Origin: Candidatus Woesearchaeota archaeon
GTDB taxonomy: Archaea; Nanobdellota; Nanobdellia; Woesearchaeales; JABGXB01
DNA: 64,000 bases
Reading direction: 5' to 3'
Assembly: GCA_018675975.1 (NCBI GenBank)
Contig: JABGXB010000003.1
Coordinates: forward strand, 203,821-267,820
Part shown: positions 1 through 64,000 of the stretch, one piece after another
Layout: each line of letters opens with the position of its first letter
How positions within the stretch are numbered: position 1 is the first letter of the stretch
Program-made: the position numbers and the translations under genes
The notes under the pieces: generated by a model
Seen by the model: the letters and a program-made list of their open reading frames with translations, nothing else
What the model was told of the DNA's origin: nothing
Databases searched by the model: none

Positions 1-1
1 A

Positions 2-196
2 AAAATCTGCAATTACTTCATCTAAATAATAATCTAAATTATTATTTGTTTTTTTTAATTCATTTATATTATTATATTTTATAACACTTAAATCGTTCAT
101 TTTTGCTTTATTATTAAAAAAAAGACTAAAATTGCTAATTAAAATTATAATAAAAATTAATAAAATAAAAATAAAAAGTTTATTTTTAAGCTTCAT
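2..196 (-). CDS. Partial CDS (N-terminal 65 aa; the remainder lies beyond the window edge) of a secreted or membrane protein
   Basis: Manual translation of the minus strand from the ATG at 196..194 gives MKLKNKLFIFILLIFIIILISNFSLFFNNKAKMNDLSVIKYNN... The frame is open to the window edge. The hydrophobic N-terminus looks like a signal sequence or signal anchor. Confidence 0.3.
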   Translation of the reverse strand, partial: MKLKNKLFIFILLIFIIILISNFSLFFNNKAKMNDLSVIKYNNINELKKTNNNLDYYLDEVIADF

Positions 197-466
197 AATA
201 CATTTTTACTTAATTCATTTATAAATAAACCTCTAGAAATATTCATTATAATATACACTTCTTTTTAAATATACAATTTAGAATCAAATTATATTAAAAA
301 CTATGATTAAAACCTCAAATTTGGGCTTTAATCTGGCAATAAGATAAAATTAGTGAAAATAATATAATTTAATGAAAATATAAAAATTAATAATTACCAA
401 ATGGTAGTGAATAAATTTATAAAACATTATTGTTTCACGAAAACATAAATATGAGGAATATTCAAA

Positions 467-1426
467 ATGGATAAAGGACTATTAGCAGTTGTAACGATTT
501 TGATGGTAATATTTGCAGCAGCTTTGGGATATGCACTATATGTTGTATCACAACCAGCTGAAGTATTAGTTGAAAATGTTGGAACTACAAATGAAAATAC
601 TAATGTAGATCAAACTAATCAATTAATTCAAAATTTACAAAGACAAATCGATGCAGAAATAAAAGCAAACGAAGAAGCAGTTAAGCTTTACGAAAATCAA
701 ATTAAAGATTTGGAATCAAGATATAAAGAAGAATTAGAAAAAACTAAAACTGATCTTGAAAATCAAAAAAATAATTTAGATTCAACATCAAGTAACACTA
801 ATAATGTAAAAAATAGTGCAAAATTCTTTTCAGATGAATACTTAGTTAATTACAATTTAAGAAGTTGTTCAGCTGATTTATCAAGAGTAGAAGATTTCAT
901 TGATAGTGATTATGATGATTACGAAAAAGATTTCAAAAAAGAATCAAGATCAACTGAAACTAATATTAAAGCAGTAAAAGATAAAATTACAGCAGTTAGA
1001 GCTTTATTAAATAAAACTACTACAACGTATACATTGAATGAAGGTACTACTTTAGCTCAATTTACAATTGAATTTAATAATATCGATACAATGCTTGAAA
1101 ATTTAGAAGATGATATTGACGATATTGCAAATGAAATGGATGTTGATGAATTAAAAGTTTTAGGATCTTGGGAAAAATTATATAAAAAAATTAATGAAGA
1201 TACTCAAAACGAAATTAGTGATGCACAAGACGACTACAGAGATGCTGAAGACGACTTAAGTGAAACAAGTGTAAACTATAGAGGTTTAGACGATTCATTA
1301 AACGATGTAATTGAAGATTTAAAAGATTCAGAAGAAGATATTAATGATGTTGAAAAGGATTTTGATGATTTAGAAAGAGAAGCAAAAAACTTTAGAACAC
1401 AATTAAAATCAGTTTGCGGAAATTAA
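467..1426 (+). CDS. Hypothetical membrane-anchored coiled-coil protein with an acidic C-terminal region
   Basis: N-terminal TM helix (LLAVVTILMVIFAAALGYALYVV) followed by heptad-like, K/E-rich coiled-coil sequence and a D/E-rich tail. No enzymatic motif seen. Confidence 0.5.
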   Translation: MDKGLLAVVTILMVIFAAALGYALYVVSQPAEVLVENVGTTNENTNVDQTNQLIQNLQRQIDAEIKANEEAVKLYENQIKDLESRYKEELEKTKTDLENQKNNLDSTSSNTNNVKNSAKFFSDEYLVNYNLRSCSADLSRVEDFIDSDYDDYEKDFKKESRSTETNIKAVKDKITAVRALLNKTTTTYTLNEGTTLAQFTIEFNNIDTMLENLEDDIDDIANEMDVDELKVLGSWEKLYKKINEDTQNEISDAQDDYRDAEDDLSETSVNYRGLDDSLNDVIEDLKDSEEDINDVEKDFDDLEREAKNFRTQLKSVCGN

Positions 1427-1441
1427 TTTTTTTTTTATTTT

Positions 1442-2737
1442 TTATATTTTTTTAATATCTTTTTTTTTATAAAATATTTTACAAACAATAAATATTAATA
1501 TTAATATAATTAAAATTTCAATAAAATTATTATTATTATTAATTTCAGTTTTTTCAAAATTTATATCATCAGTATTTCTAGCATTTAAATTTTCAATAAT
1601 TTTATTTTCAGATTTAATTAATATCTTTGGTTTAAATTTATTTTCACTATTATCTATAGTTGTTAATTGATTATCATTATATTTGTCTATATTTTGACCA
1701 ATAGCAAAATAACTAAAACCTAATGTAACAGAACAATAAATGTTTGAATCAGTAAAAATTTTATCTATAAAAGTATCTAACTGCTCCCACTCATCATCAA
1801 CATATCTAAATAAATTAATATCATTTTGATCAATATTATATTTATTCAAATCCGATTTTTCAACTTTAAAACAAATAACTGCATCATTAATATAATTTTT
1901 TGGTATTGAAACATCTAATTCTAAATAATCAATTATATTTGATTTTACAGATAATATATCTTCAGGTTTTTCTTTTAATAAAGCAGCACTTACTTTTGAA
2001 GTTAATTTATCTGCATTAGTAGTTATTTTTATTTTTGTAATTGGCAAATCTATTTTAGTAAATATTATTGATTTGGTTTCCCCCTCATAAAAATTAATTA
2101 ATTTTACAGAAGTTGAAATTATATTTTCATCTCTTTTTAATTTTTTAATTGAATTCAAAGAATCATCATATTGCTTTATTGAATCATTTAGATTAGATTT
2201 TGTTATATTAAACGTAATCGATGATTTCCCAATTAAACTTTTATTTGATAAAATTGAATATACATCAATTGTTTTTATTTTATTATTAGTTATTGGCATA
2301 TTAATAAAATCAAAATTTAATATACTATATGGAGAACTATTTTTAAAATACGGATTTGAACCATATCCATAACCACTACCATAACCATATGCAAATCCAT
2401 AACTTTCAGAAAAATTATTTATATCTAATAAATTTATATTAACATTTTTTATTAATGCAGAACATAAATTAGAACTAATATTGAAATTAAAATTCCCATT
2501 CATTAAATAACTACAATTCAAAGACTCATTAATAAAAATTAAAAAACCAGAAATGGGTTCATAACCAGGATCAGTATTATTAAATTGATAAATTATATTT
2601 ATTGGACTACCATCCTCAATAACATTTTTATTTGAAATAATATTACTTTCAATTGACAATACATTAACTGAAAATAAAATAATAAACATAATACTAAATA
2701 CAAATGATAAACAAAAACCTCTTTTTATTTTTTTCAA
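1442..2737 (-). CDS. Hypothetical surface protein with a signal peptide, a GY-rich low-complexity stretch and a C-terminal TM anchor
   Basis: N-terminal signal-like segment (FCLSFVFSIMFIILFSVNVLS), N-rich extracellular region with GFAYGYGSGYGYGS, and a C-terminal hydrophobic helix followed by a KKKDIKKI basic tail (S-layer/adhesin-like topology). Confidence 0.5.
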   Translation of the reverse strand: MKKIKRGFCLSFVFSIMFIILFSVNVLSIESNIISNKNVIEDGSPINIIYQFNNTDPGYEPISGFLIFINESLNCSYLMNGNFNFNISSNLCSALIKNVNINLLDINNFSESYGFAYGYGSGYGYGSNPYFKNSSPYSILNFDFINMPITNNKIKTIDVYSILSNKSLIGKSSITFNITKSNLNDSIKQYDDSLNSIKKLKRDENIISTSVKLINFYEGETKSIIFTKIDLPITKIKITTNADKLTSKVSAALLKEKPEDILSVKSNIIDYLELDVSIPKNYINDAVICFKVEKSDLNKYNIDQNDINLFRYVDDEWEQLDTFIDKIFTDSNIYCSVTLGFSYFAIGQNIDKYNDNQLTTIDNSENKFKPKILIKSENKIIENLNARNTDDINFEKTEINNNNNFIEILIILILIFIVCKIFYKKKDIKKI

Positions 2738-2827
2738 TTTAAATGCTTATATATTATATTACTTATAAAATTTTTTTATTTAATACATCGTAATGTTTTT
2801 AAAGGGAGATAATGAAAAATAAATATT

Positions 2828-3331
2828 ATGGAAAAAACTAAATCTATTTATGTTAAAGAAAAAAAATCCAAAATTCACGGAACTGGAATTTATGCAACTC
2901 GAGACATTCCAAAAAATACTTATGTTTTAGAATATGTTGGGGAAAAAGTTACTAAAAAACAAAGCGATCAAATCGCCCAAGATTTATTAGACAAATATGA
3001 AAAAAATAAAAAAAAATATGCAGGAGTTTTTTTATTTACATTAAATAGTAGATTTGATATTAATGGAAATGTTAAATGGAATACTGCACGATTCATTAAT
3101 CACTCATGTGATCCTAATTCTGAAGCAGTTATTGACAAAGGTCACATATGGATTGAAACTATTAAAAATGTAAAAAAAGGCGATGAAATTACATATAATT
3201 ATGGATATGACGTAGAAAATTATGAAGACCATCCCTGTTGGTGTGGCACAAAAAAATGTGTTAGTTATATTGTAGCAGAAAAACAATGGACTAAACTTAA
3301 AAAATTGTTAAAAAAAAAATTATCTAAATAA
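2828..3331 (+). CDS. SET-domain protein lysine methyltransferase
   Basis: Canonical SET motifs are present: GTGIYATRDI, RFINHSCDPN (NHSCxPN), EITYNYGY (ELTYDY-like) and the post-SET Cys cluster HPCWCGTKKC. The size (167 aa) is typical of minimal archaeal SET proteins. Confidence 0.8.
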   Translation: MEKTKSIYVKEKKSKIHGTGIYATRDIPKNTYVLEYVGEKVTKKQSDQIAQDLLDKYEKNKKKYAGVFLFTLNSRFDINGNVKWNTARFINHSCDPNSEAVIDKGHIWIETIKNVKKGDEITYNYGYDVENYEDHPCWCGTKKCVSYIVAEKQWTKLKKLLKKKLSK

Positions 3332-3625
3332 TAATTCCATAAATTTAACTAAGAAACCAATAAGTCCAATTATTAAAACACCAATTGCAGTAACTTTTAA
3401 TATACTTTTAAATTCTCTATCAGTTGGCTTTTTAGTTAAAGTTAATACTCTTCTATATTCAACCCATCTCTTATGTAAAAAGTAGCTTAACCCACCAATT
3501 AATAATACTAATGCAATTAATTTAATAATTAAGTCAATCATAATCTTAAAATTTTGTATGTATTTATAAAAGTTTATTATTATTAACATGGAGAAATTTA
3601 TATAAATGAATTCCATTTTTTTCAA
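3320..3625 (-). CDS. Small hypothetical membrane protein (2 predicted TM helices)
   Basis: 101 aa with two hydrophobic helices (LIIKLIALVLLIGGLSYFL; VTAIGVLIIGLIGFLV). No homology recognisable. Confidence 0.35.
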   Translation of the reverse strand: MKKMEFIYINFSMLIIINFYKYIQNFKIMIDLIIKLIALVLLIGGLSYFLHKRWVEYRRVLTLTKKPTDREFKSILKVTAIGVLIIGLIGFLVKFMELLFR

Positions 3626-3627
3626 TT

Positions 3628-5064
3628 ATGACAGTAAATCAATTAAATCCACAAATCGTATGGAATTATTTTAATCAGTTATCAAAAATTCCTAGAAAAA
3701 GTAAATATGAACAAAAAGTTAGAGAATGGTTAATTGAATGGGCTACAAAAAATTCATTTGAATATAAAGTAGATAAAATTGGAAATTTAATAGTTTATAC
3801 AAAGGGTAGTCTAGGATATGAAAATTATTCTAATGTTTTATTACAATCACATATGGACATGGTTTGTATAAGTGATGGAGAATTTGATTTTATTAATAAT
3901 TCTATAACAACATATATTGATGAAGACTGGGTTAAAGCAAAAAATACAACTTTGGGCGCAGATAATGGAATTGGATTATGTATTAGTATGGCAATCGCAA
4001 CAGATTCTAGTATTAAACACCCACCCTTAGAATTATTATTCACAGTTGATGAAGAAACAGGACTAACAGGTGCTGCAGAATTGGATATTGATTTAATTAA
4101 AAGTAATTATATGTTAAATATTGATAGTGAAGAAAATGACACCATTACAATTGCTAGTGCAGGTGGAAATGAAATCCATTGTGAATTAAATTTAAATGTC
4201 ATTGAAAATCATTATGATTCATCAATTAAAATTACATTACTACAGATGCAAGGTGGCCATAGTGGAATGGAAATTAATAAAAATCAAGGTAATGCAATAA
4301 AAGTCATATTTTCAATCTTAAATAAATTAGAAGAATTTTCATTAAGTTATGTAAATGGAGGGGTTGCTACAAATGCAATACCAAAAGAATGTGAAATGAG
4401 TTTATCATATTATGATAAAGATTTTGAATTAATTAAAAAAATAATAAATGATGAATTTGAAAAAATTAAAAATCAATTAGATATGCCAAGTGCAGAAATT
4501 AATATAGAAAAAACTTCAAAAAAAGAAAAAATATTTAATAAAGAAACTACTCAAAAACTAATATCTACAATTAATAAAATACCAACCGGTGTAATAAAAA
4601 TGAGTGAGAATATTGATGGCTTAGTTAAAACTTCAAATAACTTAGGAACTATTGAGACAAATGAAAATAAAATAATAATGAACTGTATGTTTAGAAGTTC
4701 ATCAATATTAGATTTGGAAGAATTAGAAATTAAATTAAAAGAAATATTAAAAAAATTTAATAAAGTAGAAGCAAAAGGAAAATATCCTGGTTGGGAAAGC
4801 GACCCTAAAAAATCAAAATTGTTAGAATTGGCAAAACAAAAATTCGAATCACATTATAATAAAAAACCAGAAATTGTAGCACTTCATGCTGGACTTGAAT
4901 GCGGAATAATTATTGGAAAAGCAAAAAGAAACATCGATTGTATCAGTATAGGCCCAGACATTTTAGAAGCACATACACCAAGAGAAAGAGTAAGCATTAA
5001 AGGGGTTGCTGATTTTTATGAATATTTAAAAACATTAATAGAAGAATTAAAATTTAAAATTTAA
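3628..5064 (+). CDS. pepD: Aminoacyl-histidine (Xaa-His) dipeptidase, M20C family
   Basis: N-terminus MTVNQLNPQIVWNYF...IPRKS, HMDMVC metal-binding motif and DNGIG are typical of PepD. Length 478 aa. Confidence 0.75.
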   Translation: MTVNQLNPQIVWNYFNQLSKIPRKSKYEQKVREWLIEWATKNSFEYKVDKIGNLIVYTKGSLGYENYSNVLLQSHMDMVCISDGEFDFINNSITTYIDEDWVKAKNTTLGADNGIGLCISMAIATDSSIKHPPLELLFTVDEETGLTGAAELDIDLIKSNYMLNIDSEENDTITIASAGGNEIHCELNLNVIENHYDSSIKITLLQMQGGHSGMEINKNQGNAIKVIFSILNKLEEFSLSYVNGGVATNAIPKECEMSLSYYDKDFELIKKIINDEFEKIKNQLDMPSAEINIEKTSKKEKIFNKETTQKLISTINKIPTGVIKMSENIDGLVKTSNNLGTIETNENKIIMNCMFRSSSILDLEELEIKLKEILKKFNKVEAKGKYPGWESDPKKSKLLELAKQKFESHYNKKPEIVALHAGLECGIIIGKAKRNIDCISIGPDILEAHTPRERVSIKGVADFYEYLKTLIEELKFKI

Positions 5065-5462
5065 TTTGGATATTTCCGTTCAAATTTTTTTTTAGAACCA
5101 TAATCCACAAATTTTTTATGGTGACTAGGCTCCTTAAAATCATTTGATTTTTTATGTCTAATTGCACACCAATAAATTTCACTCTCAGCCGCAATCATTG
5201 TCCAATATTGAAATAATCCATTAATATATCCACAATAAGTACATTCAATTTTTTCAAGAAAATCCAAATATGACAATTTATACCTATCAATTTTAATATA
5301 TCTAGATCTTGGCACATAATCAATTCCACACAAAGGAAAACAAATTCTATGATATATCTCAATCCAAATATCTAATATGACTGAAGGAATAAGAATACTC
5401 CAAATCAATGGACCTGAAAATAAATGTCTTAAAAATCTATTTGGATATTTTTTATATTTCAC
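5061..5462 (-). CDS. Hypothetical Cys-containing protein
   Basis: 133 aa with several Cys (CFPLCG, CTYCGY) and one hydrophobic segment. Overlaps the end of pepD by 4 nt. No motif recognised. Confidence 0.4.
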   Translation of the reverse strand: MKYKKYPNRFLRHLFSGPLIWSILIPSVILDIWIEIYHRICFPLCGIDYVPRSRYIKIDRYKLSYLDFLEKIECTYCGYINGLFQYWTMIAAESEIYWCAIRHKKSNDFKEPSHHKKFVDYGSKKKFERKYPN

Positions 5463-5504
5463 AATAATAAATAGAATTTTGGATTTTTAAGTTTTACTAA
5501 TAAA

Positions 5505-6875
5505 TTAATTTAATAAAAATGGTTCACCCATACATGGAATAATATAATCTTCATATCTCCAAAAATCCGTTTCTTTACAATTCCATTCTTCAATTAATTC
5601 AATACCATCTCTAATTTCATTATCATTAATATCATTTGCATAATTTTGTGCTCTATTATTTTCAAAAGTTGGATTTCCACCTAATATAAAAAATGAAAAA
5701 TGTGAATCTTTAACTTCATTATTAATTAATTTAGAATTTCCTTTAATATCAAAACCCTCATGCCCACAATCTTTTGCAATATTATTTCTATATACACCAT
5801 TAGAATTAGCAATTGAAAAACAACCCCAAAAACCATGTCTTACTATTGAATTTTCAACAATTATATTTTCACTAGGATCAACAACCACTAAACAAGCTTG
5901 ACAATATTCAATTATTACATTATTAAAATATGCATCATCAGTATTTACTACTAATGATGACCAATCATTATAATATTTATCTTCTACATTTGATGTAAAC
6001 AAAATCGGATTATCTTTAGTCCCATTTGCATTAATTTTCCCATTAAAAAAAACAGATATATGTTTGTCAGTATATGGTTTTAATCTAGATGAATCTAAAT
6101 CATTAAATCCATCTGGACCTAATTCAATATGATGAATTGATGGAGTTTTATCTTTTGATTTAGTAAATTCAATACGTGTACCAGGAAGAATATTAATCTC
6201 CACCCATGGCATCATCATTAAATCTCCTTCAATTAAAATATTACCACTCCAAATTTGAGAAGAAAAAATTTCCCCACTCAATATCCTATCATAATCTTCT
6301 CTTTGTAAATTAATATAAGTATTTTCATCTATATTTTTTTTTATATCATAATCAATTTCAACTAAGTTATTTAATTCTTCATTATCTTCGATATCATCTT
6401 GATCTTCATCATTACTTTCTTCTTCATCTTCTTCAATATTATTTTCTTCTTCTTCTATGTCATCTTGATCTTCAGTATTAGTTTCTTCTTCAGCTTCTTC
6501 AGTATCGTTTTCTTCTTCGTTTATATCATCTTCTTCATCTATATCTTCTTGATCATCAGTATTAGTTTCTTCTTCAGCTTCTTCAGTATCATTTCCTTTT
6601 TCTATATCATCTTGATCTTCATCATTACTTTCTTCTTCATCTTCTTCAGTATCATTTTCTGTTTTCTTTTCTATTTCATTTAACTTAGAACTTCCGTTTA
6701 ATAATTTATCATTTAAATTAGCTTTATCATTATTTAAAATTTCATCACTTGAAACATTATTAATATTAAATTTATTTTCTTTATTATTATCAACATCTTT
6801 AAATAAAAATATTAAAAATATAGCTATAAATAAAAAAACAAATATAAATAATATTAATTCAAATTTATTCTTCAT
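5505..6875 (-). CDS. Secreted protein with a tandem-repeated poly-acidic region and a C-terminal right-handed parallel beta-helix domain
   Basis: Signal anchor (LILFIFVFLFIAIFLIFLF). Imperfect repeats of EEEESNDEDQDDIE and NDTEEAEEETNTDDQEDIDEE. The C-terminal ~250 aa show repeated short beta-helix rungs (NVIIEYCQACLVVVD, NSIVRHGFWG, NNIAKDCGHEGFDIKGNS, NNEVKD). Confidence 0.6.
   Translation of the reverse strand: MKNKFELILFIFVFLFIAIFLIFLFKDVDNNKENKFNINNVSSDEILNNDKANLNDKLLNGSSKLNEIEKKTENDTEEDEEESNDEDQDDIEKGNDTEEAEEETNTDDQEDIDEEDDINEEENDTEEAEEETNTEDQDDIEEEENNIEEDEEESNDEDQDDIEDNEELNNLVEIDYDIKKNIDENTYINLQREDYDRILSGEIFSSQIWSGNILIEGDLMMMPWVEINILPGTRIEFTKSKDKTPSIHHIELGPDGFNDLDSSRLKPYTDKHISVFFNGKINANGTKDNPILFTSNVEDKYYNDWSSLVVNTDDAYFNNVIIEYCQACLVVVDPSENIIVENSIVRHGFWGCFSIANSNGVYRNNIAKDCGHEGFDIKGNSKLINNEVKDSHFSFFILGGNPTFENNRAQNYANDINDNEIRDGIELIEEWNCKETDFWRYEDYIIPCMGEPFLLN
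6390..6680. repeat. Imperfect tandem DNA repeats encoding the poly-acidic segment of the 5505..6875 protein
   Basis: A block tcttgatcttcatcattactttcttcttcatcttcttca recurs at about 6395 and 6606. Related tcttcagcttcttcagtatc units recur between them. Confidence 0.5.
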
Positions 6876-6918
6876 ATAAAAAATATAATTTTTAAATTAA
6901 TAAAATATTCTAAAAAAA

Positions 6919-7668
6919 TTAATTAGCATCAACTCTTGGTGCTAAAATAAAAGACAATAATAATCTATCTACAACTTTAAAATCAGCTTGCATTGGATAA
7001 TCAGCTTTTAATTTTAAATTAACAGTTCCACTAAGTTTTGATCCTTTTACAATTTTTTTTAAGTATTCTATAGAAAATTTACTTTTCAATGTAATACCTT
7101 CATCAACTGCAATCTCAACTAAATCTCCACTTTCAAAATCACTATTAGAATCACTTAAATCACCTGTTGCACTAGCAACAAATTTTTCATTATTAACTAT
7201 AAAACATAAACTTTCTGCAACAATTTCGGCATCTTCTACAATTTCAGTAAAAGTTTCACTACTCATTTTTATCGATGCATCAAAACTTAAATCAGGAACT
7301 TTCTGTTCTTTTTCATCTAAATCAATTATTGGAAGTGTAAATGTTCTCTTTGATTTTGATTTAAATTCAATAATTAATTTATTTGTATTTTCTTCTAATG
7401 TTAGACTAACAATATCAGTAGGTTTTGCTCTTTTCAAAATTTGTCTTAAATTCCCTAAATTAATTGCCATTTCAATTGGCTCATTTATTTCAAATACAGA
7501 AAAAGCTGATGATAGTAATTTAAAATTTACTAAAGCTACACTTGCTGGATCCATTGCAATTAATTCCATTGCATTTTCATTGATTCTAAATTTACCTTCA
7601 TTTACTAATTCAGAAATTATACTTATACCTTCTTTTAAATATTTTGACTCAGCTAATGTTAACTTCAT
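6919..7668 (-). CDS. pcn: DNA polymerase sliding clamp PCNA
   Basis: 249 aa. N-terminus MKLTLAESKYLKEGISIISELVNEGKF...AMDPASVALV and the overall length are typical of archaeal PCNA. A PIP-interacting loop region is present. Confidence 0.85.
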   Translation of the reverse strand: MKLTLAESKYLKEGISIISELVNEGKFRINENAMELIAMDPASVALVNFKLLSSAFSVFEINEPIEMAINLGNLRQILKRAKPTDIVSLTLEENTNKLIIEFKSKSKRTFTLPIIDLDEKEQKVPDLSFDASIKMSSETFTEIVEDAEIVAESLCFIVNNEKFVASATGDLSDSNSDFESGDLVEIAVDEGITLKSKFSIEYLKKIVKGSKLSGTVNLKLKADYPMQADFKVVDRLLLSFILAPRVDAN

Positions 7669-7783
7669 AATTTAACCTCTTTGGTATTGATTAAGTCGAT
7701 TTATTTATTAAGATTATGGTTTAAACATAGACACACAAATAAGTATTACAATATATAGAATAAACAATGATTAAAAATTAAAA

Positions 7784-9103
7784 TTATTCAAATATGTGTT
7801 CTTTACCAATTTCTAGAATAATTGAATTATTATAATTAATAGATTTTGCAATTTTTGCCACCTCTTGCTCAAATGGTTTATCTGCTGCTGAAGGAAAAAT
7901 AAATTCTGGTTTTGTAACTTCAATTAATTTTTTAATTTCATCATGGCTCGCATGACCAGAAGCATGTATATCTTTTAATATATTTACTTTTTTTTGTGCC
8001 AATTTACTTTCCAATATTTTTCTATTTTGTACACTCACAGGATTAGGAATAACTGTACATGAAAATATAATCCAATCATCATTTTTTAATGGATAATCTA
8101 ATATACCATCAACTATTTTACATAAATTTGCAGTTGGTTCACCTTGATGACCAGTTGTTACAATTATATATTTTTTAGGATTTTCTGAAACCATTTTTAA
8201 AATTCTTCTAATTTTATTTGGAAATTGTGCAATATTTTGCTTTGGTGCAATTTTTGTTAATTTTATATCATGTGCTGCATAAATATATTTGGCTAAACTC
8301 CTACCAAGAAAAACTGCTTCCCTTCCAACTCGTTTTGCAACATCTTTAATGGTTTTTAATCTTTGTAATTGTGATGAAAATGTTAAAATAAAAATAGATC
8401 TAGCATCATTATTTATTTTTTCAACTTCATTAAAAAGCATTTCACGAACTTCTACTTCTGTTTTTGTTGTTCCAGGAAAAACAGCCCTCGTACTATCAAC
8501 TATAATTGCTTTAAATGGACTCAACTCCTCTAATCTTTTAATATTACTTTTTGGACCAATAACAGGAGCATCATCAAATTTGTAATCATTTGTATATAAA
8601 AATCTCCCTTCTTTAGTTTCAACACAAATCATAACTGTATGTGGAATAGAATGAGTTACATAAATAAATTCAATTGTTATATCTTTATTAATTTTAAATC
8701 TACTATTACAATCTTGTGTAATAATAGTTGGAATTTCTTTATTTTCTTGTCTAAACATATTTAAAATAAATTGTGTTGTATATGGACTTGCATATACTTT
8801 TGCATTAGGAAAAAATTTAATTAAATATGGAGCTGCAAAAACATGATCAAAATGTGCATGAGATGGAATAATTGCAATTACATCATTAAATCTTTCTTTA
8901 AATAAAAAAACATCAGGAACTGCACCAACTTCAATTAATTCTTCTACTGTTGGAGCCAAACCTTCATGATCTTCCATAAAAGTAATATAATTATCTAAAT
9001 GAATCCCAATATCTAAAAGAATAATTTTTCCATTAACTTCAATATAGGTCATATTTTTTCCAAACTCACCATAACCACCAATAGCTTTAATTTTAAGAAC
9101 CAT
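7784..9103 (-). CDS. rnj: RNase J-like beta-CASP metallo-beta-lactamase ribonuclease
   Basis: HAHFDH (HxHxDH) motif, N-terminus MVLKIKAIGGYGEFGKNMTYIEV typical of RNase J, and beta-CASP motifs further down. The track ORF (to 9202) runs through tRNA-Cys, so I place the start at the internal Met at 9103. Confidence 0.75.
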   Translation of the reverse strand: MVLKIKAIGGYGEFGKNMTYIEVNGKIILLDIGIHLDNYITFMEDHEGLAPTVEELIEVGAVPDVFLFKERFNDVIAIIPSHAHFDHVFAAPYLIKFFPNAKVYASPYTTQFILNMFRQENKEIPTIITQDCNSRFKINKDITIEFIYVTHSIPHTVMICVETKEGRFLYTNDYKFDDAPVIGPKSNIKRLEELSPFKAIIVDSTRAVFPGTTKTEVEVREMLFNEVEKINNDARSIFILTFSSQLQRLKTIKDVAKRVGREAVFLGRSLAKYIYAAHDIKLTKIAPKQNIAQFPNKIRRILKMVSENPKKYIIVTTGHQGEPTANLCKIVDGILDYPLKNDDWIIFSCTVIPNPVSVQNRKILESKLAQKKVNILKDIHASGHASHDEIKKLIEVTKPEFIFPSAADKPFEQEVAKIAKSINYNNSIILEIGKEHIFE

Positions 9104-9132
9104 AATTAAAATTATTATATTAAATTTATAAA

Positions 9133-9206
9133 AGGAGGTGGTGGGATTTGAACCCACGCATGCAAGGGTTGCAGCCTTGTGCCTTACCGGACTTGGCGAC
9201 ACCTCC
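9133..9206 (-). tRNA. tRNA-Cys (GCA)
   Basis: Hand-folded cloverleaf: acceptor GGAGGUG/CACCUCC, anticodon stem CAAGG/CCUUG with loop CUGCAAC, T-arm GUGGG-UUCAAAU-CCCAC, discriminator U. Length 74 nt. Confidence 0.75.
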
Positions 9207-9222
9207 GATTAATAAAAAAAAA

Positions 9223-9297
9223 CGACCTAGGGGAGATTCGAACTCCCGACCTCAAGCTTAGAAGGCTCGCGCAATATCCAGGCTATGCTACTAGGCC
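9223..9297 (-). tRNA. tRNA-Arg (TCT)
   Basis: Acceptor GGCCUAG/CUAGGUC, anticodon stem CGAGC/GCUUG with loop CUUCUAA, T-arm GGGAG-UUCGAAU-CUCCC. Length 75 nt. AGA is the expected major Arg codon in this AT-rich genome. Confidence 0.8.
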
Positions 9298-9350
9298 AGT
9301 AAATTGACTAGTTAATATTTAGTTTATAAATATTGTCTTTAAATAGAGAA

Positions 9351-11501
9351 TTAATTATGATTTAAATTTGATATTACATTATATATTAATTCAATATCAT
9401 TAAAATTGTAAAAAACAAACTCTAAAATTCTAGTTCTTGTAAATGTATTCTTCATTTTATTAATATAATAATAAAATATCATTATTTTAAATGCAGTTTC
9501 AACTTTTGGATATATTATAACTTTTAATTTATTAATTTCCATTTCAGGTATGAATTTTTTAGCAAGTTTACCATTAAACCTAGAATTATTTGCCAAATTA
9601 TACAATTGAATTAAAAAATGTTTATTTAATTTAGATTTTTTAATATGAGAAACCAATGCCTCTTCTTTAAGATGTTTATATTTTTCAAAGAATAATTTTA
9701 ATTCCAAATAATATTTTTGTAATTCACTAACTTTAAGACCCGATTCAACATGATCACCTTTAGTAATTTTTAATATATGTTTTGGATCGATTTTATCTTT
9801 TTCTAATTCTTTTATTTCAACTGAATTAACTTTAATATTTGAAACTAAACTATTTATTAATTTATTAAATTTCTTAGTCAATAATTCAAAAAATGGTAAT
9901 TTTCTTTTTTCTACATTAATTCTTGAAATATTTTTTTTATTTGAATTTTGTATTTCTATATAATCCTCACCAGAAAATTTAATTTCTTTAATTTGTATTT
10001 TATTATTAATATTTTTTTGCACATTTTGTTTAAATTTACCAACATTTTTTTCAAACTCATCTCTTTTATTACTAAAAAATGTTTCTAATAATAAATATGC
10101 AAAAATTACAAAAATTAATATTATTAATAATCTAGAAAATGATTTAGTTGATATATCAAACTCCGCATTTTTTTCAATAATAATAGCTTCAGTTTTTTTC
10201 TCTAAATCATTATTCGCAAAAAATCCAATTTGATATTTTTTCTCTTCAGTATTTAATTTAGTTATTTGAAAAATCGAATCATTAGATACAATACATTCAT
10301 TAATTTTTATTACAGAATTGCATTCATTTTTACACTGATAAAAAGAACCTTTTTTTGGACAAAAATGCCCATCATTATTTATCTCTAAACCAAAATTAAA
10401 TTCATGATCTAATTCATAAGAATTAATAAATTTTAAAACAATTTCTTTAGTTTCATTTGAAGTAAAATTAAGTTTATCATAATATATATTAAAATCATCA
10501 GACAATAAAAACAATGAATATGAACCAGGTTTTAAAGTATATAACCAGAATTTAGAAATATTATCAAAATGATTTTCTTCTTGATTTTCATTATTAACAA
10601 GTTTTAATGAAAATGGAATTTGACTTGGTTTTGATTGCAATTTCAATATAATATTTGAATCTAATATTTCAATATTTGGATCTGTTTCATCAAGATCTAA
10701 ATTCTCACTTTGATTTTTAATATTACTTTTCGTTTCATAATAATATTCTAATTTAAATGAATCTAAATAATCATTTAATACATCACTTAAAACCAAACTA
10801 ATATTTAATTTTAAATTTTCAAATTCTTTTAAATTATTTTTATCAATTTTATTATCGATTAAATTAAAAACACTTGATTTTCTATTAGATTCAATTAATA
10901 TTTTTTGATCTAAATTATAACCATCATCATTAATTATTGAAAAATTTATTATAAGACCATTATCATTAATAATATTAAAATCATCTAAACTAGGTCTTTG
11001 TTTAAGAGAACACATATTATTAATACAAATTTCATTACAATCAGAATTTGAAGAACAATATTTACCAATATTACATTCTTGACAATTACCTCCACAATCT
11101 ATATCAGATTCATCATTATTTTTTATTTCATCATAACAGCTTTCTTCAATATAAAGATCATAATTAATATTATTTAATCCAGGTTGTGCAATATCAATAG
11201 AAGGTTTACTTACTTTTAATCCATTCACATACCAATAAAATTGTTCTCCTGGTATAAAATAATTGTTTGGAGTATTATCATCAAAATTTTTAAAATTAAT
11301 TTTAGCAAAATAATTTGAATTATTATTTGAAAAATTATAAATAACTATATCATTTAAATCACGAATTTCAATATCAGAATAATTCAATAAGGCTGAACCA
11401 ATAAATATATTTCCTGAAAAAGTTTCAGGATTTGGTGGAAGAGCATTAACACTAAATAAACTTAAAACAATTACTAATAACAAAATATTATATTTCACCA
11501 A
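9351..11501 (-). CDS. Large hypothetical surface protein (signal peptide, Cys-rich module, single TM, cytoplasmic K-rich tail)
   Basis: Signal peptide MVKYNILLLVIVLSLFSVNA, Cys-rich cluster DCGGNCQECNIGKYCSSNSDCNEICINNMCS, a TM helix near residue 470 (LLIILIFVIFAYLLL), then a K/E-rich C-terminal region. Confidence 0.5.
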   Translation of the reverse strand: MVKYNILLLVIVLSLFSVNALPPNPETFSGNIFIGSALLNYSDIEIRDLNDIVIYNFSNNNSNYFAKINFKNFDDNTPNNYFIPGEQFYWYVNGLKVSKPSIDIAQPGLNNINYDLYIEESCYDEIKNNDESDIDCGGNCQECNIGKYCSSNSDCNEICINNMCSLKQRPSLDDFNIINDNGLIINFSIINDDGYNLDQKILIESNRKSSVFNLIDNKIDKNNLKEFENLKLNISLVLSDVLNDYLDSFKLEYYYETKSNIKNQSENLDLDETDPNIEILDSNIILKLQSKPSQIPFSLKLVNNENQEENHFDNISKFWLYTLKPGSYSLFLLSDDFNIYYDKLNFTSNETKEIVLKFINSYELDHEFNFGLEINNDGHFCPKKGSFYQCKNECNSVIKINECIVSNDSIFQITKLNTEEKKYQIGFFANNDLEKKTEAIIIEKNAEFDISTKSFSRLLIILIFVIFAYLLLETFFSNKRDEFEKNVGKFKQNVQKNINNKIQIKEIKFSGEDYIEIQNSNKKNISRINVEKRKLPFFELLTKKFNKLINSLVSNIKVNSVEIKELEKDKIDPKHILKITKGDHVESGLKVSELQKYYLELKLFFEKYKHLKEEALVSHIKKSKLNKHFLIQLYNLANNSRFNGKLAKKFIPEMEINKLKVIIYPKVETAFKIMIFYYYINKMKNTFTRTRILEFVFYNFNDIELIYNVISNLNHN

Positions 11502-11566
11502 AATACCCTTTTAATAGTTTAATTTATCGAGGATGAATTTATAAATATATCTTTTTAATACTAATT

Positions 11567-12577
11567 ATGAAAATAGGTTTTTTAATTTCAAAAAGAAATG
11601 TTAGTATGTCAGAATTTGAATTGTTTAATTTGCTCAATTATTTTAAATTAAATTATAAATTAATTAAAAAAATAAGAAATTTTTATATTTTTGAAATTGA
11701 AAATATTGAGAATAAAAATAATTTAATTAAAAAAAAATTAAAAAAAATTATTGAATTATCTGGTTTTATTAAAAAAATTGACTTAATATATGAATATTTT
11801 TCTAGTATTAAAAAAATTAAAACATTTGATTGGAATAATATAATAAAAAAAGAATATAAAATTAAAGCAATTAATATTAATAGAAAAAAAAAATCAACCA
11901 ATACTGAAAATAATCCTAAAATAATTAAATCTGCCATTGATTCAATATGGTATACATTAAATAATCCGAAAGTTAATATGAAATCAGATTTTACAATAAA
12001 TCTATATTATGATTACAAATATTATATATTTACAAATAATTTATATGAAAACTCAATTATAGAAAGTAAAATCAATAGCCCTCATTCAATTAAAGATTAT
12101 TTAACAAAATTTATGATTACTAGTAGTTTAAATGACATAAATAATAATCCTATTGATGTAAAAATAATGGATCCTTTTTGCGGTACAGGAAAAATAGTTT
12201 ATTTTTCAAAAAAATTAGGATTTAATGCAAAAGGATATGATATTGATAAAAAAATAATAAATACATCTAAAGAATTATATGGCAATCTTAATATTGAAAA
12301 TAAAAATTCATTTGAATTAAAAAAATTAAATAAATGTATTATTACAGATCCACCTTATTTTAAAAATACTAAAGGTGATATAAAAAATTATAAACAATTT
12401 TATTTTGATTTTTTAAAATTATTAAATAAAGATGAAGTGGAATCAATAGTATTTATTTTAATAAAAAACTTTAAATTAGATTTTAAATTATTAAATAAAT
12501 TTAAATTAGTAAAAAAAATTGAAATATTTATACATAAAAGCATGATAAGAGTTTTATATATTTTTAAAAAGAAATAA
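11567..12577 (+). CDS. Putative SAM-dependent RNA methyltransferase (Trm11 / Trm-G10 / UPF0020-like)
   Basis: Motif I DPFCGTGKIV precedes motif IV ITDPPYF (gamma-class order, as in tRNA m2G and HemK-like methyltransferases). The N-terminal ~190 aa could be a THUMP-like domain. Confidence 0.5.
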   Translation: MKIGFLISKRNVSMSEFELFNLLNYFKLNYKLIKKIRNFYIFEIENIENKNNLIKKKLKKIIELSGFIKKIDLIYEYFSSIKKIKTFDWNNIIKKEYKIKAININRKKKSTNTENNPKIIKSAIDSIWYTLNNPKVNMKSDFTINLYYDYKYYIFTNNLYENSIIESKINSPHSIKDYLTKFMITSSLNDINNNPIDVKIMDPFCGTGKIVYFSKKLGFNAKGYDIDKKIINTSKELYGNLNIENKNSFELKKLNKCIITDPPYFKNTKGDIKNYKQFYFDFLKLLNKDEVESIVFILIKNFKLDFKLLNKFKLVKKIEIFIHKSMIRVLYIFKKK

Positions 12578-12581
12578 TAAA

Positions 12582-13124
12582 TTAAAATTTATTTTTTTGT
12601 AATCCAATTAAATAACTAAAATAATTAAATAAATAATGGAATATAGGTATTATTATTAAAATTAAAATAATATGATTTATTGTCAAATTTGTAAATGAAT
12701 AAGTCAATACTAATAATCCAATCACCCAATCTGTTTGATCAAAAAAATGTAATGGTTTTCCTGGTTTTATATTTAATCTTCTTTTAAAAAATGATTCAAT
12801 TGCATCACCTAAAATAACTCCTAAACCACCTACAATACCATAAAATAATGGGCTGTATAAATTAAAATCAAATAATAAATAATCACTTAATTTAGTTTTA
12901 AAGTTAAATAATATATACATACAAATTATACCAAATACAATCCCAAAAAAAGCACCACGAAAGGTTTTATTATTTCCAAAAATTCTTTTATTATTTAATT
13001 TAATATTAAAATCCAAAGGATATTCCAAAAATTTAAATTTAAATAATCTAGATAAACTTGCAAAAATATTTACAAAAGCAAAAGGAAGAATAAAAATAAA
13101 TATTTCAATTAAAATTTTATTCAT
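12582..13124 (-). CDS. carS: CDP-archaeol synthase
   Basis: Multi-TM 180 aa protein with GNNKTFRG and DAIESFFKRRLNIKPG motifs, matching the CarS (DUF46) signature GKTxEG...SFxKRR. Confidence 0.7.
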   Translation of the reverse strand: MNKILIEIFIFILPFAFVNIFASLSRLFKFKFLEYPLDFNIKLNNKRIFGNNKTFRGAFFGIVFGIICMYILFNFKTKLSDYLLFDFNLYSPLFYGIVGGLGVILGDAIESFFKRRLNIKPGKPLHFFDQTDWVIGLLVLTYSFTNLTINHIILILIIIPIFHYLFNYFSYLIGLQKNKF

Positions 13125-13132
13125 TTTGTATT

Positions 13133-13786
13133 TTATGGTTTTTTAATTTTTATTGGTGAAATCATCAATATTCCAAAAATTACTAAAATAGGTGTCCACA
13201 ATAATGCATTTAATTTAAAATAAAATATAATTACAATTAAAAATGCTGAAAGTGTCGTTGGTAAACCTATATAATATCCTTCAAATTCATTAACATTAAA
13301 TTTAGCAAGTCTCATCACACCACACGCTATATATAATAAACCAGCCCCAATTAATAATGAATTATGAATACCTAACATCAAATAAGAATACATTAAAATA
13401 AGTGTTACTGGAGCAATTACAAATGAAATTAAATCTGATAAACTATCTAATTCTTTTCCAAGCAAAGACTCCTTTGAAAAATATCTTGCAGTTCTCCCAT
13501 CAACAATATCTAAAGCAATTGAAAATAAAATAAAAACTATTGCATATTCTAAATATAATAATTTACTAGTTATTGCAGTTTGAAATGCCATAAAAATTGC
13601 ACCAAATCCTGAAAGTCCACTTATTATTGTAATTAAATCTATTAATTTAAATTTATTTGAACAAATTAATTTATCAGTTTTATTTATTATTTTAAAATTT
13701 TCTGATTTTTTTTGAATTTTGTTCTTTACATTACCTTTAACTTTAAATTTTTTCTTTTTTGAACTACCTAAATGAACAGTTGCCAT
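13133..13786 (-). CDS. CDP-alcohol phosphatidyltransferase (archaetidylserine or archaetidylinositol-phosphate synthase type)
   Basis: Signature D-x2-DG-x2-AR-x8-G-x3-D-x3-D is present as DIVDGRTARYFSKESLLGKELDSLSD. Polytopic membrane protein. Confidence 0.75.
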   Translation of the reverse strand: MATVHLGSSKKKKFKVKGNVKNKIQKKSENFKIINKTDKLICSNKFKLIDLITIISGLSGFGAIFMAFQTAITSKLLYLEYAIVFILFSIALDIVDGRTARYFSKESLLGKELDSLSDLISFVIAPVTLILMYSYLMLGIHNSLLIGAGLLYIACGVMRLAKFNVNEFEGYYIGLPTTLSAFLIVIIFYFKLNALLWTPILVIFGILMISPIKIKKP

Positions 13787-13944
13787 AATTAAAAATAAAT
13801 TTTATGATATATAAATTATTATGATTATATTTTTAATTATATGATCTATAAAATAGATTATTATGTAATAATTAAAAATAAAAAATATTAATTCATTGAG
13901 CATATGTTTATAAATGAGACAAAAATCTTTCAAATATTAAGTTT

Positions 13945-14019
13945 GGGGCTATAGTGTAGCTTGGTCCATCATGTGTGGTTTGGGACCATACGACCCCGGT
14001 TCAAATCCGGGTAGCCCCA
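13945..14019 (+). tRNA. tRNA-Pro (TGG), anticodon assignment tentative
   Basis: Acceptor GGGGCUA/UAGCCCC, T-arm CCCGG-UUCAAAU-CCGGG, anticodon stem UGUGG/CCAUA with loop UUUGGGA. The D-arm AGCUUGGUC resembles archaeal tRNA-Pro. Length 75 nt. My hand fold of the D-stem is imperfect. Confidence 0.7.
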
Positions 14020-14062
14020 TATTAATCTAAAACTTTTTAAAGAGTAGGATAATTGGTAAAAT

Positions 14063-14281
14063 ATGGCAAAAAAAAAAACTGGAATTTCAAAAACCTATGG
14101 AGGAAGATATGGTAAAACTAATCTTGCTAAAATTGATTTATTAGCTAAAAAAAGAAAAGAAAGTTCAAAATGTCCAAGTTGTTTATCAGACACTGTAAAA
14201 AGAGAAGCTCTAGGTATTTGGGTTTGTAAAAAATGCAATACAAAATTTGCGTCTAGAGCATTTGAAACATCAATAAATTAA
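14063..14281 (+). CDS. rpl37ae: Ribosomal protein L37ae (eL43)
   Basis: 72 aa. KTGISKTYGGRYG and a C4 zinc ribbon (CPSC...CKKC), classic eL43. Confidence 0.85.
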   Translation: MAKKKTGISKTYGGRYGKTNLAKIDLLAKKRKESSKCPSCLSDTVKREALGIWVCKKCNTKFASRAFETSIN

Positions 14282-14282
14282 A

Positions 14283-14420
14283 ATGGCTATATATATTTGT
14301 ATGAATTGTAAAAAGGAGACGGATTCTTCTTTAATGAAAAGAAAAATGAGTTGTAAATATTGTGCTCACAAAATCTTAGGTAAAAAAAGAACTATTGTTT
14401 CAAAATTGAAAGCGAGATGA
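14283..14420 (+). CDS. rpoP: DNA-directed RNA polymerase subunit P (Rpo12/RpoP), not in the ORF track because it is under 60 aa
   Basis: Manual translation gives MAIYICMNCKKETDSSLMKRKMSCKYCAHKILGKKRTIVSKLKAR (45 aa) with a CxxC...CxxC zinc ribbon. Its stop overlaps the next start (ATGA). Position between L37ae and Pcc1 matches the conserved archaeal gene order. Confidence 0.6.
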   Translation: MAIYICMNCKKETDSSLMKRKMSCKYCAHKILGKKRTIVSKLKAR

Positions 14421-14653
14421 AGTATAAAGTTAATTTAATAATACCTTTTGCAATAAAAAATATTATTGAGCCCGAGATATTAGATTATAAAAAAAACTTC
14501 AAAAGGGTTGAAGTTAATTTTTTGAAAGAAGATCCATTAGAAATTGAAATTAAAGCTTCAGATTCAGTAAGTTTAAGAGCAGTTTTGAATACAATATCAA
14601 AATTATGCACAATATATGAAAAAAGTTTAGATTTGGTAAATAAAAATGAATGA
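14417..14653 (+). CDS. pcc1: KEOPS complex subunit Pcc1
   Basis: 78 aa. LEIEIKASDSVSLRAVLNTISKLCTIYEKSL parallels the Pcc1 consensus (EIEAEDLNALRASINSYLRW). Lies in the conserved L37ae-RpoP-Pcc1-prefoldin neighbourhood. Confidence 0.55.
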   Translation: MKYKVNLIIPFAIKNIIEPEILDYKKNFKRVEVNFLKEDPLEIEIKASDSVSLRAVLNTISKLCTIYEKSLDLVNKNE

Positions 14654-14978
14654 ACAATTACAAAAAGAAATTTCAAAATTACAGTTTTTAGAACAAAATT
14701 ATAATCAATTAATGTTGAGAAAACAAAATTTAAATATAAAATTAAATGAAATTAGTAATGCAAAGAATCAATTAGGAACTTCTGATGAATCATATACAGT
14801 AATTGGAAATATTATGATAAAAAAATCTAAAGAAGAATTAATTAGTGAATTAGAAAATAAAGAAAAAACATTTTCAAGTCAAGTTGAAACTATTTCAAAA
14901 CAAGAAAAAGATCTGTTTGAAAAAAAAGGTCAAATGCAAAAAGAATTATTCGAGAGAATAAAAGAAGAAAATAAATAA
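14646..14978 (+). CDS. pfdB: Prefoldin beta subunit
   Basis: 110 aa coiled-coil/beta-hairpin/coiled-coil pattern (QFLEQNYNQL ... ESYTVIGNIMIKKSKEELISEL ...). Follows Pcc1 as in the conserved archaeal cluster. Confidence 0.7.
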   Translation: MNEQLQKEISKLQFLEQNYNQLMLRKQNLNIKLNEISNAKNQLGTSDESYTVIGNIMIKKSKEELISELENKEKTFSSQVETISKQEKDLFEKKGQMQKELFERIKEENK

Positions 14979-14979
14979 A

Positions 14980-15225
14980 ATGAGTTCAGAATTTCAACCA
15001 CTTATAGATCATATTAATTCAATCATAGTAGAAAAAACTACATCAAAAGGAGTTCGTGAAAAATTAAAAGTTGTTTTAGAAATTCTAAAAGACGAAACTG
15101 AATCAGATGTAGCAATAAATAAATCACTTGCAATATTAGAAGAATTTGAATCTGATCCAAATATAGATTCATATACGAGAACTCAAATATATAGTATAGT
15201 ATCTGTTCTTGGTCAATTCGAATAA
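14980..15225 (+). CDS. UPF0147-family small helical protein (often linked to prefoldin in archaea)
   Basis: 81 aa, helical, adjacent to the prefoldin-beta stop (14978/14980). The sequence pattern is compatible with UPF0147. Confidence 0.45.
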   Translation: MSSEFQPLIDHINSIIVEKTTSKGVREKLKVVLEILKDETESDVAINKSLAILEEFESDPNIDSYTRTQIYSIVSVLGQFE

Positions 15226-15509
15226 AATTCAAAATTCTCACAATTATTTAATGCCATTAAAGTAATATTTTTATTTAAATAAAATCCATTTATTTTTTCA
15301 TTAAGTTTTAATTTAATATTAGTATTTAATGTAATATAATAATTATCAACTTTAATTAACGTTCCAAATAAAATTAATTTGCCTTTTTCAACTTTATTTA
15401 TTTCAATTTCATTAAAAAACAAAAAAACTATTAAAAATATTATTCCAATTATAAAAACAAATTTTGATATTAAAATTAAATGATTTTCATTCATAATATC
15501 ATTAAACAA
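15213..15509 (-). CDS. Small hypothetical membrane protein
   Basis: 98 aa with a single N-terminal TM (FVFIIGIIFLIVFLFF). It may not be a real gene. Confidence 0.3.
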   Translation of the reverse strand: MFNDIMNENHLILISKFVFIIGIIFLIVFLFFNEIEINKVEKGKLILFGTLIKVDNYYITLNTNIKLKLNEKINGFYLNKNITLMALNNCENFEFYSN

Positions 15510-15617
15510 TTTATTTTTATTAAAAAGAATAAAATAATATTGAATATATTTTAATTAAATCGAAATATTTTCATTATTATTAAATAATTTTTTAAAGCAC
15601 AAACTAATAAAAATAAT

Positions 15618-16715
15618 ATGGGTTTATTTAGTCATTTATTTGGATTTGATAATAATAAAAGTGCATATAGATTAGCATTAAACCATCTTAATTCTGAAAT
15701 TCAATATATAAAACATAGTTTAGAAAATTATATAGAAAAATATCCCGAAAAACTAAAATTAATTAATAATAAACAATGGAATTTATTAATTAAATTTATT
15801 GATGACGAAATTAATAATTTTGGAAGAAATCAAAAAAATATATTAAGTGCCATTAATAAATCTAGAAAAGATTTGTTTTCTCAAAGTCATCTAGATTATA
15901 TTGAAGAAGAATATGGTCAAAAAGAAAAAGAAGAATTAGAAAAATTATTATTATCATTAAAAAAATTACACATTAATTTAATTTCTCAATTAGATTGGTT
16001 AAATACAAATAATCAAAAAAAATTATCAGATAAGGAAATATTAAAAATAAAACTTTTAGTTAAAGAAGAAGGAAATTTAATTTATAATTTGTCACATACA
16101 CAATGTGAAACCTTATTAAAAAACACAAATGAAATTTTATTATTAGAAGAATTGAAACAAAAATTAGAACACATATCGTCTTTACTTCCAGAAGAGCGAG
16201 CTAATGCATACAAAGAATTTTTAAAATCTAAAAATAAAGAATCCATTCAATTTATCATTTCCAATAGAAAAGAAATATCACAAAAAAGAAAAATAATATT
16301 AAACAAAATTGAAGAAGCCTTAATTAGTTTTCAAAAAAAATATTCCTTTGTAAAAGGATTAATTTTATTTGGAAGTTTTACAAGGGGAAAGGCTAGTCCA
16401 AATGATATTGATTTTTTTCTTGTAATAGACTATAAACAAGGAAATTTCCATTATAAAATAGAAGAAAATAAAAAAACTTTGAATAATTTATCAATAGAAA
16501 TGGCAGAATGTATTACTAAATATACAAATATTCCATCTGAAACTAATAAATATACAAATCCACCTTTAAACCCAGTTGATTGTAGTAATGAAAAAGTATT
16601 ATTTAAAACAATTCAAAATCATATTAAAAATATTTATTGGCATTTTATTGGTGATGAATCTATAAAATATAAAATAAAGGGCATTCTTAAACAATTAAAA
16701 GAAAAAATTGAATAA
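15618..16715 (+). CDS. Protein with an N-terminal helical/coiled-coil region and a C-terminal pol-beta-type nucleotidyltransferase domain
   Basis: The C-terminal motif LILFGSFTRGKASPNDIDFFLVIDY (GS-x9-DxD) is the minimal nucleotidyltransferase signature. It is preceded by ~230 aa of K/E-rich helices. Confidence 0.5.
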   Translation: MGLFSHLFGFDNNKSAYRLALNHLNSEIQYIKHSLENYIEKYPEKLKLINNKQWNLLIKFIDDEINNFGRNQKNILSAINKSRKDLFSQSHLDYIEEEYGQKEKEELEKLLLSLKKLHINLISQLDWLNTNNQKKLSDKEILKIKLLVKEEGNLIYNLSHTQCETLLKNTNEILLLEELKQKLEHISSLLPEERANAYKEFLKSKNKESIQFIISNRKEISQKRKIILNKIEEALISFQKKYSFVKGLILFGSFTRGKASPNDIDFFLVIDYKQGNFHYKIEENKKTLNNLSIEMAECITKYTNIPSETNKYTNPPLNPVDCSNEKVLFKTIQNHIKNIYWHFIGDESIKYKIKGILKQLKEKIE

Positions 16716-16766
16716 AAAACACTTATTTTTGAAAAAAATTATAAAACAAATTAAATTTTTAATCTT

Positions 16767-17918
16767 ATGGCAATAGTTGTAAAAGGTAAAAAAAAGAAAG
16801 AAGAAGGAGAAAAATCAGTAAAAGAAAAACTTTCTTCAGAGGATGAAATTAAAGAATTAGAGACTAAAATATCTAAAACTAAATATAATAAAAAAACTCA
16901 ATTTGCAATTGGCCAAATGAAAGCTAAACTTGCAAAACTTAAAGAAAAACAAGCGTCTAGAAGTAGTGGGAAAGGAGGACATGGCTTTTCTGTTAAAAAA
17001 AGTGGAGATGGAACTGTTGCACTATTAGGTTTTCCTTCAGTGGGTAAATCTACATTAATGAATAAATTAACTGGATCAAAAAGTTCTACAGGATCATATG
17101 CATTTACTACATTAGATGTAATTCCATCATTATTAAAACATAGGGGTGCACAAATTCAAATTTTAGACATTCCTGGAATTGTAAAAGGTGCAGCTAGCGG
17201 TTCAGGAAGAGGTCGAGAAGTTTTAGCGGCACTTAGAAGCGCAGATTTAATATTAATTTTATTAGATGTATTACATCTAAATCATTTAAAAGTTCTTAAA
17301 AAAGAAATATTTGAAGCAGGTATTCGTGAAAATAAAATAAAACCTGATGTAAAATTAATGAAAAAAGATAAAGGTGGAGTTAATATTGCTACCACAGTAA
17401 AATTAACAAAAATTAATAATGATACAATAAAAATAATATTAAAAGAATTTGGTTATGTTAATGCAGATATAGTCATTCGAGATAATATTGATTCGGATGA
17501 TTTAATTGATGTTATTAATGGAAATAGAGTATATACAAAATCAATGATTGTAATAAATAAAGCAGATTTAATTGATGTGAAAAAATTAAATAATTTAAAA
17601 AAAGAAATTAATGCATCAATCGCAGTTAGTGCTGAAACAGGATATCATATAGATAAATTAAAAGATCATTTATTTGATAAATTAGAATTCATAAAAATTT
17701 ATTGTAAAGAAAAAGGCAAAGAAGCAGACATGAGTGAGCCATTAATTTTACTTAAAGGCTCTACAGTAAAAGAAATGTGTATCAAATTACACAAAGATTT
17801 TCTAAAAAAATTTAGATTTGCAAAAATATGGGGACCAAGCTCTAAATTTCCAGGCCAAACAAAAATGTTAGAACATAAATTAATGGATAATGATATTGTA
17901 GAAATTTCAACTAATTAG
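16767..17918 (+). CDS. drg: Developmentally regulated GTP-binding protein (DRG/Obg-like GTPase with a C-terminal TGS domain)
   Basis: G1 GFPSVGKST, G2/G3 FTTLDV...DIPGIV, the Obg-type segment and a C-terminal TGS-like region (KPDVKLMKKDKGGVNIATT...). Confidence 0.8.
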   Translation: MAIVVKGKKKKEEGEKSVKEKLSSEDEIKELETKISKTKYNKKTQFAIGQMKAKLAKLKEKQASRSSGKGGHGFSVKKSGDGTVALLGFPSVGKSTLMNKLTGSKSSTGSYAFTTLDVIPSLLKHRGAQIQILDIPGIVKGAASGSGRGREVLAALRSADLILILLDVLHLNHLKVLKKEIFEAGIRENKIKPDVKLMKKDKGGVNIATTVKLTKINNDTIKIILKEFGYVNADIVIRDNIDSDDLIDVINGNRVYTKSMIVINKADLIDVKKLNNLKKEINASIAVSAETGYHIDKLKDHLFDKLEFIKIYCKEKGKEADMSEPLILLKGSTVKEMCIKLHKDFLKKFRFAKIWGPSSKFPGQTKMLEHKLMDNDIVEISTN

Positions 17919-18038
17919 AACTCCGAAATACATATTAAACAATATGTAAAAAAGATCCAAAAATTAAAAAAATAATATTTATTATTTTCTTATTTTTCTC
18001 GTTATATTTATAAAAGAACATAAATTCTCAATAATATA

Positions 18039-18467
18039 ATGGTAGAATTAAAAATAGTAATAGCTGACCAGAAGGAAGGTCGGTCATATCAAAAAGTAAT
18101 TACTGAAGACGATTCTAAGAATCTATATGGTAAAAAAATAAAAGATACTTTTAATGGAGAAATGATTGACTTACCTGGCTATGAATTAAAAATTACTGGT
18201 GGAAGTGACATTAGTGGATTTCCTATGAGATGGGATATCGATATGAGCGGAAAACGAAAAATTTTAGCAGTTTCAGGAGTTGGTTTAAAACTAACAAGAA
18301 AAGGTATGAAAAAAAGAAAAACTGTTTCAGGAAATACAATTTATGATAAAATTTCACAAATTAATGTAATTCCAGTTAAATTTGGAGATAAAAGTTTAAA
18401 AGATATTTTTGGTGCTAAAGAAGAAGCAACAGAAGCTAAATCTGAAACTCCAGAGAAAACAGAATAG
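18039..18467 (+). CDS. rps6e: Ribosomal protein S6e
   Basis: MVELKIVIADQKEGRSYQ..., GYELKITGGSDISGFPMR and KRKILAVSGVG are typical eS6. Confidence 0.85.
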   Translation: MVELKIVIADQKEGRSYQKVITEDDSKNLYGKKIKDTFNGEMIDLPGYELKITGGSDISGFPMRWDIDMSGKRKILAVSGVGLKLTRKGMKKRKTVSGNTIYDKISQINVIPVKFGDKSLKDIFGAKEEATEAKSETPEKTE

Positions 18468-18479
18468 AGGTTTTTTAAT

Positions 18480-19718
18480 TTGTCAGAAGAATATGAATTT
18501 TTAAAACCTAAAGAAGATGGACAACCATCAATCAATATTGGTTTTGTTGGTCATGTAGATCATGGTAAAACAACATTAACTAAAGCACTTTCTGGAAAAT
18601 GGACTGATGAACATAGTGAAGAAATTAAAAGAGGAATTACAATCAGATTAGGATATGCAGATTGTATTTTTTATAAAAATAAACAAGACAAATATACTAT
18701 ACAAAAAAAAGACGAAAAAGGAAATAAAAATACATTCGTCAGAAAAATATCATTAGTAGATTCACCAGGACACGAAACTTTAATGGCTACAATGCTTAGT
18801 GGATCAACTATAATAGATGGTGCATTATTATTAGTTTCAGCAAATGAAGTATGTCCACAACCACAAACAAAAGAACATATTCAAGCATTAGAAATATTAG
18901 GAATTAAAAATATAATTATTGTACAAAATAAAATAGATACAGTTCCAGAAAAAATAGTTAAAAAAAATTATGAACAAATAAAAGAATTTTTATCAAATAC
19001 TAGTTTTAAAAACTCACCAATAATTCCAATTTCAGCCTTACATGATGTAAATATTGATGTACTTATTCAAGTAATAGAAGAAGTAATTACAACACCAAAA
19101 AGAAAAATAAATTCACAACCAAAAATGTTTGTTGCAAGATCATTTGATGTAAATAAACCAGGTTCTAGTCCAGACAAAATGATTGGTGGTGTTTTAGGTG
19201 GTGCATTAATTGAAGGTATATTAAAAGTAGGAGATAATATTGAAATTGCACCAGGACGAAAAATTGAAAGTCATGGAAAAGTTACATATGAACCAATTGA
19301 AACTACAATAACTGGAATAAAAACGGGTGGGAAATCAGTAGAAACTGTTTATCCAGGAGGATCAATTGCATTACTTACAAATTTAGATCCATCTATAATT
19401 AAATCAGATCAAATTGGAGGAGCAACAATTGGACATAAAGATAAATTACCTCCAACACTTTATGAATTAAATATTGATGCAAATTTATTAAAACAAACTA
19501 TAGATAATTTAAATATAGGACCACTTGCAATGCGAGAACCATTATTATTAAATGTTAATAGTTCAAAAACAGTTTGTACAGTAAATAAAGTTAAAAAAAA
19601 TAAAGCAAACTTAATATTAAAAATTCCTGTATGTGCAAATGAAGGAGATTTAGTTACTATTTCTAGAAGATTTGGAACTCGTTGGAGATTAATAGGTTCT
19701 GCAACAATAGAAAAATAA
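18480..19718 (+). CDS. eif2g: Translation initiation factor 2 gamma subunit (aIF2-gamma), apparently with a TTG start
   Basis: GHVDHGKTTL P-loop, RGITIRLGYAD, DSPGHE, NKID and the zinc knuckle CxxC...C (CIFYKNK...). Domains II and III follow. Confidence 0.85.
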   Translation: MSEEYEFLKPKEDGQPSINIGFVGHVDHGKTTLTKALSGKWTDEHSEEIKRGITIRLGYADCIFYKNKQDKYTIQKKDEKGNKNTFVRKISLVDSPGHETLMATMLSGSTIIDGALLLVSANEVCPQPQTKEHIQALEILGIKNIIIVQNKIDTVPEKIVKKNYEQIKEFLSNTSFKNSPIIPISALHDVNIDVLIQVIEEVITTPKRKINSQPKMFVARSFDVNKPGSSPDKMIGGVLGGALIEGILKVGDNIEIAPGRKIESHGKVTYEPIETTITGIKTGGKSVETVYPGGSIALLTNLDPSIIKSDQIGGATIGHKDKLPPTLYELNIDANLLKQTIDNLNIGPLAMREPLLLNVNSSKTVCTVNKVKKNKANLILKIPVCANEGDLVTISRRFGTRWRLIGSATIEK

Positions 19719-19740
19719 ATTTAATATAATAAAAAAAAAA

Positions 19741-20982
19741 TTAGAAAAATTGTGTAAAAGTCCCTTGATTGATTTCTTGTTTTTTAAACTTTTTAATTCT
19801 TTTTTTCTTACCACTTTTTTCTTTTATAGTATTTGGACCTGAAATTCTAATAAAAGTTGCATTTTTTGAATTAAAATCATATGAAAATCCTGTGTCAAAA
19901 ATTCTTTCTTCAATATTAACCATATTTTTTTCCCCCTTTGAAAGATCAAGTTCAATATTATTTAGCTTCTTTTTATCATAAGATAATGAAATATTTTTAT
20001 CTTCTGAATTAATATTTGGAATTGGAACAATTAAATTTTTATCCAATTCTATACTTTTATCAACATCAGAAACTTCACTCTCATATTGAACTTTTATCCC
20101 CTTTATATTATTGGAAATCTCTTGTATTTTTAAACCTTTTTTATTTTCATTATGTTTTTTATCATCAATAACTGTTTTCACTACTTTTGGTTGATTAGTA
20201 CTACTTACTTGTGTTTTGGTTATTTTACTTAATGTTTTTTTATTAATTTCTGAAACTTTAATTGGTTTTTTAATATTTATTTTTTTAATAACTGATTCCT
20301 TAATAACTTGTTTTTTAACAATTGGTTTTTTAATATTTATTTTTTTAATAACTGATTCCTTAATAACTTGTTTTTTAACAATTGGTTTTTTAATTATTTT
20401 TTTTTCTTTAATAGTACTTTTACCCTTAGCAGTATTAATTTTATTATTTGAAATATTTGGCTTAATAAAATTTACATTATTAGTTAAAACTGATTTAGTT
20501 TTAACAATATTATCAACACCAATTACTACATTTTTTTTTCTTTTAGTAGGAATTTCATCTTTATATTTAATATTATGAAAACTATTAAGTTCATTTACCA
20601 TATTTTCTTTTTTTATAAAATCATTTGAATATAATTTTTTTAATCTTTTTTTTCTTAATTTTATTATAATATCCTTTGAAAATAATATTAAAATTAATGA
20701 AATAAAACTAATTATTAATAATTTATAATTTTCAACTAAAAAAAAACTAATAATAAAATAATATAAACTAAAAATTAATGCTAATGATTGAATAAAAATA
20801 AATAATTTAAGACCTGCAATTTTCTGTTTTAGCGTTAGTGGACCATTAATAATTATCAAAAATCCCATAATAGTAAATATAAGTAATTTAGAATATCCAG
20901 AATAATTTAGAAATATAAATAATAAAACAAAAACAATCAGATTTGATATAGTTACAAACATAAAATTAGATAATTTCTTCAT
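19741..20982 (-). CDS. Hypothetical polytopic membrane protein with a K-rich tandem-repeat tail
   Basis: About 4 N-terminal TM helices, then an extended lysine-rich region containing a perfect repeat KKPIVKKQVIKESVIKKINI x2. Confidence 0.5.
   Translation of the reverse strand: MKKLSNFMFVTISNLIVFVLLFIFLNYSGYSKLLIFTIMGFLIIINGPLTLKQKIAGLKLFIFIQSLALIFSLYYFIISFFLVENYKLLIISFISLILILFSKDIIIKLRKKRLKKLYSNDFIKKENMVNELNSFHNIKYKDEIPTKRKKNVVIGVDNIVKTKSVLTNNVNFIKPNISNNKINTAKGKSTIKEKKIIKKPIVKKQVIKESVIKKINIKKPIVKKQVIKESVIKKINIKKPIKVSEINKKTLSKITKTQVSSTNQPKVVKTVIDDKKHNENKKGLKIQEISNNIKGIKVQYESEVSDVDKSIELDKNLIVPIPNINSEDKNISLSYDKKKLNNIELDLSKGEKNMVNIEERIFDTGFSYDFNSKNATFIRISGPNTIKEKSGKKKRIKKFKKQEINQGTFTQFF
20261..20400. 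repeat. 60-bp tandem repeat (about 2.3 copies)
   Basis: The unit ttttttaataactgattccttaataacttgttttttaacaattggttttttaatatttat occurs at 20281-20340 and again at 20341-20400, with a partial copy at 20261-20280. It encodes the 20-aa protein repeat in 19741..20982. Confidence 0.8.
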
Positions 20983-21120
20983 TGTATAACAAAAATTAGA
21001 AAATTTGATTTATAAGAATTTATATTATTTATTAGTTCTAACACATTTTAATATAAAAAAAAAGCTAATTATATTATTAATAATCAATAGATTTAAAAAT
21101 CACAATAAATTGAAACCAAT

Positions 21121-21483
21121 ATGAGACCAAAAACAACTAGTCGAAATAAAACATATAGAAAAAAAAATACAGAAACTACTGAAATAGTAAGAGTTAGGCT
21201 TCCAAAAGAAGCAGAAAGAGAATTATTAGCTGTAGTAGATCAAAGATTAGGTGGTTCACGTCTTAGAGTTAGATGTTTTGACGGTTTAACAAGAATAGCT
21301 AGGATTCCAGGAAAATATAAAAGAAGATTATGGATAAGAGAAGGAGATACAGTAATTATTATACCATGGGAATTTGGTGGCGATGAAAAAGCCGATTTAA
21401 TATTTAAATATACACCAAATCAAGTAGGATTTTTAAAAAGAAAAGGAATGTTATCAATTCTCGAAGATGGTGAAGAATTTTAA
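21121..21483 (+). CDS. eif1a: Translation initiation factor 1A (aIF-1A)
   Basis: 120 aa with an S1/OB core: VRVRLPKEAERELLAVVDQRLGGSRLRVRCFDGLTRIARIPGKYKRRLWIREGDTVIIIPWEF. Confidence 0.85.
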   Translation: MRPKTTSRNKTYRKKNTETTEIVRVRLPKEAERELLAVVDQRLGGSRLRVRCFDGLTRIARIPGKYKRRLWIREGDTVIIIPWEFGGDEKADLIFKYTPNQVGFLKRKGMLSILEDGEEF

Positions 21484-21526
21484 TTAAATCATAAAGTTTT
21501 TTAAATATAAAAAAAAATTCAATAAT

Positions 21527-22441
21527 ATGACAGGTAATATAAAAAAAATATTTTTTGTAATAATATTTATTATAATTACACTTTTAATTTCATTAATTAT
21601 TAATTTTGTAACTTCAGACTTTAATATAGAATTAAGTGATAATGTAAATGTGGCATTAATTAAAATTAATGGTCCCATAATGTATGGAGAAAATGGTGGA
21701 ATATTTTCTGGTGACCAAAGAGATGCAGCAGCTATTTCTAAAGAGATTAATAGTGCAAGTGAAGATGAAAGTATTGATGTAATATTATTAGATATTAACT
21801 CACCAGGTGGTACTGTAGTTGCAAGTAAAGAAATTTCTAATGCAGTAAAAAGAAGTGATAAATTAGTAATTTCATTAATTAAAGAAGTAGGAGCAAGTGG
21901 TGCATATTGGATTGCTTCACAATCAGATTATATAATTGCTGATTCTATGAGTATTACAGGAAGTATTGGTGTCATTGCAAGCTATTTAGAATTTGGTGGA
22001 CTATTGGACGAATATGGCATCTCATATGAAAAAATGATTGGTGGGAAATACAAAGATATGGGAAGTCCTTTTAGAAACTTAACTTTAGAAGAAAGAAATT
22101 TATTTCAATCAAAAATTGATCAAATCCATGAAGAATTTAAATTTGCAGTAATGAAAAATAGAAATTTAACTCAAGAAGAAATAGATGAATTAGGCCAAGG
22201 TCAATTTTTCTTAGGAATAGAAGCAAAAGAAAATAAATTAATTGATGAATTAGGAGATAAATATTTATTTGAAGAATTATTAAAGAAAAAATATAATGTA
22301 ACTGAAATTAAATATACCCAATTTGAAAAAGAAATGACATTAATTGATGCATTTTTTGGAAAAGTTGAATCTAGTTTTTATAATGTTGGACAAGGAATTG
22401 CAGATTCTTTTAAAACTGAACAAAGATTAAAAATAAAATAA
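21527..22441 (+). CDS. sppA: Signal peptide peptidase SppA (S49, ClpP-like fold)
   Basis: N-terminal TM anchor, then INSPGGTVVASKEI, GASGAYWIA (catalytic Ser region) and a Lys-containing segment (GGKYKDMGSPF). Confidence 0.75.
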   Translation: MTGNIKKIFFVIIFIIITLLISLIINFVTSDFNIELSDNVNVALIKINGPIMYGENGGIFSGDQRDAAAISKEINSASEDESIDVILLDINSPGGTVVASKEISNAVKRSDKLVISLIKEVGASGAYWIASQSDYIIADSMSITGSIGVIASYLEFGGLLDEYGISYEKMIGGKYKDMGSPFRNLTLEERNLFQSKIDQIHEEFKFAVMKNRNLTQEEIDELGQGQFFLGIEAKENKLIDELGDKYLFEELLKKKYNVTEIKYTQFEKEMTLIDAFFGKVESSFYNVGQGIADSFKTEQRLKIK

Positions 22442-22942
22442 TTATTTTCTAATTGGTTTTTCATAAAAACTAAATGCCATAAAAAATCGTGGAACTCTGG
22501 CAATAGGTCTTAAAAATCTCATAAAATATCTGGAGCGAGATCCACGAGCAACAACTTTTTCAGCCTCTTCAATAATTAATCTACTTTCTTTTTGAACTTC
22601 AACTACACTATGCAAATATTTTTGTGTATTTTGTCCAAATTCTGCAATTAAATAAAATTCTTCTAATAATCTTAATATTAAAAAAAATGGAAATACTGCA
22701 ATAATTTCAAGCCAATAATGTTTTAAAAAAGATTTAAAATTTCTAAGTCTATAATATTTAAAACATAAATCAATAATAAAAAATGAAATAATAATATTAT
22801 CCAATATATGAAATAAAGTTATATAATTTTGTGCAAAATCATGAAAAAAAATTTCTGCAATAATAATAAATAATAAAATAATTAATAAATATGGAATTGA
22901 CTTATCTATAAAACACTCGCATTTAGACAACCACTTTTTCAT
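22442..22942 (-). CDS. Small membrane protein resembling an isolated voltage-sensor-like (ion_trans S1-S3) domain, no pore region
   Basis: FFIIDLCFKYYRL resembles the S2 EMxLK motif. KHYWLEIIAVFPFF resembles the S2-S3 WNxxDF / S3 DIVAIIPYF pattern. There is an Arg-rich C-terminal segment RGSRSRYFMRFLRPIARVPRFF. No GYG-type selectivity filter. Confidence 0.4.
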   Translation of the reverse strand: MKKWLSKCECFIDKSIPYLLIILLFIIIAEIFFHDFAQNYITLFHILDNIIISFFIIDLCFKYYRLRNFKSFLKHYWLEIIAVFPFFLILRLLEEFYLIAEFGQNTQKYLHSVVEVQKESRLIIEEAEKVVARGSRSRYFMRFLRPIARVPRFFMAFSFYEKPIRK

Positions 22943-22992
22943 ATATAATTAGTAATATACACAAATATAAATATAACTAACTTACATAAAAA

Positions 22993-23520
22993 TTAAGCAA
23001 CTCTTAAAAATCTAGTTCTGGCAATGATTTCTTCATATTTTTTAGATTTTAATTTCAATTCTTTTTCTAAATTAGTAAAATAATCAAAAACTCTCTTTAC
23101 CACTCTATCTTCTTTTCTTCTACCCATAGTATGATTAGGATGTCTTCTATATATCATAAGTTGAATTTCAGATAATTGATCTACTGCGGCACCCAAATCA
23201 GATTCAACTATTACACCAGCTAAATATTGAGAAATATCGCCATTTATAATAATTTTATTTAAATTTGCCACTTCAGAACAAACATTTCCCTCTAAAACTG
23301 ATTCTTTTTCTGTTAATCTATAAAATGGTTTATTTAAAAAATTTAAAGAAGGAATCGAATCTGTTAAGGAATAATCAGGACTTTTTTTTTCTGACTTTTT
23401 CGCTGATTGCGAACTAGTACCAAAAGCAAAACCTGTTTTTTCAACAGGAAGTTGTCTTACAGTTGAGCCGTTATTTGAATTATTTCCATTATAATTTTGA
23501 TCCTTATTTTCGTATACCAT
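22993..23520 (-). CDS. Hypothetical protein (N/S-rich N-terminus, helical C-terminus)
   Basis: 175 aa with no confident motif. It could be an RNAP Rpo4-like or other small nucleic-acid-binding protein, but I cannot support that. Confidence 0.4.
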   Translation of the reverse strand: MVYENKDQNYNGNNSNNGSTVRQLPVEKTGFAFGTSSQSAKKSEKKSPDYSLTDSIPSLNFLNKPFYRLTEKESVLEGNVCSEVANLNKIIINGDISQYLAGVIVESDLGAAVDQLSEIQLMIYRRHPNHTMGRRKEDRVVKRVFDYFTNLEKELKLKSKKYEEIIARTRFLRVA

Positions 23521-23658
23521 TTTAGTTAAAATACTTTAAACAAATAACACATTAAAATATAATGTGACTACATAACGTTATTTTTAGAATTTTATTTTTA
23601 AATAAAAAAATTAAAACTATTTCAATAAATTTATAAAATTAATATTAAAAAAAATAGT

Positions 23659-25401
23659 ATGGAAGAAAAACTAAAAGAAGTATATAAATGTCAAGAGTGG
23701 GATTTGAGTGAATTAAATAAACAAAATATTAAAGATTATTTTAAATCCATAGAACAATTAGCTAATAAGATTGAATCATATAAAGATAATTTAAATGAAG
23801 ATACAACAATAGGACAAATAAATGAAATATTACAAAAAAAAGAAGAATTAAAAATACAAATATCAACTCTTTTAAGTTATCATAATTTAAAAACATATGA
23901 AAATTCAACAGATCAAGATTCTAATACTAAATTATCACAAATATGTGATTATTTGAGCGATATTTCAAATAGACTGTTATTTTTTAATTTCTGGTTTAAA
24001 GGTATAAAAGAAGAAAAAGCTAATGAATTAATTTCACAATCTACAAAATATAAATATTTATTGCAAAGTATTAGAAAAAATATACCATATACATTATCTG
24101 AAGAAGAAGAAAAATTAATTAATATTAAAGATAATAATGGAACTGAAGCAGTTTTTCAAATATATGAAATATTAACAAGTCAATTTACATATGATTGGAA
24201 TGGAGAAGAAATAAATCAATCCCAATTATTAAAATATGTAAAAAGTTCTAAAAGAGAAGAAAGAAAAAAAGCATATACATTGCTTATGGAAAAATATAAA
24301 AATTATAAAGATGTAATTGCAGAAGTATATAAAAATCGTGTATTAGATTGGCATAATGAAAATATAAAATTAAGGGGACATAAAAATCCAATATCAGTTA
24401 GAAATAATATAAATGATGTTCCTGATCAAGTAGTTGAAGTACTATTAAAAGTAATTAAAAAAAATTCAATTTTATTTCAAAAATATTTTAAAATTAAACA
24501 AAAATTATTAGGTCTTAAAAATTTTGATAGATTTGATATTTATACACCATTAAAAACAGATGAAGATAAATATGAATATGATTCAGCAATTCAAATGATT
24601 TTAAGTGCCTTTGAAAAATTTGATATTAAATTTAAACAAAATGCGCTAAAAATAATTGAATCTAATCATATTCATGCACCAATTATAAAAAATAAAAGAG
24701 GAGGTGCATTTTGTTATTCTCCCTCCACCAAAATAATACCATATGTTCTTACTAATTTCTCAGGTAATATAAGAGATGTATCAACAATAGCACATGAATT
24801 AGGTCATGGAATTCATAGCTTACTTGCAAATGATAAAGGTGAATTTGGTTTTCATGCAACATTACCATTAGCAGAAACAGCAAGTATATTTTCTGAAATG
24901 TTATTATTAGACTATTTAGTAGAAAAATATCCAGAAAAAAGAACTGAATTAATAGTTAATTTAATGGATGACTCTTTTGGAAGTATATTAAGACAATATG
25001 ATTTTGTTAATTTTGAAATTAAAGCACATGATATGATAAAAGATGGAAAAACATATGATGAAATTAGTGAAGAGTATTTAAATGATTTAAAAAGTCAATA
25101 TAAAATTAAAATTGATGATAATTTTAAATATGAATGGATGTATGTAAATCACATTTTTGACAGGCCATTTTATGTTTATGCTTATGCATTTGGAAAATTA
25201 TTAACACTTGCGTTATATGAATTATATTTAGAAAACAAAGATAAATTTAAACCAAAAATAATAAAATTATTATCTGAAGGTGGAAGTAAAAGTCCAATTG
25301 AAATTACAAAAGAGATTGGAATTGATATAACAGATGAAAAATTTTGGCAAAAAGGTTTTGATTTTTTAAATGAATATTTAAAAGAATTAGAAAATAATTA
25401 A
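23659..25401 (+). CDS. pepF: Oligoendopeptidase F (M3B family zinc metallopeptidase)
   Basis: 580 aa. HEXXH zinc site AHELGHGIHS with the downstream Glu (ETASIFSE). Architecture and length match M3B. Confidence 0.8.
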   Translation: MEEKLKEVYKCQEWDLSELNKQNIKDYFKSIEQLANKIESYKDNLNEDTTIGQINEILQKKEELKIQISTLLSYHNLKTYENSTDQDSNTKLSQICDYLSDISNRLLFFNFWFKGIKEEKANELISQSTKYKYLLQSIRKNIPYTLSEEEEKLINIKDNNGTEAVFQIYEILTSQFTYDWNGEEINQSQLLKYVKSSKREERKKAYTLLMEKYKNYKDVIAEVYKNRVLDWHNENIKLRGHKNPISVRNNINDVPDQVVEVLLKVIKKNSILFQKYFKIKQKLLGLKNFDRFDIYTPLKTDEDKYEYDSAIQMILSAFEKFDIKFKQNALKIIESNHIHAPIIKNKRGGAFCYSPSTKIIPYVLTNFSGNIRDVSTIAHELGHGIHSLLANDKGEFGFHATLPLAETASIFSEMLLLDYLVEKYPEKRTELIVNLMDDSFGSILRQYDFVNFEIKAHDMIKDGKTYDEISEEYLNDLKSQYKIKIDDNFKYEWMYVNHIFDRPFYVYAYAFGKLLTLALYELYLENKDKFKPKIIKLLSEGGSKSPIEITKEIGIDITDEKFWQKGFDFLNEYLKELENN

Positions 25402-26135
25402 AATCTATTAAAAAGATTTTTCCAATTAAACTTTTTTGTTTTTACTGTTCTTTTATATCTTAAAAAATCATTTAGCTCTCTATCAATATTAATAAAATTT
25501 GGAAATAATTTTTCTTCAGCTCTAAAGTCTTTACTATGATGAACTGTATTCGTTTTTGCTTTGTAAAATTTATGTTTTTTATGTAACATTTCATGATAAA
25601 CTACAAATCTAATTAAATGTAATGGGGCATTTTTTAATATTGAACTTATTGTTATTGTATCATTTTGATAATTATATGTACCCAAAGTTCTTTTTGAAAC
25701 TTCACCCCAAACTAAATTAGTTTGTTCAATTGCTTCTTCAAATAATTCTTTATTATTTTTTTCAAACAATTCTTGTAAAAATGGATCAATTTTATTTTTT
25801 TCTACTGCAATATGTACATTAGAAATAAATTTATCATATAAATCTTGAGTAAATGTTTTTTTTTTTATTTTATTAATTTTAAAAATTAAATATTCTAATA
25901 ATCCTTTAATAATTAATTCATTACTATCCAACCAATTTTTATTTAATTTAATTTCATATTTACAAAACATTGGAATATGTTTAATATTTGCATTATAATC
26001 AGATAAATGATTAGAGAATACTACTTTTACTTGAGGTAAACGTCTATTTGGAAAATGTTCCTGATAAATTTGATTAATTAATTCTTGAATTATATTAATT
26101 TTATTTTCAAGTAATAATTTTTCCTCTTTTCTCAT
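25398..26135 (-). CDS. DUF45 (YgjP/SprT-like) metal-dependent hydrolase
   Basis: C-terminal motif VVYHEMLHKKH...VHHSKDF matches the DUF45 HExxH...NHS.FW signature. Confidence 0.6.
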   Translation of the reverse strand: MRKEEKLLLENKINIIQELINQIYQEHFPNRRLPQVKVVFSNHLSDYNANIKHIPMFCKYEIKLNKNWLDSNELIIKGLLEYLIFKINKIKKKTFTQDLYDKFISNVHIAVEKNKIDPFLQELFEKNNKELFEEAIEQTNLVWGEVSKRTLGTYNYQNDTITISSILKNAPLHLIRFVVYHEMLHKKHKFYKAKTNTVHHSKDFRAEEKLFPNFINIDRELNDFLRYKRTVKTKKFNWKNLFNRF

Positions 26136-26228
26136 AAATTAAAGAATTTTAATTCCTTTATAATTTTTTATTAAACAAATAATAAAACAAAAGACTTATA
26201 TATTAACTTTGATTAATACATATTAACT

Positions 26229-26777
26229 ATGGTAAATACTATTAAACTAAAGTTAACAGGTTTGCAACAAAACATTTTGAGACTTTTATTTATAAAATCT
26301 GGAAAATCATTAAATCAAAGAGGAATAGCTAAAATTCTATCCGTTTCTCCACCTGCTATAATGAAAGCCATTCCTAATCTAGAAAAAAACAATTATATCA
26401 GAATAAAACAAGATAAAGAATCAAAAAGATGGTCTATTGAATTAAATAGAGATAATTATAAAATAATGTATTTGAAAAGAGTTGATAATTTAAAACAAAT
26501 ATACGAATCAAAATTACTAGAATGTTTAGAACAAGAGTTTGCTGGATCTACAATCATATTATTTGGAAGTTATTCAAGAGGCGAAGATACTGAAAATTCA
26601 GATACAGACATTGCAATAATTGGAAGAAAAGAAAAAAATATTAATTTAAATAAATATGAAAAACTATTAGATAGAAGAATAAATTTAAATTTTTATGAAT
26701 CATTTTCAAAAATACATAAAAACTTAAAAGAAAATCTTTTTAATGGAATTGTCCTATCAGGTGGGATAGAACTTTGA
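26229..26777 (+). CDS. Winged-HTH plus minimal nucleotidyltransferase (MNT) fusion; putative antitoxin component of a HEPN/MNT pair
   Basis: N-terminal wHTH (LNQRGIAKILSVSPPAIMKAI). The C-terminal motif ILFGSYSRGEDTENSDTDIAII is the MNT GSxxRG...SDxD signature. Confidence 0.7.
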   Translation: MVNTIKLKLTGLQQNILRLLFIKSGKSLNQRGIAKILSVSPPAIMKAIPNLEKNNYIRIKQDKESKRWSIELNRDNYKIMYLKRVDNLKQIYESKLLECLEQEFAGSTIILFGSYSRGEDTENSDTDIAIIGRKEKNINLNKYEKLLDRRINLNFYESFSKIHKNLKENLFNGIVLSGGIEL

Positions 26778-27229
26778 AAGCTATTAAAAATTTTAAAGAA
26801 TTTTTAAAAGAAGGCATAGTAAAAAAACAATCTCCTGATAAATCAAGAGCAAAATTTTTAATTAAAGAATCTGAAAATTCAAATAAATCATTATTGGAAT
26901 TAATAGAAAAAATTAAATTAAGTGATGTAAATGCCAATATGTTTATTAGATTATGTTATGACATTCTAATGGAATTAATAAGATCAAAAATGTTATTAGA
27001 TGGATATAATGCCTCAGGTCAAGGTGCACATGAAGCTGAAGTTTCTTATTTAAGATTATTAAATTTTAAAGAAAATCAGATACAATTTTTTAATTCATTG
27101 AGATATTTTCGAAATGGAATAATTTATTATGGTAAAATAATGGACAAAGAATACGCTCAAAAAGTAATTGATTTTACAATAGATAATTATAAACATATTA
27201 AAAAAACATTAGATAATGATATTCAATAA
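26774..27229 (+). CDS. Putative HEPN-domain protein partnered with the upstream MNT (motif degenerate)
   Basis: 151 aa all-helical. The start overlaps the MNT stop by 4 nt. LRYFRNGIIYYG resembles the HEPN Rx4-6H motif but has Tyr in place of His. Confidence 0.5.
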   Translation: MKAIKNFKEFLKEGIVKKQSPDKSRAKFLIKESENSNKSLLELIEKIKLSDVNANMFIRLCYDILMELIRSKMLLDGYNASGQGAHEAEVSYLRLLNFKENQIQFFNSLRYFRNGIIYYGKIMDKEYAQKVIDFTIDNYKHIKKTLDNDIQ

Positions 27230-27260
27230 AGATTATAAATAAATTATAAAAACCATCAAT

Positions 27261-28379
27261 ATGGAATTAATAATAAAAGTTAGAAATAGTATAATTGAAT
27301 TTTTATATTTAAATATACTTAAACCAATATTTTTTTTAATTGATCCACAAATAATGCATCATAAAGCAAATTTTGTTGGTAGTATAATTGGTTCTAATTT
27401 TATATTTAGATTTATTAATAAATTATTTTTTTCTTATTCCAATTCAAAATTAATTCAAAAAATTAATGGAATTAAATATAATAATCCCGTTGGAATCCCA
27501 GGAGGATTTGATAAAAACGGAATTATGATTAAAGGATTTGAAAGTACTGGTTTTGGTTTTTGTGAAATTGGAAGTATTACAGCATTATCATATAGAGGAA
27601 ATAAAGGAAGACATTTATGGAGATTAGTTAAATTAAAATCCCTAGTTGTTAATTATGGACTAAAAAATGAAGGTGCAAAAAAAATATATAGAAGAATTAA
27701 AAAGAAAAAAATAAATATTCCATTAGGAATAAATGTTGCAAGATCAAATAGAAAAGAAGTAAGTGGATTAGAAGATAGTATTAAAGATTATATAAAAACT
27801 GTAAAAGTCTTTTCAAAAAAAGCAAAATATTTTTGTATAAATATAAGTTGTCCAAATGCCGAGACTGGTTATATGTTTTTAATTAAAAAAAATTTAAAAT
27901 TATTATTAAATGAAATTGATAAATTAAAATTAAAACAACCAATTTACCTTAAACTCTCTGCAGACTTAACTAAAAAAGAAATTGATTCAATAATAGAAGT
28001 TTCAAAAAAACATAATGTTCATGGTTTTATTTGTACAAACTTAACTAAAAATAGAACTAATTTAAATATAAAAAAACATAATATTCCAAAAGTTGGAAGT
28101 TTAAGTGGAGTTTTAGTTAAAGAAAAATCTGATGAAGTAATTAAATACATATACAAAAAAACAAAAGGTAAGTATACTATAATTGGAACAGGTGGAATAT
28201 TTTCTGCAAAAGACGCATATCAAAAAATAAAATATGGTGCAAGTTTAGTTCAAGTATTTACTGGAATGATTTACAATGGTCCTCAATTAATAAGCCAGAT
28301 TAATCAAGGTATAGTAGAATATTTAGAAGAAGATGGTTATACACATGTTAATCAAGCCATAGGTTCCTACCATAATTAA
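27261..28379 (+). CDS. pyrD: Dihydroorotate dehydrogenase
   Basis: PVGIPGGFDKNG, GFGFCEIGSIT, catalytic-loop motif NISCPN (Cys as the base, i.e. class-1-type), GTGGI. There is an N-terminal ~60 aa hydrophobic extension. Confidence 0.8.
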   Translation: MELIIKVRNSIIEFLYLNILKPIFFLIDPQIMHHKANFVGSIIGSNFIFRFINKLFFSYSNSKLIQKINGIKYNNPVGIPGGFDKNGIMIKGFESTGFGFCEIGSITALSYRGNKGRHLWRLVKLKSLVVNYGLKNEGAKKIYRRIKKKKINIPLGINVARSNRKEVSGLEDSIKDYIKTVKVFSKKAKYFCINISCPNAETGYMFLIKKNLKLLLNEIDKLKLKQPIYLKLSADLTKKEIDSIIEVSKKHNVHGFICTNLTKNRTNLNIKKHNIPKVGSLSGVLVKEKSDEVIKYIYKKTKGKYTIIGTGGIFSAKDAYQKIKYGASLVQVFTGMIYNGPQLISQINQGIVEYLEEDGYTHVNQAIGSYHN

Positions 28380-28416
28380 GAAAAATAATATAAATAGAAA
28401 ATTATAAAATATTAAT

Positions 28417-29577
28417 ATGAGTTTAAGTCACAATTCACATTTTATTCATTTTTTAAAAAATAAAGAAATGAATCTTTTATACTTAGCAATTTTTTTTATA
28501 ACACTAGGAGATGCACTTATTAGTGTTTTTGTTCCAATTTATTTATATCAATTAGGTTATCAAGTAACTCAAATATTATATTTTTATTTATTAGTTTCAA
28601 TATTTTTTGTAACATTTTCAATATTAGGTGCAAAAATAACTTCTAGGTTTGGAGAAAAACATTCTATGATTATTTCCACTCCATTTGCAATATTATTTTA
28701 TATTGGATTAATATTTATGAATTCAAAGAGTTTTTTATTATTTTATTTTTTACCATTATTCATGGCATTTCGAGCCTTATTATTCAATTATGGTTTTCAT
28801 TTAAATTTTATCAATCATTCAAATAAAAATAAAACTGGAAATCAATTTGCTTTTATTCAAACTATTGCATTATTATCCACAGTCGTTTCTCCTTATATTG
28901 GAAGTTTAATTGCAGAATTAAATTTTGCATTTTTATTTATTATTAGTGCAATTATCATGACAATCGGAATCATTCCACTACTATTAACTCAAGATAAATG
29001 TGAAAAAATTGATTTTGATTCCAATTCAATATTTAAAACAATAAAATCAAAAAAAAACAGAGGAAATATTATTAGCTTTTGTGCTTATTCCATGGAAGCT
29101 AGCATTGGAAGAATCATATGGCCAATTTTCTTGATAATAATAATTGGAGAATTAAGTAAAACCGGTTTTATTGTATCTGCATCTATGTTCATATCTCTAA
29201 TGGCTTTTTATGTAATTGGAAAAATAACTGACAAAATAAATAAAATTAAATTAATTAGATTTGGAACATTATTATACTTTTTTGGTTGGATTGGAAGAAT
29301 TTTTGCAAATACTGGTTTTAAAATATTTTTCATCGATTCATATAAAAACTTAAGTGAAAAATTAGTATCCATACCTTTTTTTTCACATTCATATGACATG
29401 GCAAAAAAAAGAAAAAAATATTTTGAATTTGTAGTATACAGAGAAATTGTATTTAATTTAATTAGAATTATAATGATTCCAATATTAATTGTAATATTTT
29501 ATATTAATTTCCAACCATTTATATTAAGTTTTTTAATAGCAAGTATTTTTACAGCAGGATATATATTTATGGATTAA
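28417..29577 (+). CDS. MFS-type transporter
   Basis: About 11-12 predicted TM helices in a 6+6 arrangement with a central loop. No further specificity can be assigned. Confidence 0.55.
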   Translation: MSLSHNSHFIHFLKNKEMNLLYLAIFFITLGDALISVFVPIYLYQLGYQVTQILYFYLLVSIFFVTFSILGAKITSRFGEKHSMIISTPFAILFYIGLIFMNSKSFLLFYFLPLFMAFRALLFNYGFHLNFINHSNKNKTGNQFAFIQTIALLSTVVSPYIGSLIAELNFAFLFIISAIIMTIGIIPLLLTQDKCEKIDFDSNSIFKTIKSKKNRGNIISFCAYSMEASIGRIIWPIFLIIIIGELSKTGFIVSASMFISLMAFYVIGKITDKINKIKLIRFGTLLYFFGWIGRIFANTGFKIFFIDSYKNLSEKLVSIPFFSHSYDMAKKRKKYFEFVVYREIVFNLIRIIMIPILIVIFYINFQPFILSFLIASIFTAGYIFMD

Positions 29578-29583
29578 TAGTAA

Positions 29584-30246
29584 TCAGAAATTATATTTTT
29601 TACTCCAATTAAAAGGATCTTTTCTCCATTCTTCTAATAATTGAATTTCTTGTTTATTAAAATAATCACTATTTTTTGCAACTTCAAATAATTGATCATA
29701 TGTTAATAGTGATCGAACTTGACATGGTGGATTTAAACTTTCAAAATCATTTTTTGAAACAGGAAACTCATAATCAAATATTGAAAAACAATAATTACAA
29801 TTTCCATTTTTATTTCGAATTGCATTTATTGCATTCATTGAAGTCTCACCAGTTGAGATTAAATCTTTAATTAAAATCACATTTTTATCTCTTAATAAAT
29901 CTGATTCAGAATCAATACCTTCTATTTGATTTTCCATTCCATGTCCCTTAGAATTTTTTCTAACATAAATTAATGGTTTTTCTAAAAGATCTGCTAAAGT
30001 AGTAGAAAAAGGAATACCTGAATTTGCAGTTCCTGCAATAACATCACATGCTATATTTTCATCAGAAATAATTTTTGCAAAACATTCAGCAAATAAACGT
30101 CTATAACTTGGATGTTCCAAAAATAATCTATTATCATTATATACAGGCATTATATCTCCTGCAACCCAGTTAAATGGTTTAGTTGGTCTTACTTTTACAG
30201 CACCAATATCCAAACCAAATTTTGCAATTTTTTTATGATAATCCAT
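29584..30246 (-). CDS. pyrE: Orotate phosphoribosyltransferase, paralog 1
   Basis: N-terminus MDYHKKIAKFGLDIGAVKVRP, PRPP-binding loop VILIKDLISTGETS. Length 220 aa. Confidence 0.75.
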   Translation of the reverse strand: MDYHKKIAKFGLDIGAVKVRPTKPFNWVAGDIMPVYNDNRLFLEHPSYRRLFAECFAKIISDENIACDVIAGTANSGIPFSTTLADLLEKPLIYVRKNSKGHGMENQIEGIDSESDLLRDKNVILIKDLISTGETSMNAINAIRNKNGNCNYCFSIFDYEFPVSKNDFESLNPPCQVRSLLTYDQLFEVAKNSDYFNKQEIQLLEEWRKDPFNWSKKYNF

Positions 30247-30264
30247 AATTATACCTCTAATAAT

Positions 30265-30933
30265 TTAATTATTATATTTTTGCGGAAAATGTTTTTTTCC
30301 CCATCCAAAAGGATCACTTTCCCACTCTTCTAATAATTCAAATTCTTTTTTATTAAAATAATTTTCTTCTTTTGCAGCATCTAATAATATTTTATATGTT
30401 AATAATGATCTTGTTTGACAAAGTGGTTCTAAATTCTGAAATGCAGATTCTGCTTTTTCCAATCCATAATTGAAAATTGAAAAACAATAATTACAATCTG
30501 CACCCTCAGCTCTTACAGCATTCACAGCAGCAATAGAACTCCCTCCAGTTGAAATTAAATCTTCAATTAATAAAACTTTTTTTCCTGATGGTTTAACATT
30601 CATACCTTCCATTTGTTTTTCCATACCATGAGTATTTGGTTTATTTCTTACATATACTAATGGTTTCATTAATAAATCTGATAAAGTAACACAAGGTGAA
30701 ACTCCTGCAGTTGAAGTTCCTGCAATAATATCACAATCAATATTTTCATCTTTAACAATTTTAGCAAAACCTTCTGCAAATAATCGTCTATATTCTGAAT
30801 ACCAAAGAAACATTCTATTATCATTATAAATTGGCATAAAATATCCTGAAGCCCATTTAAAGGGATCACTCGGCCTCAACTTAATTGCACCAATTTCTAA
30901 ACCAAATTTTGCTATTTTTTTTTGATAATCCAT
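30265..30933 (-). CDS. pyrE: Orotate phosphoribosyltransferase, paralog 2 (tandem with paralog 1)
   Basis: N-terminus MDYQKKIAKFGLEIGAIKLRP, PRPP loop VLLIEDLISTGGSS. The two paralogs look only moderately identical to each other by eye. Confidence 0.75.
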   Translation of the reverse strand: MDYQKKIAKFGLEIGAIKLRPSDPFKWASGYFMPIYNDNRMFLWYSEYRRLFAEGFAKIVKDENIDCDIIAGTSTAGVSPCVTLSDLLMKPLVYVRNKPNTHGMEKQMEGMNVKPSGKKVLLIEDLISTGGSSIAAVNAVRAEGADCNYCFSIFNYGLEKAESAFQNLEPLCQTRSLLTYKILLDAAKEENYFNKKEFELLEEWESDPFGWGKKHFPQKYNN

Positions 30934-31025
30934 ACAAAAGAAATATATTTAATTATTTTATAAAGTAATTGTTACTAGTTGCAAATAATAAAAAGCTCTA
31001 TAAATAAATAAAAAAGTATTTAATT

Positions 31026-31361
31026 ATGAAAGTAATAAAACAAAAGAATCATAAGGATTTCAAAACAATTCAATGCAAAAAAGTAGATCCAATAAAAGAT
31101 TTTAAAATGGATAATAGTTGTTATCTTTTAATTAAAATTGAAGACAAAAAAATACATATTGGAATATGTAATTATGATCATGAAATATTATTAGAATTTA
31201 TTGGAGATAAATCTCAAGATATTTATTATTCAATAATCAATTATGAAAAAGAAAATAATATTGAGTTTTTTACAAAAAAAGAACATTTATGTTATTTAGG
31301 TAAAGAATTAAAAAAAGCTGAATATGCAATAGAAAATAATGCAGAGTATGTTCAAGAATAA
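31026..31361 (+). CDS. Hypothetical protein
   Basis: 111 aa with no recognisable motif. It sits in the gap between pyrE and the ORF6N gene. Confidence 0.35.
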   Translation: MKVIKQKNHKDFKTIQCKKVDPIKDFKMDNSCYLLIKIEDKKIHIGICNYDHEILLEFIGDKSQDIYYSIINYEKENNIEFFTKKEHLCYLGKELKKAEYAIENNAEYVQE

Positions 31362-31364
31362 AAA

Positions 31365-32222
31365 TTATATTTTTAATAAATCCCTATCAATCTTTGAAAA
31401 AGCAAATATTTTTTTACCTAAATCTTTTAGTGATGCTCCAATAAAATATAATTCTATATCATCAATAATTATAAATCTATCATGTGATTTATCAAATTTT
31501 GTTATTTTAAGTTTACCATATTGTTCATTGAATTTATTTTTAGCAAATTCTAATTGCTTTGAAATAGTTAAAGTTTTTATTTCAATACTAACTTTTTTAT
31601 TTTTTTCAGATAATATTGCTAAAGTATTTGTATCAACATAATTATCAATTAGAACAATTGACTTTTTTGCTTTTTTTATAATATTTATAATAAATTTATA
31701 AGCATCATAAATTTGACCATTATAAAAAATTCCTTGTTCCAAACTGATTGTTTTATCTTCAATTGCATTGAATATTTTATCAAATTTAATATCATGTTTT
31801 ATTTGTTTTTTCTCTAACAAATCCATTCTGTAAAATAAATGTTCATTTTTAAAAATAAATTTTCGCATTTTCACAAAAGCACGCATTATTTCAATATTTA
31901 CTATGACTGCAATATTTGATTTTAAAATACCAGAAATCATCGCAACACCTTGTTCTGTAAAAACTAAAGGTAAAAAACCACCCGTATATTTTTTTGAAGG
32001 TATCGCATTTTGCGATACCAAAAAATCTAATTCTTCTTTTGTTACTTGAAACATAAAGTCAGAAGGAAATCTACTTTTATTTCTCTTAACTTGTTCACGT
32101 AAACGAAAAGGTTTAATTTCATATAATTTTGCTAAATTTCTATCTAAAATAACATTAATACCTCTTAATTTAAAAATATTGGGTTTAATATCTTCTTCTG
32201 TTTTTAGCTCATATTTTTTCAT
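31365..32222 (-). CDS. ORF6N-domain (phage antirepressor/KilA-N-related DNA-binding) protein with a C-terminal uncharacterised domain
   Basis: N-terminal LRGINVILDRNLAKLYEIKPFRLREQVKRNKSRFPSDFMFQVTKEELDFL matches the ORF6N domain consensus. Confidence 0.55.
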   Translation of the reverse strand: MKKYELKTEEDIKPNIFKLRGINVILDRNLAKLYEIKPFRLREQVKRNKSRFPSDFMFQVTKEELDFLVSQNAIPSKKYTGGFLPLVFTEQGVAMISGILKSNIAVIVNIEIMRAFVKMRKFIFKNEHLFYRMDLLEKKQIKHDIKFDKIFNAIEDKTISLEQGIFYNGQIYDAYKFIINIIKKAKKSIVLIDNYVDTNTLAILSEKNKKVSIEIKTLTISKQLEFAKNKFNEQYGKLKITKFDKSHDRFIIIDDIELYFIGASLKDLGKKIFAFSKIDRDLLKI

Positions 32223-32329
32223 TAATATATAATAAAAGACAATTAATCCATATAAACTAAATTCTAAGTTTATTAATTACTTTTCAAAAAAAATGAAATT
32301 AATTCACAATTTTTAGAATTTATTCAAAA

Positions 32330-32920
32330 TTAATTTTCTTCTTTTAATAAATTATTTATTATTTTAAAATCACTAAAAAAATCATCTTTTAAATGTCGTC
32401 TATAAATAATTGCAGCCGGATGATAAATAGGAACTACTTTTACATCCACACCTTGAAAATTAATTTCAATTAACTTACCATGAATTTGTGTTATGCCTTC
32501 AATTTTTTTCATTTCTTTTATATTGCCATTTGCAAGAACGAATTTTGATGAAAAATTTCCAAGTGTACATATTATTTTTGGTTTTAATAATTTAATTTGT
32601 TCAATTAAATAAGGAGTACATAATTCCATTTCTTCATTTTTAGGATCTCTATTTTCAGGAGGACGACATTTTAAAATATTTGCAATAAAAATTTTATTTA
32701 TATCAACATTGTTCTCTTCTAATAATTTATTTAAATTATCTCCAGCTCTGCCACAAAATGGAATACCTTGTTCATCTTCATTTTTACCAGGAGCTTCACC
32801 AATGAAAAGTAAGTCAGGATTTGATGACCCTCTACCAAAAACTACATTAGTACGAGTTTTAGATAATTCACATTTAGTACAAGAAGAACAAACATTTTTT
32901 AAATTTTCAAAGTCAGTCAT
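32330..32920 (-). CDS. udg: Uracil-DNA glycosylase, family 4 (4Fe-4S type)
   Basis: GEAPGKNEDEQGIPFCGRAGDNL, the motif at the catalytic-site position (GEAPG...), N-terminal Cys (CSSCTKCELS) and HPAAI near the C-terminus. Confidence 0.8.
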   Translation of the reverse strand: MTDFENLKNVCSSCTKCELSKTRTNVVFGRGSSNPDLLFIGEAPGKNEDEQGIPFCGRAGDNLNKLLEENNVDINKIFIANILKCRPPENRDPKNEEMELCTPYLIEQIKLLKPKIICTLGNFSSKFVLANGNIKEMKKIEGITQIHGKLIEINFQGVDVKVVPIYHPAAIIYRRHLKDDFFSDFKIINNLLKEEN

Positions 32921-32923
32921 AAG

Positions 32924-34189
32924 TTAAGGTTTTTTAAATGTTTTATAAAATTTATTATCCACAGTTCCAATTCCATAAGTCATATTATTAAGTTTAAACA
33001 AAACCTTACAACCGTCTTTGTCTTCTAAACCCATTACATTATTATATAAGTCATCAATACTTTGAAAAAATGAATTTAATATATAACTATAAACTCCATA
33101 ATTATATTCAGTTGGTTGACAGTTCAATTCATGAGAAAATTTAATTGAAGTTCCTTTTCCTTTCCTTGACAAAGTCATACTATAATCATGATTAAATTTT
33201 AAAACATTAACTAAATCATTATCATTAAAATTATTTCCATCCATATTAAAATAAAACTTAATTTTATTTTTTTTAATATTATCCTCTAATAAATCCCTAC
33301 GGTCTAAAATTAAATCATATCCAAGAAAAGGTTTTCCACCAATTTTTTCATAACCCAAATCACAAAAATTATCCAAAATAAAATCAGATAATTTATTAAA
33401 ATTACAATCAATCAATATTTCTAATTCAGAATTTTCAGTTTTAAAATGTTCTAAAAAATTAAAATAAAAAGAAAAATATTTTTTTTGAAAAAATTCTAAT
33501 GTATTTATAACTTCAGCTTTTTGATAATTATCCAATTCATCACTTAACTCACTTACTATAGTATCATAATTATAATTAACTTCTGTATTTTTTTCTTTAT
33601 ATAAAAACGCCCTTCCATTTAATCTAAATAAACTATTAGCATATCCTAAAACATCTTTTCTTAAATTATATATTATTGAATGCGCTTTTTCATCACATTT
33701 TTCTGGACTTTTAAAAATATGATCATGCTCATAGGCAAAAGCTAATGCAATATAACCACTCTTTTCAATACTCAAACCAAGTTCCATTAATTCTCTTATA
33801 ACACCATCAACAACTAAAGTAGTATATGTATTAAAATCAGAAATTAATTTTTTATTTAGATCTGATTTTTTATCCGATAAATGAAAACCATCTCTTATTA
33901 TTGGTTCTAAATTTATTTGTTTAGAAACACCTAATGAATAATTCTCACTCCATTTCTCATTCAAGTTATGTGATTTTGAAAAAGTATATCTAAACTTCGA
34001 ACCATGTCTTTTATTATGTTCAAAAACTCTACTACTCAATTCAAACCCTGAAATAGATTTTTTAAGATCAGTTTTATTACTAGACGTAAAGGATTCAGCC
34101 TCAATTAATAATTCAATACTTTTATTATGAACTAAACCTAATAAAAATGGCATAGTTTCATCTAGAGGCTGGACATCTAATCGAGACAT
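32924..34189 (-). CDS. Hypothetical protein (421 aa)
   Basis: No TM segments and no recognisable catalytic motif by eye. Confidence 0.45.
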   Translation of the reverse strand: MSRLDVQPLDETMPFLLGLVHNKSIELLIEAESFTSSNKTDLKKSISGFELSSRVFEHNKRHGSKFRYTFSKSHNLNEKWSENYSLGVSKQINLEPIIRDGFHLSDKKSDLNKKLISDFNTYTTLVVDGVIRELMELGLSIEKSGYIALAFAYEHDHIFKSPEKCDEKAHSIIYNLRKDVLGYANSLFRLNGRAFLYKEKNTEVNYNYDTIVSELSDELDNYQKAEVINTLEFFQKKYFSFYFNFLEHFKTENSELEILIDCNFNKLSDFILDNFCDLGYEKIGGKPFLGYDLILDRRDLLEDNIKKNKIKFYFNMDGNNFNDNDLVNVLKFNHDYSMTLSRKGKGTSIKFSHELNCQPTEYNYGVYSYILNSFFQSIDDLYNNVMGLEDKDGCKVLFKLNNMTYGIGTVDNKFYKTFKKP

Positions 34190-34273
34190 ATAATAGGTTT
34201 AGTTTAACTAATTTATAAATTATTAATTTACTCTATTAGTTATATTAATAAAACATATTAAAATTAAATATTT

Positions 34274-35083
34274 ATGATAAAAAATTTAATTGATTGTCAC
34301 GCTCATGTAGATTTTAAATTTGATTTAAATAAATTAAAAGATGATGATCCATTTAAAAAACTTGCAAAAACATTTAATACTAAAAAAATAATTGATAATG
34401 CAATTAAAAATAATGTAGTTGCAATAATAAATAATGGAACTAATCCTGAAACTAATAAAAATTGTTTAAAACTATCAAAAGAATTCCCAATAATAAAATC
34501 AGCATTAGGAATGTATCCAACTGATGGTTTGGAATTTAGTGAAACGGAAATAGATAAAGAAATTGAATTTATTAAAAAAAATAAAAAGAATATTATTGCA
34601 ATAGGAGAAATTGGTTTAGATAATTATTTAATTGACATGAATAAAAAACAAAAGAAAAAAATGAATGATAATTTTTTAAAAATGTTAGAACTTGCTTCAT
34701 CAATAAAAAAACCAGTGATTATTCATTCAAGAAAAGCAGAAAAAGAAGTAATTGACATTTTATCATCTTTTGATATTAAAGCACAAATGCATTGCTATGG
34801 AGGAAAATTAAAGTTAGCTAAACAAGCTATTGAACAAGGAATAATATTTTCCATTCCACCAAATATAGTCAAAAATCAAGCATTTGAAAAATTAGTTGAA
34901 ATAACTCCGATAAATCAATTACTTACTGAAACCGATACACCTTTTTTGAGTCCACATAAAGATAAATTAAATGAACCAAGTAATGTAATTTATTCAATTA
35001 AAAAAATTGCAGAAATAAAAGATTTAGACGAACAAGAAACAGCAAATTTAATATTTTCAAATTATCAAAATATATTTCTTTAA
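34274..35083 (+). CDS. tatD: TatD-family metal-dependent hydrolase/DNase
   Basis: N-terminal DCHAHVD metal-binding motif, later GEIGLD and HCY/ETD residues typical of the TatD TIM barrel. Confidence 0.8.
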   Translation: MIKNLIDCHAHVDFKFDLNKLKDDDPFKKLAKTFNTKKIIDNAIKNNVVAIINNGTNPETNKNCLKLSKEFPIIKSALGMYPTDGLEFSETEIDKEIEFIKKNKKNIIAIGEIGLDNYLIDMNKKQKKKMNDNFLKMLELASSIKKPVIIHSRKAEKEVIDILSSFDIKAQMHCYGGKLKLAKQAIEQGIIFSIPPNIVKNQAFEKLVEITPINQLLTETDTPFLSPHKDKLNEPSNVIYSIKKIAEIKDLDEQETANLIFSNYQNIFL

Positions 35084-36477
35084 ATATTTATTCGCATTTT
35101 ATCTAAATCAAAATAATCAAATTGAGTCCATTCATCATTCGTTCTAATTACTTTCCCATTAGATCCAACTATACTAATTAATTTTCTATCAGGATTAATT
35201 ACACCTGAAAATGATTCTCCATATTTATTAGCAGCCATTCTTACAGCAGTTCCATCTTTTAAATCAATAAAATTAAGACCTGGCTTAATACCATCTTTTT
35301 GGCTTGCTTTAACTAAATGAGGTAAATCACTTGTCTGTTGCGAAAGCTCTTGAGAAATCAAACCAAAATCATCAAAATATCCATGAGGAAAAATTGCCAC
35401 ATTACTTTCAGGATTATAATTTGAACCCAAAATCACATAAGGTACTCCATTTAATTCTCTAATATTAAATGAATCAGGATCCTCATAATTTTCTTCGATA
35501 TGATACATAAACTGATTAATTCTTGAAAATAAATCTCTATCTAATAAATCATCACTCATTTGAATTAATTTATTACTACTCAAATATTCATGAATTAAAT
35601 GTTTTTTAATTTCATATTCAATTTCTTCTTTAGTTGACATATTTTTAATAGTAGAAAATACATTGATTTTAAAATTATTTTTTTCATTATAATTTGTTCG
35701 ATTTAAATATTTTAAAAAGTCATTAGCATCCATTTTTTTTGAAATTTCTATAGACTCCGAAATTACAGAAATATATTCTTTAATTTCATGCTCCACCATT
35801 CTCCAATCATTTGTTAATAATCCCACTTCTTTATTATTAGAATTATAAACTTTAAATATTTCATTAAATGGAATAACAAAATTAGTAAAGGCATAAATAG
35901 ATGCACTCTCTGCAAATAAATGACTATGTCCAAATTGATAATAATTCATTAAAGTTTCTAAATTTAAATTATTATTAAAAAATTCATTTGATTTTAATAC
36001 ATCTCCACCACCAAAAAAAATAAGCTTTCTAGTTTCTTCTTCATCTAAATGTTCTAAATTAACTAATGGCCTAAATTCTAAAGGTGTTCTTCCATAATCA
36101 GAGTCTTTTTTAAATATACTTTCAGTTGGACTTAAAATTGGTTTTTTATCAAAAATTACTCTTAATAAACAATCAACATTACCTGTATACTGACCAAAAT
36201 TAGATTCTAAAAGTCTTTTACTCTCATAAGCTAATCTTTTATCTTGAATATATACTCTCTCTGTTTTACCAATAGTAGTTTTAGGATCAAAAGGGTCTGA
36301 ACTTTCTAATTGAATTTCAGCCTGTGGTTCAATAACATTAACACTACCACCATTCTCTTTATTCAGCCATAAAGCTCCCTCAAAAAGATTTGAAGAATAA
36401 GTTCCAACTTTACCATAAAGTGAATGTTTATACGCTACTGATGCTAAATGTAAGTAATTAAACTGTTGCTGTACCAT
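35080..36477 (-). CDS. Hypothetical protein (465 aa)
   Basis: Soluble protein with no recognisable motif. Overlaps the tatD stop by 4 nt, convergent. Confidence 0.45.
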   Translation of the reverse strand: MVQQQFNYLHLASVAYKHSLYGKVGTYSSNLFEGALWLNKENGGSVNVIEPQAEIQLESSDPFDPKTTIGKTERVYIQDKRLAYESKRLLESNFGQYTGNVDCLLRVIFDKKPILSPTESIFKKDSDYGRTPLEFRPLVNLEHLDEEETRKLIFFGGGDVLKSNEFFNNNLNLETLMNYYQFGHSHLFAESASIYAFTNFVIPFNEIFKVYNSNNKEVGLLTNDWRMVEHEIKEYISVISESIEISKKMDANDFLKYLNRTNYNEKNNFKINVFSTIKNMSTKEEIEYEIKKHLIHEYLSSNKLIQMSDDLLDRDLFSRINQFMYHIEENYEDPDSFNIRELNGVPYVILGSNYNPESNVAIFPHGYFDDFGLISQELSQQTSDLPHLVKASQKDGIKPGLNFIDLKDGTAVRMAANKYGESFSGVINPDRKLISIVGSNGKVIRTNDEWTQFDYFDLDKMRINI

Positions 36478-36601
36478 GTTTCCAGATAACTAGAGACAAA
36501 TAAACTATTTTTAAAACTTACTATTTTGTTTATAAACAAAATGAAAAATCAAATATATAACGTTGGAATATTTTAAGTGGAAATAATGGTTCTATAGTGT
36601 C

Positions 36602-37591
36602 ATGGAAAGACTAAATCGAATACTGACTCAAGAAGAGAGAGATCATTTATATACGGCTAATTTAGAATTTAAAGCTAGCCCAAAAGAAAGACAAGCATTA
36701 TTTAACGAATTATTAAACTCAATTGAAAAATTAAAAAGAAATTTAATTTTAACTTCCGACGATATTAAATCTGAAGCAAATTTTGGATTAAAAGATCATA
36801 AAATATTAGAAAATGCCATGAAACACATTAATCAAACATGGCAAAACATTTCACAAATCAATAAAAAGACACACATGGATAGTATACCTGCAGAAGGGCC
36901 ATTAAGAGAATTTTCACATGAATTACATAGTTTTGATAGAAATTTACATGCACATTGGACTAATTTAAATCGCAATGACAATCTCATAAGAAAAATTATT
37001 TATAGAACTCAAGCAATTGAAAAACACTTTTCAAATATTTACAAAAGTTTACTTGCATTAGAACAATTAATGGTTAAAATGAAAAATAATGCATTTGATG
37101 ATGTTAAAGATTTTTCATACCAAATTAGTAGTGTATATTGTAATTTACGCTCATCAATAAACGATATTGAAGAATTATTTAAATTAAAAATTGATAATTC
37201 TGACATAGAAGGCATAATTGATAGTTTAATTATTCTAATAACTAAACTTCCCAAAAAAGAATTGATTAAAAAAACTGGAATAATATTTAAAACAAATTAT
37301 ATAGAATTTAAAGAGGAAGATGCACAAAAATTAAGAGAAGAACTTGCAGATTTAAGAGAATATTTTTCTAAACTTTCAAATTTGGAAGCATTTAAAAAAT
37401 TACACGACATGGATTCGAAATTAAAAAAAGATTCAATACAAACTTTTGAGTCTTATAAAAATATATTAATATTATTAGATAATTTACTATATATGCATTT
37501 TAAAGGTGGAAGAGGTTTAAGACAAATGATTGATGATTTCAAGTCTAAAACAAATGAACTTTTAAACACAAAAATATTTTCACCCATATGA
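36602..37591 (+). CDS. Hypothetical all-helical protein (329 aa)
   Basis: Helical and coiled-coil prone. The stop overlaps the start of the downstream methyltransferase-kinase gene by 4 nt, so the two are probably co-transcribed. Confidence 0.45.
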   Translation: MERLNRILTQEERDHLYTANLEFKASPKERQALFNELLNSIEKLKRNLILTSDDIKSEANFGLKDHKILENAMKHINQTWQNISQINKKTHMDSIPAEGPLREFSHELHSFDRNLHAHWTNLNRNDNLIRKIIYRTQAIEKHFSNIYKSLLALEQLMVKMKNNAFDDVKDFSYQISSVYCNLRSSINDIEELFKLKIDNSDIEGIIDSLIILITKLPKKELIKKTGIIFKTNYIEFKEEDAQKLREELADLREYFSKLSNLEAFKKLHDMDSKLKKDSIQTFESYKNILILLDNLLYMHFKGGRGLRQMIDDFKSKTNELLNTKIFSPI

Positions 37592-38793
37592 AATATAATG
37601 AATTAGTATATCAACCCCAAGAAGATACTCATTTACTATTAGATTCAATTATAAAAAATATTAAAAATCAAAAATTAAATATTCTTGAAATTGGTTGTGG
37701 ATCTGGTTATGTTTCTATTAATCTATTAAAAGAATATAATAATTTAAAAATAACTTGTACTGACATAAATAAAAATGCAATTAAACTTTCAAAAGAAAAT
37801 GCTAAAGAAAATAATATAAAAATTAAATTTATTGAAAGTAATTTGTTTGAAAATATAAAACAAGAATATGATATAATTATATTCAACCCACCTTATTTAC
37901 CACAAGATAAATTAAGTTCTAAACACAGTATTGATACTGCTCTATATGGAGGGAAAAAAGGTTATGAAATCACTCATCAATTTATTGAACAAGTATATAA
38001 TAATTTAAAACCAAATGGAAAAATATTTTTATTATTGTGTTCTTTATCAAAACCTAAAACATCACTTGAATTATTAAATAAATTCAATTATGAATATAAA
38101 TTAATAAAACAAATAAAAATATTTCCAGAAGAATTATTTGTATATGAAATAGAATTTAATGAATTTTTAAAAGAAATGAAAAATAAAAAAATAAAAACTA
38201 TTGAATTTATTTCTAAGGGAAAAAAAGGTAATATATATTCCGGAAATTTAAAAAATAAAAAAATAAAAATAAAACAATTAATTGAAAACAAAAATAATCA
38301 GAGCTTTGTTACAATACAAAATGAAGTTAATTTATTAAATAAATTAAAAAAACAGAGTTTTGTTCAAAAAATAATTGAAAATACAGATAATTATTTCATT
38401 TCCAGTTTTATAGAAGGAATAACATTTGAATCCTGGCTTGAAAAAAATAAATCCAAAAATAATTTTAAAAAAATAATTTTAAAAATATTAGAAATATGTC
38501 AAATATTAGACATACAAAAAATAGATAAAAAAGAAATGGTAAATCCATATAAACACATTTTAATCGATAAAAAAGAAAATGTATATTTTATTGATTTTGA
38601 AAGAAGTAGTATTTGTAAAAATCCCAAAAACATAACTCAAGTAATAAATTATTTTTGTTCTAAAAAAATAAATGATTATTTTAAAAAATTTAATATTAAT
38701 TTAAATATAAAAATATTAAATCAATTATGTAAAAAATATAAAAAAGATTATGATGAAAAAAAATTCAAAGATATAATTAATAATTTATTTTGA
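37588..38793 (+). CDS. Fusion of a HemK/Mtq2-type (NPPY) methyltransferase with a C-terminal Bud32/RIO/Kdo-kinase-like atypical protein kinase domain
   Basis: N-terminal LEIGCGSGYVS (motif I), IIIFNPPYLPQ (motif IV), ALYGGKKGYE. The C-terminal ~200 aa have a Gly-rich loop ISKGKKGNIYSG, KIKIKQL (VAIK-like Lys), a hinge SFIEGITF, HILIDKKEN (HxDxxxxN-like) and IDFERS (DFG-like). Confidence 0.55.
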   Translation: MKYNELVYQPQEDTHLLLDSIIKNIKNQKLNILEIGCGSGYVSINLLKEYNNLKITCTDINKNAIKLSKENAKENNIKIKFIESNLFENIKQEYDIIIFNPPYLPQDKLSSKHSIDTALYGGKKGYEITHQFIEQVYNNLKPNGKIFLLLCSLSKPKTSLELLNKFNYEYKLIKQIKIFPEELFVYEIEFNEFLKEMKNKKIKTIEFISKGKKGNIYSGNLKNKKIKIKQLIENKNNQSFVTIQNEVNLLNKLKKQSFVQKIIENTDNYFISSFIEGITFESWLEKNKSKNNFKKIILKILEICQILDIQKIDKKEMVNPYKHILIDKKENVYFIDFERSSICKNPKNITQVINYFCSKKINDYFKKFNINLNIKILNQLCKKYKKDYDEKKFKDIINNLF

Positions 38794-39147
38794 ATTATTT
38801 TTAAAAGAATGTAATTTTAAATATAAATTTAATAAATTATTATTTAATTCACCATATTTTTCAAATAATTCAGGATATTTTCTTGAAGAATCTACATAAT
38901 CATCAATTTGTTTAAATGTAAACCCAGATTTATAATAATCTTCATTAATTTGAGAATCGCATGAATTAATAATTTTATATAACTCAGGTTCTATTTTTTT
39001 TATAAAAAAATAAGTCCTTGTTAATTTTGATAAATCATCTTCAAAACTAATTTTACTATTTGAAATCGTTTCTAAATTTTTTTTTTGAAAAATTAAACCA
39101 TAAAAAAAATTAAGTACTGAATTTTTTGAAAATTTATCTATTGTCAC
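38785..39147 (-). CDS. Hypothetical protein (120 aa)
   Basis: No recognisable motif. Confidence 0.35.
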   Translation of the reverse strand: MTIDKFSKNSVLNFFYGLIFQKKNLETISNSKISFEDDLSKLTRTYFFIKKIEPELYKIINSCDSQINEDYYKSGFTFKQIDDYVDSSRKYPELFEKYGELNNNLLNLYLKLHSFKNNSK

Positions 39148-39466
39148 ACTTAATCATAATTAATTTAATTTATAATAATTAAGAAACAATTTTACATGTA
39201 AAAAAACCAAAATAAATTATATAGTAGAATATAACTTAATTTATAAATTAAAAATAAATCTCAGTCATAGTGGTGGCTTGATTTATAATAATTTGATGCC
39301 TTGGGCATTGAAACGTTATAATTGAGCTTTTTGAAGTAATTGGGTATTTATATCCAATAAAAAATGATAATTGCCACCTTAACGGGTGGCATTTTTTATA
39401 TATATTTTAACAATTATTTTCTAAACTTCAAAACAAATTTATAAAGAATATTTAATTAAAATTTAT

Positions 39467-41116
39467 ATGGAAAAATTTCGAAAAGAAGATGTGAAAATAA
39501 TAGTTGTCACAGGAGGAGTTCTAAGTGGCCTTGGAAAAGGGGTTGTATGTTCTTCAATTATAAATTTAATAAAATATCAAGGTTATAATGCAACTGGAAT
39601 AAAAATTGATCCATATTTAAATGTAGATGCAGGTACAATGAGACCAACTGAACACGGTGAAGTTTTTGTAACTGATGATGGTGGTGAAACTGATCAAGAT
39701 TTAGGTAATTATGAAAGGTTTGGAGATATTAAATTATCAAAAAAAAATAGTATTACAACTGGACAAGTATTTTTATCTGTATTAAATAGAGAAAGAAATT
39801 TAGAATATGATGGGAAATGTGTAGAAGTAATACCACACATACCACAAGAAATTGAAGAAAGAATTTTTAAATCCATATTTGATAATAATTGTGAATTTGG
39901 AATTATTGAAGTTGGTGGAACTGTTGGTGATTATCAAAATATATTATTTTTAGAAGCATTAAAAGAAATTAAAAGAAAATATAATAATGTCGTTTTTACT
40001 CATGTAGGTTATTTGCCAATTTTAACTGGTGGAGAAATGAAAAGTAAACCATTACAACATAGTATTAGAATGTTAAATAGTGTAGGAATTCAACCCGATA
40101 TTATAATTGGACGAAGTGAAAATGAAATTGATGATGTTCGACGTGAAAAAATTGCAACACTTTGTTGTGTTAAAGAAGAAAATATAATTTCCGCACCAAA
40201 TGTAGATAATATTTACAAAGTTCCATTAATTTTTGACAAACAATTATTTATGCATCAAATATTTCAAAAATTTAATTTAATATATGATTCAACAAAAAAT
40301 TTAGAATGGAAAAAATTTATAGAACGAATTGGAAAAATAGAAAAAAAAATAAAAATTGGTATGATTGGAAAATATTTTGACATTGGAAGTTATTTTTTAT
40401 CAGATTCATATATATCAGTAATTGAAGCAATTAAACATGCAGGATATAATAATAATGTACATATTGAATTAACTTGGTTAAATTCAAAAGAATATGAACT
40501 AAATAAAGAAAAAATAAATGAATTATCTAAATATGATGCTATAATAATTCCCGGTGGATATGGGAGTAGTGGAGTTGAAGGTATAATTTCATCAATAAAA
40601 TTCATTCGTGAAAATAATATACCACTATTAGGATTATGTTATGGATTTCAATTAATGTGTATTGAATTTGCAAGAAATAAATGTAATTTACAAAATGCAC
40701 ATTCAACTGAAATTGATAATGAAACTGAAGATCCAATTATAGATTTACAAAAAGATCAAAAAGAAAATTTATTAAATAAAAATATGGGTGGAACAAATAG
40801 ACTAGGTGCATATTTTGCAAAATTAAAAAAAGATTCACAAGTTTATTCACTATATCATGAAGAAGTTATTAGTGAAAGACATAGACATAGATATGAAGTT
40901 AATTCACAATATATTAAAATATTAGAATCAAATGGTTTATGTTTTAGTGGAAAAAGTCCCGATGGTAATTTAATGGAATTTTTAGAATATGCAGATAATA
41001 ATTATTTTATAGGAACACAAGCACATCCAGAATTTAAAAGTAGACCATTAAAACCCAGCCCATTATTTGATGGATTAATTAAAGCTGCATTAAAAAGAAA
41101 ATCTACTTTAAATTAA
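39467..41116 (+). CDS. pyrG: CTP synthase
   Basis: N-terminus VTGGVLSGLGKG, synthetase-domain motifs, and a C-terminal class-I glutamine amidotransferase domain with GLCYGFQL (catalytic Cys) and the H...E region. Confidence 0.9.
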   Translation: MEKFRKEDVKIIVVTGGVLSGLGKGVVCSSIINLIKYQGYNATGIKIDPYLNVDAGTMRPTEHGEVFVTDDGGETDQDLGNYERFGDIKLSKKNSITTGQVFLSVLNRERNLEYDGKCVEVIPHIPQEIEERIFKSIFDNNCEFGIIEVGGTVGDYQNILFLEALKEIKRKYNNVVFTHVGYLPILTGGEMKSKPLQHSIRMLNSVGIQPDIIIGRSENEIDDVRREKIATLCCVKEENIISAPNVDNIYKVPLIFDKQLFMHQIFQKFNLIYDSTKNLEWKKFIERIGKIEKKIKIGMIGKYFDIGSYFLSDSYISVIEAIKHAGYNNNVHIELTWLNSKEYELNKEKINELSKYDAIIIPGGYGSSGVEGIISSIKFIRENNIPLLGLCYGFQLMCIEFARNKCNLQNAHSTEIDNETEDPIIDLQKDQKENLLNKNMGGTNRLGAYFAKLKKDSQVYSLYHEEVISERHRHRYEVNSQYIKILESNGLCFSGKSPDGNLMEFLEYADNNYFIGTQAHPEFKSRPLKPSPLFDGLIKAALKRKSTLN

Positions 41117-41690
41117 TATAAACATTATATTTTCTATTATCCTCAATAATTTTATTCCGATATAATGCAAATTCTAAAATAAAAAATTTATTATCTTGAC
41201 CACCAGTCAAACTATCAATATGTTTCTTAAAATCTTTCACATTATTAATAGCAAAAACAATATATCTTTTTTCCCTAAATTTTAAATCATTAATTTCAAT
41301 AATCTGTTTTTGTGTCCCAGTGGATGAAAACAAGGTTTGAAATTCCTCATTAAAAGTAGGAAAAGTTTCAGTAGGATTAGTACTATCTGCAGTTAATAAA
41401 GAGTAAATATTATTTAATTTTAATTCTAAATTAATATTTTCATTTTTTATTTGATTAACTATACCAAAATTAACTATAACTGGATCTGCTAAAGTAACTT
41501 CAAATCTATTTTGTTTAACTCCTAGAATTCCATCAAAATCAAAAGTCGTTTTTTCTCTAGAAATATCTATTGTTTTTTCCAATTGAAATATTTTTCCAAT
41601 AATAAAAAAACCAAAAACCATTATTGTAATCGATAAAATAATTACAACAATGGCATTCATTGATAATTCTATTGAACCTTTTCTTTTCAT
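41103..41690 (-). CDS. Pilin-like protein, paralog C (class III signal-peptide-like N-terminus)
   Basis: N-terminus MKRKGSIELSMNAIVVIILSITIMVFGFF has a basic tip, an early Glu and a long hydrophobic helix. It is nearly identical in pattern to 41996 and 42562, and the C-terminal domain is divergent. Confidence 0.45.
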   Translation of the reverse strand: MKRKGSIELSMNAIVVIILSITIMVFGFFIIGKIFQLEKTIDISREKTTFDFDGILGVKQNRFEVTLADPVIVNFGIVNQIKNENINLELKLNNIYSLLTADSTNPTETFPTFNEEFQTLFSSTGTQKQIIEINDLKFREKRYIVFAINNVKDFKKHIDSLTGGQDNKFFILEFALYRNKIIEDNRKYNVYINLK

Positions 41691-41950
41691 TTATTTACTA
41701 TAAATTCATATTCTTTGACTATTAAAACCATAAATAACAATAATATAATAGCACCAGATACAATAAATTTCATTCCAAGATTAAACCCTTGATAAGGATC
41801 TTGTAATGTTAAAAACAATCCATACGCCATTATAGCAAAACCAAACCATAAGAATTTATCTAATACTAATTTCATAATATCAAATTCTTCTTGTCTTGAT
41901 AATTGCTTTTTACTTGATTTAGGTCTTACTTTTCTTTTAACTTTTGCCAT
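41687..41950 (-). CDS. Small membrane protein inside the pilin-like operon
   Basis: 87 aa with a basic N-terminus and two TM helices. The gene overlaps its neighbour by 4 nt. Confidence 0.4.
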   Translation of the reverse strand: MAKVKRKVRPKSSKKQLSRQEEFDIMKLVLDKFLWFGFAIMAYGLFLTLQDPYQGFNLGMKFIVSGAIILLLFMVLIVKEYEFIVNK

Positions 41951-41995
41951 ATTTCACCTCTAATATAATATTAAAATAATAATAAAAAATTATAA

Positions 41996-42565
41996 TTACC
42001 TTTTAATTGTAATTTCTAACGGTACACTATTCTGTTTATCAGAAGATTTACAATTTCCTTCATCATCAGTTAAATCAGTAGGTTTAGTTGCACCAGCGAC
42101 AATACTTGCACAACAAACCTTAACAAACATAGATGGTTGTGGGCCCGTTTTATCATAATTTTCATTAACAGTCATAATAACTTTTGCTGCAATACCTTTT
42201 CCAAATGATAGTTTTTGTGGATCATTAACTAAAGTAAATATTAATTTATCACCAATTGTTTTATGTCCATCAACAGTAACCTGACAATATTCTTCATCAC
42301 GGGGATGAAAATAATTTATATCAAAAAACTCTTGACCTGATTTTTCAATTATAACACTTTTTGGTCTAACCTTTAAAGGGCTATCTTTTGTTGGTGGATC
42401 AATATCAGGAAAATCACTAACTATTGTAAGTAATTTAGTTTCTTGCTCTTGAAAAATAGTTTGCATAAAAACTAAAACTAATGATACAAAAACAACTGCA
42501 AGTATAATAATTACAATTGAATTCATGGACAATTCTAAACTTCCTTTTTTATTCATATAATTCAC
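41996..42565 (-). CDS. Pilin-like protein, paralog B
   Basis: N-terminus MNYMNKKGSLELSMNSIVIIILAVVFVSLVLVF. The C-terminal domain has a CC and an additional Cys (VKVCCASIV...GNC). Overlaps paralog A by 4 nt. Confidence 0.45.
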   Translation of the reverse strand: MNYMNKKGSLELSMNSIVIIILAVVFVSLVLVFMQTIFQEQETKLLTIVSDFPDIDPPTKDSPLKVRPKSVIIEKSGQEFFDINYFHPRDEEYCQVTVDGHKTIGDKLIFTLVNDPQKLSFGKGIAAKVIMTVNENYDKTGPQPSMFVKVCCASIVAGATKPTDLTDDEGNCKSSDKQNSVPLEITIKR

Positions 42566-43134
42566 CTCTTAACAACAAATGCCTTTTGAACACTTCTAAT
42601 AACATTATCCGAATCACAAACTAAACGATCAACTGACTCGCCTTTAATATTTGGAATTGATTTCGTTATTAAAGGAGTAGCACCAGTCTTACAACAAACT
42701 TCAATTTGATATACAGTTGTACCAACCGTTTGACCCATTGCAGTTATAGAAAATGCAACTTTTCCACCATCATCTAATTGAACTGTACTTGAAGGTAATA
42801 TAAATTTAACTTTAGTATCTGTAATAGTTGCTTCACTAATTGAAGCACCACATTCTTGTTTATCACCTAAATGTAAATATTCAACAGGAATTGTTCTAGC
42901 AGAACTTTCACCAATATTAATACTAACAGGATCTTCTGCTTGTACTTTTAAAGGATTCACACTTGTTGGCGGATTAACACTAGGAAATTGATCAATAACA
43001 TTTAAAACATTTTTTTGTTGTTCTCCAAAAACATTTTGAAAAAAAACTAATACTAATGATACGAAAACCACTGCTAATATAATAATTACAATGGAGTTCA
43101 TTGACATCTCCAATCCACCTTTTTTATTTTTCAT
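42562..43134 (-). CDS. Pilin-like protein, paralog A
   Basis: N-terminus MKNKKGGLEMSMNSIVIIILAVVFVSLVLVF. The C-terminal domain contains Cys (ECGAS...EVCCKTG...LVCDS). Confidence 0.45.
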   Translation of the reverse strand: MKNKKGGLEMSMNSIVIIILAVVFVSLVLVFFQNVFGEQQKNVLNVIDQFPSVNPPTSVNPLKVQAEDPVSINIGESSARTIPVEYLHLGDKQECGASISEATITDTKVKFILPSSTVQLDDGGKVAFSITAMGQTVGTTVYQIEVCCKTGATPLITKSIPNIKGESVDRLVCDSDNVIRSVQKAFVVKR

Positions 43135-43155
43135 TGTATTTCACCTATAACTATT

Positions 43156-44760
43156 TTAAAAATGTATTTTTCTTATATTTTTAACAGATACATCTAAAGA
43201 ATGAACTTTACTTCTAATAACAAGTTTATAATTACTTATTTCTTTTATTAAATGATCAATAACTTCTTTTTCACTAGCATCACTATTACCTTTAGCAGTT
43301 TCTAACATTTTTATCAATCGATCTGATAATTTAATAAAACTTTCTTTTAAATTTGCAATATCATGATATTCTTTATTTAAATAATTTACATCCTTAACAA
43401 TTAAATCAAAAAATTCAATTAAAGTTTTATCTTCATTAATAATTTCTTTTACAAGTAAATGTTTATCATTTTTACTTGCTATTACTTTTTCTTCACTATT
43501 TTTTAATGTACTTTCAATTTTTGTTAAATTAGATTCTATTAAATTTAATGAATTTTGATTAAAAGCTAAACGATTTGAATTAAAAACATCTATTTCTTTT
43601 TTAACATTTCCATATGAAGATTCAAAATTAGTTTTCAAAACATCATTTAAATGAGGATCATGTTCAACTAAAGCATCAAAAGAAAATTTAAGATCTTTAG
43701 CAGACTGATTAATAACATCTTTTAAATCATTATAATTTTCATAAATAAATTTAACTTCTTTTTTTAAACTTTCAACATAAGTAATAACTTTGTGCTCAAA
43801 TACTTTCTCAGTTTGAACCAATTCATTAATTTCTTCTTCACCTTTACTATTAATATTTTGTTCAATAGCAGTTTCAACATTAGAAGGTAAATTTCTCGGA
43901 AGTGGAATATTTAAACTACTCAAATCAAACGCCTTAGACGAATCGTGAATCATAACATTATTTTCTTCACTAGCAACTTTAGAACCACCAGTTTCTCCAA
44001 AACGCGTTTTCAATGTAGTTTCTGCATCTGTAATAAAATCTTTAAAATAAGAAGTACTCTGATTTTTCTTATTAGAAAAGAAAGTAAAAACTAAACCAAG
44101 GACTATAAAAGAAACAAATATATTAAATAATGTACCACTTGCCATATATTCAACTAAGGGATTTAATGTAAAATCTTTAATTTCTATTAAACTTTTTAAA
44201 AATTCAAACATAGTTGTAAAAATTAAATTACCTATAGCTAATGGACCAAATATATATAAAAAAAAATTTGAAATGTGATTTTCAGGATGTTTTTCTACTA
44301 AACTTGAACGTAAAGATTTTACCATACTAATAATCATAACTAAAACAACACCAAATAAAACAAAACTTAATGAACCTAATGAAAATTTAGTTAATGTACT
44401 TTCAATATCAATAATATTCGTTTTTCCAAGAATAAAAATTCCACCCACTAATAAAAAACTAAATGCTCCAATAAGAGCTTTTATTGATTTTATTTTTTCA
44501 GGATGATCAAAATGATGTAAAAATGTAATTTGTGCAATTAAGTATAAAACAAAATAAAAAAAAATTGATAATATAACAATAGTTAAACCAATCATAAGAC
44601 CAGGAATTGCTATTAAGGTTTCAATTACATCTCCAGAACCAGAAATAAAACTCATTAAAAAATCTGAAAAACCTTCTTCAGCTGCACTTACAAATGGCAT
44701 TAATGTAAATAAAAATAATGAACTTAAAAATAATGATAAACTAAACCTACCTCTTTTCAT
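43156..44760 (-). CDS. Signal-peptide polytopic membrane protein with a ~250 aa C-terminal coiled-coil domain (paralog 2)
   Basis: Signal peptide ...LMPFVSAAEEGFSDFLMSFISG, about 6-8 TM helices and a long K/E-rich helical cytoplasmic tail. It is a paralog of 44817. Confidence 0.5.
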   Translation of the reverse strand: MKRGRFSLSLFLSSLFLFTLMPFVSAAEEGFSDFLMSFISGSGDVIETLIAIPGLMIGLTIVILSIFFYFVLYLIAQITFLHHFDHPEKIKSIKALIGAFSFLLVGGIFILGKTNIIDIESTLTKFSLGSLSFVLFGVVLVMIISMVKSLRSSLVEKHPENHISNFFLYIFGPLAIGNLIFTTMFEFLKSLIEIKDFTLNPLVEYMASGTLFNIFVSFIVLGLVFTFFSNKKNQSTSYFKDFITDAETTLKTRFGETGGSKVASEENNVMIHDSSKAFDLSSLNIPLPRNLPSNVETAIEQNINSKGEEEINELVQTEKVFEHKVITYVESLKKEVKFIYENYNDLKDVINQSAKDLKFSFDALVEHDPHLNDVLKTNFESSYGNVKKEIDVFNSNRLAFNQNSLNLIESNLTKIESTLKNSEEKVIASKNDKHLLVKEIINEDKTLIEFFDLIVKDVNYLNKEYHDIANLKESFIKLSDRLIKMLETAKGNSDASEKEVIDHLIKEISNYKLVIRSKVHSLDVSVKNIRKIHF

Positions 44761-44816
44761 ATTATATTTTTAGATTATTTCCTTTATAAAATTACCCCTT
44801 AGAATCAGTTAAAAAA

Positions 44817-46187
44817 TTATAATTTACGAGGTAATTCCATGTGTCCTAATTGTACAATTTTTCTTTTAAGCATTTTTATTTTTGGTGCAATAAGTTTAGC
44901 TAAACTACTTTTATTTTTATCACATAAAGTAATAGAATCCTCAGAGATTGAAGGATCAATACAATAAATTTCTAAATTTTCTAAATGATGAACTAAAGAA
45001 TTTAAATCTGAAATAAATTTATGTTCATGATTTGCAATTTCTCTATAATCATGTATTTCATTATTTAAAAATTTATTAAAAATTTTATTACAAACGTCTT
45101 TTAAATTTTCATCAACACCAGAATCTAATAAATGATCTTCACTAATAATTGTTTTTTTTAAATTAGATGCTAATTTTTTTTCAATTGAATTTAAAAAATC
45201 AAAATATTTTTTAGAACTTGATCGTAAGTTATGAATTACTGAAGTCAAACCATCAATTGTATTATTAAAACTCACTTCACTAGAATGACTACCTGTTAAA
45301 GTTATATTATGAAGCTTTGATAAACCCATCATATGTTCTTGAAATTCATCCGCAATACTTTTTTTATCACGAATTAATTCATTAATTTTACTAGAAATTT
45401 CATTTTCATGTTTTTTTAAATTACCAACAGCTTGTTTTGGAGGAATATTTGAAAAACCATCCATGTAATTATAATTCAAATTACTTGAAGTCTTACCAAA
45501 CCAAACAACAATTAATGTAATTACTATAATAATTAAAGGTAAATAAAAAAAGAAACTTTGATTTAATACATAACTAATAATAAGTCCCCCAAATTCATCA
45601 CCACCAGATGTAATCACACCATCTTCAATACTGACATTTGCAATTAAACTAATTACTCCCATTAAAAGTGATTTAAATACAACATATAATGTAATTACTG
45701 CCATTGAAATTGAAAGCACATAATATTCACCAGCTGAATGAGTTAAATTATCTCTAAAAAAATCTCTTAATTTTGTATAAACATCATATGAAAATAATAC
45801 ACATAAAAATAATAAAACATATGAAATAGTAAAAAATGAAAAATTAGTAAAAGCTTTTTCAACATCTGCAACATTATCTCTACCAATTACCATAAAAGTT
45901 AAAACCAAAATTACACTCAATGCAGTTAATAATTTATTAACTGTATTTTCATGAGAACTATAAAAATTAGAATTAACTGAACTGACTATTAAAAGTAATG
46001 CTTTGTATAAAAATATAGTAAATACAATAATTAAAATAAATATAATAAAACCATCAGTTGATAAAAATTGAGTAAAACTTGTATTAAAACCAGTCAAAAA
46101 CTCAGAAATAAATGTTGTAAAATCACCTTCCGTAGCACTAACAAATGGAATAAATGTAAATAGCATTAATAATAATTTTTTAAACAT
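44817..46187 (-). CDS. Signal-peptide polytopic membrane protein with a C-terminal coiled-coil domain (paralog 1)
   Basis: Signal peptide ...FIPFVSATEGDFTTFISEFLTG, multiple TM helices and a helical C-terminal tail. First gene of the minus-strand operon. Confidence 0.5.
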   Translation of the reverse strand: MFKKLLLMLFTFIPFVSATEGDFTTFISEFLTGFNTSFTQFLSTDGFIIFILIIVFTIFLYKALLLIVSSVNSNFYSSHENTVNKLLTALSVILVLTFMVIGRDNVADVEKAFTNFSFFTISYVLLFLCVLFSYDVYTKLRDFFRDNLTHSAGEYYVLSISMAVITLYVVFKSLLMGVISLIANVSIEDGVITSGGDEFGGLIISYVLNQSFFFYLPLIIIVITLIVVWFGKTSSNLNYNYMDGFSNIPPKQAVGNLKKHENEISSKINELIRDKKSIADEFQEHMMGLSKLHNITLTGSHSSEVSFNNTIDGLTSVIHNLRSSSKKYFDFLNSIEKKLASNLKKTIISEDHLLDSGVDENLKDVCNKIFNKFLNNEIHDYREIANHEHKFISDLNSLVHHLENLEIYCIDPSISEDSITLCDKNKSSLAKLIAPKIKMLKRKIVQLGHMELPRKL

Positions 46188-46315
46188 AAATAAAATTGAG
46201 TTTTATCATTTATAAAAACTTCTTTTTTTAAAAGATAGTCAAAAAGAACAAAATAACTCAATATTCGCAAACAAAGACTAAAAACAACTCAAAAACAGAT
46301 ATTTATTTAAAAGAA

Positions 46316-47980
46316 ATGTTTATAAAAAAAGAATGTTACCACTTTTTAATTACGATGAAATTAAAAGATAAAATATTAGAATATAGCACAAGAGCTTCAA
46401 AATTTTTAAATAGTTCAAAAAAAGCATTAGTTTTAACACTAGGACTTTTAGCTAATAATTCAAATACATTTTCAATTTATCACCCAGAAGGACCTAGAGA
46501 ATCATATGTAAAAAATTTTAGCATTGAAAATATCAAAGATATGCGAGAACAATATGAAAAAATTAGACAAAAAATAAAAAATTCTGAAAATAAATATGAC
46601 TTTGAAAATGTTATCACAAATACATATGATAAAATAAAAAATCAAAATATTGATCCAAGACAAGCTTTAGAACAAACATTAGAAGAATTTGAAAGTGATG
46701 AATTAATTGGAAATAGTTTAACAGGATTTCGAAAAAAACAAAGTTTATTTTTTAAAGATGGTTTCAAAGTAAATGATTATTTAAAAGTTGTTGAAACAGC
46801 ATATAAATTAATTCCAGTTTTTGCAGAATCATTAGAATTATATTTAGATGATTTAAATAAACAAGATCAAGATAATTCAAATGTAAAAGTTTCAGAAAAT
46901 CACATAAATGAATTTTACAATGGAATTATGAATTCATTATATTCTTCATTTGGAACAAAAGAAGATAATATGTTTGGAAGCAATACATATAATTTTGTAA
47001 CAGGTCATGTAAAAGATTTTTACAAAGAACCAGTATTTAAATTTTCAAATTTAAAATTTGAAGACATTGAAGAAAAGTCAGATAAATCTGGTGAAAGTTT
47101 TCTTATGGCTCATATAATTCAAGAATTAACTGACATAGTTTATGGAGAATCAATTAAACTTGTTTATGAAAATGAAAAAGATAAATTAAAAGAATTAGCA
47201 AATCGACAAAAAGATTATGGTTTTAAAGAATTAAGTTCAATATTACCAAAAGAAGAAGTTATTCAATTCGTAAAAATAACTCCAGTTCAAAGTAGTCAAT
47301 CAGTTAAAGTTAGTCCAGTAAATACACAAGTTCAAGAAGATGTAAGTTATTTATTAGGAAATCCACAAAACCCAGTTAATCAATTTATTCCACAATCAAA
47401 TTCAAATGCTTTAATATTAACAGAATTAAAAGAAATCAAAGACACTGTTAAAACTTTAGAATATACAACAATTCAAAATCAAGATATGATTCAAAATAAT
47501 TTAAAACTAATTAATCAAAATCAAGGTGCAATGATATTAAGTGGAGAACTTACTGCAGAAAATACAAGGGGAATTCAAACAGTTCAAGCAGCAGCAGTAG
47601 TGAGTGGAGAAGTTATTGCAGAAAATACAAGAGGGCTTGAAACAGTTCAAGGAGTAGTTATTCAAAGCGGTCAAAGGCCTAAAAAAACCAAACCTAAAAC
47701 ACATATACCAATTGAAGTTCCACCAAAAAGAAAATCAAGAAGAAATTCAAGAAGAAATACATGTATATATCCAGAAAAATTTATTAATCATCCAAAAAAA
47801 AAACAAATTTTAGAAATTATGAAAGATGACTATAATTTGGGTAATAAAAGAGGAGATATTTTAAGAAAAGATTTTCAATTTCCAGATGGTTATTTAGATG
47901 CATATAAAATGATTTGTGACAAACCAAAACCTAGTTTAGTTCAAGCCAAATCATTTCTTTATAATTTATCAAAAAAATAA
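46316..47980 (+). CDS. Hypothetical secreted protein with an internal ~21-aa duplicated motif and a basic C-terminal region
   Basis: Signal-like segment KKALVLTLGLLANNSNT, the repeat SGELTAENTRGIQTVQ / SGEVIAENTRGLETVQ, and a K/R-rich segment PKKTKPKTHIPIEVPPKRKSRRNSRRN. Confidence 0.45.
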   Translation: MFIKKECYHFLITMKLKDKILEYSTRASKFLNSSKKALVLTLGLLANNSNTFSIYHPEGPRESYVKNFSIENIKDMREQYEKIRQKIKNSENKYDFENVITNTYDKIKNQNIDPRQALEQTLEEFESDELIGNSLTGFRKKQSLFFKDGFKVNDYLKVVETAYKLIPVFAESLELYLDDLNKQDQDNSNVKVSENHINEFYNGIMNSLYSSFGTKEDNMFGSNTYNFVTGHVKDFYKEPVFKFSNLKFEDIEEKSDKSGESFLMAHIIQELTDIVYGESIKLVYENEKDKLKELANRQKDYGFKELSSILPKEEVIQFVKITPVQSSQSVKVSPVNTQVQEDVSYLLGNPQNPVNQFIPQSNSNALILTELKEIKDTVKTLEYTTIQNQDMIQNNLKLINQNQGAMILSGELTAENTRGIQTVQAAAVVSGEVIAENTRGLETVQGVVIQSGQRPKKTKPKTHIPIEVPPKRKSRRNSRRNTCIYPEKFINHPKKKQILEIMKDDYNLGNKRGDILRKDFQFPDGYLDAYKMICDKPKPSLVQAKSFLYNLSKK

Positions 47981-47989
47981 AAATGAAAA

Positions 47990-49558
47990 ATGTTAAAATA
48001 TATTATTCCACTAATAGCGACGGCAAATATACATTTTTCTTATGCTAATTTTTTTAAACCAATTCAAAATTATAAAGAACAAAGAGTAAATTATTCTGAC
48101 CCTAGTTTTAAACATACAAGTTTTAATTATCAAAATATTCTAAATTATTTGAAAAACTCAAAATCAAAATTATCAAGAACATTTAAACAAAATAAACAAC
48201 AATTAAAACAAATATATTTAGATAAATTATTTGATCAAGATGGAAATTTAGAAAATCGATTTAATAATAATAATCCAGAATTTGAATTTAATCAATTTAG
48301 AAAAGAAATTCCAACATTAATTTTTTTAAATGAATTTAATGACTTTAATCAATTAACTAGAACTATTAATAATAGACAATTATTAAGAAATAAATTAATT
48401 CAAGCCTATGAGCAATTTGAAGATAAATTAAAACAAGCAGAACAAACATATACATCACCTAGAGCAATGAATGTATATGAAACAAGATTACAAAATGCTT
48501 TAGAAGTATTAGCAGCTACAAAAACATATTCTGAAGCAAATCAAAATCAAATAAGAAGTTTAATTAAAATTAATTCAGGAGATCAAAATGATTTTGATAA
48601 ATTAAGTTTTATTATACAGTATGGAATTAAACCATTAGGTCATAGATTAGCAAAGTTTAATGATTTACAATTAACAAGATTAATGTTATATATACCAGGA
48701 TTACAAATTGCTGAAAGTGGTTTAGAAACTGATAACAATAATAGAGTTATTAATAGAGTTGACAATGATGGAGGTATTGGTGGATTAAGCGTTTATCAAA
48801 CACCTAATATCGCGAGATTTGGTTATGATAGAACAACTCAAGAATTTGCAACAGAAGTATTATCAGATAAAAAAATAAATGGAAAAACCTACAGAAAAAT
48901 AATTGAATCATTTAAACAAGGTAAAACAGCATTTGTACCTATTTCTCAAGTAGTTAACGGTGGAAGAGATTTAGCAACCTTAGAACAAAAATTATTAATG
49001 GGTGAAATTCAAACGGAAAATAAATCACATTTTTTTTCTGCAAAATCATTTTATCAAAATATAAAAGACAAATCAATTTTTAAAAAAGCAAAAAAGAAAT
49101 TTGAAGAATTAGTTAAAGATAAATACAGATTCAAAGGTCTTGAACAATTATTAAATAGAGATTTAAAATCATTAGCAGATAGTCGAAGATTAGAACATGA
49201 ACAAGAAAATCCAACGGCCTCAGCAAATATAAGTACTTTTATTACAACAGATTCAATTATAAGAGAAAGTAAAATTAATGATAATCCATTAAATATTTAT
49301 TTATCATGGAATTTAGGAGTATCAAGCGCAGAAAGATTAAATGCTTATGTAAATGCATTTAAACATTATGTTAAAGGAAAAATATCTAAACAGCAATTAA
49401 AAAAAAAATATGATCGAGTTAATGGAGTAAAACAAATAAAAATAATTGGAAATCCTAAGTCTAGAGTTAATAGCGTAATCCGAAATTATGGCTTAAGATT
49501 ATTTCATTTAATGGATACTTATATTTATAATTTAAAAATAAGAAAAAATAAAAATTAA
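47990..49558 (+). CDS. Hypothetical secreted protein (522 aa)
   Basis: N-terminal signal peptide MLKYIIPLIATANIHFSYA. Polar N/K/Q-rich sequence with no enzymatic motif. Confidence 0.45.
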   Translation: MLKYIIPLIATANIHFSYANFFKPIQNYKEQRVNYSDPSFKHTSFNYQNILNYLKNSKSKLSRTFKQNKQQLKQIYLDKLFDQDGNLENRFNNNNPEFEFNQFRKEIPTLIFLNEFNDFNQLTRTINNRQLLRNKLIQAYEQFEDKLKQAEQTYTSPRAMNVYETRLQNALEVLAATKTYSEANQNQIRSLIKINSGDQNDFDKLSFIIQYGIKPLGHRLAKFNDLQLTRLMLYIPGLQIAESGLETDNNNRVINRVDNDGGIGGLSVYQTPNIARFGYDRTTQEFATEVLSDKKINGKTYRKIIESFKQGKTAFVPISQVVNGGRDLATLEQKLLMGEIQTENKSHFFSAKSFYQNIKDKSIFKKAKKKFEELVKDKYRFKGLEQLLNRDLKSLADSRRLEHEQENPTASANISTFITTDSIIRESKINDNPLNIYLSWNLGVSSAERLNAYVNAFKHYVKGKISKQQLKKKYDRVNGVKQIKIIGNPKSRVNSVIRNYGLRLFHLMDTYIYNLKIRKNKN

Positions 49559-49812
49559 TTAAAAACTACTTTCTTAGATACTGCTTGACCAGGCATTCCT
49601 TTTTCAAAATGAACTAAAACTTTTCCACTATTACCATGAGGTCTTTTTACAATACCTGTGATTTCCTTACCACTTTCAGTTTTATATACTACTTTTTTAT
49701 CAATTAATTCACTAGCTTTTTCTCTATTTTCATAACCAGAAACTAAAACTACCATTTGATTTCCAGTATAAGAATGTTTTGCTCGTCTATATGATACAAT
49801 TATTCCTTCCAT
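49555..49812 (-). CDS. rpl35ae: Ribosomal protein L35Ae
   Basis: 85 aa. The pattern MEGIIVSYRRAKHSYTGNQMVV...RPHGNSGKVLVHFEKGMPGQA matches eL33/L35Ae. Confidence 0.8.
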   Translation of the reverse strand: MEGIIVSYRRAKHSYTGNQMVVLVSGYENREKASELIDKKVVYKTESGKEITGIVKRPHGNSGKVLVHFEKGMPGQAVSKKVVFN

Positions 49813-49820
49813 TTTAACAC

Positions 49821-50396
49821 CTAATTATTTGCTTTTCGGCCTTTAGCACGATTTGAAGGTCTTGCTTTTTCAGCTCCACTTCCTTTATTTCTCAAACCAC
49901 GAGATTTTTTACCAGCACTAGTAAGTCCACGAAATGCCCTACCTTGATGATTTAAAATCCAATTAATTTTTTTATCATTTTTAATTGCAGGATGAGCTAC
50001 GTCTACCATAATAATTTCATACCATGCAGTCTTACCATCATCATCAACTAAATATGAATTTAAAACTTCTAAATTTTTAAATTTTTTATTTGCTCTTTCT
50101 TCAGCAACTTGTCTATAACTTTTTGCAACAATTTGAAATTTTCTTCCTTTTTTAGTAGAACGTCCACCTTTAATATCAGGTCTTGAATGTCCACCTTTTT
50201 TAACCGCCTGTCTTACAAGAATATAACCTTCTTTAGCTTTATAACCTAAAGATCTAGCTCTATGTAATTTAGTAGGTTTAGAAATTTTTACTGTAACATT
50301 TTCACGTCTAAAAGCAATCAATCTATCTTTTGCAATTTTAATTGCATCGCCTTCAGGTTTATTAAATATTTTTCTTAAGTATTTGTACATACCCAT
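49821..50396 (-). CDS. rpl15e: Ribosomal protein L15e
   Basis: N-terminus MGMYKYLRKIFNKPEG, RARSLGYKAKEGYILVR and a basic C-terminal tail, typical eL15. Confidence 0.85.
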   Translation of the reverse strand: MGMYKYLRKIFNKPEGDAIKIAKDRLIAFRRENVTVKISKPTKLHRARSLGYKAKEGYILVRQAVKKGGHSRPDIKGGRSTKKGRKFQIVAKSYRQVAEERANKKFKNLEVLNSYLVDDDGKTAWYEIIMVDVAHPAIKNDKKINWILNHQGRAFRGLTSAGKKSRGLRNKGSGAEKARPSNRAKGRKANN

Positions 50397-50509
50397 TTTA
50401 AGCCTCCATTATGTTTAATTTCTATTAACGATTCAGATAAGCTAAAATCCACATCTCATTAATATAGTGAAGATTTTTAGGGTATTTATAAACTTGTTGT
50501 CATTTATAA

Positions 50510-50785
50510 TTAAATTAGTAAATAATATTGCTTTATACTTCTACTAACCCAAAAACAAAATATTGCTAAAATAACACCAGTAAACCAATCAAGAGCAGAA
50601 AAAGGTATAGCAATCAATAATAAAACTCCTAATAAATTAAATGCACTAGACTTAATTTTAGCCATTTTCTTTTTTAATTCATATTTTTTTTCAACTTCTT
50701 CTTTAACTTTATTATATAATTCTTTAGAAATTTTTAATTCATCTTTTTTTTTAATTGTTGATTTTTTAATAATTTTTTTTACCAT
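50510..50785 (-). CDS. Small hypothetical membrane protein
   Basis: 91 aa with an N-terminal K/E-rich helix and 2 C-terminal TM helices. Confidence 0.35.
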   Translation of the reverse strand: MVKKIIKKSTIKKKDELKISKELYNKVKEEVEKKYELKKKMAKIKSSAFNLLGVLLLIAIPFSALDWFTGVILAIFCFWVSRSIKQYYLLI

Positions 50786-50825
50786 ACAATTAATTAAATA
50801 AAATCAGTTTAAAATATTTTTGTAT

Positions 50826-52289
50826 TTACTTATAGTATTTAGAATTAAAAAGCAATTGTTCATTTGCAGGACCAGTACCGATTCCAGCAACTGGAATTCC
50901 AACATATTCTTCAACAAAATCTACAAACTCACGGGCTTGTTTCGGTAAATTATCCCAAAATTTACAATCAGTAATATCAGAACTAAATGTATCTAAATAT
51001 TCAAAAACAGGTTCAACAGCCCTAATTTTTTTATTTGTTATTGGTAATTGATCAGTTACATCATCCCCAATTCTATAATGTGTAATAACAGGAATTTTAT
51101 TTTTTTTAGTATGAGAAAATAATTGTAAACAATCAATTTTATTAATAAATAATTGAGTTGTTCCAGATATTTTAGCCATTGTTTTTAATCTTACTAAATC
51201 TAAATAACCAATAGCTCTTGGACGACCAGTTGTAACACCATATTCACCAGTTAAGATTCTAATACCTCTACCAATTAAAGCTTCATCATTTGATTCTAAT
51301 AATTGATAAGGATTAACACCATTTTTATCTAAATCACCAGTATAACCTTTAGTTTTACGATACATTTCTTCAGCAATAATACCACCCATTTCACCTACAA
51401 AAGGACCATTACCAACTCTCGAATCAATTGCTTTTACTATACCAATAATTCCTTTACAATTATGAAAATTTAAATTTGCACCAGCTGGAGCAGTTGAAGA
51501 AATTGTTCTACTACTAGTAACATTTGGCATTAAACCATAATGATTATCTAAACATGCACCATTTGAATTAATTATTAATACATTTTTACCTGAATCAACT
51601 TGATTTTGAAAATATAACATATCATCAAAAACATATTGCGAAATAAATTTTACTGCCTCATCAAATTCTTCAATTTTATCGTCAACTTCATGTTTTTTTA
51701 AATGAGTATTATTCATAATTAAAAATTCACTTAATGTTCCTTTTATTTGTTTCATACAAAAATCTTTATCACCCATATATTCACTTATTGAAATTGATAA
51801 TTGATATGTACCATCAGTTCTTAATGCACGTTTAGAATAAGCAGGACCAATACCTTTACCAGTTGTTCCGATTTTCCCACCACTTTTTGCATCTAAAAAT
51901 AATTCTAAAGGAGTTATTAAAGGACAACCACCATAAATATTTAATCTTCCCTCTAAAGAAACACCAATTTGTTTTAAATTTAAAATTTCCTCTGTTAATC
52001 CAATAGGTTCAACAACACAACCAGAACCAATTCCAAATTGTAAATGTTTATATTCAAGACCAGGAGGAAGTTGATGTATTTCACATTTTTTTCCATCAAT
52101 ATAATATGTTCCACCTGCATTTGCACCACCATTACATTTAAATGTAATATCAAACTGTGGATAAGGATTATTTTTTAATAATTGCATTTCAAATAAACTT
52201 TTAGAATTCATTATACCATAAGATTCTTTTATTTTTCCTTCATCTCCAAAACTCATTCCAGAAATAATTACAAAACCACCTGCTTCCAT
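50826..52289 (-). CDS. purA: Adenylosuccinate synthetase-like protein (divergent PurA)
   Basis: GDEGKIK (P-loop GDEGKGK), GGANAGGT (corresponds to GGHNAGHT with both His replaced), IGTTGKGIGPAY, GVTTGRPRAIGYLD, KIDCL. There is a ~15-aa insertion after the P-loop. Confidence 0.7.
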   Translation of the reverse strand: MEAGGFVIISGMSFGDEGKIKESYGIMNSKSLFEMQLLKNNPYPQFDITFKCNGGANAGGTYYIDGKKCEIHQLPPGLEYKHLQFGIGSGCVVEPIGLTEEILNLKQIGVSLEGRLNIYGGCPLITPLELFLDAKSGGKIGTTGKGIGPAYSKRALRTDGTYQLSISISEYMGDKDFCMKQIKGTLSEFLIMNNTHLKKHEVDDKIEEFDEAVKFISQYVFDDMLYFQNQVDSGKNVLIINSNGACLDNHYGLMPNVTSSRTISSTAPAGANLNFHNCKGIIGIVKAIDSRVGNGPFVGEMGGIIAEEMYRKTKGYTGDLDKNGVNPYQLLESNDEALIGRGIRILTGEYGVTTGRPRAIGYLDLVRLKTMAKISGTTQLFINKIDCLQLFSHTKKNKIPVITHYRIGDDVTDQLPITNKKIRAVEPVFEYLDTFSSDITDCKFWDNLPKQAREFVDFVEEYVGIPVAGIGTGPANEQLLFNSKYYK

Positions 52290-52373
52290 AGATTAAAAAA
52301 ATTCAGAACCTAATTTAAAAATTAATATGCAACTAAAAAATATAAATAACTCTTTACAAAAAACATTTTTATA

Positions 52374-52931
52374 TTATTTATTCATTAATTCATCTAATGG
52401 TATGTAAATATCATATATTTCAGGATAAACATTTTTTTTTTGAAATTTAATACCCCGTATTATATCTTCAACTCGTTTAATACCATTTTCTCCTCTTAAA
52501 TTATTAAATAATAAATGATCTAAATCCGAATCCGGGTTTTGTGATGATCTCCATATATCACTTTTTACTAAAAAATGAATACCTGGAACATCTTTTTCAT
52601 TTCCATCAAAATCTAGAGTTTTAAAAATACTATCCTTATATATAACTAAATGTCCTTTAAATAAATTTTCTTCAACAGGTTTTTGACCAACATAACACAT
52701 TGGTTCATTGAGATTAATTTTTAATATATTTGCCCTATATCGACTTGCATTTGCAATAATATTATATGGGCCTATAGTTTTTGAAACTTTATATAATCCA
52801 TTGTTCTCTAAAATTTCAGTTTCACCATAATGCACTCTAAATAAAGACGAACCTTTAGAAAGTGGTTTTCTTAATTGTGCAATTCGTGGATCCAATAAAA
52901 GTACGGAATTTTTATATTCACTCTCTTCCAT
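52374..52931 (-). CDS. Hypothetical protein (185 aa)
   Basis: No recognisable motif. I considered dCTP deaminase/dUTPase-like and tRNA splicing endonuclease and dropped both for lack of signature residues. Confidence 0.4.
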   Translation of the reverse strand: MEESEYKNSVLLLDPRIAQLRKPLSKGSSLFRVHYGETEILENNGLYKVSKTIGPYNIIANASRYRANILKINLNEPMCYVGQKPVEENLFKGHLVIYKDSIFKTLDFDGNEKDVPGIHFLVKSDIWRSSQNPDSDLDHLLFNNLRGENGIKRVEDIIRGIKFQKKNVYPEIYDIYIPLDELMNK

Positions 52932-53030
52932 AAGGTAAAATAAATAATTTCGATTATAAATATTTATATATTAAATTATACATTAATCATAATAATCTTA
53001 TTTAAAAAATAAAAAGTATTTTAAAAAACA

Positions 53031-53489
53031 ATGGAAACGTATGGTTTATTTGAAGTTGTTAAAAGAAGTGGAAAACCTAATTTAAAAACCAGTTTGGAAG
53101 AAAATGAAGAAGCAATATCGAGAATTGGTCGTTCCAAATGTATTTACACAATGTATTCTAGTATTCCAATTATTACTGCACTTGAAAATATTAAAATTAT
53201 TTTAAATAGAGAAAAACCAAATATATCATCCATAGACGATGAATATAAAATTTTATTTCAAAGTAGAGAACTTTTAGGAATGAGAGATAATACAATATCT
53301 TTTACATTATTTAATCGAGAAAGAGATTATCAAAATATTCCTAAAAAAAATAAACCAAAAAATAATACTGTAATAGAATTAAAATCAGATTATCCTCATA
53401 TTTTAACTACATATTTAGGTTTATTTTTATATCTTCATGATTTTGAAAAATATAAATTAGTTCACCATAAACTAATAGAAAAGAATTAA
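53031..53489 (+). CDS. Hypothetical protein (152 aa)
   Basis: No motif. Its last 29 nt (53461-53489) form the left copy of a direct repeat. Confidence 0.4.
   Translation: METYGLFEVVKRSGKPNLKTSLEENEEAISRIGRSKCIYTMYSSIPIITALENIKIILNREKPNISSIDDEYKILFQSRELLGMRDNTISFTLFNRERDYQNIPKKNKPKNNTVIELKSDYPHILTTYLGLFLYLHDFEKYKLVHHKLIEKN
53461..53489. repeat. Direct repeat, left copy (ttcaccataaactaatagaaaagaattaa)
   Basis: Matches 55429-55457 at 28/29 positions, and the preceding 4-6 nt are also similar. Together the copies bracket a ~1.9 kb segment. Confidence 0.7.
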
Positions 53490-53524
53490 CTTATTTTATA
53501 TACTAGTACTTTGATTATTATAAT

Positions 53525-53974
53525 ATGATTAAATTAAAATTATTTAAACAATCAAATGGATATTGTGGACCTGCTTGTCTAAAAATGATTTTATCTTTTT
53601 ATGAAATAAATAAATCAGAAAAATATTTAGCAAAAATAACAAAAACAAGTAGAATTAAAGGATGTAAAGAAAAAAATATTATTAAAGCTGCAAAAGAATT
53701 TGGATTAAAAGGTTATATTAAACAAAATTCTTCTATTCATGAATTAAAACAATTAATTAAAAAAAAAAATCCTGTGATTATTAATTGGTTTTCACCTGAA
53801 GAAGCTGGACATTATTCTGTAGTGATTGGTTTTAAAAATGATAAAATATTTTTAGCAGATCCACATTTTGGAAAAATAAAAAAACATAAAATCGAATGGT
53901 TTGAACAAAGGTGGTTTGATTTACCATTTCATCCAAAAGGTCCTGTTTTAAAAGAAATTATTGTATTAAAATGA
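53525..53974 (+). CDS. Peptidase C39-like (papain-fold, bacteriocin-processing-type) stand-alone domain protein
   Basis: Catalytic Cys context NGYCGPACLKMIL and His context GHYSVVIGF are spaced as in C39/C39-like domains. Length 149 aa. Confidence 0.55.
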   Translation: MIKLKLFKQSNGYCGPACLKMILSFYEINKSEKYLAKITKTSRIKGCKEKNIIKAAKEFGLKGYIKQNSSIHELKQLIKKKNPVIINWFSPEEAGHYSVVIGFKNDKIFLADPHFGKIKKHKIEWFEQRWFDLPFHPKGPVLKEIIVLK

Positions 53975-54436
53975 TTCTTTAAAATCTACTAAAATTTTTA
54001 CTGATGTATGAGCTTTTAAAAATTCAGTTAATTTGGATTCATTTTTATATAATAAAGTAGAATTTTTTAATCTTTTGTAACCTCTTTGAGAAACATCATC
54101 ACATTGATTTGTAACTTTATCCACTTCAAATTTTTTATAAATTTTATTCATAGCAGATTCAAAAGTAATAATGTGTATACCATATTCTTTTTTAAGAAAA
54201 TCAGCTTTGCATATTATATGTGGACTAATTTGAGCAAAGCTCCCAGTATGTAAATAAGTTTCAATACAACTTCCTAATTCAACTATAACATCCTTTGTAA
54301 ATCTTGGTTCAAATTCATCTAACATCAAATCAATTGTACTAAATACTTCAGGAAACATAGAATTAACTTTAGCATGAGTTAAATCTTGCTTAGCTAATAG
54401 TCCTTTCAAATGTATAACATAATCAGTCTTATTCAT
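53966..54436 (-). CDS. Hypothetical protein (156 aa)
   Basis: No motif. It lies inside the repeat-bounded islet. Confidence 0.4.
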   Translation of the reverse strand: MNKTDYVIHLKGLLAKQDLTHAKVNSMFPEVFSTIDLMLDEFEPRFTKDVIVELGSCIETYLHTGSFAQISPHIICKADFLKKEYGIHIITFESAMNKIYKKFEVDKVTNQCDDVSQRGYKRLKNSTLLYKNESKLTEFLKAHTSVKILVDFKESF

Positions 54437-54487
54437 TACAATACGTGAAATTTGAAATTTATAAAGCTTTACATGGTGGGAAAAATT

Positions 54488-54715
54488 AAAATCTATCCCA
54501 ATAATTAATATAAAGATTTTCTAATTCCCACGAATCAGGAAAACTATCAAAAGTTTTTACATCTATTAAACTTTTGTAAAGTGATAATATATTATATTTC
54601 ATATTAAATCAAAAAATAATTTAAAAGAATTAATTACAAAGATTGTCTATAATTTTCTTTTTGTTCTTCTGGAAACGTATATGCTGGATGATGTAAATAT
54701 ACAATGGTAATTTAA
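54488..54715 (-). pseudogene. Rearranged partial second copy of the UDG-like gene 55458..56093 (5' end plus promoter joined to the 3' end)
   Basis: 54488-54626 matches 55980-56116 with about 6 mismatches and includes the start codon and 38 codons (MKYNILSLYKSLIDVKTFDSFPDSWELENLYINYWDRF, then a stop). 54631-54715 matches 55454-55538 with about 4 mismatches. The order is circularly permuted relative to the intact gene. The junction contains agaattaa, which is the end of the direct repeat. Confidence 0.6.
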
Positions 54716-54911
54716 AAACAGAGCTTCCTGGAAATCTTCAAAATAAAAAATAATTTTTAAAAATATTTTGAAAGATAATTAAATTTAATATTGATAAAAT
54801 ATTAAAAATAGAAAATGCAATTATTATTAGAATAATAAAAATTATTAGTTTTTAGCCTAGGTAATAGAAACATTTATATAGTAAGTAAGATTTATCTTAC
54901 TTATATTTAAA

Positions 54912-55178
54912 ATGGATATAAGCATAACTAAAATGAGTTCAAAAGGTCAAATTGTAATTCCTGTTGAAATGAGAAGAAATATTAAAGAAGGAGAGAAACT
55001 AATTATAATTCAAAATAAAGATCAAATAATTATGAAAAAAGCGAGTTCATTAGATCAAACTTTTAATGAAGAATTAGAATTTGCTAAAAGAACAGAAGAA
55101 GCAGTCAAAAGAATTGAAAGTAATAAAGGAATTAAAATGGAATTTGATGATTTTATTAATGAAATGAAAAAGTGGTAA
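54912..55178 (+). CDS. AbrB/SpoVT/MazE-family antitoxin
   Basis: MSSKGQIVIPVEMRRNIKEGEKLIIIQ is the swapped-hairpin SpoVT/AbrB signature. 88 aa. The stop overlaps the next gene's start. Confidence 0.65.
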   Translation: MDISITKMSSKGQIVIPVEMRRNIKEGEKLIIIQNKDQIIMKKASSLDQTFNEELEFAKRTEEAVKRIESNKGIKMEFDDFINEMKKW

Positions 55179-55414
55179 AGGTAATATTTGATCAAAATTT
55201 TAAAAAATATTTTAAAAAAATAAAAAATAGTTCCATCAAAGAAAAAATTATTAAACAGATTTCAAAAATTAAAGATAATCCTGAAATTGGTAAACCTATG
55301 AAATATTCAAGAAAAGGAACTAGAGAATTGTATATTAAACCTTACAGAATTTCATATAAAGTTGAAAAAAACACAATTTTTATTTTTGATTTATATCACA
55401 AAGATGATCAATAA
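55172..55414 (+). CDS. RelE/ParE-superfamily toxin (type II toxin-antitoxin)
   Basis: 80 aa, basic, with the pattern KIKDNPEIGKPMKYSRKGTRELYIKPYRISYKVEKNTIFIFDLYHKDDQ typical of RelE/YoeB/ParE toxins. Overlaps the antitoxin by 7 nt. Confidence 0.6.
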   Translation: MVKVIFDQNFKKYFKKIKNSSIKEKIIKQISKIKDNPEIGKPMKYSRKGTRELYIKPYRISYKVEKNTIFIFDLYHKDDQ

Positions 55415-55428
55415 ATTGTATATTTTAA

Positions 55429-55457
55429 TTCACCATAAACTAATAGAAAAAAATTAA
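55429..55457. repeat. Direct repeat, right copy (ttcaccataaactaatagaaaaaaattaa)
   Basis: 28/29 identical to 53461-53489. Lies immediately upstream of the stop of the UDG-like gene. Confidence 0.7.
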
Positions 55458-56093
55458 TTACAAAGATTGTCTATAATTTTCTTTTTGTTCCTCTGGAAAC
55501 GTATATGCTGGATGATGTAAGTATGCAATAGGTAATTCACTAAAATTTTTTCTCATAAAACTCTCACTCCCCCTTCCAATACAAATAACACCCTTTGGAT
55601 TAAACATATCAATTGATTTTTTAATAAATTCTTTTGAAAACTCATAAGCCCCTTCATGTTTCATTATATCTCTAAATTTAACATTTCGTCTTCCATCTTC
55701 AACAACACCAAATGGAAAAACATTTGTCAAAAAATACTTAGAAAAAAAATCATCAAACTCATATAATTCTTGAATCATTGAAAATATTTTTGTTGCAGTT
55801 CCTTCAGTTTCAAGAACACCACTTAAACTTTTATATCCTAATTTATTTACTAAAGTATTTTCATCAGTAAAAGCAATACCAGTTTTATTACAACCCATCC
55901 TTCCTGGATTTAATCCAATAATTAAATTTCTACTCTCCTCTTGTTTAAAATCACTATAAAATTTATCTATAAAAAATTCAAATCTATCCCAATAATTAAT
56001 ATAAGGATTTTCTAATTCCCACGAATCAGGAAAACTATCAAAAGTTTTTACATCTATTAAACTTTTGTAAAGGGATAATATATCATATTTCAT
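55458..56093 (-). CDS. Uracil-DNA glycosylase superfamily protein (SMUG1/family-3-like)
   Basis: IGLNPGRMGCNKTGIAFTDE parallels the SMUG1 motif GMNPGPFGMAQTGVPFGE. FLTNVFPFG and a C-terminal HHPAY (HPSP-like) are present. Confidence 0.5.
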   Translation of the reverse strand: MKYDILSLYKSLIDVKTFDSFPDSWELENPYINYWDRFEFFIDKFYSDFKQEESRNLIIGLNPGRMGCNKTGIAFTDENTLVNKLGYKSLSGVLETEGTATKIFSMIQELYEFDDFFSKYFLTNVFPFGVVEDGRRNVKFRDIMKHEGAYEFSKEFIKKSIDMFNPKGVICIGRGSESFMRKNFSELPIAYLHHPAYTFPEEQKENYRQSL

Positions 56094-56144
56094 GTTAAAT
56101 CAAAAAATAATTTAAATATAAAGATTATTGTGATTAAAAGAAAA

Positions 56145-56215
56145 TGCGCCTGCTGGGATTCGAACCCAGGCCAGAAGCTTGGAAGGCTCCGATTCTACCA
56201 CTAAACTACAGGCGC
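56145..56215 (-). tRNA. tRNA-Gly (TCC)
   Basis: Acceptor GCGCCUG/CAGGCGC, D-arm GUUUAGUGGUAGAAU, anticodon stem GGAGC/GCUUC with loop CUUCCAA, T-arm CUGGG-UUCGAAU-CCCAG, discriminator A. Length 71 nt. Confidence 0.8.
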
Positions 56216-56292
56216 TTAACACATATCATTTTTATATACTTTTTATAAAATTAACTAAAGCATTTTTAAAGAGTATACATTTTTTTATATTC

Positions 56293-57339
56293 ATGATTCC
56301 TGAAAATATAATTGAAGATTTTAGAAATAAAATTAATGAATCTAAAAAACCATTAGTCTTTTTTCATGATGATGCAGATGGACTATGTGCGTTTTTACAA
56401 TTTATAAAATTCTCTACTGCAAAAACTAAAGGAGTTATGTTAAAAACAAGACCACAACTTGCAAAATCATATGCAGATATAATTAATGATTATAATCCTG
56501 ATCATGTTTTTGTATTCGATATTGCACTTTTTGAAGAAGAATTATTAGAAAAAATAAATATTCCTATTACATGGTTAGATCATCATGACATATTACATAC
56601 TAAAAAAATAAATTATATTAATCCCAAAATGTATGAACCAAAAGATAATTGGCCTGTAAGCTATTGGATGTATCAAATTACAAAAATTGATCCATGGTTA
56701 GCAATGGTAGGTTCACTTGCAGATGGAATGCTTCCACCAATCGAAAAAGAACTCTTATTAAAATATCCTGAATTAAAAATAGAAAAAAATGAACATAAAG
56801 AAAAAAGATTAAATTATTTATATCATTCAAAAATTGGATGGATTTACAAATTAATTAATAATTTATTAAAAGGAAGTGGAAAAGAATTAATGCAACATAT
56901 TAAATTATTAAAACAAATTAATTCACCATATGAATTAACTGAACAAAGTACAGTTATTGCAAAATATTTAATTGAACAAAATCAAAAAATTGAAAATGAA
57001 TATGAAAAATTAAAAGATGAATTAAATAAATTAAATTATAATAAATCATTAATACCATTCATATATGAAACTAAAGGACTTTCTTTTACAAAAGAAATTG
57101 CAAATGAATTATGTCATAAATATCCAAATAAATTAATTATTGTAGGAAAGAAAAAAAATGGCTTAATTAAAATGTCTTTAAGATGGAATAAAGACATTAG
57201 ACCAGTTCTAAAAAAAGCTTTATTAGGTTTTGATAATGCATGGGGAGGCGGACATAGTTTTGCATGTGGTTGTTGTGTTAAAGAAAAAGATTATCAAAAA
57301 TTTGAAGAAAACTTATTTGATCAAATAATAAGTTATTAA
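56293..57339 (+). CDS. DHH/DHHA1-family phosphoesterase (NrnA/RecJ-like nuclease)
   Basis: FHDDADGLCA (DHH motif I-II region), WLDHHD (DHH motif III) and C-terminal DHHA1 WGGGHSFACG (GGGH). The track ORF began at 56179 inside tRNA-Gly, so I moved the start to the Met at 56293. Confidence 0.7.
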   Translation: MIPENIIEDFRNKINESKKPLVFFHDDADGLCAFLQFIKFSTAKTKGVMLKTRPQLAKSYADIINDYNPDHVFVFDIALFEEELLEKINIPITWLDHHDILHTKKINYINPKMYEPKDNWPVSYWMYQITKIDPWLAMVGSLADGMLPPIEKELLLKYPELKIEKNEHKEKRLNYLYHSKIGWIYKLINNLLKGSGKELMQHIKLLKQINSPYELTEQSTVIAKYLIEQNQKIENEYEKLKDELNKLNYNKSLIPFIYETKGLSFTKEIANELCHKYPNKLIIVGKKKNGLIKMSLRWNKDIRPVLKKALLGFDNAWGGGHSFACGCCVKEKDYQKFEENLFDQIISY

Positions 57340-57783
57340 TTATTTATTTGGACAAGTCATACAACGTCTTATTCCACCACTTCTTGCCATATTACAACAA
57401 GCACCATAATTACCTGAAGAACTTGGTCCATTCCCACTAGAATAATTTGAACTTGGTGTAAATGTTCCTGACACTTTATAATCTGAAGGTTGATGACTAG
57501 TTGGACTAGCTTGAGGTGCTAAAGGAGTCGAATGATTAGAAATATTTCTAGAATTTATATTAGAAAAATCACTATTAGAATTATGTGAAACTTTTTGAGG
57601 TCCACTCAATTCCAAATTAACTTTTTTATTAGTAGTAGGAATAATTTTTTCTTTAATTATTTTACCATCTGGTTTATATTCCTCTTTTTCAACAATTACT
57701 TCAGTTTCATTTTTTTTAGAACTATCACTATTTAAATAAAATCCATCGAATTTCTTTTTAAATAGATTATTTGAAACTGTCAT
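57340..57783 (-). CDS. Hypothetical S/N/P-rich protein with a C-terminal Cys-rich tail
   Basis: 147 aa, low-complexity, with the C-terminus GNYGACCNMARSGGIRRCMTCPNK (5 Cys in 22 aa). Confidence 0.4.
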   Translation of the reverse strand: MTVSNNLFKKKFDGFYLNSDSSKKNETEVIVEKEEYKPDGKIIKEKIIPTTNKKVNLELSGPQKVSHNSNSDFSNINSRNISNHSTPLAPQASPTSHQPSDYKVSGTFTPSSNYSSGNGPSSSGNYGACCNMARSGGIRRCMTCPNK

Positions 57784-57891
57784 TTTTTATGCGCGTATAT
57801 ACTATAATGCATTCATTATTTATAAAAGAAAATTAAAAAAAAGGTCATAATATGTGACAAATGTGACATAAATCCCATTATTATAAAAAAA

Positions 57892-58332
57892 TTATTTATT
57901 TTTAAGAATTAAACTTCCAGATTCAATAGGATAATCATGAGGAGTTATAATCCCATCAACACGTGATAAAGAATTAATATTAAGTAAACGAGTATAATTC
58001 ATAATAAGCATATCAAAATGAGTGGTTTTTTCTTTAGTTTCACCTAAAAAACTATAATGTTTATTCCCATTTGGACTCATACCATGATTTGACCATAATC
58101 TTCCTGGAAAAAGTGATCGCGTTAAATATTGCATAAAATTCTTTACTATATCATCATGAATACCATAATATTTAGGAAAATTTTCAGCTATAATAACTTT
58201 TTCTTCCCGAGTTACCTCCTGAAAGAATAAACTATCTAAGCCATTAAAATCACGAGATTCTTCACATAAACAAATTTGATAAAAACCAAAATTACTAAAA
58301 TCTATTTTTGTTTCTTTTAAAAGATTTGACAT
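57892..58332 (-). CDS. Hypothetical protein (146 aa)
   Basis: No recognisable motif. Confidence 0.4.
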   Translation of the reverse strand: MSNLLKETKIDFSNFGFYQICLCEESRDFNGLDSLFFQEVTREEKVIIAENFPKYYGIHDDIVKNFMQYLTRSLFPGRLWSNHGMSPNGNKHYSFLGETKEKTTHFDMLIMNYTRLLNINSLSRVDGIITPHDYPIESGSLILKNK

Positions 58333-58405
58333 AAAACCACCTAAAAATAAATATAATAATATCTTAATAAATATTATTATTAAACAATAGATATAAACAA
58401 AAAAC

Positions 58406-60463
58406 TTATTCTAAAGGAAGACCATCCCAACTCTTATACTCTTCAGTTTCATTTATACTTTTTGGAGTATTAAATGTAGTTGAACGTGAAGTAAATCTTT
58501 CCATTCCATAAGTAACCCAAGTATTTTTAGAATCAATATATTTTAAACCTGCATCAGCATTATCAATACTTCTCATTGGAGCATCAAAAGCTCTCCACAT
58601 ATTCATTTGTTGAGCGCTTAAATTACCAACTTTATCTTCATAAGCCTCTGTGTTTAAACTCAATGGACCCTTAGTTAAACCCTTTACAGCTTTAACAGCA
58701 TTTACAACTTGTAAAGTACCCTCTCCAATTGCAACATGAGTATGTCCATTAAAACCATCAACAATATGCATATTACCTATTACATCAGCCTCGGCTAATC
58801 TTTTAACTTGATCCATATACCAACGATCAAATCTTTTTTTATATGCCTCATCAGATTCATTTTTTTTAGGCTTAAAATGTGCACGCCACATACCTAAATG
58901 TTGAGTGTCCAAAGTAGATCTAATTGAATGAGAAGCAATTTTTGCAGCTTTAGATTCATTCATACCACCACCTTTTAATTTTTCAATTAATTTTTTTCTT
59001 GACGTCAAAACAAGATCTTTCATTTCTTCTAAATGAGAACCATATCCACCTTGTGGAAAAATATTTTCTGGCGCCATATAAATTGGACGTTCTAAAGCTT
59101 GACCCGAATCCATTTTTTCTTTAGTTTTTTTATATGCATAATAACCCAATTCACTAAGTGTTTCAGTAGCAGTATTAAAACCATGTTCTTGTACAGTTTC
59201 TAAATTATTAAATTGTTCAAATCTATTATGAGCCTCACGAATAGCCTGCTCCACTTGATCACCATGTAAAGAAATTGTACCATTTAATTTACTAAGTTCT
59301 CTTTTTAATTCCTCCGATTGCCAAATTTTAACTTCAGGATTTAACTGATCTTCAACTTTTAATGATTCAGATAATTGAGGATTATTTTTAGCACTTTCTT
59401 CAGCTTCTTCATACAAAGGAATTTGTTTTTTTAAAATGTCACGTCGCACTATCATCTGACGTAATTCATGATCATAACGCTCAACATTAGCTTTTGATGC
59501 CCTAAATTGAGGCTCAAATGCATCAATTAGCATTGCACGCTCAGGATTTATTCTATCCTCAGTAATTTCATATTCAGGCATATTAAAAATCTTTGAATAA
59601 TTATTTAAAACATCTTTATACTTTTTTTTAAATTTATCCTTATCTTTATCAGATTCATTCTCATACCAAAAAATATCTCTCTTTTCAATTTTTGGAACAA
59701 CATCATATTTCATTTCATCAGTTTTTCCATCTTTTAATGCTTCAGAATATTTATCTACCCATGATTTCCCATCATTTTTTATAACTTCAATTTTTTGATT
59801 TTTATCAAAATTTAGGGCAACTTTTCCATTTTTTTTATCAACAAAAATAATTCCCTCTCTATAATCTTCTTCGCCAGTTTTACCAGTTTCCAATAATGGA
59901 AAAAATTCCCCACCACCATGTTGTTTTTTTTCATGCCCAAAAGTTTTCCATGTTTTTCTTGGAAATTCATTAGTGTGAAAAACAATAGCACCACCTTGTA
60001 AATCTGCAGCCAAATCAACATGTTTTTTAATTTCTTGTTTTGTAAAATCTAATTGAGCTTCATTAAACCCTTTCTCACCACTCCATCCAGTAACATTCCC
60101 AACTTTTTCAGGTGGAACATGAATTGAATGAATTTTTGCATCATTTAATCTTAATAAATCACGAACTTGTTTTCTAGATTCAGTACCAATAGATTCAGTA
60201 CCAATACCAGGTTCACCAGAAGCTTGAGGAGTAAATTCAATAGAAGTCGTACCATTCCTCAATGCAGCACCTACAGAATTAATAATAGTTCCCTGACCTT
60301 TACCATCAACAATCGTTGAACCTAAATCTCTTGTGGTAAACATTGGAACTTCAATTAATTCTCTTTCTGGTTCCTCATAATCATACTTATCAGTACTTTG
60401 AGAAAAATAATTAATTCCTTTCATAAAACAATTAATGAATAGAAGTATAACTATACCATGCAA
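58406..60463 (-). CDS. Large protein with a split xylose-isomerase-like TIM-barrel (AP-endonuclease-2 fold) signature and a ~300 aa insertion
   Basis: N-terminal region IEFTP...KIHSIHVP...VDLAADLQGGAIVFH is sugar-phosphate-isomerase/EndoIV-like. C-terminal IRSTLDTQHLGMW (DTxH) and NMHIVDGFNGHTHVAIGEG (HxxD...H..IGxG) match EndoIV-like metal sites. A helical insertion lies between them. Confidence 0.45.
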   Translation of the reverse strand: MHGIVILLFINCFMKGINYFSQSTDKYDYEEPERELIEVPMFTTRDLGSTIVDGKGQGTIINSVGAALRNGTTSIEFTPQASGEPGIGTESIGTESRKQVRDLLRLNDAKIHSIHVPPEKVGNVTGWSGEKGFNEAQLDFTKQEIKKHVDLAADLQGGAIVFHTNEFPRKTWKTFGHEKKQHGGGEFFPLLETGKTGEEDYREGIIFVDKKNGKVALNFDKNQKIEVIKNDGKSWVDKYSEALKDGKTDEMKYDVVPKIEKRDIFWYENESDKDKDKFKKKYKDVLNNYSKIFNMPEYEITEDRINPERAMLIDAFEPQFRASKANVERYDHELRQMIVRRDILKKQIPLYEEAEESAKNNPQLSESLKVEDQLNPEVKIWQSEELKRELSKLNGTISLHGDQVEQAIREAHNRFEQFNNLETVQEHGFNTATETLSELGYYAYKKTKEKMDSGQALERPIYMAPENIFPQGGYGSHLEEMKDLVLTSRKKLIEKLKGGGMNESKAAKIASHSIRSTLDTQHLGMWRAHFKPKKNESDEAYKKRFDRWYMDQVKRLAEADVIGNMHIVDGFNGHTHVAIGEGTLQVVNAVKAVKGLTKGPLSLNTEAYEDKVGNLSAQQMNMWRAFDAPMRSIDNADAGLKYIDSKNTWVTYGMERFTSRSTTFNTPKSINETEEYKSWDGLPLE

Positions 60464-60599
60464 ATAGATAACGTTTTTTTTTTAATATTGTTTATAAGTA
60501 ATCTTCTGGTTTAATCATAGTGAAACCTGTAGCTATCAATTATTTATATATTTCAAATATAATAACAATGATTATAAAAACAAAATAAATTTTCTATTT

Positions 60600-61271
60600 A
60601 TGATTTTAGGAATTGATGAAGCAGGAAGAGGTCCAGTAATTGGTCCAATGGTTATGGCAGGAATTTTAATTAATGAAAGTGATGAAATAAAACTAAAAGA
60701 ATTAGAAATAACTGATTCAAAATTAGTAAATAAAAAAAAAAGAAAAATTATTTATGACATTATAACAAAACAGTTTAAACATCAAATTGAATTAATAACG
60801 CCAGAACAAATTGATGATAAAAGTAAATATAATTTAAATGATTTAGAGGCAATCACAATTGCAAAACTAATTTATTCTTTAAAACCAACAATAGTTTATG
60901 CAGATTGTCCTTCAATTAATCCAAAATCATTTAATGAACAATTATTAAAAATTTTAAAAGAAATGTCAAAAGATGATAAAGATTTTTTAATTCCAAAAAT
61001 AGTTTGTGAACATAAAGCAGATATAAATTATATTTCAAGTTCTGCAGCTAGTATTCTTGCAAAAGTAAAAAGAGATGAAATAATTGAAGGCTATAAAAAA
61101 GAATATAATATAGATTGTGGTTCAGGTTACCCAGCAGACAAATATACTGTTGAGTTTTTAAAAAATAATATTAATGATCCTAAACTCAGAAAAATCATAA
61201 GAATGTCTTGGGGAACTTCTAAAAAATTATTAAATCCAGATAAAGAAATTCAAAACAAGTTAATTTTATAA
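60600..61271 (+). CDS. rnhB: Ribonuclease HII
   Basis: MILGIDEAGRGPVIGPMVMAGI (catalytic DEAGRG), downstream DSK and ADxK residues. Length 223 aa. Confidence 0.85.
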   Translation: MILGIDEAGRGPVIGPMVMAGILINESDEIKLKELEITDSKLVNKKKRKIIYDIITKQFKHQIELITPEQIDDKSKYNLNDLEAITIAKLIYSLKPTIVYADCPSINPKSFNEQLLKILKEMSKDDKDFLIPKIVCEHKADINYISSSAASILAKVKRDEIIEGYKKEYNIDCGSGYPADKYTVEFLKNNINDPKLRKIIRMSWGTSKKLLNPDKEIQNKLIL

Positions 61272-61293
61272 GATAAATTAACAAATAATAATT

Positions 61294-61995
61294 ATGGAAT
61301 TATTTTATTGGACTTTTCTTGCATTATTAATATACATTCTTATTGGACATATAACAAAACATATGAGAGTTTATTGTGATGATGGAAGTCATTGGGATAT
61401 ACATTTACATTCATTTGCAAGTGGAGTACTTTTTGCAGCATTATTTTTTAAATTCTTTTTTAAAATATATACAAATTCAAATGTAATATTAAACATTTTT
61501 ATTGCAATAATAACATTTACAATATTTTATGGATTAAATCATTTTTTAATATACCATAAATATACAATTAAAAAATTTCATAAAATTGCAGTAGAATTTA
61601 AAATATTAAGATTTTTATTAGATTTTTTCCAACATTTTGTAATAGGTGGGATTTTTGGACACATAGTTATTACTAATAATATTGATGCAATTTTTTTAAT
61701 AATACCATTATTATTTGTAAAATTAATTTCAAGTATTGAAAAAGCAGACATATTAATTAAAAATAAAAAAACAAAAGAAACATTTGAAGAATATTTTATG
61801 AGCTTTATTACATTAGCTGGATTTATTATAATCAGTCAAATTAATATTTTAGAAATTTATTTTTATTTTGCATTAGCTTTTGTAACGGGTGGAATATTTT
61901 ATTCTATAATTTCACAAATATTTTCTAAAAGAAAAGTAAATATATTTTATATGATTGTAGGAGAAATTATATACGCTTCATTAATGTTTATTTAA
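61294..61995 (+). CDS. Hypothetical polytopic membrane protein
   Basis: About 6-7 TM helices and no motif. Confidence 0.45.
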   Translation: MELFYWTFLALLIYILIGHITKHMRVYCDDGSHWDIHLHSFASGVLFAALFFKFFFKIYTNSNVILNIFIAIITFTIFYGLNHFLIYHKYTIKKFHKIAVEFKILRFLLDFFQHFVIGGIFGHIVITNNIDAIFLIIPLLFVKLISSIEKADILIKNKKTKETFEEYFMSFITLAGFIIISQINILEIYFYFALAFVTGGIFYSIISQIFSKRKVNIFYMIVGEIIYASLMFI

Positions 61996-62040
61996 AAAAC
62001 TAATAATCATGTTTTTAAATAGAAAAAATGTCTGAAAAAT

Positions 62041-62754
62041 ATGAATATTTCACAAATTAATAAAACCATATATCAAGATAAAATTAATTCTGAAAGGTTA
62101 ACAAAAACTAATAAAAATAGATTTGATTTAATTAATAAAATTACTATTGAAACAATAAATAAGTTAAATGAAAATAATTTAAATATAGTTGATATTGGTT
62201 GTCGTGATTGTTCTTATTTTGATAATATAAGTAATATTAATACAAATAAATTAATTGGAATAGATAATGTAAAAAAATTCATTGAGCTTGGAAAGAAAAA
62301 AGGATATGATATTATAGAACATGATCTTGAAAAACCATTACCATTAAAAAATAAATCAATTGATATTATTAATTGTCAACAAGTAATTGAACATTTATTA
62401 GATACTCAAGAATTTATTAGAGAAATTCATAGAAAATTAAAAATGAATGGATATTTATTAATTGGAATACCTAATTTTAATAGTTTTGCAAGTAGAATAA
62501 GATTTTTGTTTGGATATAGGCCATTACAATACAGTCCAGTATTACAATGGTCCTTTGGCAATCACAAAAGTATGTTTAATTTAAATGATATTAAAAAATT
62601 ATTAATAGATAATAATTTTAAAATAGAAAAAATTTATGGACTTGATTTATTTTTATCTTTAAAAAAATATAATAAAGGAATTAATTTGAATTGGTTAGCA
62701 AAATTATTTCCAAGTTTAGCACAAAAAATAATTATTATTGCAAAAAAAGTTTAA
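62041..62754 (+). CDS. Class I SAM-dependent methyltransferase (Methyltransf_11-like)
   Basis: Motif I VDIGCRDCSYF, motif II/post-I DNVKKFIELG, motif III IINCQQVIEHLLD and NGYLLIGIPN. Confidence 0.65.
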   Translation: MNISQINKTIYQDKINSERLTKTNKNRFDLINKITIETINKLNENNLNIVDIGCRDCSYFDNISNINTNKLIGIDNVKKFIELGKKKGYDIIEHDLEKPLPLKNKSIDIINCQQVIEHLLDTQEFIREIHRKLKMNGYLLIGIPNFNSFASRIRFLFGYRPLQYSPVLQWSFGNHKSMFNLNDIKKLLIDNNFKIEKIYGLDLFLSLKKYNKGINLNWLAKLFPSLAQKIIIIAKKV

Positions 62755-63353
62755 TCTAATTTTTTACCCATTAAATAATTTGAAAATTCTATTGCTTTAT
62801 GGAAATCAGTTAAATTTAATCTACCTTTATTTGAAATCCATTGAATTTGTTCTCTTGGTAATAAGTTATTATAAAATAAATTTTCTAATTTATATTCATC
62901 TGGAATTTCAAAAGTTAATTCACTCAAACAAGACTTAGAAGCACTTCCATTCTTTTTATGTATACTCAAATAAATTTTATCATTAATTCTTGAAGCAACG
63001 TGAAAATACAATCCACTATCTTTTTTTATTGAAGTTCCAAAAGAAGCCCAAGTATCCCCTTTAAAAAATTCCGAATGTAATAATTGTGAATCGCCTTCAC
63101 ACTGATATATTTTGTAATGTTTTTCAACTTTGAAACTTTTAGCTTTACCAGCTAAAGTTGATTTTATTTTATAATGTAATTTATTTTTACTAAAACCACT
63201 ACATTCAGTAGCAAAAAAACCATAAAATTCTCTTGGTCTAAATAAAGTAGAAACAGTTTCTAATACTTCATCTAAACTTGGACGAGAATATGATTGATAA
63301 CCATTATTAGAATTGAAACTAAATTTACTTTTAAAATAATCTAATATTTCCAT
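62751..63353 (-). CDS. Hypothetical protein (200 aa)
   Basis: No recognisable motif. Overlaps the methyltransferase stop by 4 nt. Confidence 0.4.
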   Translation of the reverse strand: MEILDYFKSKFSFNSNNGYQSYSRPSLDEVLETVSTLFRPREFYGFFATECSGFSKNKLHYKIKSTLAGKAKSFKVEKHYKIYQCEGDSQLLHSEFFKGDTWASFGTSIKKDSGLYFHVASRINDKIYLSIHKKNGSASKSCLSELTFEIPDEYKLENLFYNNLLPREQIQWISNKGRLNLTDFHKAIEFSNYLMGKKLD

Positions 63354-63406
63354 AAGAACAAAGAATATTATGATTTTATAATGATTATTATAATAAAATA
63401 TAACAA

Positions 63407-64000
63407 TTAAAAAAATCTAATATCTCCAACTAAAAATAAACCAATACTATAAGACATTGTATTTTTTAATTCTTTTAAATCTTTAACTCTTGATTCTTTA
63501 AATCCATTTGGAATAGTATCAAAAACATAATCTAAACTATATCTTTTAGGTAAATTTAATTCAACAGTCATATTTTGATCAGGATTTAAATTACCTTTAC
63601 TAAATGGACTTTTAATTAAACTCATCTCAATTGTATCTTCTGTTCTTAATGCATAACTAATATTAATACAACCATCAGAAATAATTTGTTGTCCTATTAA
63701 AATCCAATCATTATTATTTACACAAAAATCAAGTCTATTAGGGGAAGTTTCTTCAGATTCTATACCAATAATTGTAGACTTTAAAAAGTTTAATTTTTCT
63801 AAATTATTTAAAAAACGACAATAATTCATATTTTGAGTAACCCTAAAATAATCATGAGATTCTGGAAAATAAACTTTTCTAAAATTATCATTAGCTTCAA
63901 AAACCTGTGTGCCCAAATTCTCTAAATAAATGTTTTCTAAACTTGGCCTATCTATAAATTTAGTTGAATTTAAAGCAAACTTTAATAATTGTTCAATCAT
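63407..64000 (-). CDS. Hypothetical protein (possibly N-terminally truncated by the window edge)
   Basis: 197 aa ORF whose Met codon coincides with the last 3 nt of the window. No motif. Confidence 0.35.
   Translation of the reverse strand: MIEQLLKFALNSTKFIDRPSLENIYLENLGTQVFEANDNFRKVYFPESHDYFRVTQNMNYCRFLNNLEKLNFLKSTIIGIESEETSPNRLDFCVNNNDWILIGQQIISDGCINISYALRTEDTIEMSLIKSPFSKGNLNPDQNMTVELNLPKRYSLDYVFDTIPNGFKESRVKDLKELKNTMSYSIGLFLVGDIRFF

Follow-up and report, generated by a model that had tools for sequence, protein, structure and literature searches.

Like other DPANN archaea, Woesearchaeota are believed to live attached to hosts, yet little is known of the structures by which they attach, and the majority of their surface genes carry only a hypothetical annotation. 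A run of six closely packed genes in the genome of a Candidatus Woesearchaeota archaeon (~23% GC), read in a first-pass annotation as a surface-filament or attachment module built on pilin-like proteins, raises the question of which of the products belong together and what kind of structure they might form. We addressed this question in a 64-kb stretch of DNA (hereafter the window) and in related loci of other genomes. The reading that we favor, with moderate confidence, is that the three ~190-aa products are archaeal type-IV-pilin-like proteins with class III signal peptides, that an 87-aa membrane protein is their partner, and that two large membrane proteins lie outside the conserved module.

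Gene organization of the locus

The open reading frame list bore out six consecutive minus-strand ORFs at 41103-46187 (Table 1). The genes had been described as joined by 4-nt overlaps; one of these exists with ATG starts, where the start of pilin-like gene 3 and the stop of the small gene share 4 nt (41687-41690), but a second would need a GTG start of pilin-like gene 2, and we set the start of this gene at ATG 42556 because of a GAGGTGA ribosome-binding site and the N-termini of the homologues. The hexamer AGGTGA is found 9-12 nt before an ATG at only three sites in the window, namely 12 nt before pilin-like gene 1, 11 nt before gene 2 (as GAGGTGA, 42562-42568) and 9 nt before the small gene (again as GAGGTGA). 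Both large genes carry instead, at -29/-30, the octamer TTTATAAA, which lies 29-32 nt before the ATG of 13 window ORFs against ~1.6 expected. The gap between the 534-aa gene and pilin-like gene 1 is only 21 nt, and a T-run follows the stop codon of the 456-aa gene. These promoter and ribosome-binding-site signals suggest that the pilin transcript of this organism probably has the 534-aa gene as its first cistron; the 456-aa gene has a promoter-like box of its own.

Table 1. Genes and promoter-like elements of the locus, with positions in the window.
Feature	Position	Strand	Description
Pilin-like protein 3	41103..41690	-	195 aa; N-terminus MKRKGSIELSMNAIVVIILSITIMVFGFF...; without Cys
Small two-TM membrane protein	41687..41950	-	87 aa; encoded between pilin-like genes
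Pilin-like protein 2	41996..42556	-	186 aa; ATG 42556; N-terminus MNKKGSLELSMNSIV...; tandem duplicate of protein 1
Pilin-like protein 1	42562..43134	-	190 aa; leader MKNKKG, then GLEMSMNSIVIIILAVVFVSLVLVFF, then Ig-like beta-sandwich with Cys
Lineage-specific membrane protein	43156..44760	-	534 aa; signal peptide (…PFVSA/AEE), 5 TM helices, ~290-aa C-terminal tail
TATA-like box TTTATAAA	44783..44790	-	begins 30 nt upstream of the 534-aa gene ATG
Paralogue of the 534-aa protein	44817..46187	-	456 aa; signal peptide (…PFVSA/TEG), 5 TM helices, ~220-aa helical tail
TATA-like box TTTATAAA	46209..46216	-	begins 29 nt upstream of the 456-aa gene ATG

The three small proteins share a prepilin-like N-terminus

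The motif [KR]-K-G-[SG]-[LI]-E-[LM]-S-M-N-[SA]-I-V-[IV]-I-I-L, on which the pilin-like reading was originally built, turns up exactly three times when the window is translated in six frames, once at the N-terminus of each ~190-aa ORF. The leaders end in KKG, KKG and RKG, giving a short basic leader directly before the hydrophobic segment, which by hydropathy is a stretch of ~25 residues. Full-length identity between proteins 1 and 2 is 39%, and the 5' parts of their genes are joined by a 185-nt DNA repeat of 73% identity; proteins 3 and 1 show 25% identity, chiefly in the N-terminal part. Cysteines, ascribed to the globular domains of all three, occur in two of them, and protein 3 has none. 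The public gene call for protein 1 begins at an internal Met (181 aa) and loses the leader, so the pilin nature of this protein would escape automated predictors.

The leader is preserved far beyond this genome. Of the 71 relatives whose genes immediately precede the small gene, 69 have K/R at position -3, 66 have K/R at -2 and 69 have G/A at -1, with leaders mostly of 4-15 residues; the genes downstream of the small gene show the same pattern (G/A at -1 in 38 of 39, K/R at -2 and -3). The N-terminal 25 residues are strongly conserved across relatives that are otherwise very divergent. Within this segment the Glu of the motif is poorly kept in the upstream subfamily (N in 25, E in 22, S in 17), and the putative mature part, which starts S/G-L-E-L-S-M-N, is more polar than classical substrates; the FlaFind pattern would refuse S/G at +1 or E at +3.

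A profile search with the three paralogues returned ~30 relatives of 150-220 aa with the same N-terminus. HMMs built from relatives only, with the window sequences left out, matched all three proteins at E from 7e-23 to 3e-11 (an HMM from relatives gave 6e-20 for protein 1, 7e-23 for protein 2 and 2e-14 for protein 3), and the closest homologue of protein 3 was P0007. In related loci the pilin-like genes number 1 to 4, with ectodomains that are highly variable and sometimes Cys-rich. The curated pilin and archaellin models of Pfam and NCBIfam, which presumably include Pilin_N, Class_IIIsignal and TIGR02537, gave nothing at E <= 1 for any of the three. The pilin-like proteins form an unannotated family spread widely across Woesearchaeota. 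An AlphaFold2 model of protein 1 (26 homologues; pLDDT 83.7) showed a helix at residues 7-49 followed by an all-beta Ig-like sandwich of 11 strands; fold searches with this model found generic Ig-like domains only, with the top matches including no solved archaeal pilin.

A small two-TM protein accompanies the pilin-like genes

In the 87-aa protein a basic N-terminus leads into a near-invariant segment, EEF[DE]IMKLVLDKFLW, two hydrophobic helices come next, and the protein closes with IVKEYE; behind the basic N-terminus lies a two-helix hairpin of ~70 aa. Its relatives are found in 443 GTDB species, with ~50-65% identity across Woesearchaeota, and it matched nothing in Pfam or the PDB. Its most conserved parts are the predicted cytoplasmic ends, which would face the cytoplasm or the membrane interface. 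In 76 of 83 loci the gene immediately upstream of the small gene is pilin-like (median gap 12 nt), and in 47 of the 83 so is the gene immediately downstream. By this synteny, the conserved partner of the pilin-like genes is the 87-aa two-TM protein; it appears to be an obligate and translationally coupled partner, and its constant place beside these genes suggests a role as adaptor or anchor. To our knowledge, no described archaeal type IV filament system has such a small two-TM component. The gene had been left out of the discussion in the first-pass annotation, and we find it to be the key conserved element of the locus.

Prepilin peptidase and assembly genes

Seven of the 83 related loci have a Peptidase_A24 gene (PF01478; E 4e-13 and 9e-16) upstream on the same strand, and in 5 of these 7 it directly adjoins the pilin-like gene, which in turn adjoins the small gene. 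The synteny with the small gene, together with the A24 gene just upstream in seven loci, supports class III (prepilin) signal peptides. The type-IV-pilin-like reading of the three small proteins accordingly gained support from the leader, the hydrophobic helix, the predicted fold of helix plus Ig-like domain, the tandem paralogues and the A24 gene directly upstream in related genomes. Counting against it are the failure of every curated pilin or archaellin model, the generic character of the fold matches, the polar residues after the putative cleavage site, the variable Glu, the lack of peptidase, ATPase and platform genes in the window, and the restriction of the A24 gene to only 7 of the 83 loci.

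As had been noted, a Pfam scan of the 48 window ORFs turned up neither a secretion ATPase nor an A24 peptidase or a KaiC-like domain; an HMM for A24, made from relatives, likewise matched no ORF of the window, which also holds no FlaI/PilB-type ATPase or FlaJ/TadC-type platform. All 83 loci are free of assembly ATPase and platform genes to a distance of 10 kb, and none of them has flaH/I/J-type neighbors of the pilin-like and small genes, and no VirB4/CedB/HerA-type ATPase was found in the window or in any related locus. In archaea, stand-alone tandem pilin genes outside the ATPase/platform operons are typical, and in two studies they encode major pilins (PMC4858521). For such genes, often those of major pilins, it is normal that no ATPase lies nearby (PMC4858521). 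Most Woesearchaeota MAGs of one study are reported to carry flaB/H/I/J/K genes (PMC11606122).

The near-invariant [KR][KR][GA] before the helix together with conserved N-terminal 25 residues typical of pilins, the A24 gene directly adjacent in several relatives and the occurrence of tandem paralogues argue against the ~190-aa proteins being ordinary uncleaved signal-anchor (type II) proteins, whose Ig-like ectodomains would form a non-filamentous complex with the small protein, for example in the envelope or in adhesion, with no part for a prepilin peptidase or type IV pilus machinery. We judge this unlikely, although the failure of the pilin HMMs to match and the generic Ig-like fold matches speak for it, a helix plus Ig-like domain fitting an uncleaved signal-anchored surface protein equally well, as do the count of 0/83 for an ATPase or platform gene within 10 kb and the tight coupling of the pilin-like genes to a small integral membrane protein. 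We know of no type IV pilus system for which such coupling has been described.

The two large proteins lie outside the conserved module

The two large proteins are paralogues, as proposed (BLASTP E 2e-12, 30% identity over ~137 aa including PFVSA[AT]E). The 6-8 TM helices attributed to them were not recovered, hydropathy and topology giving a signal peptide and 5 TM helices in both; their long tail is helical and rich in K, E and N, but a coiled coil proper was not borne out. By the positive-inside rule the tails are predicted to be cytoplasmic. A word-index search with the 534-aa protein returned only itself, and an exhaustive profile search of 1.84 billion representative proteins returned only two matches, a 456-aa protein and an 87-aa fragment, both taken as belonging to its own lineage; among these representatives there was no homologue outside this lineage. 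The 534-aa protein matched nothing in Pfam, NCBIfam, PHROG or the PDB. The view that the large proteins are unlike FlaJ/TadC platforms held, with no T2SSF-type similarity in Pfam or NCBIfam and an architecture of signal peptide, 5 TM helices and C-terminal helical tail; nor did Pfam, PDB sequence or fold searches reveal similarity to VirB6/TrbL, TadB/C or FlaJ. The best Foldseek match of the large-protein model was to designed helical bundles (E 0.04), with a model (pLDDT 50) too poor to exclude a fold relationship.

The large proteins are absent from all 80 related pilin/small-gene loci, and we conclude from this that the pilin module works without them. Conservation of the cluster in relatives is therefore partial, in that the pilin-like genes with the small gene are kept but the large proteins are not, and by these searches the two large proteins are species-specific orphans outside the conserved module. 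The proposal of an undescribed conserved apparatus made of pilins and both large proteins is not supported by this distribution, since the large proteins have neither homologues outside the lineage nor counterparts at the 80 loci. The same findings bear on the idea of a self-contained apparatus of all six genes, for a surface filament or for transfer, in which the large proteins replace FlaJ/TadC or VirB6 as platform or channel. In its favor, the genes adjoin one another, co-transcription of the 534-aa gene with the pilin-like genes is probable, and the topology of the large proteins (N-out, 5 TM helices, C-in, with a long cytoplasmic tail) is similar to that reported for VirB6; with large proteins that Pfam, PDB and fold searches link to no platform or channel family, and with no ATPase nearby, we consider this reading improbable.

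A working model

The sequence features, the synteny and the predicted fold are observations. In the reading that we favor, of type-IV-pilin-like proteins with a small partner, the cutting of the leader, the building of a filament and what the small and large proteins do are inferred, on a pathway taken by analogy from established archaeal type IV pili. The pilin-like proteins would insert in the membrane with the short basic leader on the cytoplasmic side, and an A24 aspartic prepilin peptidase of PibD/FlaK type, encoded elsewhere in the genome, would cut after K-K-G/A to leave a mature protein of N-terminal hydrophobic helix plus Ig-like domain. A thin surface filament or short pseudopilus for attachment could then be built by an ATPase of FlaI/PilB type and a platform of FlaJ/TadC type whose genes likewise lie elsewhere. 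The small two-TM protein may act as a membrane adaptor or anchor specific for the pilins, by binding either their conserved leader and helix or the assembly machinery. A bolder version, which we think unlikely, is that the pilin/small/pilin cassette is an undescribed, lineage-wide Woesearchaeal surface module with the small protein as a new dedicated type IV filament component (adaptor/anchor), and that in this organism a co-transcribed orphan with a cytoplasmic tail couples the structure to the cell interior for host interaction.

With its invariant small membrane partner, found in more than 400 species, the unannotated pilin-like family is a testable candidate for a Woesearchaeal attachment filament, and archaeal type IV filament systems may have a new accessory component in the small protein. 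The conserved core can now be told apart from the species-specific orphans, so that the pursuit of a non-conserved apparatus can be avoided.

Comparison with known systems

The archaellum accessory proteins FlaF and FlaG are similar in size and predicted architecture (~150-190 aa, N-terminal membrane helix plus beta-sandwich) and occur as a pair, and genes of the archaellum (flaB/H/I/J/K) are reported in most Woesearchaeota MAGs of one study (PMC11606122). We nevertheless give a very small chance to the pilin-like proteins being divergent FlaF/FlaG-type proteins with the small protein as an archaellum-associated membrane component, as their genes lie outside a fla operon (flaH/I/J-type genes adjoin in 0/83 loci), show no sequence match, including to the archaeal flagellin-family models of Pfam, and form sets of 1 to 4 copies, with highly variable ectodomains even among 2-4 tandem paralogues. 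A Ced/Ted- or VirB-like DNA transfer system, with the small protein (a basic N-terminus and a two-helix hairpin of ~70 aa) as a putative VirB2/CedA1-like pilin and the large 5-TM proteins, with their VirB6-like topology, as VirB6/CedA-like components, is scarcely credible, as a VirB4/CedB/HerA-type ATPase is found in neither window nor related loci, the large proteins are not conserved, and the small protein is most conserved at its predicted cytoplasmic ends, unlike an exported pilus subunit. The large proteins resemble VirB6/TrbL and CedA in topology only (signal peptide or N-out start, ~5 TM helices, cytoplasmic C-terminal extension), and differ in having no detected sequence or fold similarity, partner ATPase or homologues outside the lineage.

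The pseudopilins of the Sulfolobus bindosome (Bas) and the substrate-binding proteins with class III signal peptides are likewise surface proteins with prepilin-type leaders for which long pili are not required; the window proteins differ in having no substrate-binding domain, and the Bas cluster has its own ATPase and platform genes. The favored type-IV-pilin-like reading finds its counterparts in the stand-alone archaeal type IV pilins, such as Haloferax volcanii PilA1-6, Methanococcus maripaludis EpdE/MMP1685 and the Sulfolobus Aap and Ups pilins. Like these, the window proteins have a short basic leader ending in K/R-G/A, an N-terminal hydrophobic helix of ~20-25 residues and an Ig-like beta domain, and they are tandem paralogues away from an ATPase/platform operon, with an A24 gene adjacent in some relatives. 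Unlike these, they form a family unmatched by any Pfam or NCBIfam model, open the mature part with a distinctive polar S/A-L-[ENS]-L-S-x-N, and are always paired with a very conserved small two-TM protein.

The gene cluster and its setting

The cluster lies in a window of about 23% GC that also encodes the archaeal/eukaryotic-type ribosomal proteins L15e and L35Ae. At NCBI, one of the cluster proteins is entered under the tag HOK68_02770 as hypothetical, from a Candidatus Woesearchaeota archaeon; none of the six matched Pfam, NCBIfam or PHROGs. The first-pass annotation had described six consecutive minus-strand genes with 4-nt overlaps; the consecutive arrangement was borne out, and just one of the overlaps proved to be real.

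Genes of the cluster in window coordinates
Feature	Position	Strand	Basis and remarks
456-aa large protein	44817-46187	-	ORF
534-aa large protein	43156-44760	-	ORF
Pilin-like protein 1, 190 aa	42562-43134	-	ORF
Pilin-like protein 2, 186 aa	41996-42556	-	ORF
Small protein, 87 aa	41687-41950	-	ORF
Pilin-like protein 3, 195 aa	41103-41690	-	ORF; start overlaps small-gene stop

Divergent from the cluster and adjoining it, two orphan proteins of 554 and 522 aa are encoded at 46316-47980 and 47990-49558 (+). Neither gave anything meaningful in Pfam, NCBIfam or PHROGs, and in the first a 63-nt (21-aa) unit is repeated in tandem at 47521-47646. Together with the genes for the two large proteins they form a block of orphan genes, about 6.4 kb long (43156-49558), that separates the pilin genes from the ribosomal protein genes. 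A mobile-element or viral origin of this block was rejected: PHROGs lent it no support, and the cluster region was found to contain neither RNA genes nor notable repeats. Elsewhere in the window, proteins with ORF6N and Bro-N domains, typical of mobile elements and viruses, are encoded at 31365-32222, and a 120-aa ORF at 38785-39147 (-) gave a weak, sub-threshold match to the D-63 family of the Sulfolobus spindle-shaped virus SSV1 (E 0.003).

The pilin-like proteins

The best-supported reading is that the three ~190-aa proteins are class III signal-peptide, type-IV-pilin-like proteins encoded together with a small two-TM partner. Their common N-terminus, on which the first-pass annotation had relied, was recovered by a six-frame scan of the window exactly three times, each time at an ORF start. 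Proteins 1 and 2 share 39% identity along their whole length, and the 5' parts of their genes form a 185-nt DNA repeat, while the likeness of protein 3 to them is mainly N-terminal; protein 3 has no cysteine, so that the Cys-containing domains earlier ascribed to all three do not hold for it. Single-sequence homologue searches returned proteins from the same strain only, and protein 1 returned itself alone. A profile of the three paralogues, by comparison, retrieved about 30 relatives of 150-220 aa, all starting with a short basic leader, K-K-G/A, one or two residues and then [E/N/S/Q]-L-S-x-N-x-I-V-I-I-I-L-A. HMMs built from relatives alone matched all three window proteins (E 7e-23 to 3e-11), and a PDB sequence search with the family profile gave nothing significant.

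The public call for protein 1 (P0001, 181 aa) begins at an internal Met (MSMNSIV...) and so lacks the leader MKNKKGGLE; automated predictors would therefore miss the class III signal. At 467-1426 (+), the window also encodes a 319-aa protein that starts MDKGLLAVVTILMVIFAAALGYAL, in which K-G immediately precedes a hydrophobic stretch. The C-terminus of this protein is coiled-coil-like, with weak EzrA-type matches, and the protein may be a further class III-like or signal-anchored one. In a marine relative (L007), a 145-aa protein encoded at 3541-3978 (-) starts MKRAQAAMEFLMTYGWAILVVLVAIGVL, an N-terminus of another, more classical archaeal pilin type, indicating that at least two pilin classes coexist in the lineage.

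A small two-TM protein accompanies the pilin-like genes

In two long relatives (L005 and L009), the pilin-like genes adjoin a gene whose 72-75-aa product shares about 60% identity with the 87-aa small protein of the window. When the genomes of GTDB species were scanned with the small protein, 443 loci were found to encode a relative; the window's own species is absent from the loci returned, and the best 80 of the 443 carry the labels Woesearchaeota, Nanoarchaeota or Nanoarchaeia, or sit in bins whose names are evidently wrong. ORFs were then called in 83 loci and all neighbours within 7 kb were clustered. The pilin-like family was present in 80 of the 83 (164 genes); the conservation sought by the first-pass annotation was found for the pilin-like and small genes together and was lacking for the large proteins. 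A pilin-like gene lies directly upstream of the small gene on the same strand in 76/83 loci (median gap 12 nt), and directly downstream in 47/83 (median gap 35 nt). The notion that protein 3 represents a distinct downstream subtype was dropped, as the upstream HMM scores all three window proteins better.

Conservation is far higher in the small protein than in the pilin-like proteins. Its consensus reads MKKRLTqqEEFEIMKLVLDKFLWLGFgIMAYGLY…GL.wivAGAIVLiLFMvlIVKEYEIIK, with a conserved EEFEIMKLVLDKF/TM1 segment; the invariant parts, both predicted to be cytoplasmic, are the C-terminal KEYE and an amphipathic stretch that precedes TM1, and the short external loop is variable. The small protein had no match in Pfam or the PDB, including by profile search of the PDB. 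It is best regarded as an obligate partner of the pilin-like proteins, and we infer that it acts as a membrane adaptor or anchor.

Several further genes were noted around these cassettes. The pilin/small-gene cassette is often followed (21 loci in all, e.g., L005 11460-12863 and L009 5680-7113) by a gene for a ~470-aa Cys-rich protein with a lipoprotein-like signal (…LLSGCSKPECK…), which may be an adhesin; after it come more pilin-like genes, whose leader is KKGMELQI(N/S)F, and the window has no such Cys-rich gene. In L009 an ORF6N/Bro-N-type gene (4091-4945) interrupts the pilin cluster, separating the small gene from the pilin gene that follows. In L005, a Woesearchaeote, the gene at 6439-8769, shortly upstream of the pilin cluster, encodes a 776-aa protein that carries PG_binding_1 and lytic transglycosylase (SLT) domains; this is an archaeal enzyme that degrades murein and may be directed at bacterial hosts.

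Link to prepilin peptidase

In 7 of the 83 loci, an A24 peptidase cluster was found among the neighbours, on the same strand and 1.2-2.4 kb upstream. Its members carry the motifs D-L-(K/R)-x-R-E-V-P-D-W and W-G-G-G-D-S-K-L-L and match Pfam Peptidase_A24 (E 4e-13 and 9e-16), and in five loci the peptidase, pilin-like and small genes follow one another in that order with none intervening, sometimes with a second pilin-like gene after them. In the leaders, upstream pilin-like genes encode G/A at -1 in 69/71, K/R at -2 in 66/71 and K/R at -3 in 69/71, and the corresponding figures for downstream genes are 38/39, 38/39 and 35/39. The Glu stressed in the first-pass annotation dominates downstream (29/39) and is one option among several upstream (N 25, E 22, S 17). 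The main rival reading is an uncleaved, signal-anchored Ig-like surface complex. On the pilin reading, the proteins would be processed by an A24 peptidase encoded elsewhere and assembled by machinery likewise encoded elsewhere.

Several loci (L021, L035, L041, L044 and L062) have, upstream of the A24 gene and divergent from it, two genes that are conserved and uncharacterised; one encodes ~190 aa starting M..NDEYE(I/L)(L/M)PH(Q/K)LL.DLK, and the other, ~280 aa, is seen in three of these loci.

The large membrane proteins

The paralogy proposed for the two large proteins was upheld, with similarity over the first ~140 residues (E 2e-12); the 6-8 TM helices gave way to a signal peptide and five TM helices, and the helical tail is cytoplasmic by the positive-inside rule. 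A single-sequence search with the 534-aa protein returned itself only. The aligned TM domains were searched exhaustively with HMMER against 1.84 billion representative proteins; only two proteins came back, one of 456 aa and an 87-aa fragment, both of which we take to be the lineage's own. The AlphaFold model of the 534-aa protein was poor (pLDDT 50; TM part <50; tail 60-70 with long helices), and the fold comparison proposed earlier, run by Foldseek on this model, gave no match below E 0.04 and otherwise just coiled coils and designed helical bundles, which speaks neither for nor against a TadC/VirB6 likeness. A PDB profile search gave nothing significant, and the large proteins are absent from all related loci. 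Together, these results indicate that they are lineage-specific orphan membrane proteins. Judging from gene content, the conserved pilin module clearly works without the large proteins, which related loci never carry, and the new apparatus including them that the first-pass annotation had suggested is unsupported by conservation.

Transcription signals

The palindromic octamer TTTATAAA begins 29-32 nt upstream of the ATG in 13 window ORFs, where ~1.6 would be expected (e.g., at 11538, 23630, 39438, 44783-44790 and 46209-46216), and both large genes are among the 13. It looks like a promoter signature of leaderless or short-leader mRNAs, and suggests that in this genome the spacing of the TATA box is strongly fixed and that most mRNAs are leaderless. 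The box is absent before the genes for pilins 1 and 2 and before the small gene; within the window, AGGTGA stands 9-12 nt ahead of an ATG at these three genes only. Given this distribution, the overlap of pilin 3 with the small gene and a T-run after the stop of the 456-aa gene, the 456-aa gene is likely its own transcription unit, and one polycistronic transcript likely runs from the 534-aa gene through pilins 1 and 2 to the small gene and pilin 3.

Assembly machinery and comparison with known systems

As had been noted earlier, the window encodes no assembly ATPase or prepilin peptidase: Pfam searches of 48 window ORFs gave housekeeping functions only, with no ATPase, platform protein or A24 peptidase, and no T2SSE-type Walker A was found in any ORF >250 aa of the window or the loci. 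Most archaea have pilin genes that lie outside the type IV pilus operons, singly or in tandem (Makarova et al., PMC4858521), and such stand-alone genes are major pilin families according to two earlier studies (cited in PMC4858521); therefore, the missing machinery is not evidence against pilins. The flaB/H/I/J/K genes are encoded in most Woesearchaeota MAGs of one study (PMC11606122), and type IV filament systems in DPANN archaea are the subject of a 2026 preprint (10.64898/2026.04.22.720090). A Ced/VirB-like reading was rejected, as no VirB4-type ATPase of any kind was found in the window or the related loci. The large proteins are linked to FlaJ/TadC and VirB6/TrbL by similar topology and nothing further, and the leader statistics of the pilin-like proteins fit the established features of PibD/FlaK substrates.

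Follow-up and report, generated by a model that had tools for sequence, protein, structure and literature searches.

The stretch of DNA analyzed here (the window, 64,000 nt) comes from a marine Ca. Woesearchaeota (DPANN) archaeon with an ultra-small genome of about 1 Mb and 23% GC. In it, an insertion of 1,968 bp (53490-55457) separates two convergent genes, the orphan ORF152 and a SMUG-like UDG gene, and falls exactly on the zero-length junction (ORF152 | UDG) of their stop codons. Three parts make up the insert: an accessory block of 1.7 kb, self-contained, with genes for a C39 peptidase (+), unk156 (-), and AbrB plus RelE (+); another 29-nt copy of the ORF152 end, which forms the right edge; and a patch of 236 nt in the intergenic region from which genes of the block diverge, which is a head-to-tail junction of the UDG unit. 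The features are as follows.

53031-53489, plus strand: ORF152, orphan 152-aa gene from the list of open reading frames; insertion target and supplier of the repeat
53461-53489: direct repeat copy P1, the native ORF152 3' end (..HHKLIEKN*), terminating exactly at the stop codon
53490-54480: block X1, 991 nt, with a 35-nt AT-rich leader, the C39 gene, convergent unk156, and 44 nt upstream of unk156
53525-53974, plus strand: stand-alone C39-family cysteine peptidase, 149 aa (PF03412, E=1e-17, 64.6 bits, cut-off 22)
53966-54436, minus strand: unk156, 156 aa, protein from a very small family
54481-54625, minus strand: S', duplicate of the UDG 5' end (codons 1-41 and the 23 nt before them); 140/145 identical to 55972-56116
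54623-54633: p, AAAAGAATTAA, last 11 nt of the repeat in the P1 variant; overlaps S' by the 3-nt microhomology AAA
54634-54716, minus strand: Q', copy of the UDG 3' end, 83 nt, stop plus last ~26 codons; matches 55458-~55541
54717-55428: block X2, 712 nt, made up of an AT-rich leader (195 nt), the toxin-antitoxin operon, and a tail of 14 nt
54871-54914: imperfect palindrome over the antitoxin start, core TAAGTAAGAT..ATCTTACTTA (inverted repeat I1; 21-nt arms, 76% complementary, 2-nt loop)
54912-55178, plus strand: AbrB/MazE-fold antitoxin, 88 aa (PF04014, 7.9e-9, 35.8 bits, cut-off 24.7; TIGR01439, 2e-8)
55172-55414, plus strand: RelE/ParE-family toxin, 80 aa (PF05016, 1.6e-10, 41.8 bits, cut-off 23; TIGR02385, 1.9e-7)
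55429-55457: direct repeat copy P2, with A for G at 55451; abuts the UDG stop codon without a spacer
55458-56093, minus strand: intact SMUG-like UDG-superfamily gene, 211 aa (PF03167, 2e-8, 34.7 bits, cut-off 24.3); source of S' and Q'
56145-56215, minus strand: tRNA-Gly(UCC), found by ARAGORN and Rfam; a neighbor outside the structure

Genes of the insert and its neighbors

Pfam and NCBIfam searches bore out the gene content given in the initial annotation, namely, genes for a C39 peptidase, for an orphan protein of 156 aa, and for a toxin-antitoxin pair (AbrB/MazE antitoxin, RelE/ParE toxin). Both the profile match and the catalytic Cys/His(/Asp) residues place the first of these in the C39 family; its Cys/His/Asp triad is intact, and the CGPA, HY.VV, and DP motifs align with the ComA peptidase domain (5xe8/3k8u, 9e-10). 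The protein is not fused to an ABC transporter, none of which is encoded within 6 kb on either side, and no gene for a double-glycine peptide substrate lies nearby, the neighbors being ORF152 and unk156. The unk156 protein had no match in Pfam, NCBIfam, PHROGs, or PADLOC, and only 4 remote relatives (130 to 165 aa) turned up among 1.84 billion representatives; its AF2 model has a pLDDT of 75, and nothing in the PDB or BFVD resembled this fold at E<0.5. The islet as a whole gave no PADLOC matches, and close relatives of C39, RelE, and unk156 were not found in viral contigs (IMG/VR).

The remaining two genes have the organization of a type II toxin-antitoxin module: both domains score above curated thresholds, the antitoxin comes first, and the GTG start of the toxin gene overlaps the antitoxin stop, with 7 nt shared. 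The palindrome over the antitoxin start is a candidate autoregulatory operator. Each transcription unit of the block has its own AT-rich upstream region. The X1 leader contains the TATA-like ATTTTATATA, and unk156 has TTTATAAA at about -28, inside the 44 nt of block sequence upstream of it; both are putative promoter elements, proposed from the archaeal TATA consensus. S' is not needed as a promoter donor for unk156, which has this element of its own. The islet probably expresses an active cysteine peptidase, the unk156 protein, and an autoregulated RelE-type toxin-antitoxin pair.

On the left, ORF152 had no match in Pfam, NCBIfam, or PHROGs, and its sole real homolog in 5.8 billion proteins was itself, labeled as a Ca. 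Woesearchaeota hypothetical protein. The gene on the right can be assigned to the UDG superfamily as a SMUG-like member with predicted glycosylase activity; its closest solved structures are 5h0j (1e-15) and SMUG1 (1oe4, 1e-4), and its homologs are at most 58% identical. The tRNA-Gly gene lies 51 nt upstream of the UDG start, in agreement with the ~50 bp initially reported. The islet itself is not next to this gene, as had been stated, but 688 nt away, measured from the right repeat, with the whole UDG gene in between. No partial copy of tRNA-Gly exists elsewhere in the window, and the repeat, being the 3' end of ORF152, is not tRNA derived, which rules out tRNA-Gly as an att site.

The direct repeat and the permuted UDG patch

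The 29-nt direct repeat, TTCACCATAAACTAATAGAAAA(G/A)AATTAA, represents the last 8 codons plus the stop of ORF152 and occurs at 53461-53489 and 55429-55457 with 28 of 29 positions identical (31 of 33 when the preceding TTAG/TTAA is counted). With up to three mismatches allowed, the window contains no other match to it, and two matches were seen in none of 100 shuffles, so that the repeat described initially is real and nonrandom. Where P2 meets Q, the 3' end of the intact UDG gene, two stop codons abut (TAA|TTA), a contact that presumably preserves the ancestral ORF152|UDG junction. Because the adjacency of the ORF152 end and the UDG end occurs twice (in p-Q' and in P2-Q), with stops abutting in P2-Q, this adjacency appears to be the ancestral state and the accessory block the insertion. 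The patch is flanked on its left by the upstream region of unk156 and on its right by that of the toxin-antitoxin operon. When it is taken out, the 44 and 195 nt left behind form a normal divergent promoter region between the two, which argues that the accessory block is one contiguous piece. Elsewhere in the window, tandem gene duplicates are present at 29584-30933 and 41996-43134.

Self-comparison recovered the permuted UDG duplicate proposed in the initial annotation, with the 140/145 match to the 5' end followed by the match to the 3' end; the coordinates given there were off by 3 to 7 nt, which is immaterial. The order runs from 145 nt of the UDG 5' end through the AAA microhomology and the last 11 nt of ORF152 to 83 nt of the UDG 3' end. 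S' is thus joined through AAA to p and Q' in a head-to-tail (tandem or circular) junction, as had been suggested. The promoter and first codons were said to be copied as well; this holds for codons 1-41 but not for the whole promoter, of which the 23 nt upstream include at most half of the TATA region. Q' has three mismatches in 54634-54705 and then a 1-nt indel, and UDG residues 189-211 aligned at 95.7% (tblastn). There are five junctions in all, of which only that from S (the native UDG 5' end) to p has both parents known and can be checked for microhomology. It falls in the 3 nt of exact microhomology, and the flanking S and P sequences are alike at 11 of 15 positions (P=0.0014 from the window base composition). 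A tandem-duplication join point likewise consists of one unit joined head to tail at microhomology; the rest of both unit copies does not flank the junction here, and the only intact UDG lies downstream.

S' carries P30L and E39stop, and both P30 and E39 are invariant in the alignment of UDG homologs. Since L30 and stop39 hit family-invariant positions, the UDG scrap is a decaying, drifting pseudogene. Divergence is homogeneous among the duplicates (S'/S, 5/145; pQ'/P2Q, 4/83; P1/P2, 1/29; Fisher P=0.73 and 1.0), and with all three pairs 3 to 5% diverged the argument for equal age leans on very few substitutions.

All three direct-repeat pairs (P1/P2, S'/S, and pQ'/P2Q) enclose the toxin-antitoxin genes, so that any repeat-mediated deletion would take out the antitoxin gene. 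Chromosomal type II toxin-antitoxin modules stabilize genomic islands (e.g., PMC8978831, PMC5006074), and loss of the antitoxin upon deletion may plausibly explain the persistence of this repeat-rich structure.

Mobile-element signatures and the site in other assemblies

The flanking 29-nt repeat has the arrangement of the attL/attR pair of an integrative element. Searches of the five islet ORFs (Pfam, NCBIfam, PHROGs, and PADLOC) gave no recombinase, integrase, or transposase, nor was a recombinase or transposase present in the precomputed Pfam annotation of the window from ~9.7 to 62 kb (about 52 kb). As a would-be att site, the repeat coincides with neither a tRNA nor a tmRNA gene. Terminal inverted repeats are absent, the best end-to-end inverted match being equaled in 1,845 of 2,000 shuffles, and no inverted repeats or hairpins occur at the borders (53440-53540 and 55400-55470). 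The islet does not show the terminal inverted repeats, transposase, and short target-site duplication that together mark an insertion sequence, transposon, or MITE; a duplication of 29 nt far exceeds typical target-site duplications. An integron cassette/CALIN attC was rejected from the inverted-repeat scan, there being no boundary palindromes or IntI gene, and a dif/Xer-type (IMEX) site was rejected by eye, as the 29-mer has no two-arm inverted symmetry. The GC content of the islet (0.20 to 0.23) equals that of the genome (0.232), with no compositional anomaly.

The empty junction would read ..AAATTAG-P-TTACAAAG.. and the circular junction ..TTTTAA-P-CTTATTTT... The exact empty-site pattern had 0 matches in metagenome contigs, and neither the circle-junction pattern nor the bare 29-mer had any in viral contigs. 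With no recombinase in the islet or the ~52 kb around it, no terminal or border inverted repeats, no role for the tRNA, and no matches to the empty-site pattern (metagenome contigs) or circle pattern (viral contigs), the integrative or excisive element envisaged in the initial annotation is not supported in the usual sense of the term.

The same arrangement is found in 13 independent assemblies at an identity of at least 99.88%, from Saanich Inlet and other samples; among these are two NCBI MAGs and a 1.03-Mb contig, and MEGAHIT, SPAdes, and JGI assemblies are represented. Four look-ups of contigs carrying the exact proteins (23 contigs each) likewise yielded this arrangement in all site-spanning contigs. 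A lack of indel polymorphism had been named as an outcome that would speak against a mobile islet, and none was seen among the 13 assemblies, but this is weak as a refutation because the contigs represent one clonal population (99.9 to 100% identical) with no closer outgroup. A PurA-anchored scan of GTDB genomes for the orthologous site found nothing, and a DHH-anchored scan of JGI metagenomes returned one contig, which was identical. UDG homologs (at most 58% identity) at 7 loci had no neighbors and no tRNA-Gly in common with the window. One contig (L016) was considered as carrying a diverged ORF152 relative followed by C39 but is a chimera or mosaic and uninformative: it matches the window at 100% over the 430 nt on its right, whereas the 267 nt on its left, at 34% GC, are unrelated, and the similarity at the protein level is not significant (158/2,000 shuffles).

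Origin of the insert and comparison with known systems

We favor, at about an even chance of being right, the view that illegitimate recombination, independent of a recombinase, produced the insert long ago and that it has since become fixed. The incoming DNA, whether foreign or relocated, would have been joined at anchoring homology or primed by microhomology, or else acquired through a switch of template (HFIR/MMBIR-like). If the local template was re-entered 29 nt upstream of where it had been left, the flanking duplication would have resulted, and an excursion through the neighboring UDG unit, from the end of S back to p-Q, would have given the permuted patch. All this may date to a single episode, or to a few in close succession, well before the present clonal population, leaving what now appears to be an immobile, fixed accessory islet. 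Against this account, a one-step template-switch history requires about five switches, unk156 and ORF152 are orphans, and viral contigs yielded no close relative of C39, RelE, or unk156 that would point to a donor of the 1.7-kb block. HFIR and MMBIR are on record for bacteria and eukaryotes but, to our knowledge, not for DPANN archaea. Furthermore, a repeat that ends at the stop and restores the target gene also fits integrase-mediated integration, of which it is a classic signature; selection for intact ORF152 and UDG would yield the same picture.

The islet might be the relic of a site-specific (Campbell-type) integrative element, in which a circle with the block and a 29-bp attP identical to the ORF152 3' end was integrated by a tyrosine or serine recombinase whose gene has been lost or which acts in trans, being encoded by a virus or plasmid or at another place in the 1-Mb genome. 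We regard this as possible but rather unlikely. A single integration event would account for both P1 and P2, with direct repeats flanking the whole insert and the target gene restored to its stop codon, the block is self-contained, with its own upstream regions, and small islands typically bring cargo of this kind (toxin-antitoxin pair, peptidase). Yet no recombinase was found in the islet or within about 52 kb, the repeat lies outside a tRNA gene and has no inverted-repeat core, and the composition is that of the genome. Neither the empty site (metagenome contigs) nor the circle junction or 29-mer (viral contigs) was matched. Moreover, the circle would also have carried the 145-nt and 94-nt chromosome homologies (S' and pQ'), and the gain of a permuted piece of the very locus targeted must still be explained.

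A local duplication-deletion cycle, as the initial annotation also considered, is less probable still. Here, a unit of ~670 bp (55447-56116, comprising the last 11 nt of ORF152, UDG, and 23 nt upstream) would have been tandem duplicated via AAA and one copy mostly replaced by accessory genes. S'-p-Q' is exactly the join that such a duplication should leave, at microhomology, in a window that holds other tandem gene duplicates. However, the junction fragment sits to the left of the intact copy with non-UDG DNA on both flanks, and a tandem junction gives only the 11-nt tail, so that the full 29-nt P2 requires extra copying. At least 3 to 4 further independent insertions or deletions would be required, yet the duplicates are equally diverged; in its simple form, the cycle does not reproduce the architecture without these events.

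It is conceivable, though quite improbable, that S'-p-Q' is the fossil of a circular DNA copy, the ~670-bp UDG unit having closed at the 3-nt microhomology and later been linearized and recaptured in the incoming block. If true, this would represent recombinase-free, circle-mediated shuffling of single genes in a DPANN archaeon whose toolkit for recombination is minimal, and it would fit the complete absence of synteny around UDG homologs in related Woesearchaeota.

We consider it very improbable that the element is still excising or the islet polymorphic in the population. In one low-coverage contig (L021), P2 has been converted to the S'-p sequence, suggesting that the repeats still interact, and several contigs break inside repeats; the breaks (54527/54544 and 55486/55506) are, however, usual assembler behavior at repeats of 83 to 145 nt, to which the recurrent contig breaks in public assemblies of the locus can be attributed. 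All site-spanning contigs from the four look-ups agree, the empty site (metagenome contigs) and the circle junction (viral contigs) had 0 matches, and the repeat copies are 3 to 5% diverged in a population at least 99.88% identical. Finally, a mis-joined repeat can practically be dismissed, since, although repeats of 83 to 145 nt break some assemblies of this region, MEGAHIT, SPAdes, and JGI assemblies, made from different samples, all give one identical sequence, as do the two NCBI MAGs and the 1.03-Mb contig.

Under the preferred reading of recombinase-independent illegitimate recombination, the locus is of modest importance as a clean, datable case of a DPANN genome gaining four accessory genes without recognizable mobile-element machinery. 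It makes no long-standing question testable and is best read as an old recombination scar, without sign of active mobility. Direct repeats near a tRNA gene around typical island cargo are insufficient to call an integrative element.

Among known systems, the islet peptidase shares its fold family and catalytic Cys/His/Asp with the N-terminal C39 domains of bacteriocin-processing ComA/PCAT, but it is a stand-alone protein of 149 aa without an ABC transporter or double-glycine substrate gene. The toxin-antitoxin pair is like island-stabilizing type II modules in domain pair, gene order, 7-nt overlap, promoter palindrome, and location in a deletable island; in contrast, its host is archaeal, and its toxicity, neutralization, and stabilizing role are putative. 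With integrase islands and archaeal integrative elements (tyrosine-recombinase islands at tRNA or gene 3' ends; SSV and pNOB8 types), the insert has in common flanking direct repeats, a repeat that restores, at its 3' end, the gene that is interrupted or abutted, and a small accessory cargo including a toxin-antitoxin module. Unlike these, it has no integrase that could be found, no repeat in a tRNA gene, no compositional signal, and no excision products or empty sites among the contig patterns searched, and it contains a piece, in permuted order, of the host gene beside it. As at the join points of microhomology-mediated gene duplication and amplification, the 5' end of a gene is joined head to tail to its own 3' end, although here the join is embedded in unrelated DNA with no second full copy on either side. 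A likeness, assigned by anatomy only and with one informative junction, is also seen to rearrangements of the HFIR/MMBIR/FoSTeS type (for HFIR, see, e.g., PMC6382021), which likewise combine a 3-nt microhomology junction, a target duplication of arbitrary length (29 nt), and no recombinase with short templated patches (here 145 and 94 nt, from within 1.5 kb) joined non-colinearly.

Anatomy of the insertion

Reading of the locus gives the order P1-X1-S'-p-Q'-X2-P2-Q-R-S-tRNA, in which P1 and P2 are the left and right copies of a 29-nt direct repeat (P), p is the last 11 nt of P, Q-R-S is the intact SMUG-like UDG gene as read on the + strand, from its 3' end (Q) through its middle (R) to its 5' end with 23 nt of upstream sequence (S), S' and Q' are internal permuted copies of these ends, and X1 and X2 are the halves of an accessory block. 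The features are as follows.

53461-53489: P1, left repeat copy
53525-53974: C39 peptidase (PF03412 at 1e-17), with a Cys/His/Asp triad that aligns with the ComA peptidase domain
53966-54436, minus strand: gene of unknown function encoding 156 aa (unk156)
54481-54625: S', compared with 55972-56116
Between S' and Q': p, 11 nt, AAAAGAATTAA
54634-~54716: Q', compared with 55458-~55541; UDG stop and last ~26 codons
54871-54914: candidate operator palindrome with 21-nt arms, spanning the antitoxin start
54912-55178: AbrB/MazE-fold antitoxin
55172-55414: RelE/ParE toxin, overlapping the antitoxin gene by 7 nt
55429-55457: P2, right repeat copy
56145-56215: tRNA-Gly(UCC), 51 nt upstream of the UDG start

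The direct repeat described in the initial annotation is real: its copies are identical at 28/29 positions and are the sole two matches in the window at up to three mismatches, and two matches were obtained in none of the shuffles. Likewise, the C39-like peptidase, the unknown gene, and the AbrB-RelE/ParE pair reported between the copies are all present as domain matches and ORFs, and the tRNA-Gly placed ~50 bp beyond UDG is indeed there. The permuted partial UDG copy was also confirmed, with a 5' part matching at 140/145 positions, then p, and then the 3' part. It had been described as carrying the promoter and first 38 codons; it comprises codons 1 to 41 but only 23 nt of upstream sequence.

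The orphan gene ORF152 (53031-53489; ...HHKLIEKN and then a stop) has P1 as its native 3' terminus, and this repeat copy ends exactly at the stop codon. At P2, the ORF152-type stop TAA directly abuts TTA, the stop of the minus-strand UDG, and the same adjacency of P tail and UDG 3' end recurs in the internal patch. A zero-spacer ORF152|UDG junction is thus the most parsimonious ancestral state, which makes 53490-55457 (1,968 bp) an insertion with a 29-nt target duplication. No further copy or paralogue of this islet was found in the window.

Within the 236-nt patch S'-p-Q', the S'-to-p junction shows exact 3-nt microhomology (AAA, 54623-54625), situated in an 11/15 match between UDG-upstream sequence and the repeat (P = 0.0014 at local base composition). 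The three duplicate pairs have diverged to an equal degree, by 5/145, 4/83, and 1/29 (Fisher P = 0.73 and 1.0). Across 10 aligned UDG homologues, residues P30 and E39 never vary. The fragment, with L30 and a stop codon in place of E39, is therefore a pseudogene copy of the intact gene in decay.

Without the patch, unk156 would have 44 nt of upstream sequence (with TTTATAAA at about -28) and the antitoxin gene 195 nt, as in any ordinary divergent promoter region. The accessory genes therefore seem to form a single contiguous, self-contained block of 1.7 kb that received the patch. The catalytic triad of the C39 peptidase is intact in the alignment, and the neighboring annotation contains no ABC-exporter partner or obvious substrate gene. 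The unk156 family is tiny (members of 130 to 165 aa); its predicted model is mostly helical, of moderate confidence, and without a significant fold match. AbrB-RelE is a canonical type II module in domain content and layout, and the palindrome is a plausible operator.

Genomic surroundings and population

The source organism is a marine Candidatus Woesearchaeota, a DPANN archaeon. The window has a GC content of 23% and the genes flanking the islet are housekeeping genes, with the ribosomal proteins L35Ae and L15e and PurA on one side and tRNA-Gly, a DHH/DHHA1 protein, an AP-endonuclease-fold protein, and RNase HII on the other. Elsewhere in the window, a second, unrelated UDG-superfamily gene (32330-32920, minus strand, 196 aa) adjoins an ORF6N-domain gene (31365-32222, 285 aa); the ORF6N domain is frequent in antirepressor-like proteins of phages and mobile elements. 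An older tandem gene duplication of this genome is seen at 29584-30933, where two phosphoribosyltransferase (PF00156) paralogues, 220 and 222 aa long, share 72% nucleotide identity over 689 nt. Other repeats are a tandem pair of unannotated paralogues of 189 and 190 aa at 41996-43134 (75% nucleotide identity over 188 nt) and an internal ~150-nt tandem repeat (6376-6679; 82 to 90% identity) within the ORF at 5505-6875. At 26229-27229, overlapping genes for a nucleotidyltransferase (NTP_transf_2/Polbeta, 182 aa) and a 151-aa protein without a Pfam match may form a second toxin-antitoxin module, of the MNT/HEPN type.

Four exact-protein look-ups, with 23 contigs read in each, led to distinct places from 13 independent assemblies. 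Two NCBI MAGs (GCA_018673795.1 and GCA_018653045.1) encode the islet proteins at 100% identity; these proteins are also present in assemblies from Saanich Inlet, in other ENA, JGI, and Logan assemblies, and on a JGI contig of 1.03 Mb (3300072015). The source metagenomes include SRR3724382, the runs from which ERZ4200949-ERZ4201008 and ERZ272375xx were assembled, and Saanich Inlet 3300000172 and 3300000193. The indel polymorphism expected at the outset was not seen: gene order was identical in all contigs that extended across the site, in 13 assemblies of one clone, and the fetched loci were 99.88 to 100% identical to the window. Clonality is extreme, at 99.88 to 100% over up to 11.9 kb across Saanich Inlet (2009-2010), several ENA studies, a Logan run, and the two MAGs, and the lineage-specific genes have nearest homologues that are at most 58 to 65% identical or absent. 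An empty site would read ..AAATTAG, P, TTACAAAG.., and a circle closed at P would read ..ATTTTAA, P, CTTATTTT... An exact empty-site pattern had no match in JGI metagenome contigs, and neither a circle-junction pattern nor the bare 29-mer matched in IMG/VR. Although drawn from a single clone and from assembled contigs, not reads, these negatives are consistent with a fixed, inactive scar.

Among relatives, the closest UDG homologues reach no more than 58% identity, and seven UDG loci in other Woesearchaeota MAGs have no neighboring gene and no tRNA-Gly in common with this locus. ORF152 and unk156 have essentially no relatives, and PurA- and DHH-anchored scans yielded nothing new.

Contig ends inside S' (54527 or 54544) or Q (55486 or 55506) recur among the fetched loci (L003, L009, L019, L021, and L022), as is expected of assemblers at repeats of 83 to 145 nt, and are a practical source of fragmentation here. 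In one of these loci (L021; SPAdes contig, ERZ4201008, coverage 4.8), P2 at positions 3385-3411 (window 55431-55457) is converted to the S'-p junction sequence AAAATAATTTAAAAGAATTAA by four substitutions (window 55440, 55445, 55446, and 55451), and the contig stops 29 nt further on. Either the internal patch has overwritten the P2-UDG junction by gene conversion or the contig was misassembled at the repeat; the variant is absent from the other 30 fetched loci. A 696-bp MEGAHIT contig (L016, 1-696) joins 267 nt of unrelated sequence (34% GC) in frame to 430 nt that are 100% identical to window 53318-53747 (the 3' third of ORF152, P1, and the start of C39). The protein similarity of its left part to ORF152 was not significant (158/2000 shuffles), and the contig is either a chimeric assembly or a genuine mosaic.

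Origin of the structure

We infer the mechanism from this observed anatomy, and we favor recombinase-independent illegitimate recombination over both rivals, giving it roughly an even chance of being correct. Homology-anchored, microhomology-primed joining or serial template switching would have built the structure without a recombinase. Such an origin would explain why the repeat length is arbitrary, why the sole informative junction shows microhomology, why short patches were copied in non-colinear order from within 1.5 kb, why all duplicates are equally old, and why the hallmarks of an element are missing. Both stop codons would have been restored in the surviving product because of selection for intact ORF152 and UDG.

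As to those hallmarks, domain searches of the islet and the Pfam annotation of ~52 kb of the window revealed no integrase, transposase, or other recombinase domain. Terminal inverted repeats are lacking at the insert ends (1845 of 2000 shuffles equalled the best alignment), no hairpins were found at its borders, and its GC content equals the genome average. Of the integrative or excisive element proposed initially, there remains an insertion with target duplication, but neither a recombinase nor terminal inverted repeats. The tRNA-Gly, the single Rfam match, had been described as adjacent to the islet; it is separated from the right repeat by 688 nt, with UDG in between, and no partial copy of it occurs anywhere in the window, so that its proximity is incidental. 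A decayed integrase-mediated element, arising by Campbell-type integration of a circle (P-X1-S'pQ'-X2) at P, would yield the whole structure in one step. It is nevertheless rather unlikely, as it needs the recombinase that is not there, the circle must already have carried a permuted scrap of its own target locus, and it would have used the shortest homology (29 nt) and not the 145-nt or 94-nt ones.

The duplication-deletion cycle also put forward initially does produce the S-p-Q join, by tandem duplication of p-Q-R-S. A plain tandem duplication, however, puts the join to the right of the full copy and leaves only the 11-nt p at the second copy; the full P2 is thus unattainable, and with at least three to four further events required, we regard this multistep history as improbable. 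That the patch is the fossil of a recombinase-free single-gene DNA circle is more doubtful still, to the point of being a long shot.

Retention and comparison with known systems

The AbrB-RelE pair lies inside all three direct-repeat pairs: P1/P2 (53461-55457), S'/S (54481-56116), and pQ'/P2Q (54623-55541). Any repeat-mediated deletion would therefore take out the antitoxin gene, with Q'/Q deletion losing the toxin-antitoxin pair and S'/S deletion that pair and UDG. By analogy with toxin-antitoxin-stabilized islands (e.g., PMC8978831 and PMC5006074), postsegregational killing could plausibly have kept this repeat-rich arrangement long enough for the copies to diverge by 3 to 5%.

Compared with known systems, the islet does not group with integrase-mediated integrative elements, with IS or MITEs, or with integron cassette arrays. 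The internal patch has one defining feature of a tandem-duplication join point but lacks the other. The islet is best read as a new example of a familiar type of event, the insertion scar left by illegitimate recombination, and would behave like a small toxin-antitoxin-stabilized accessory island.
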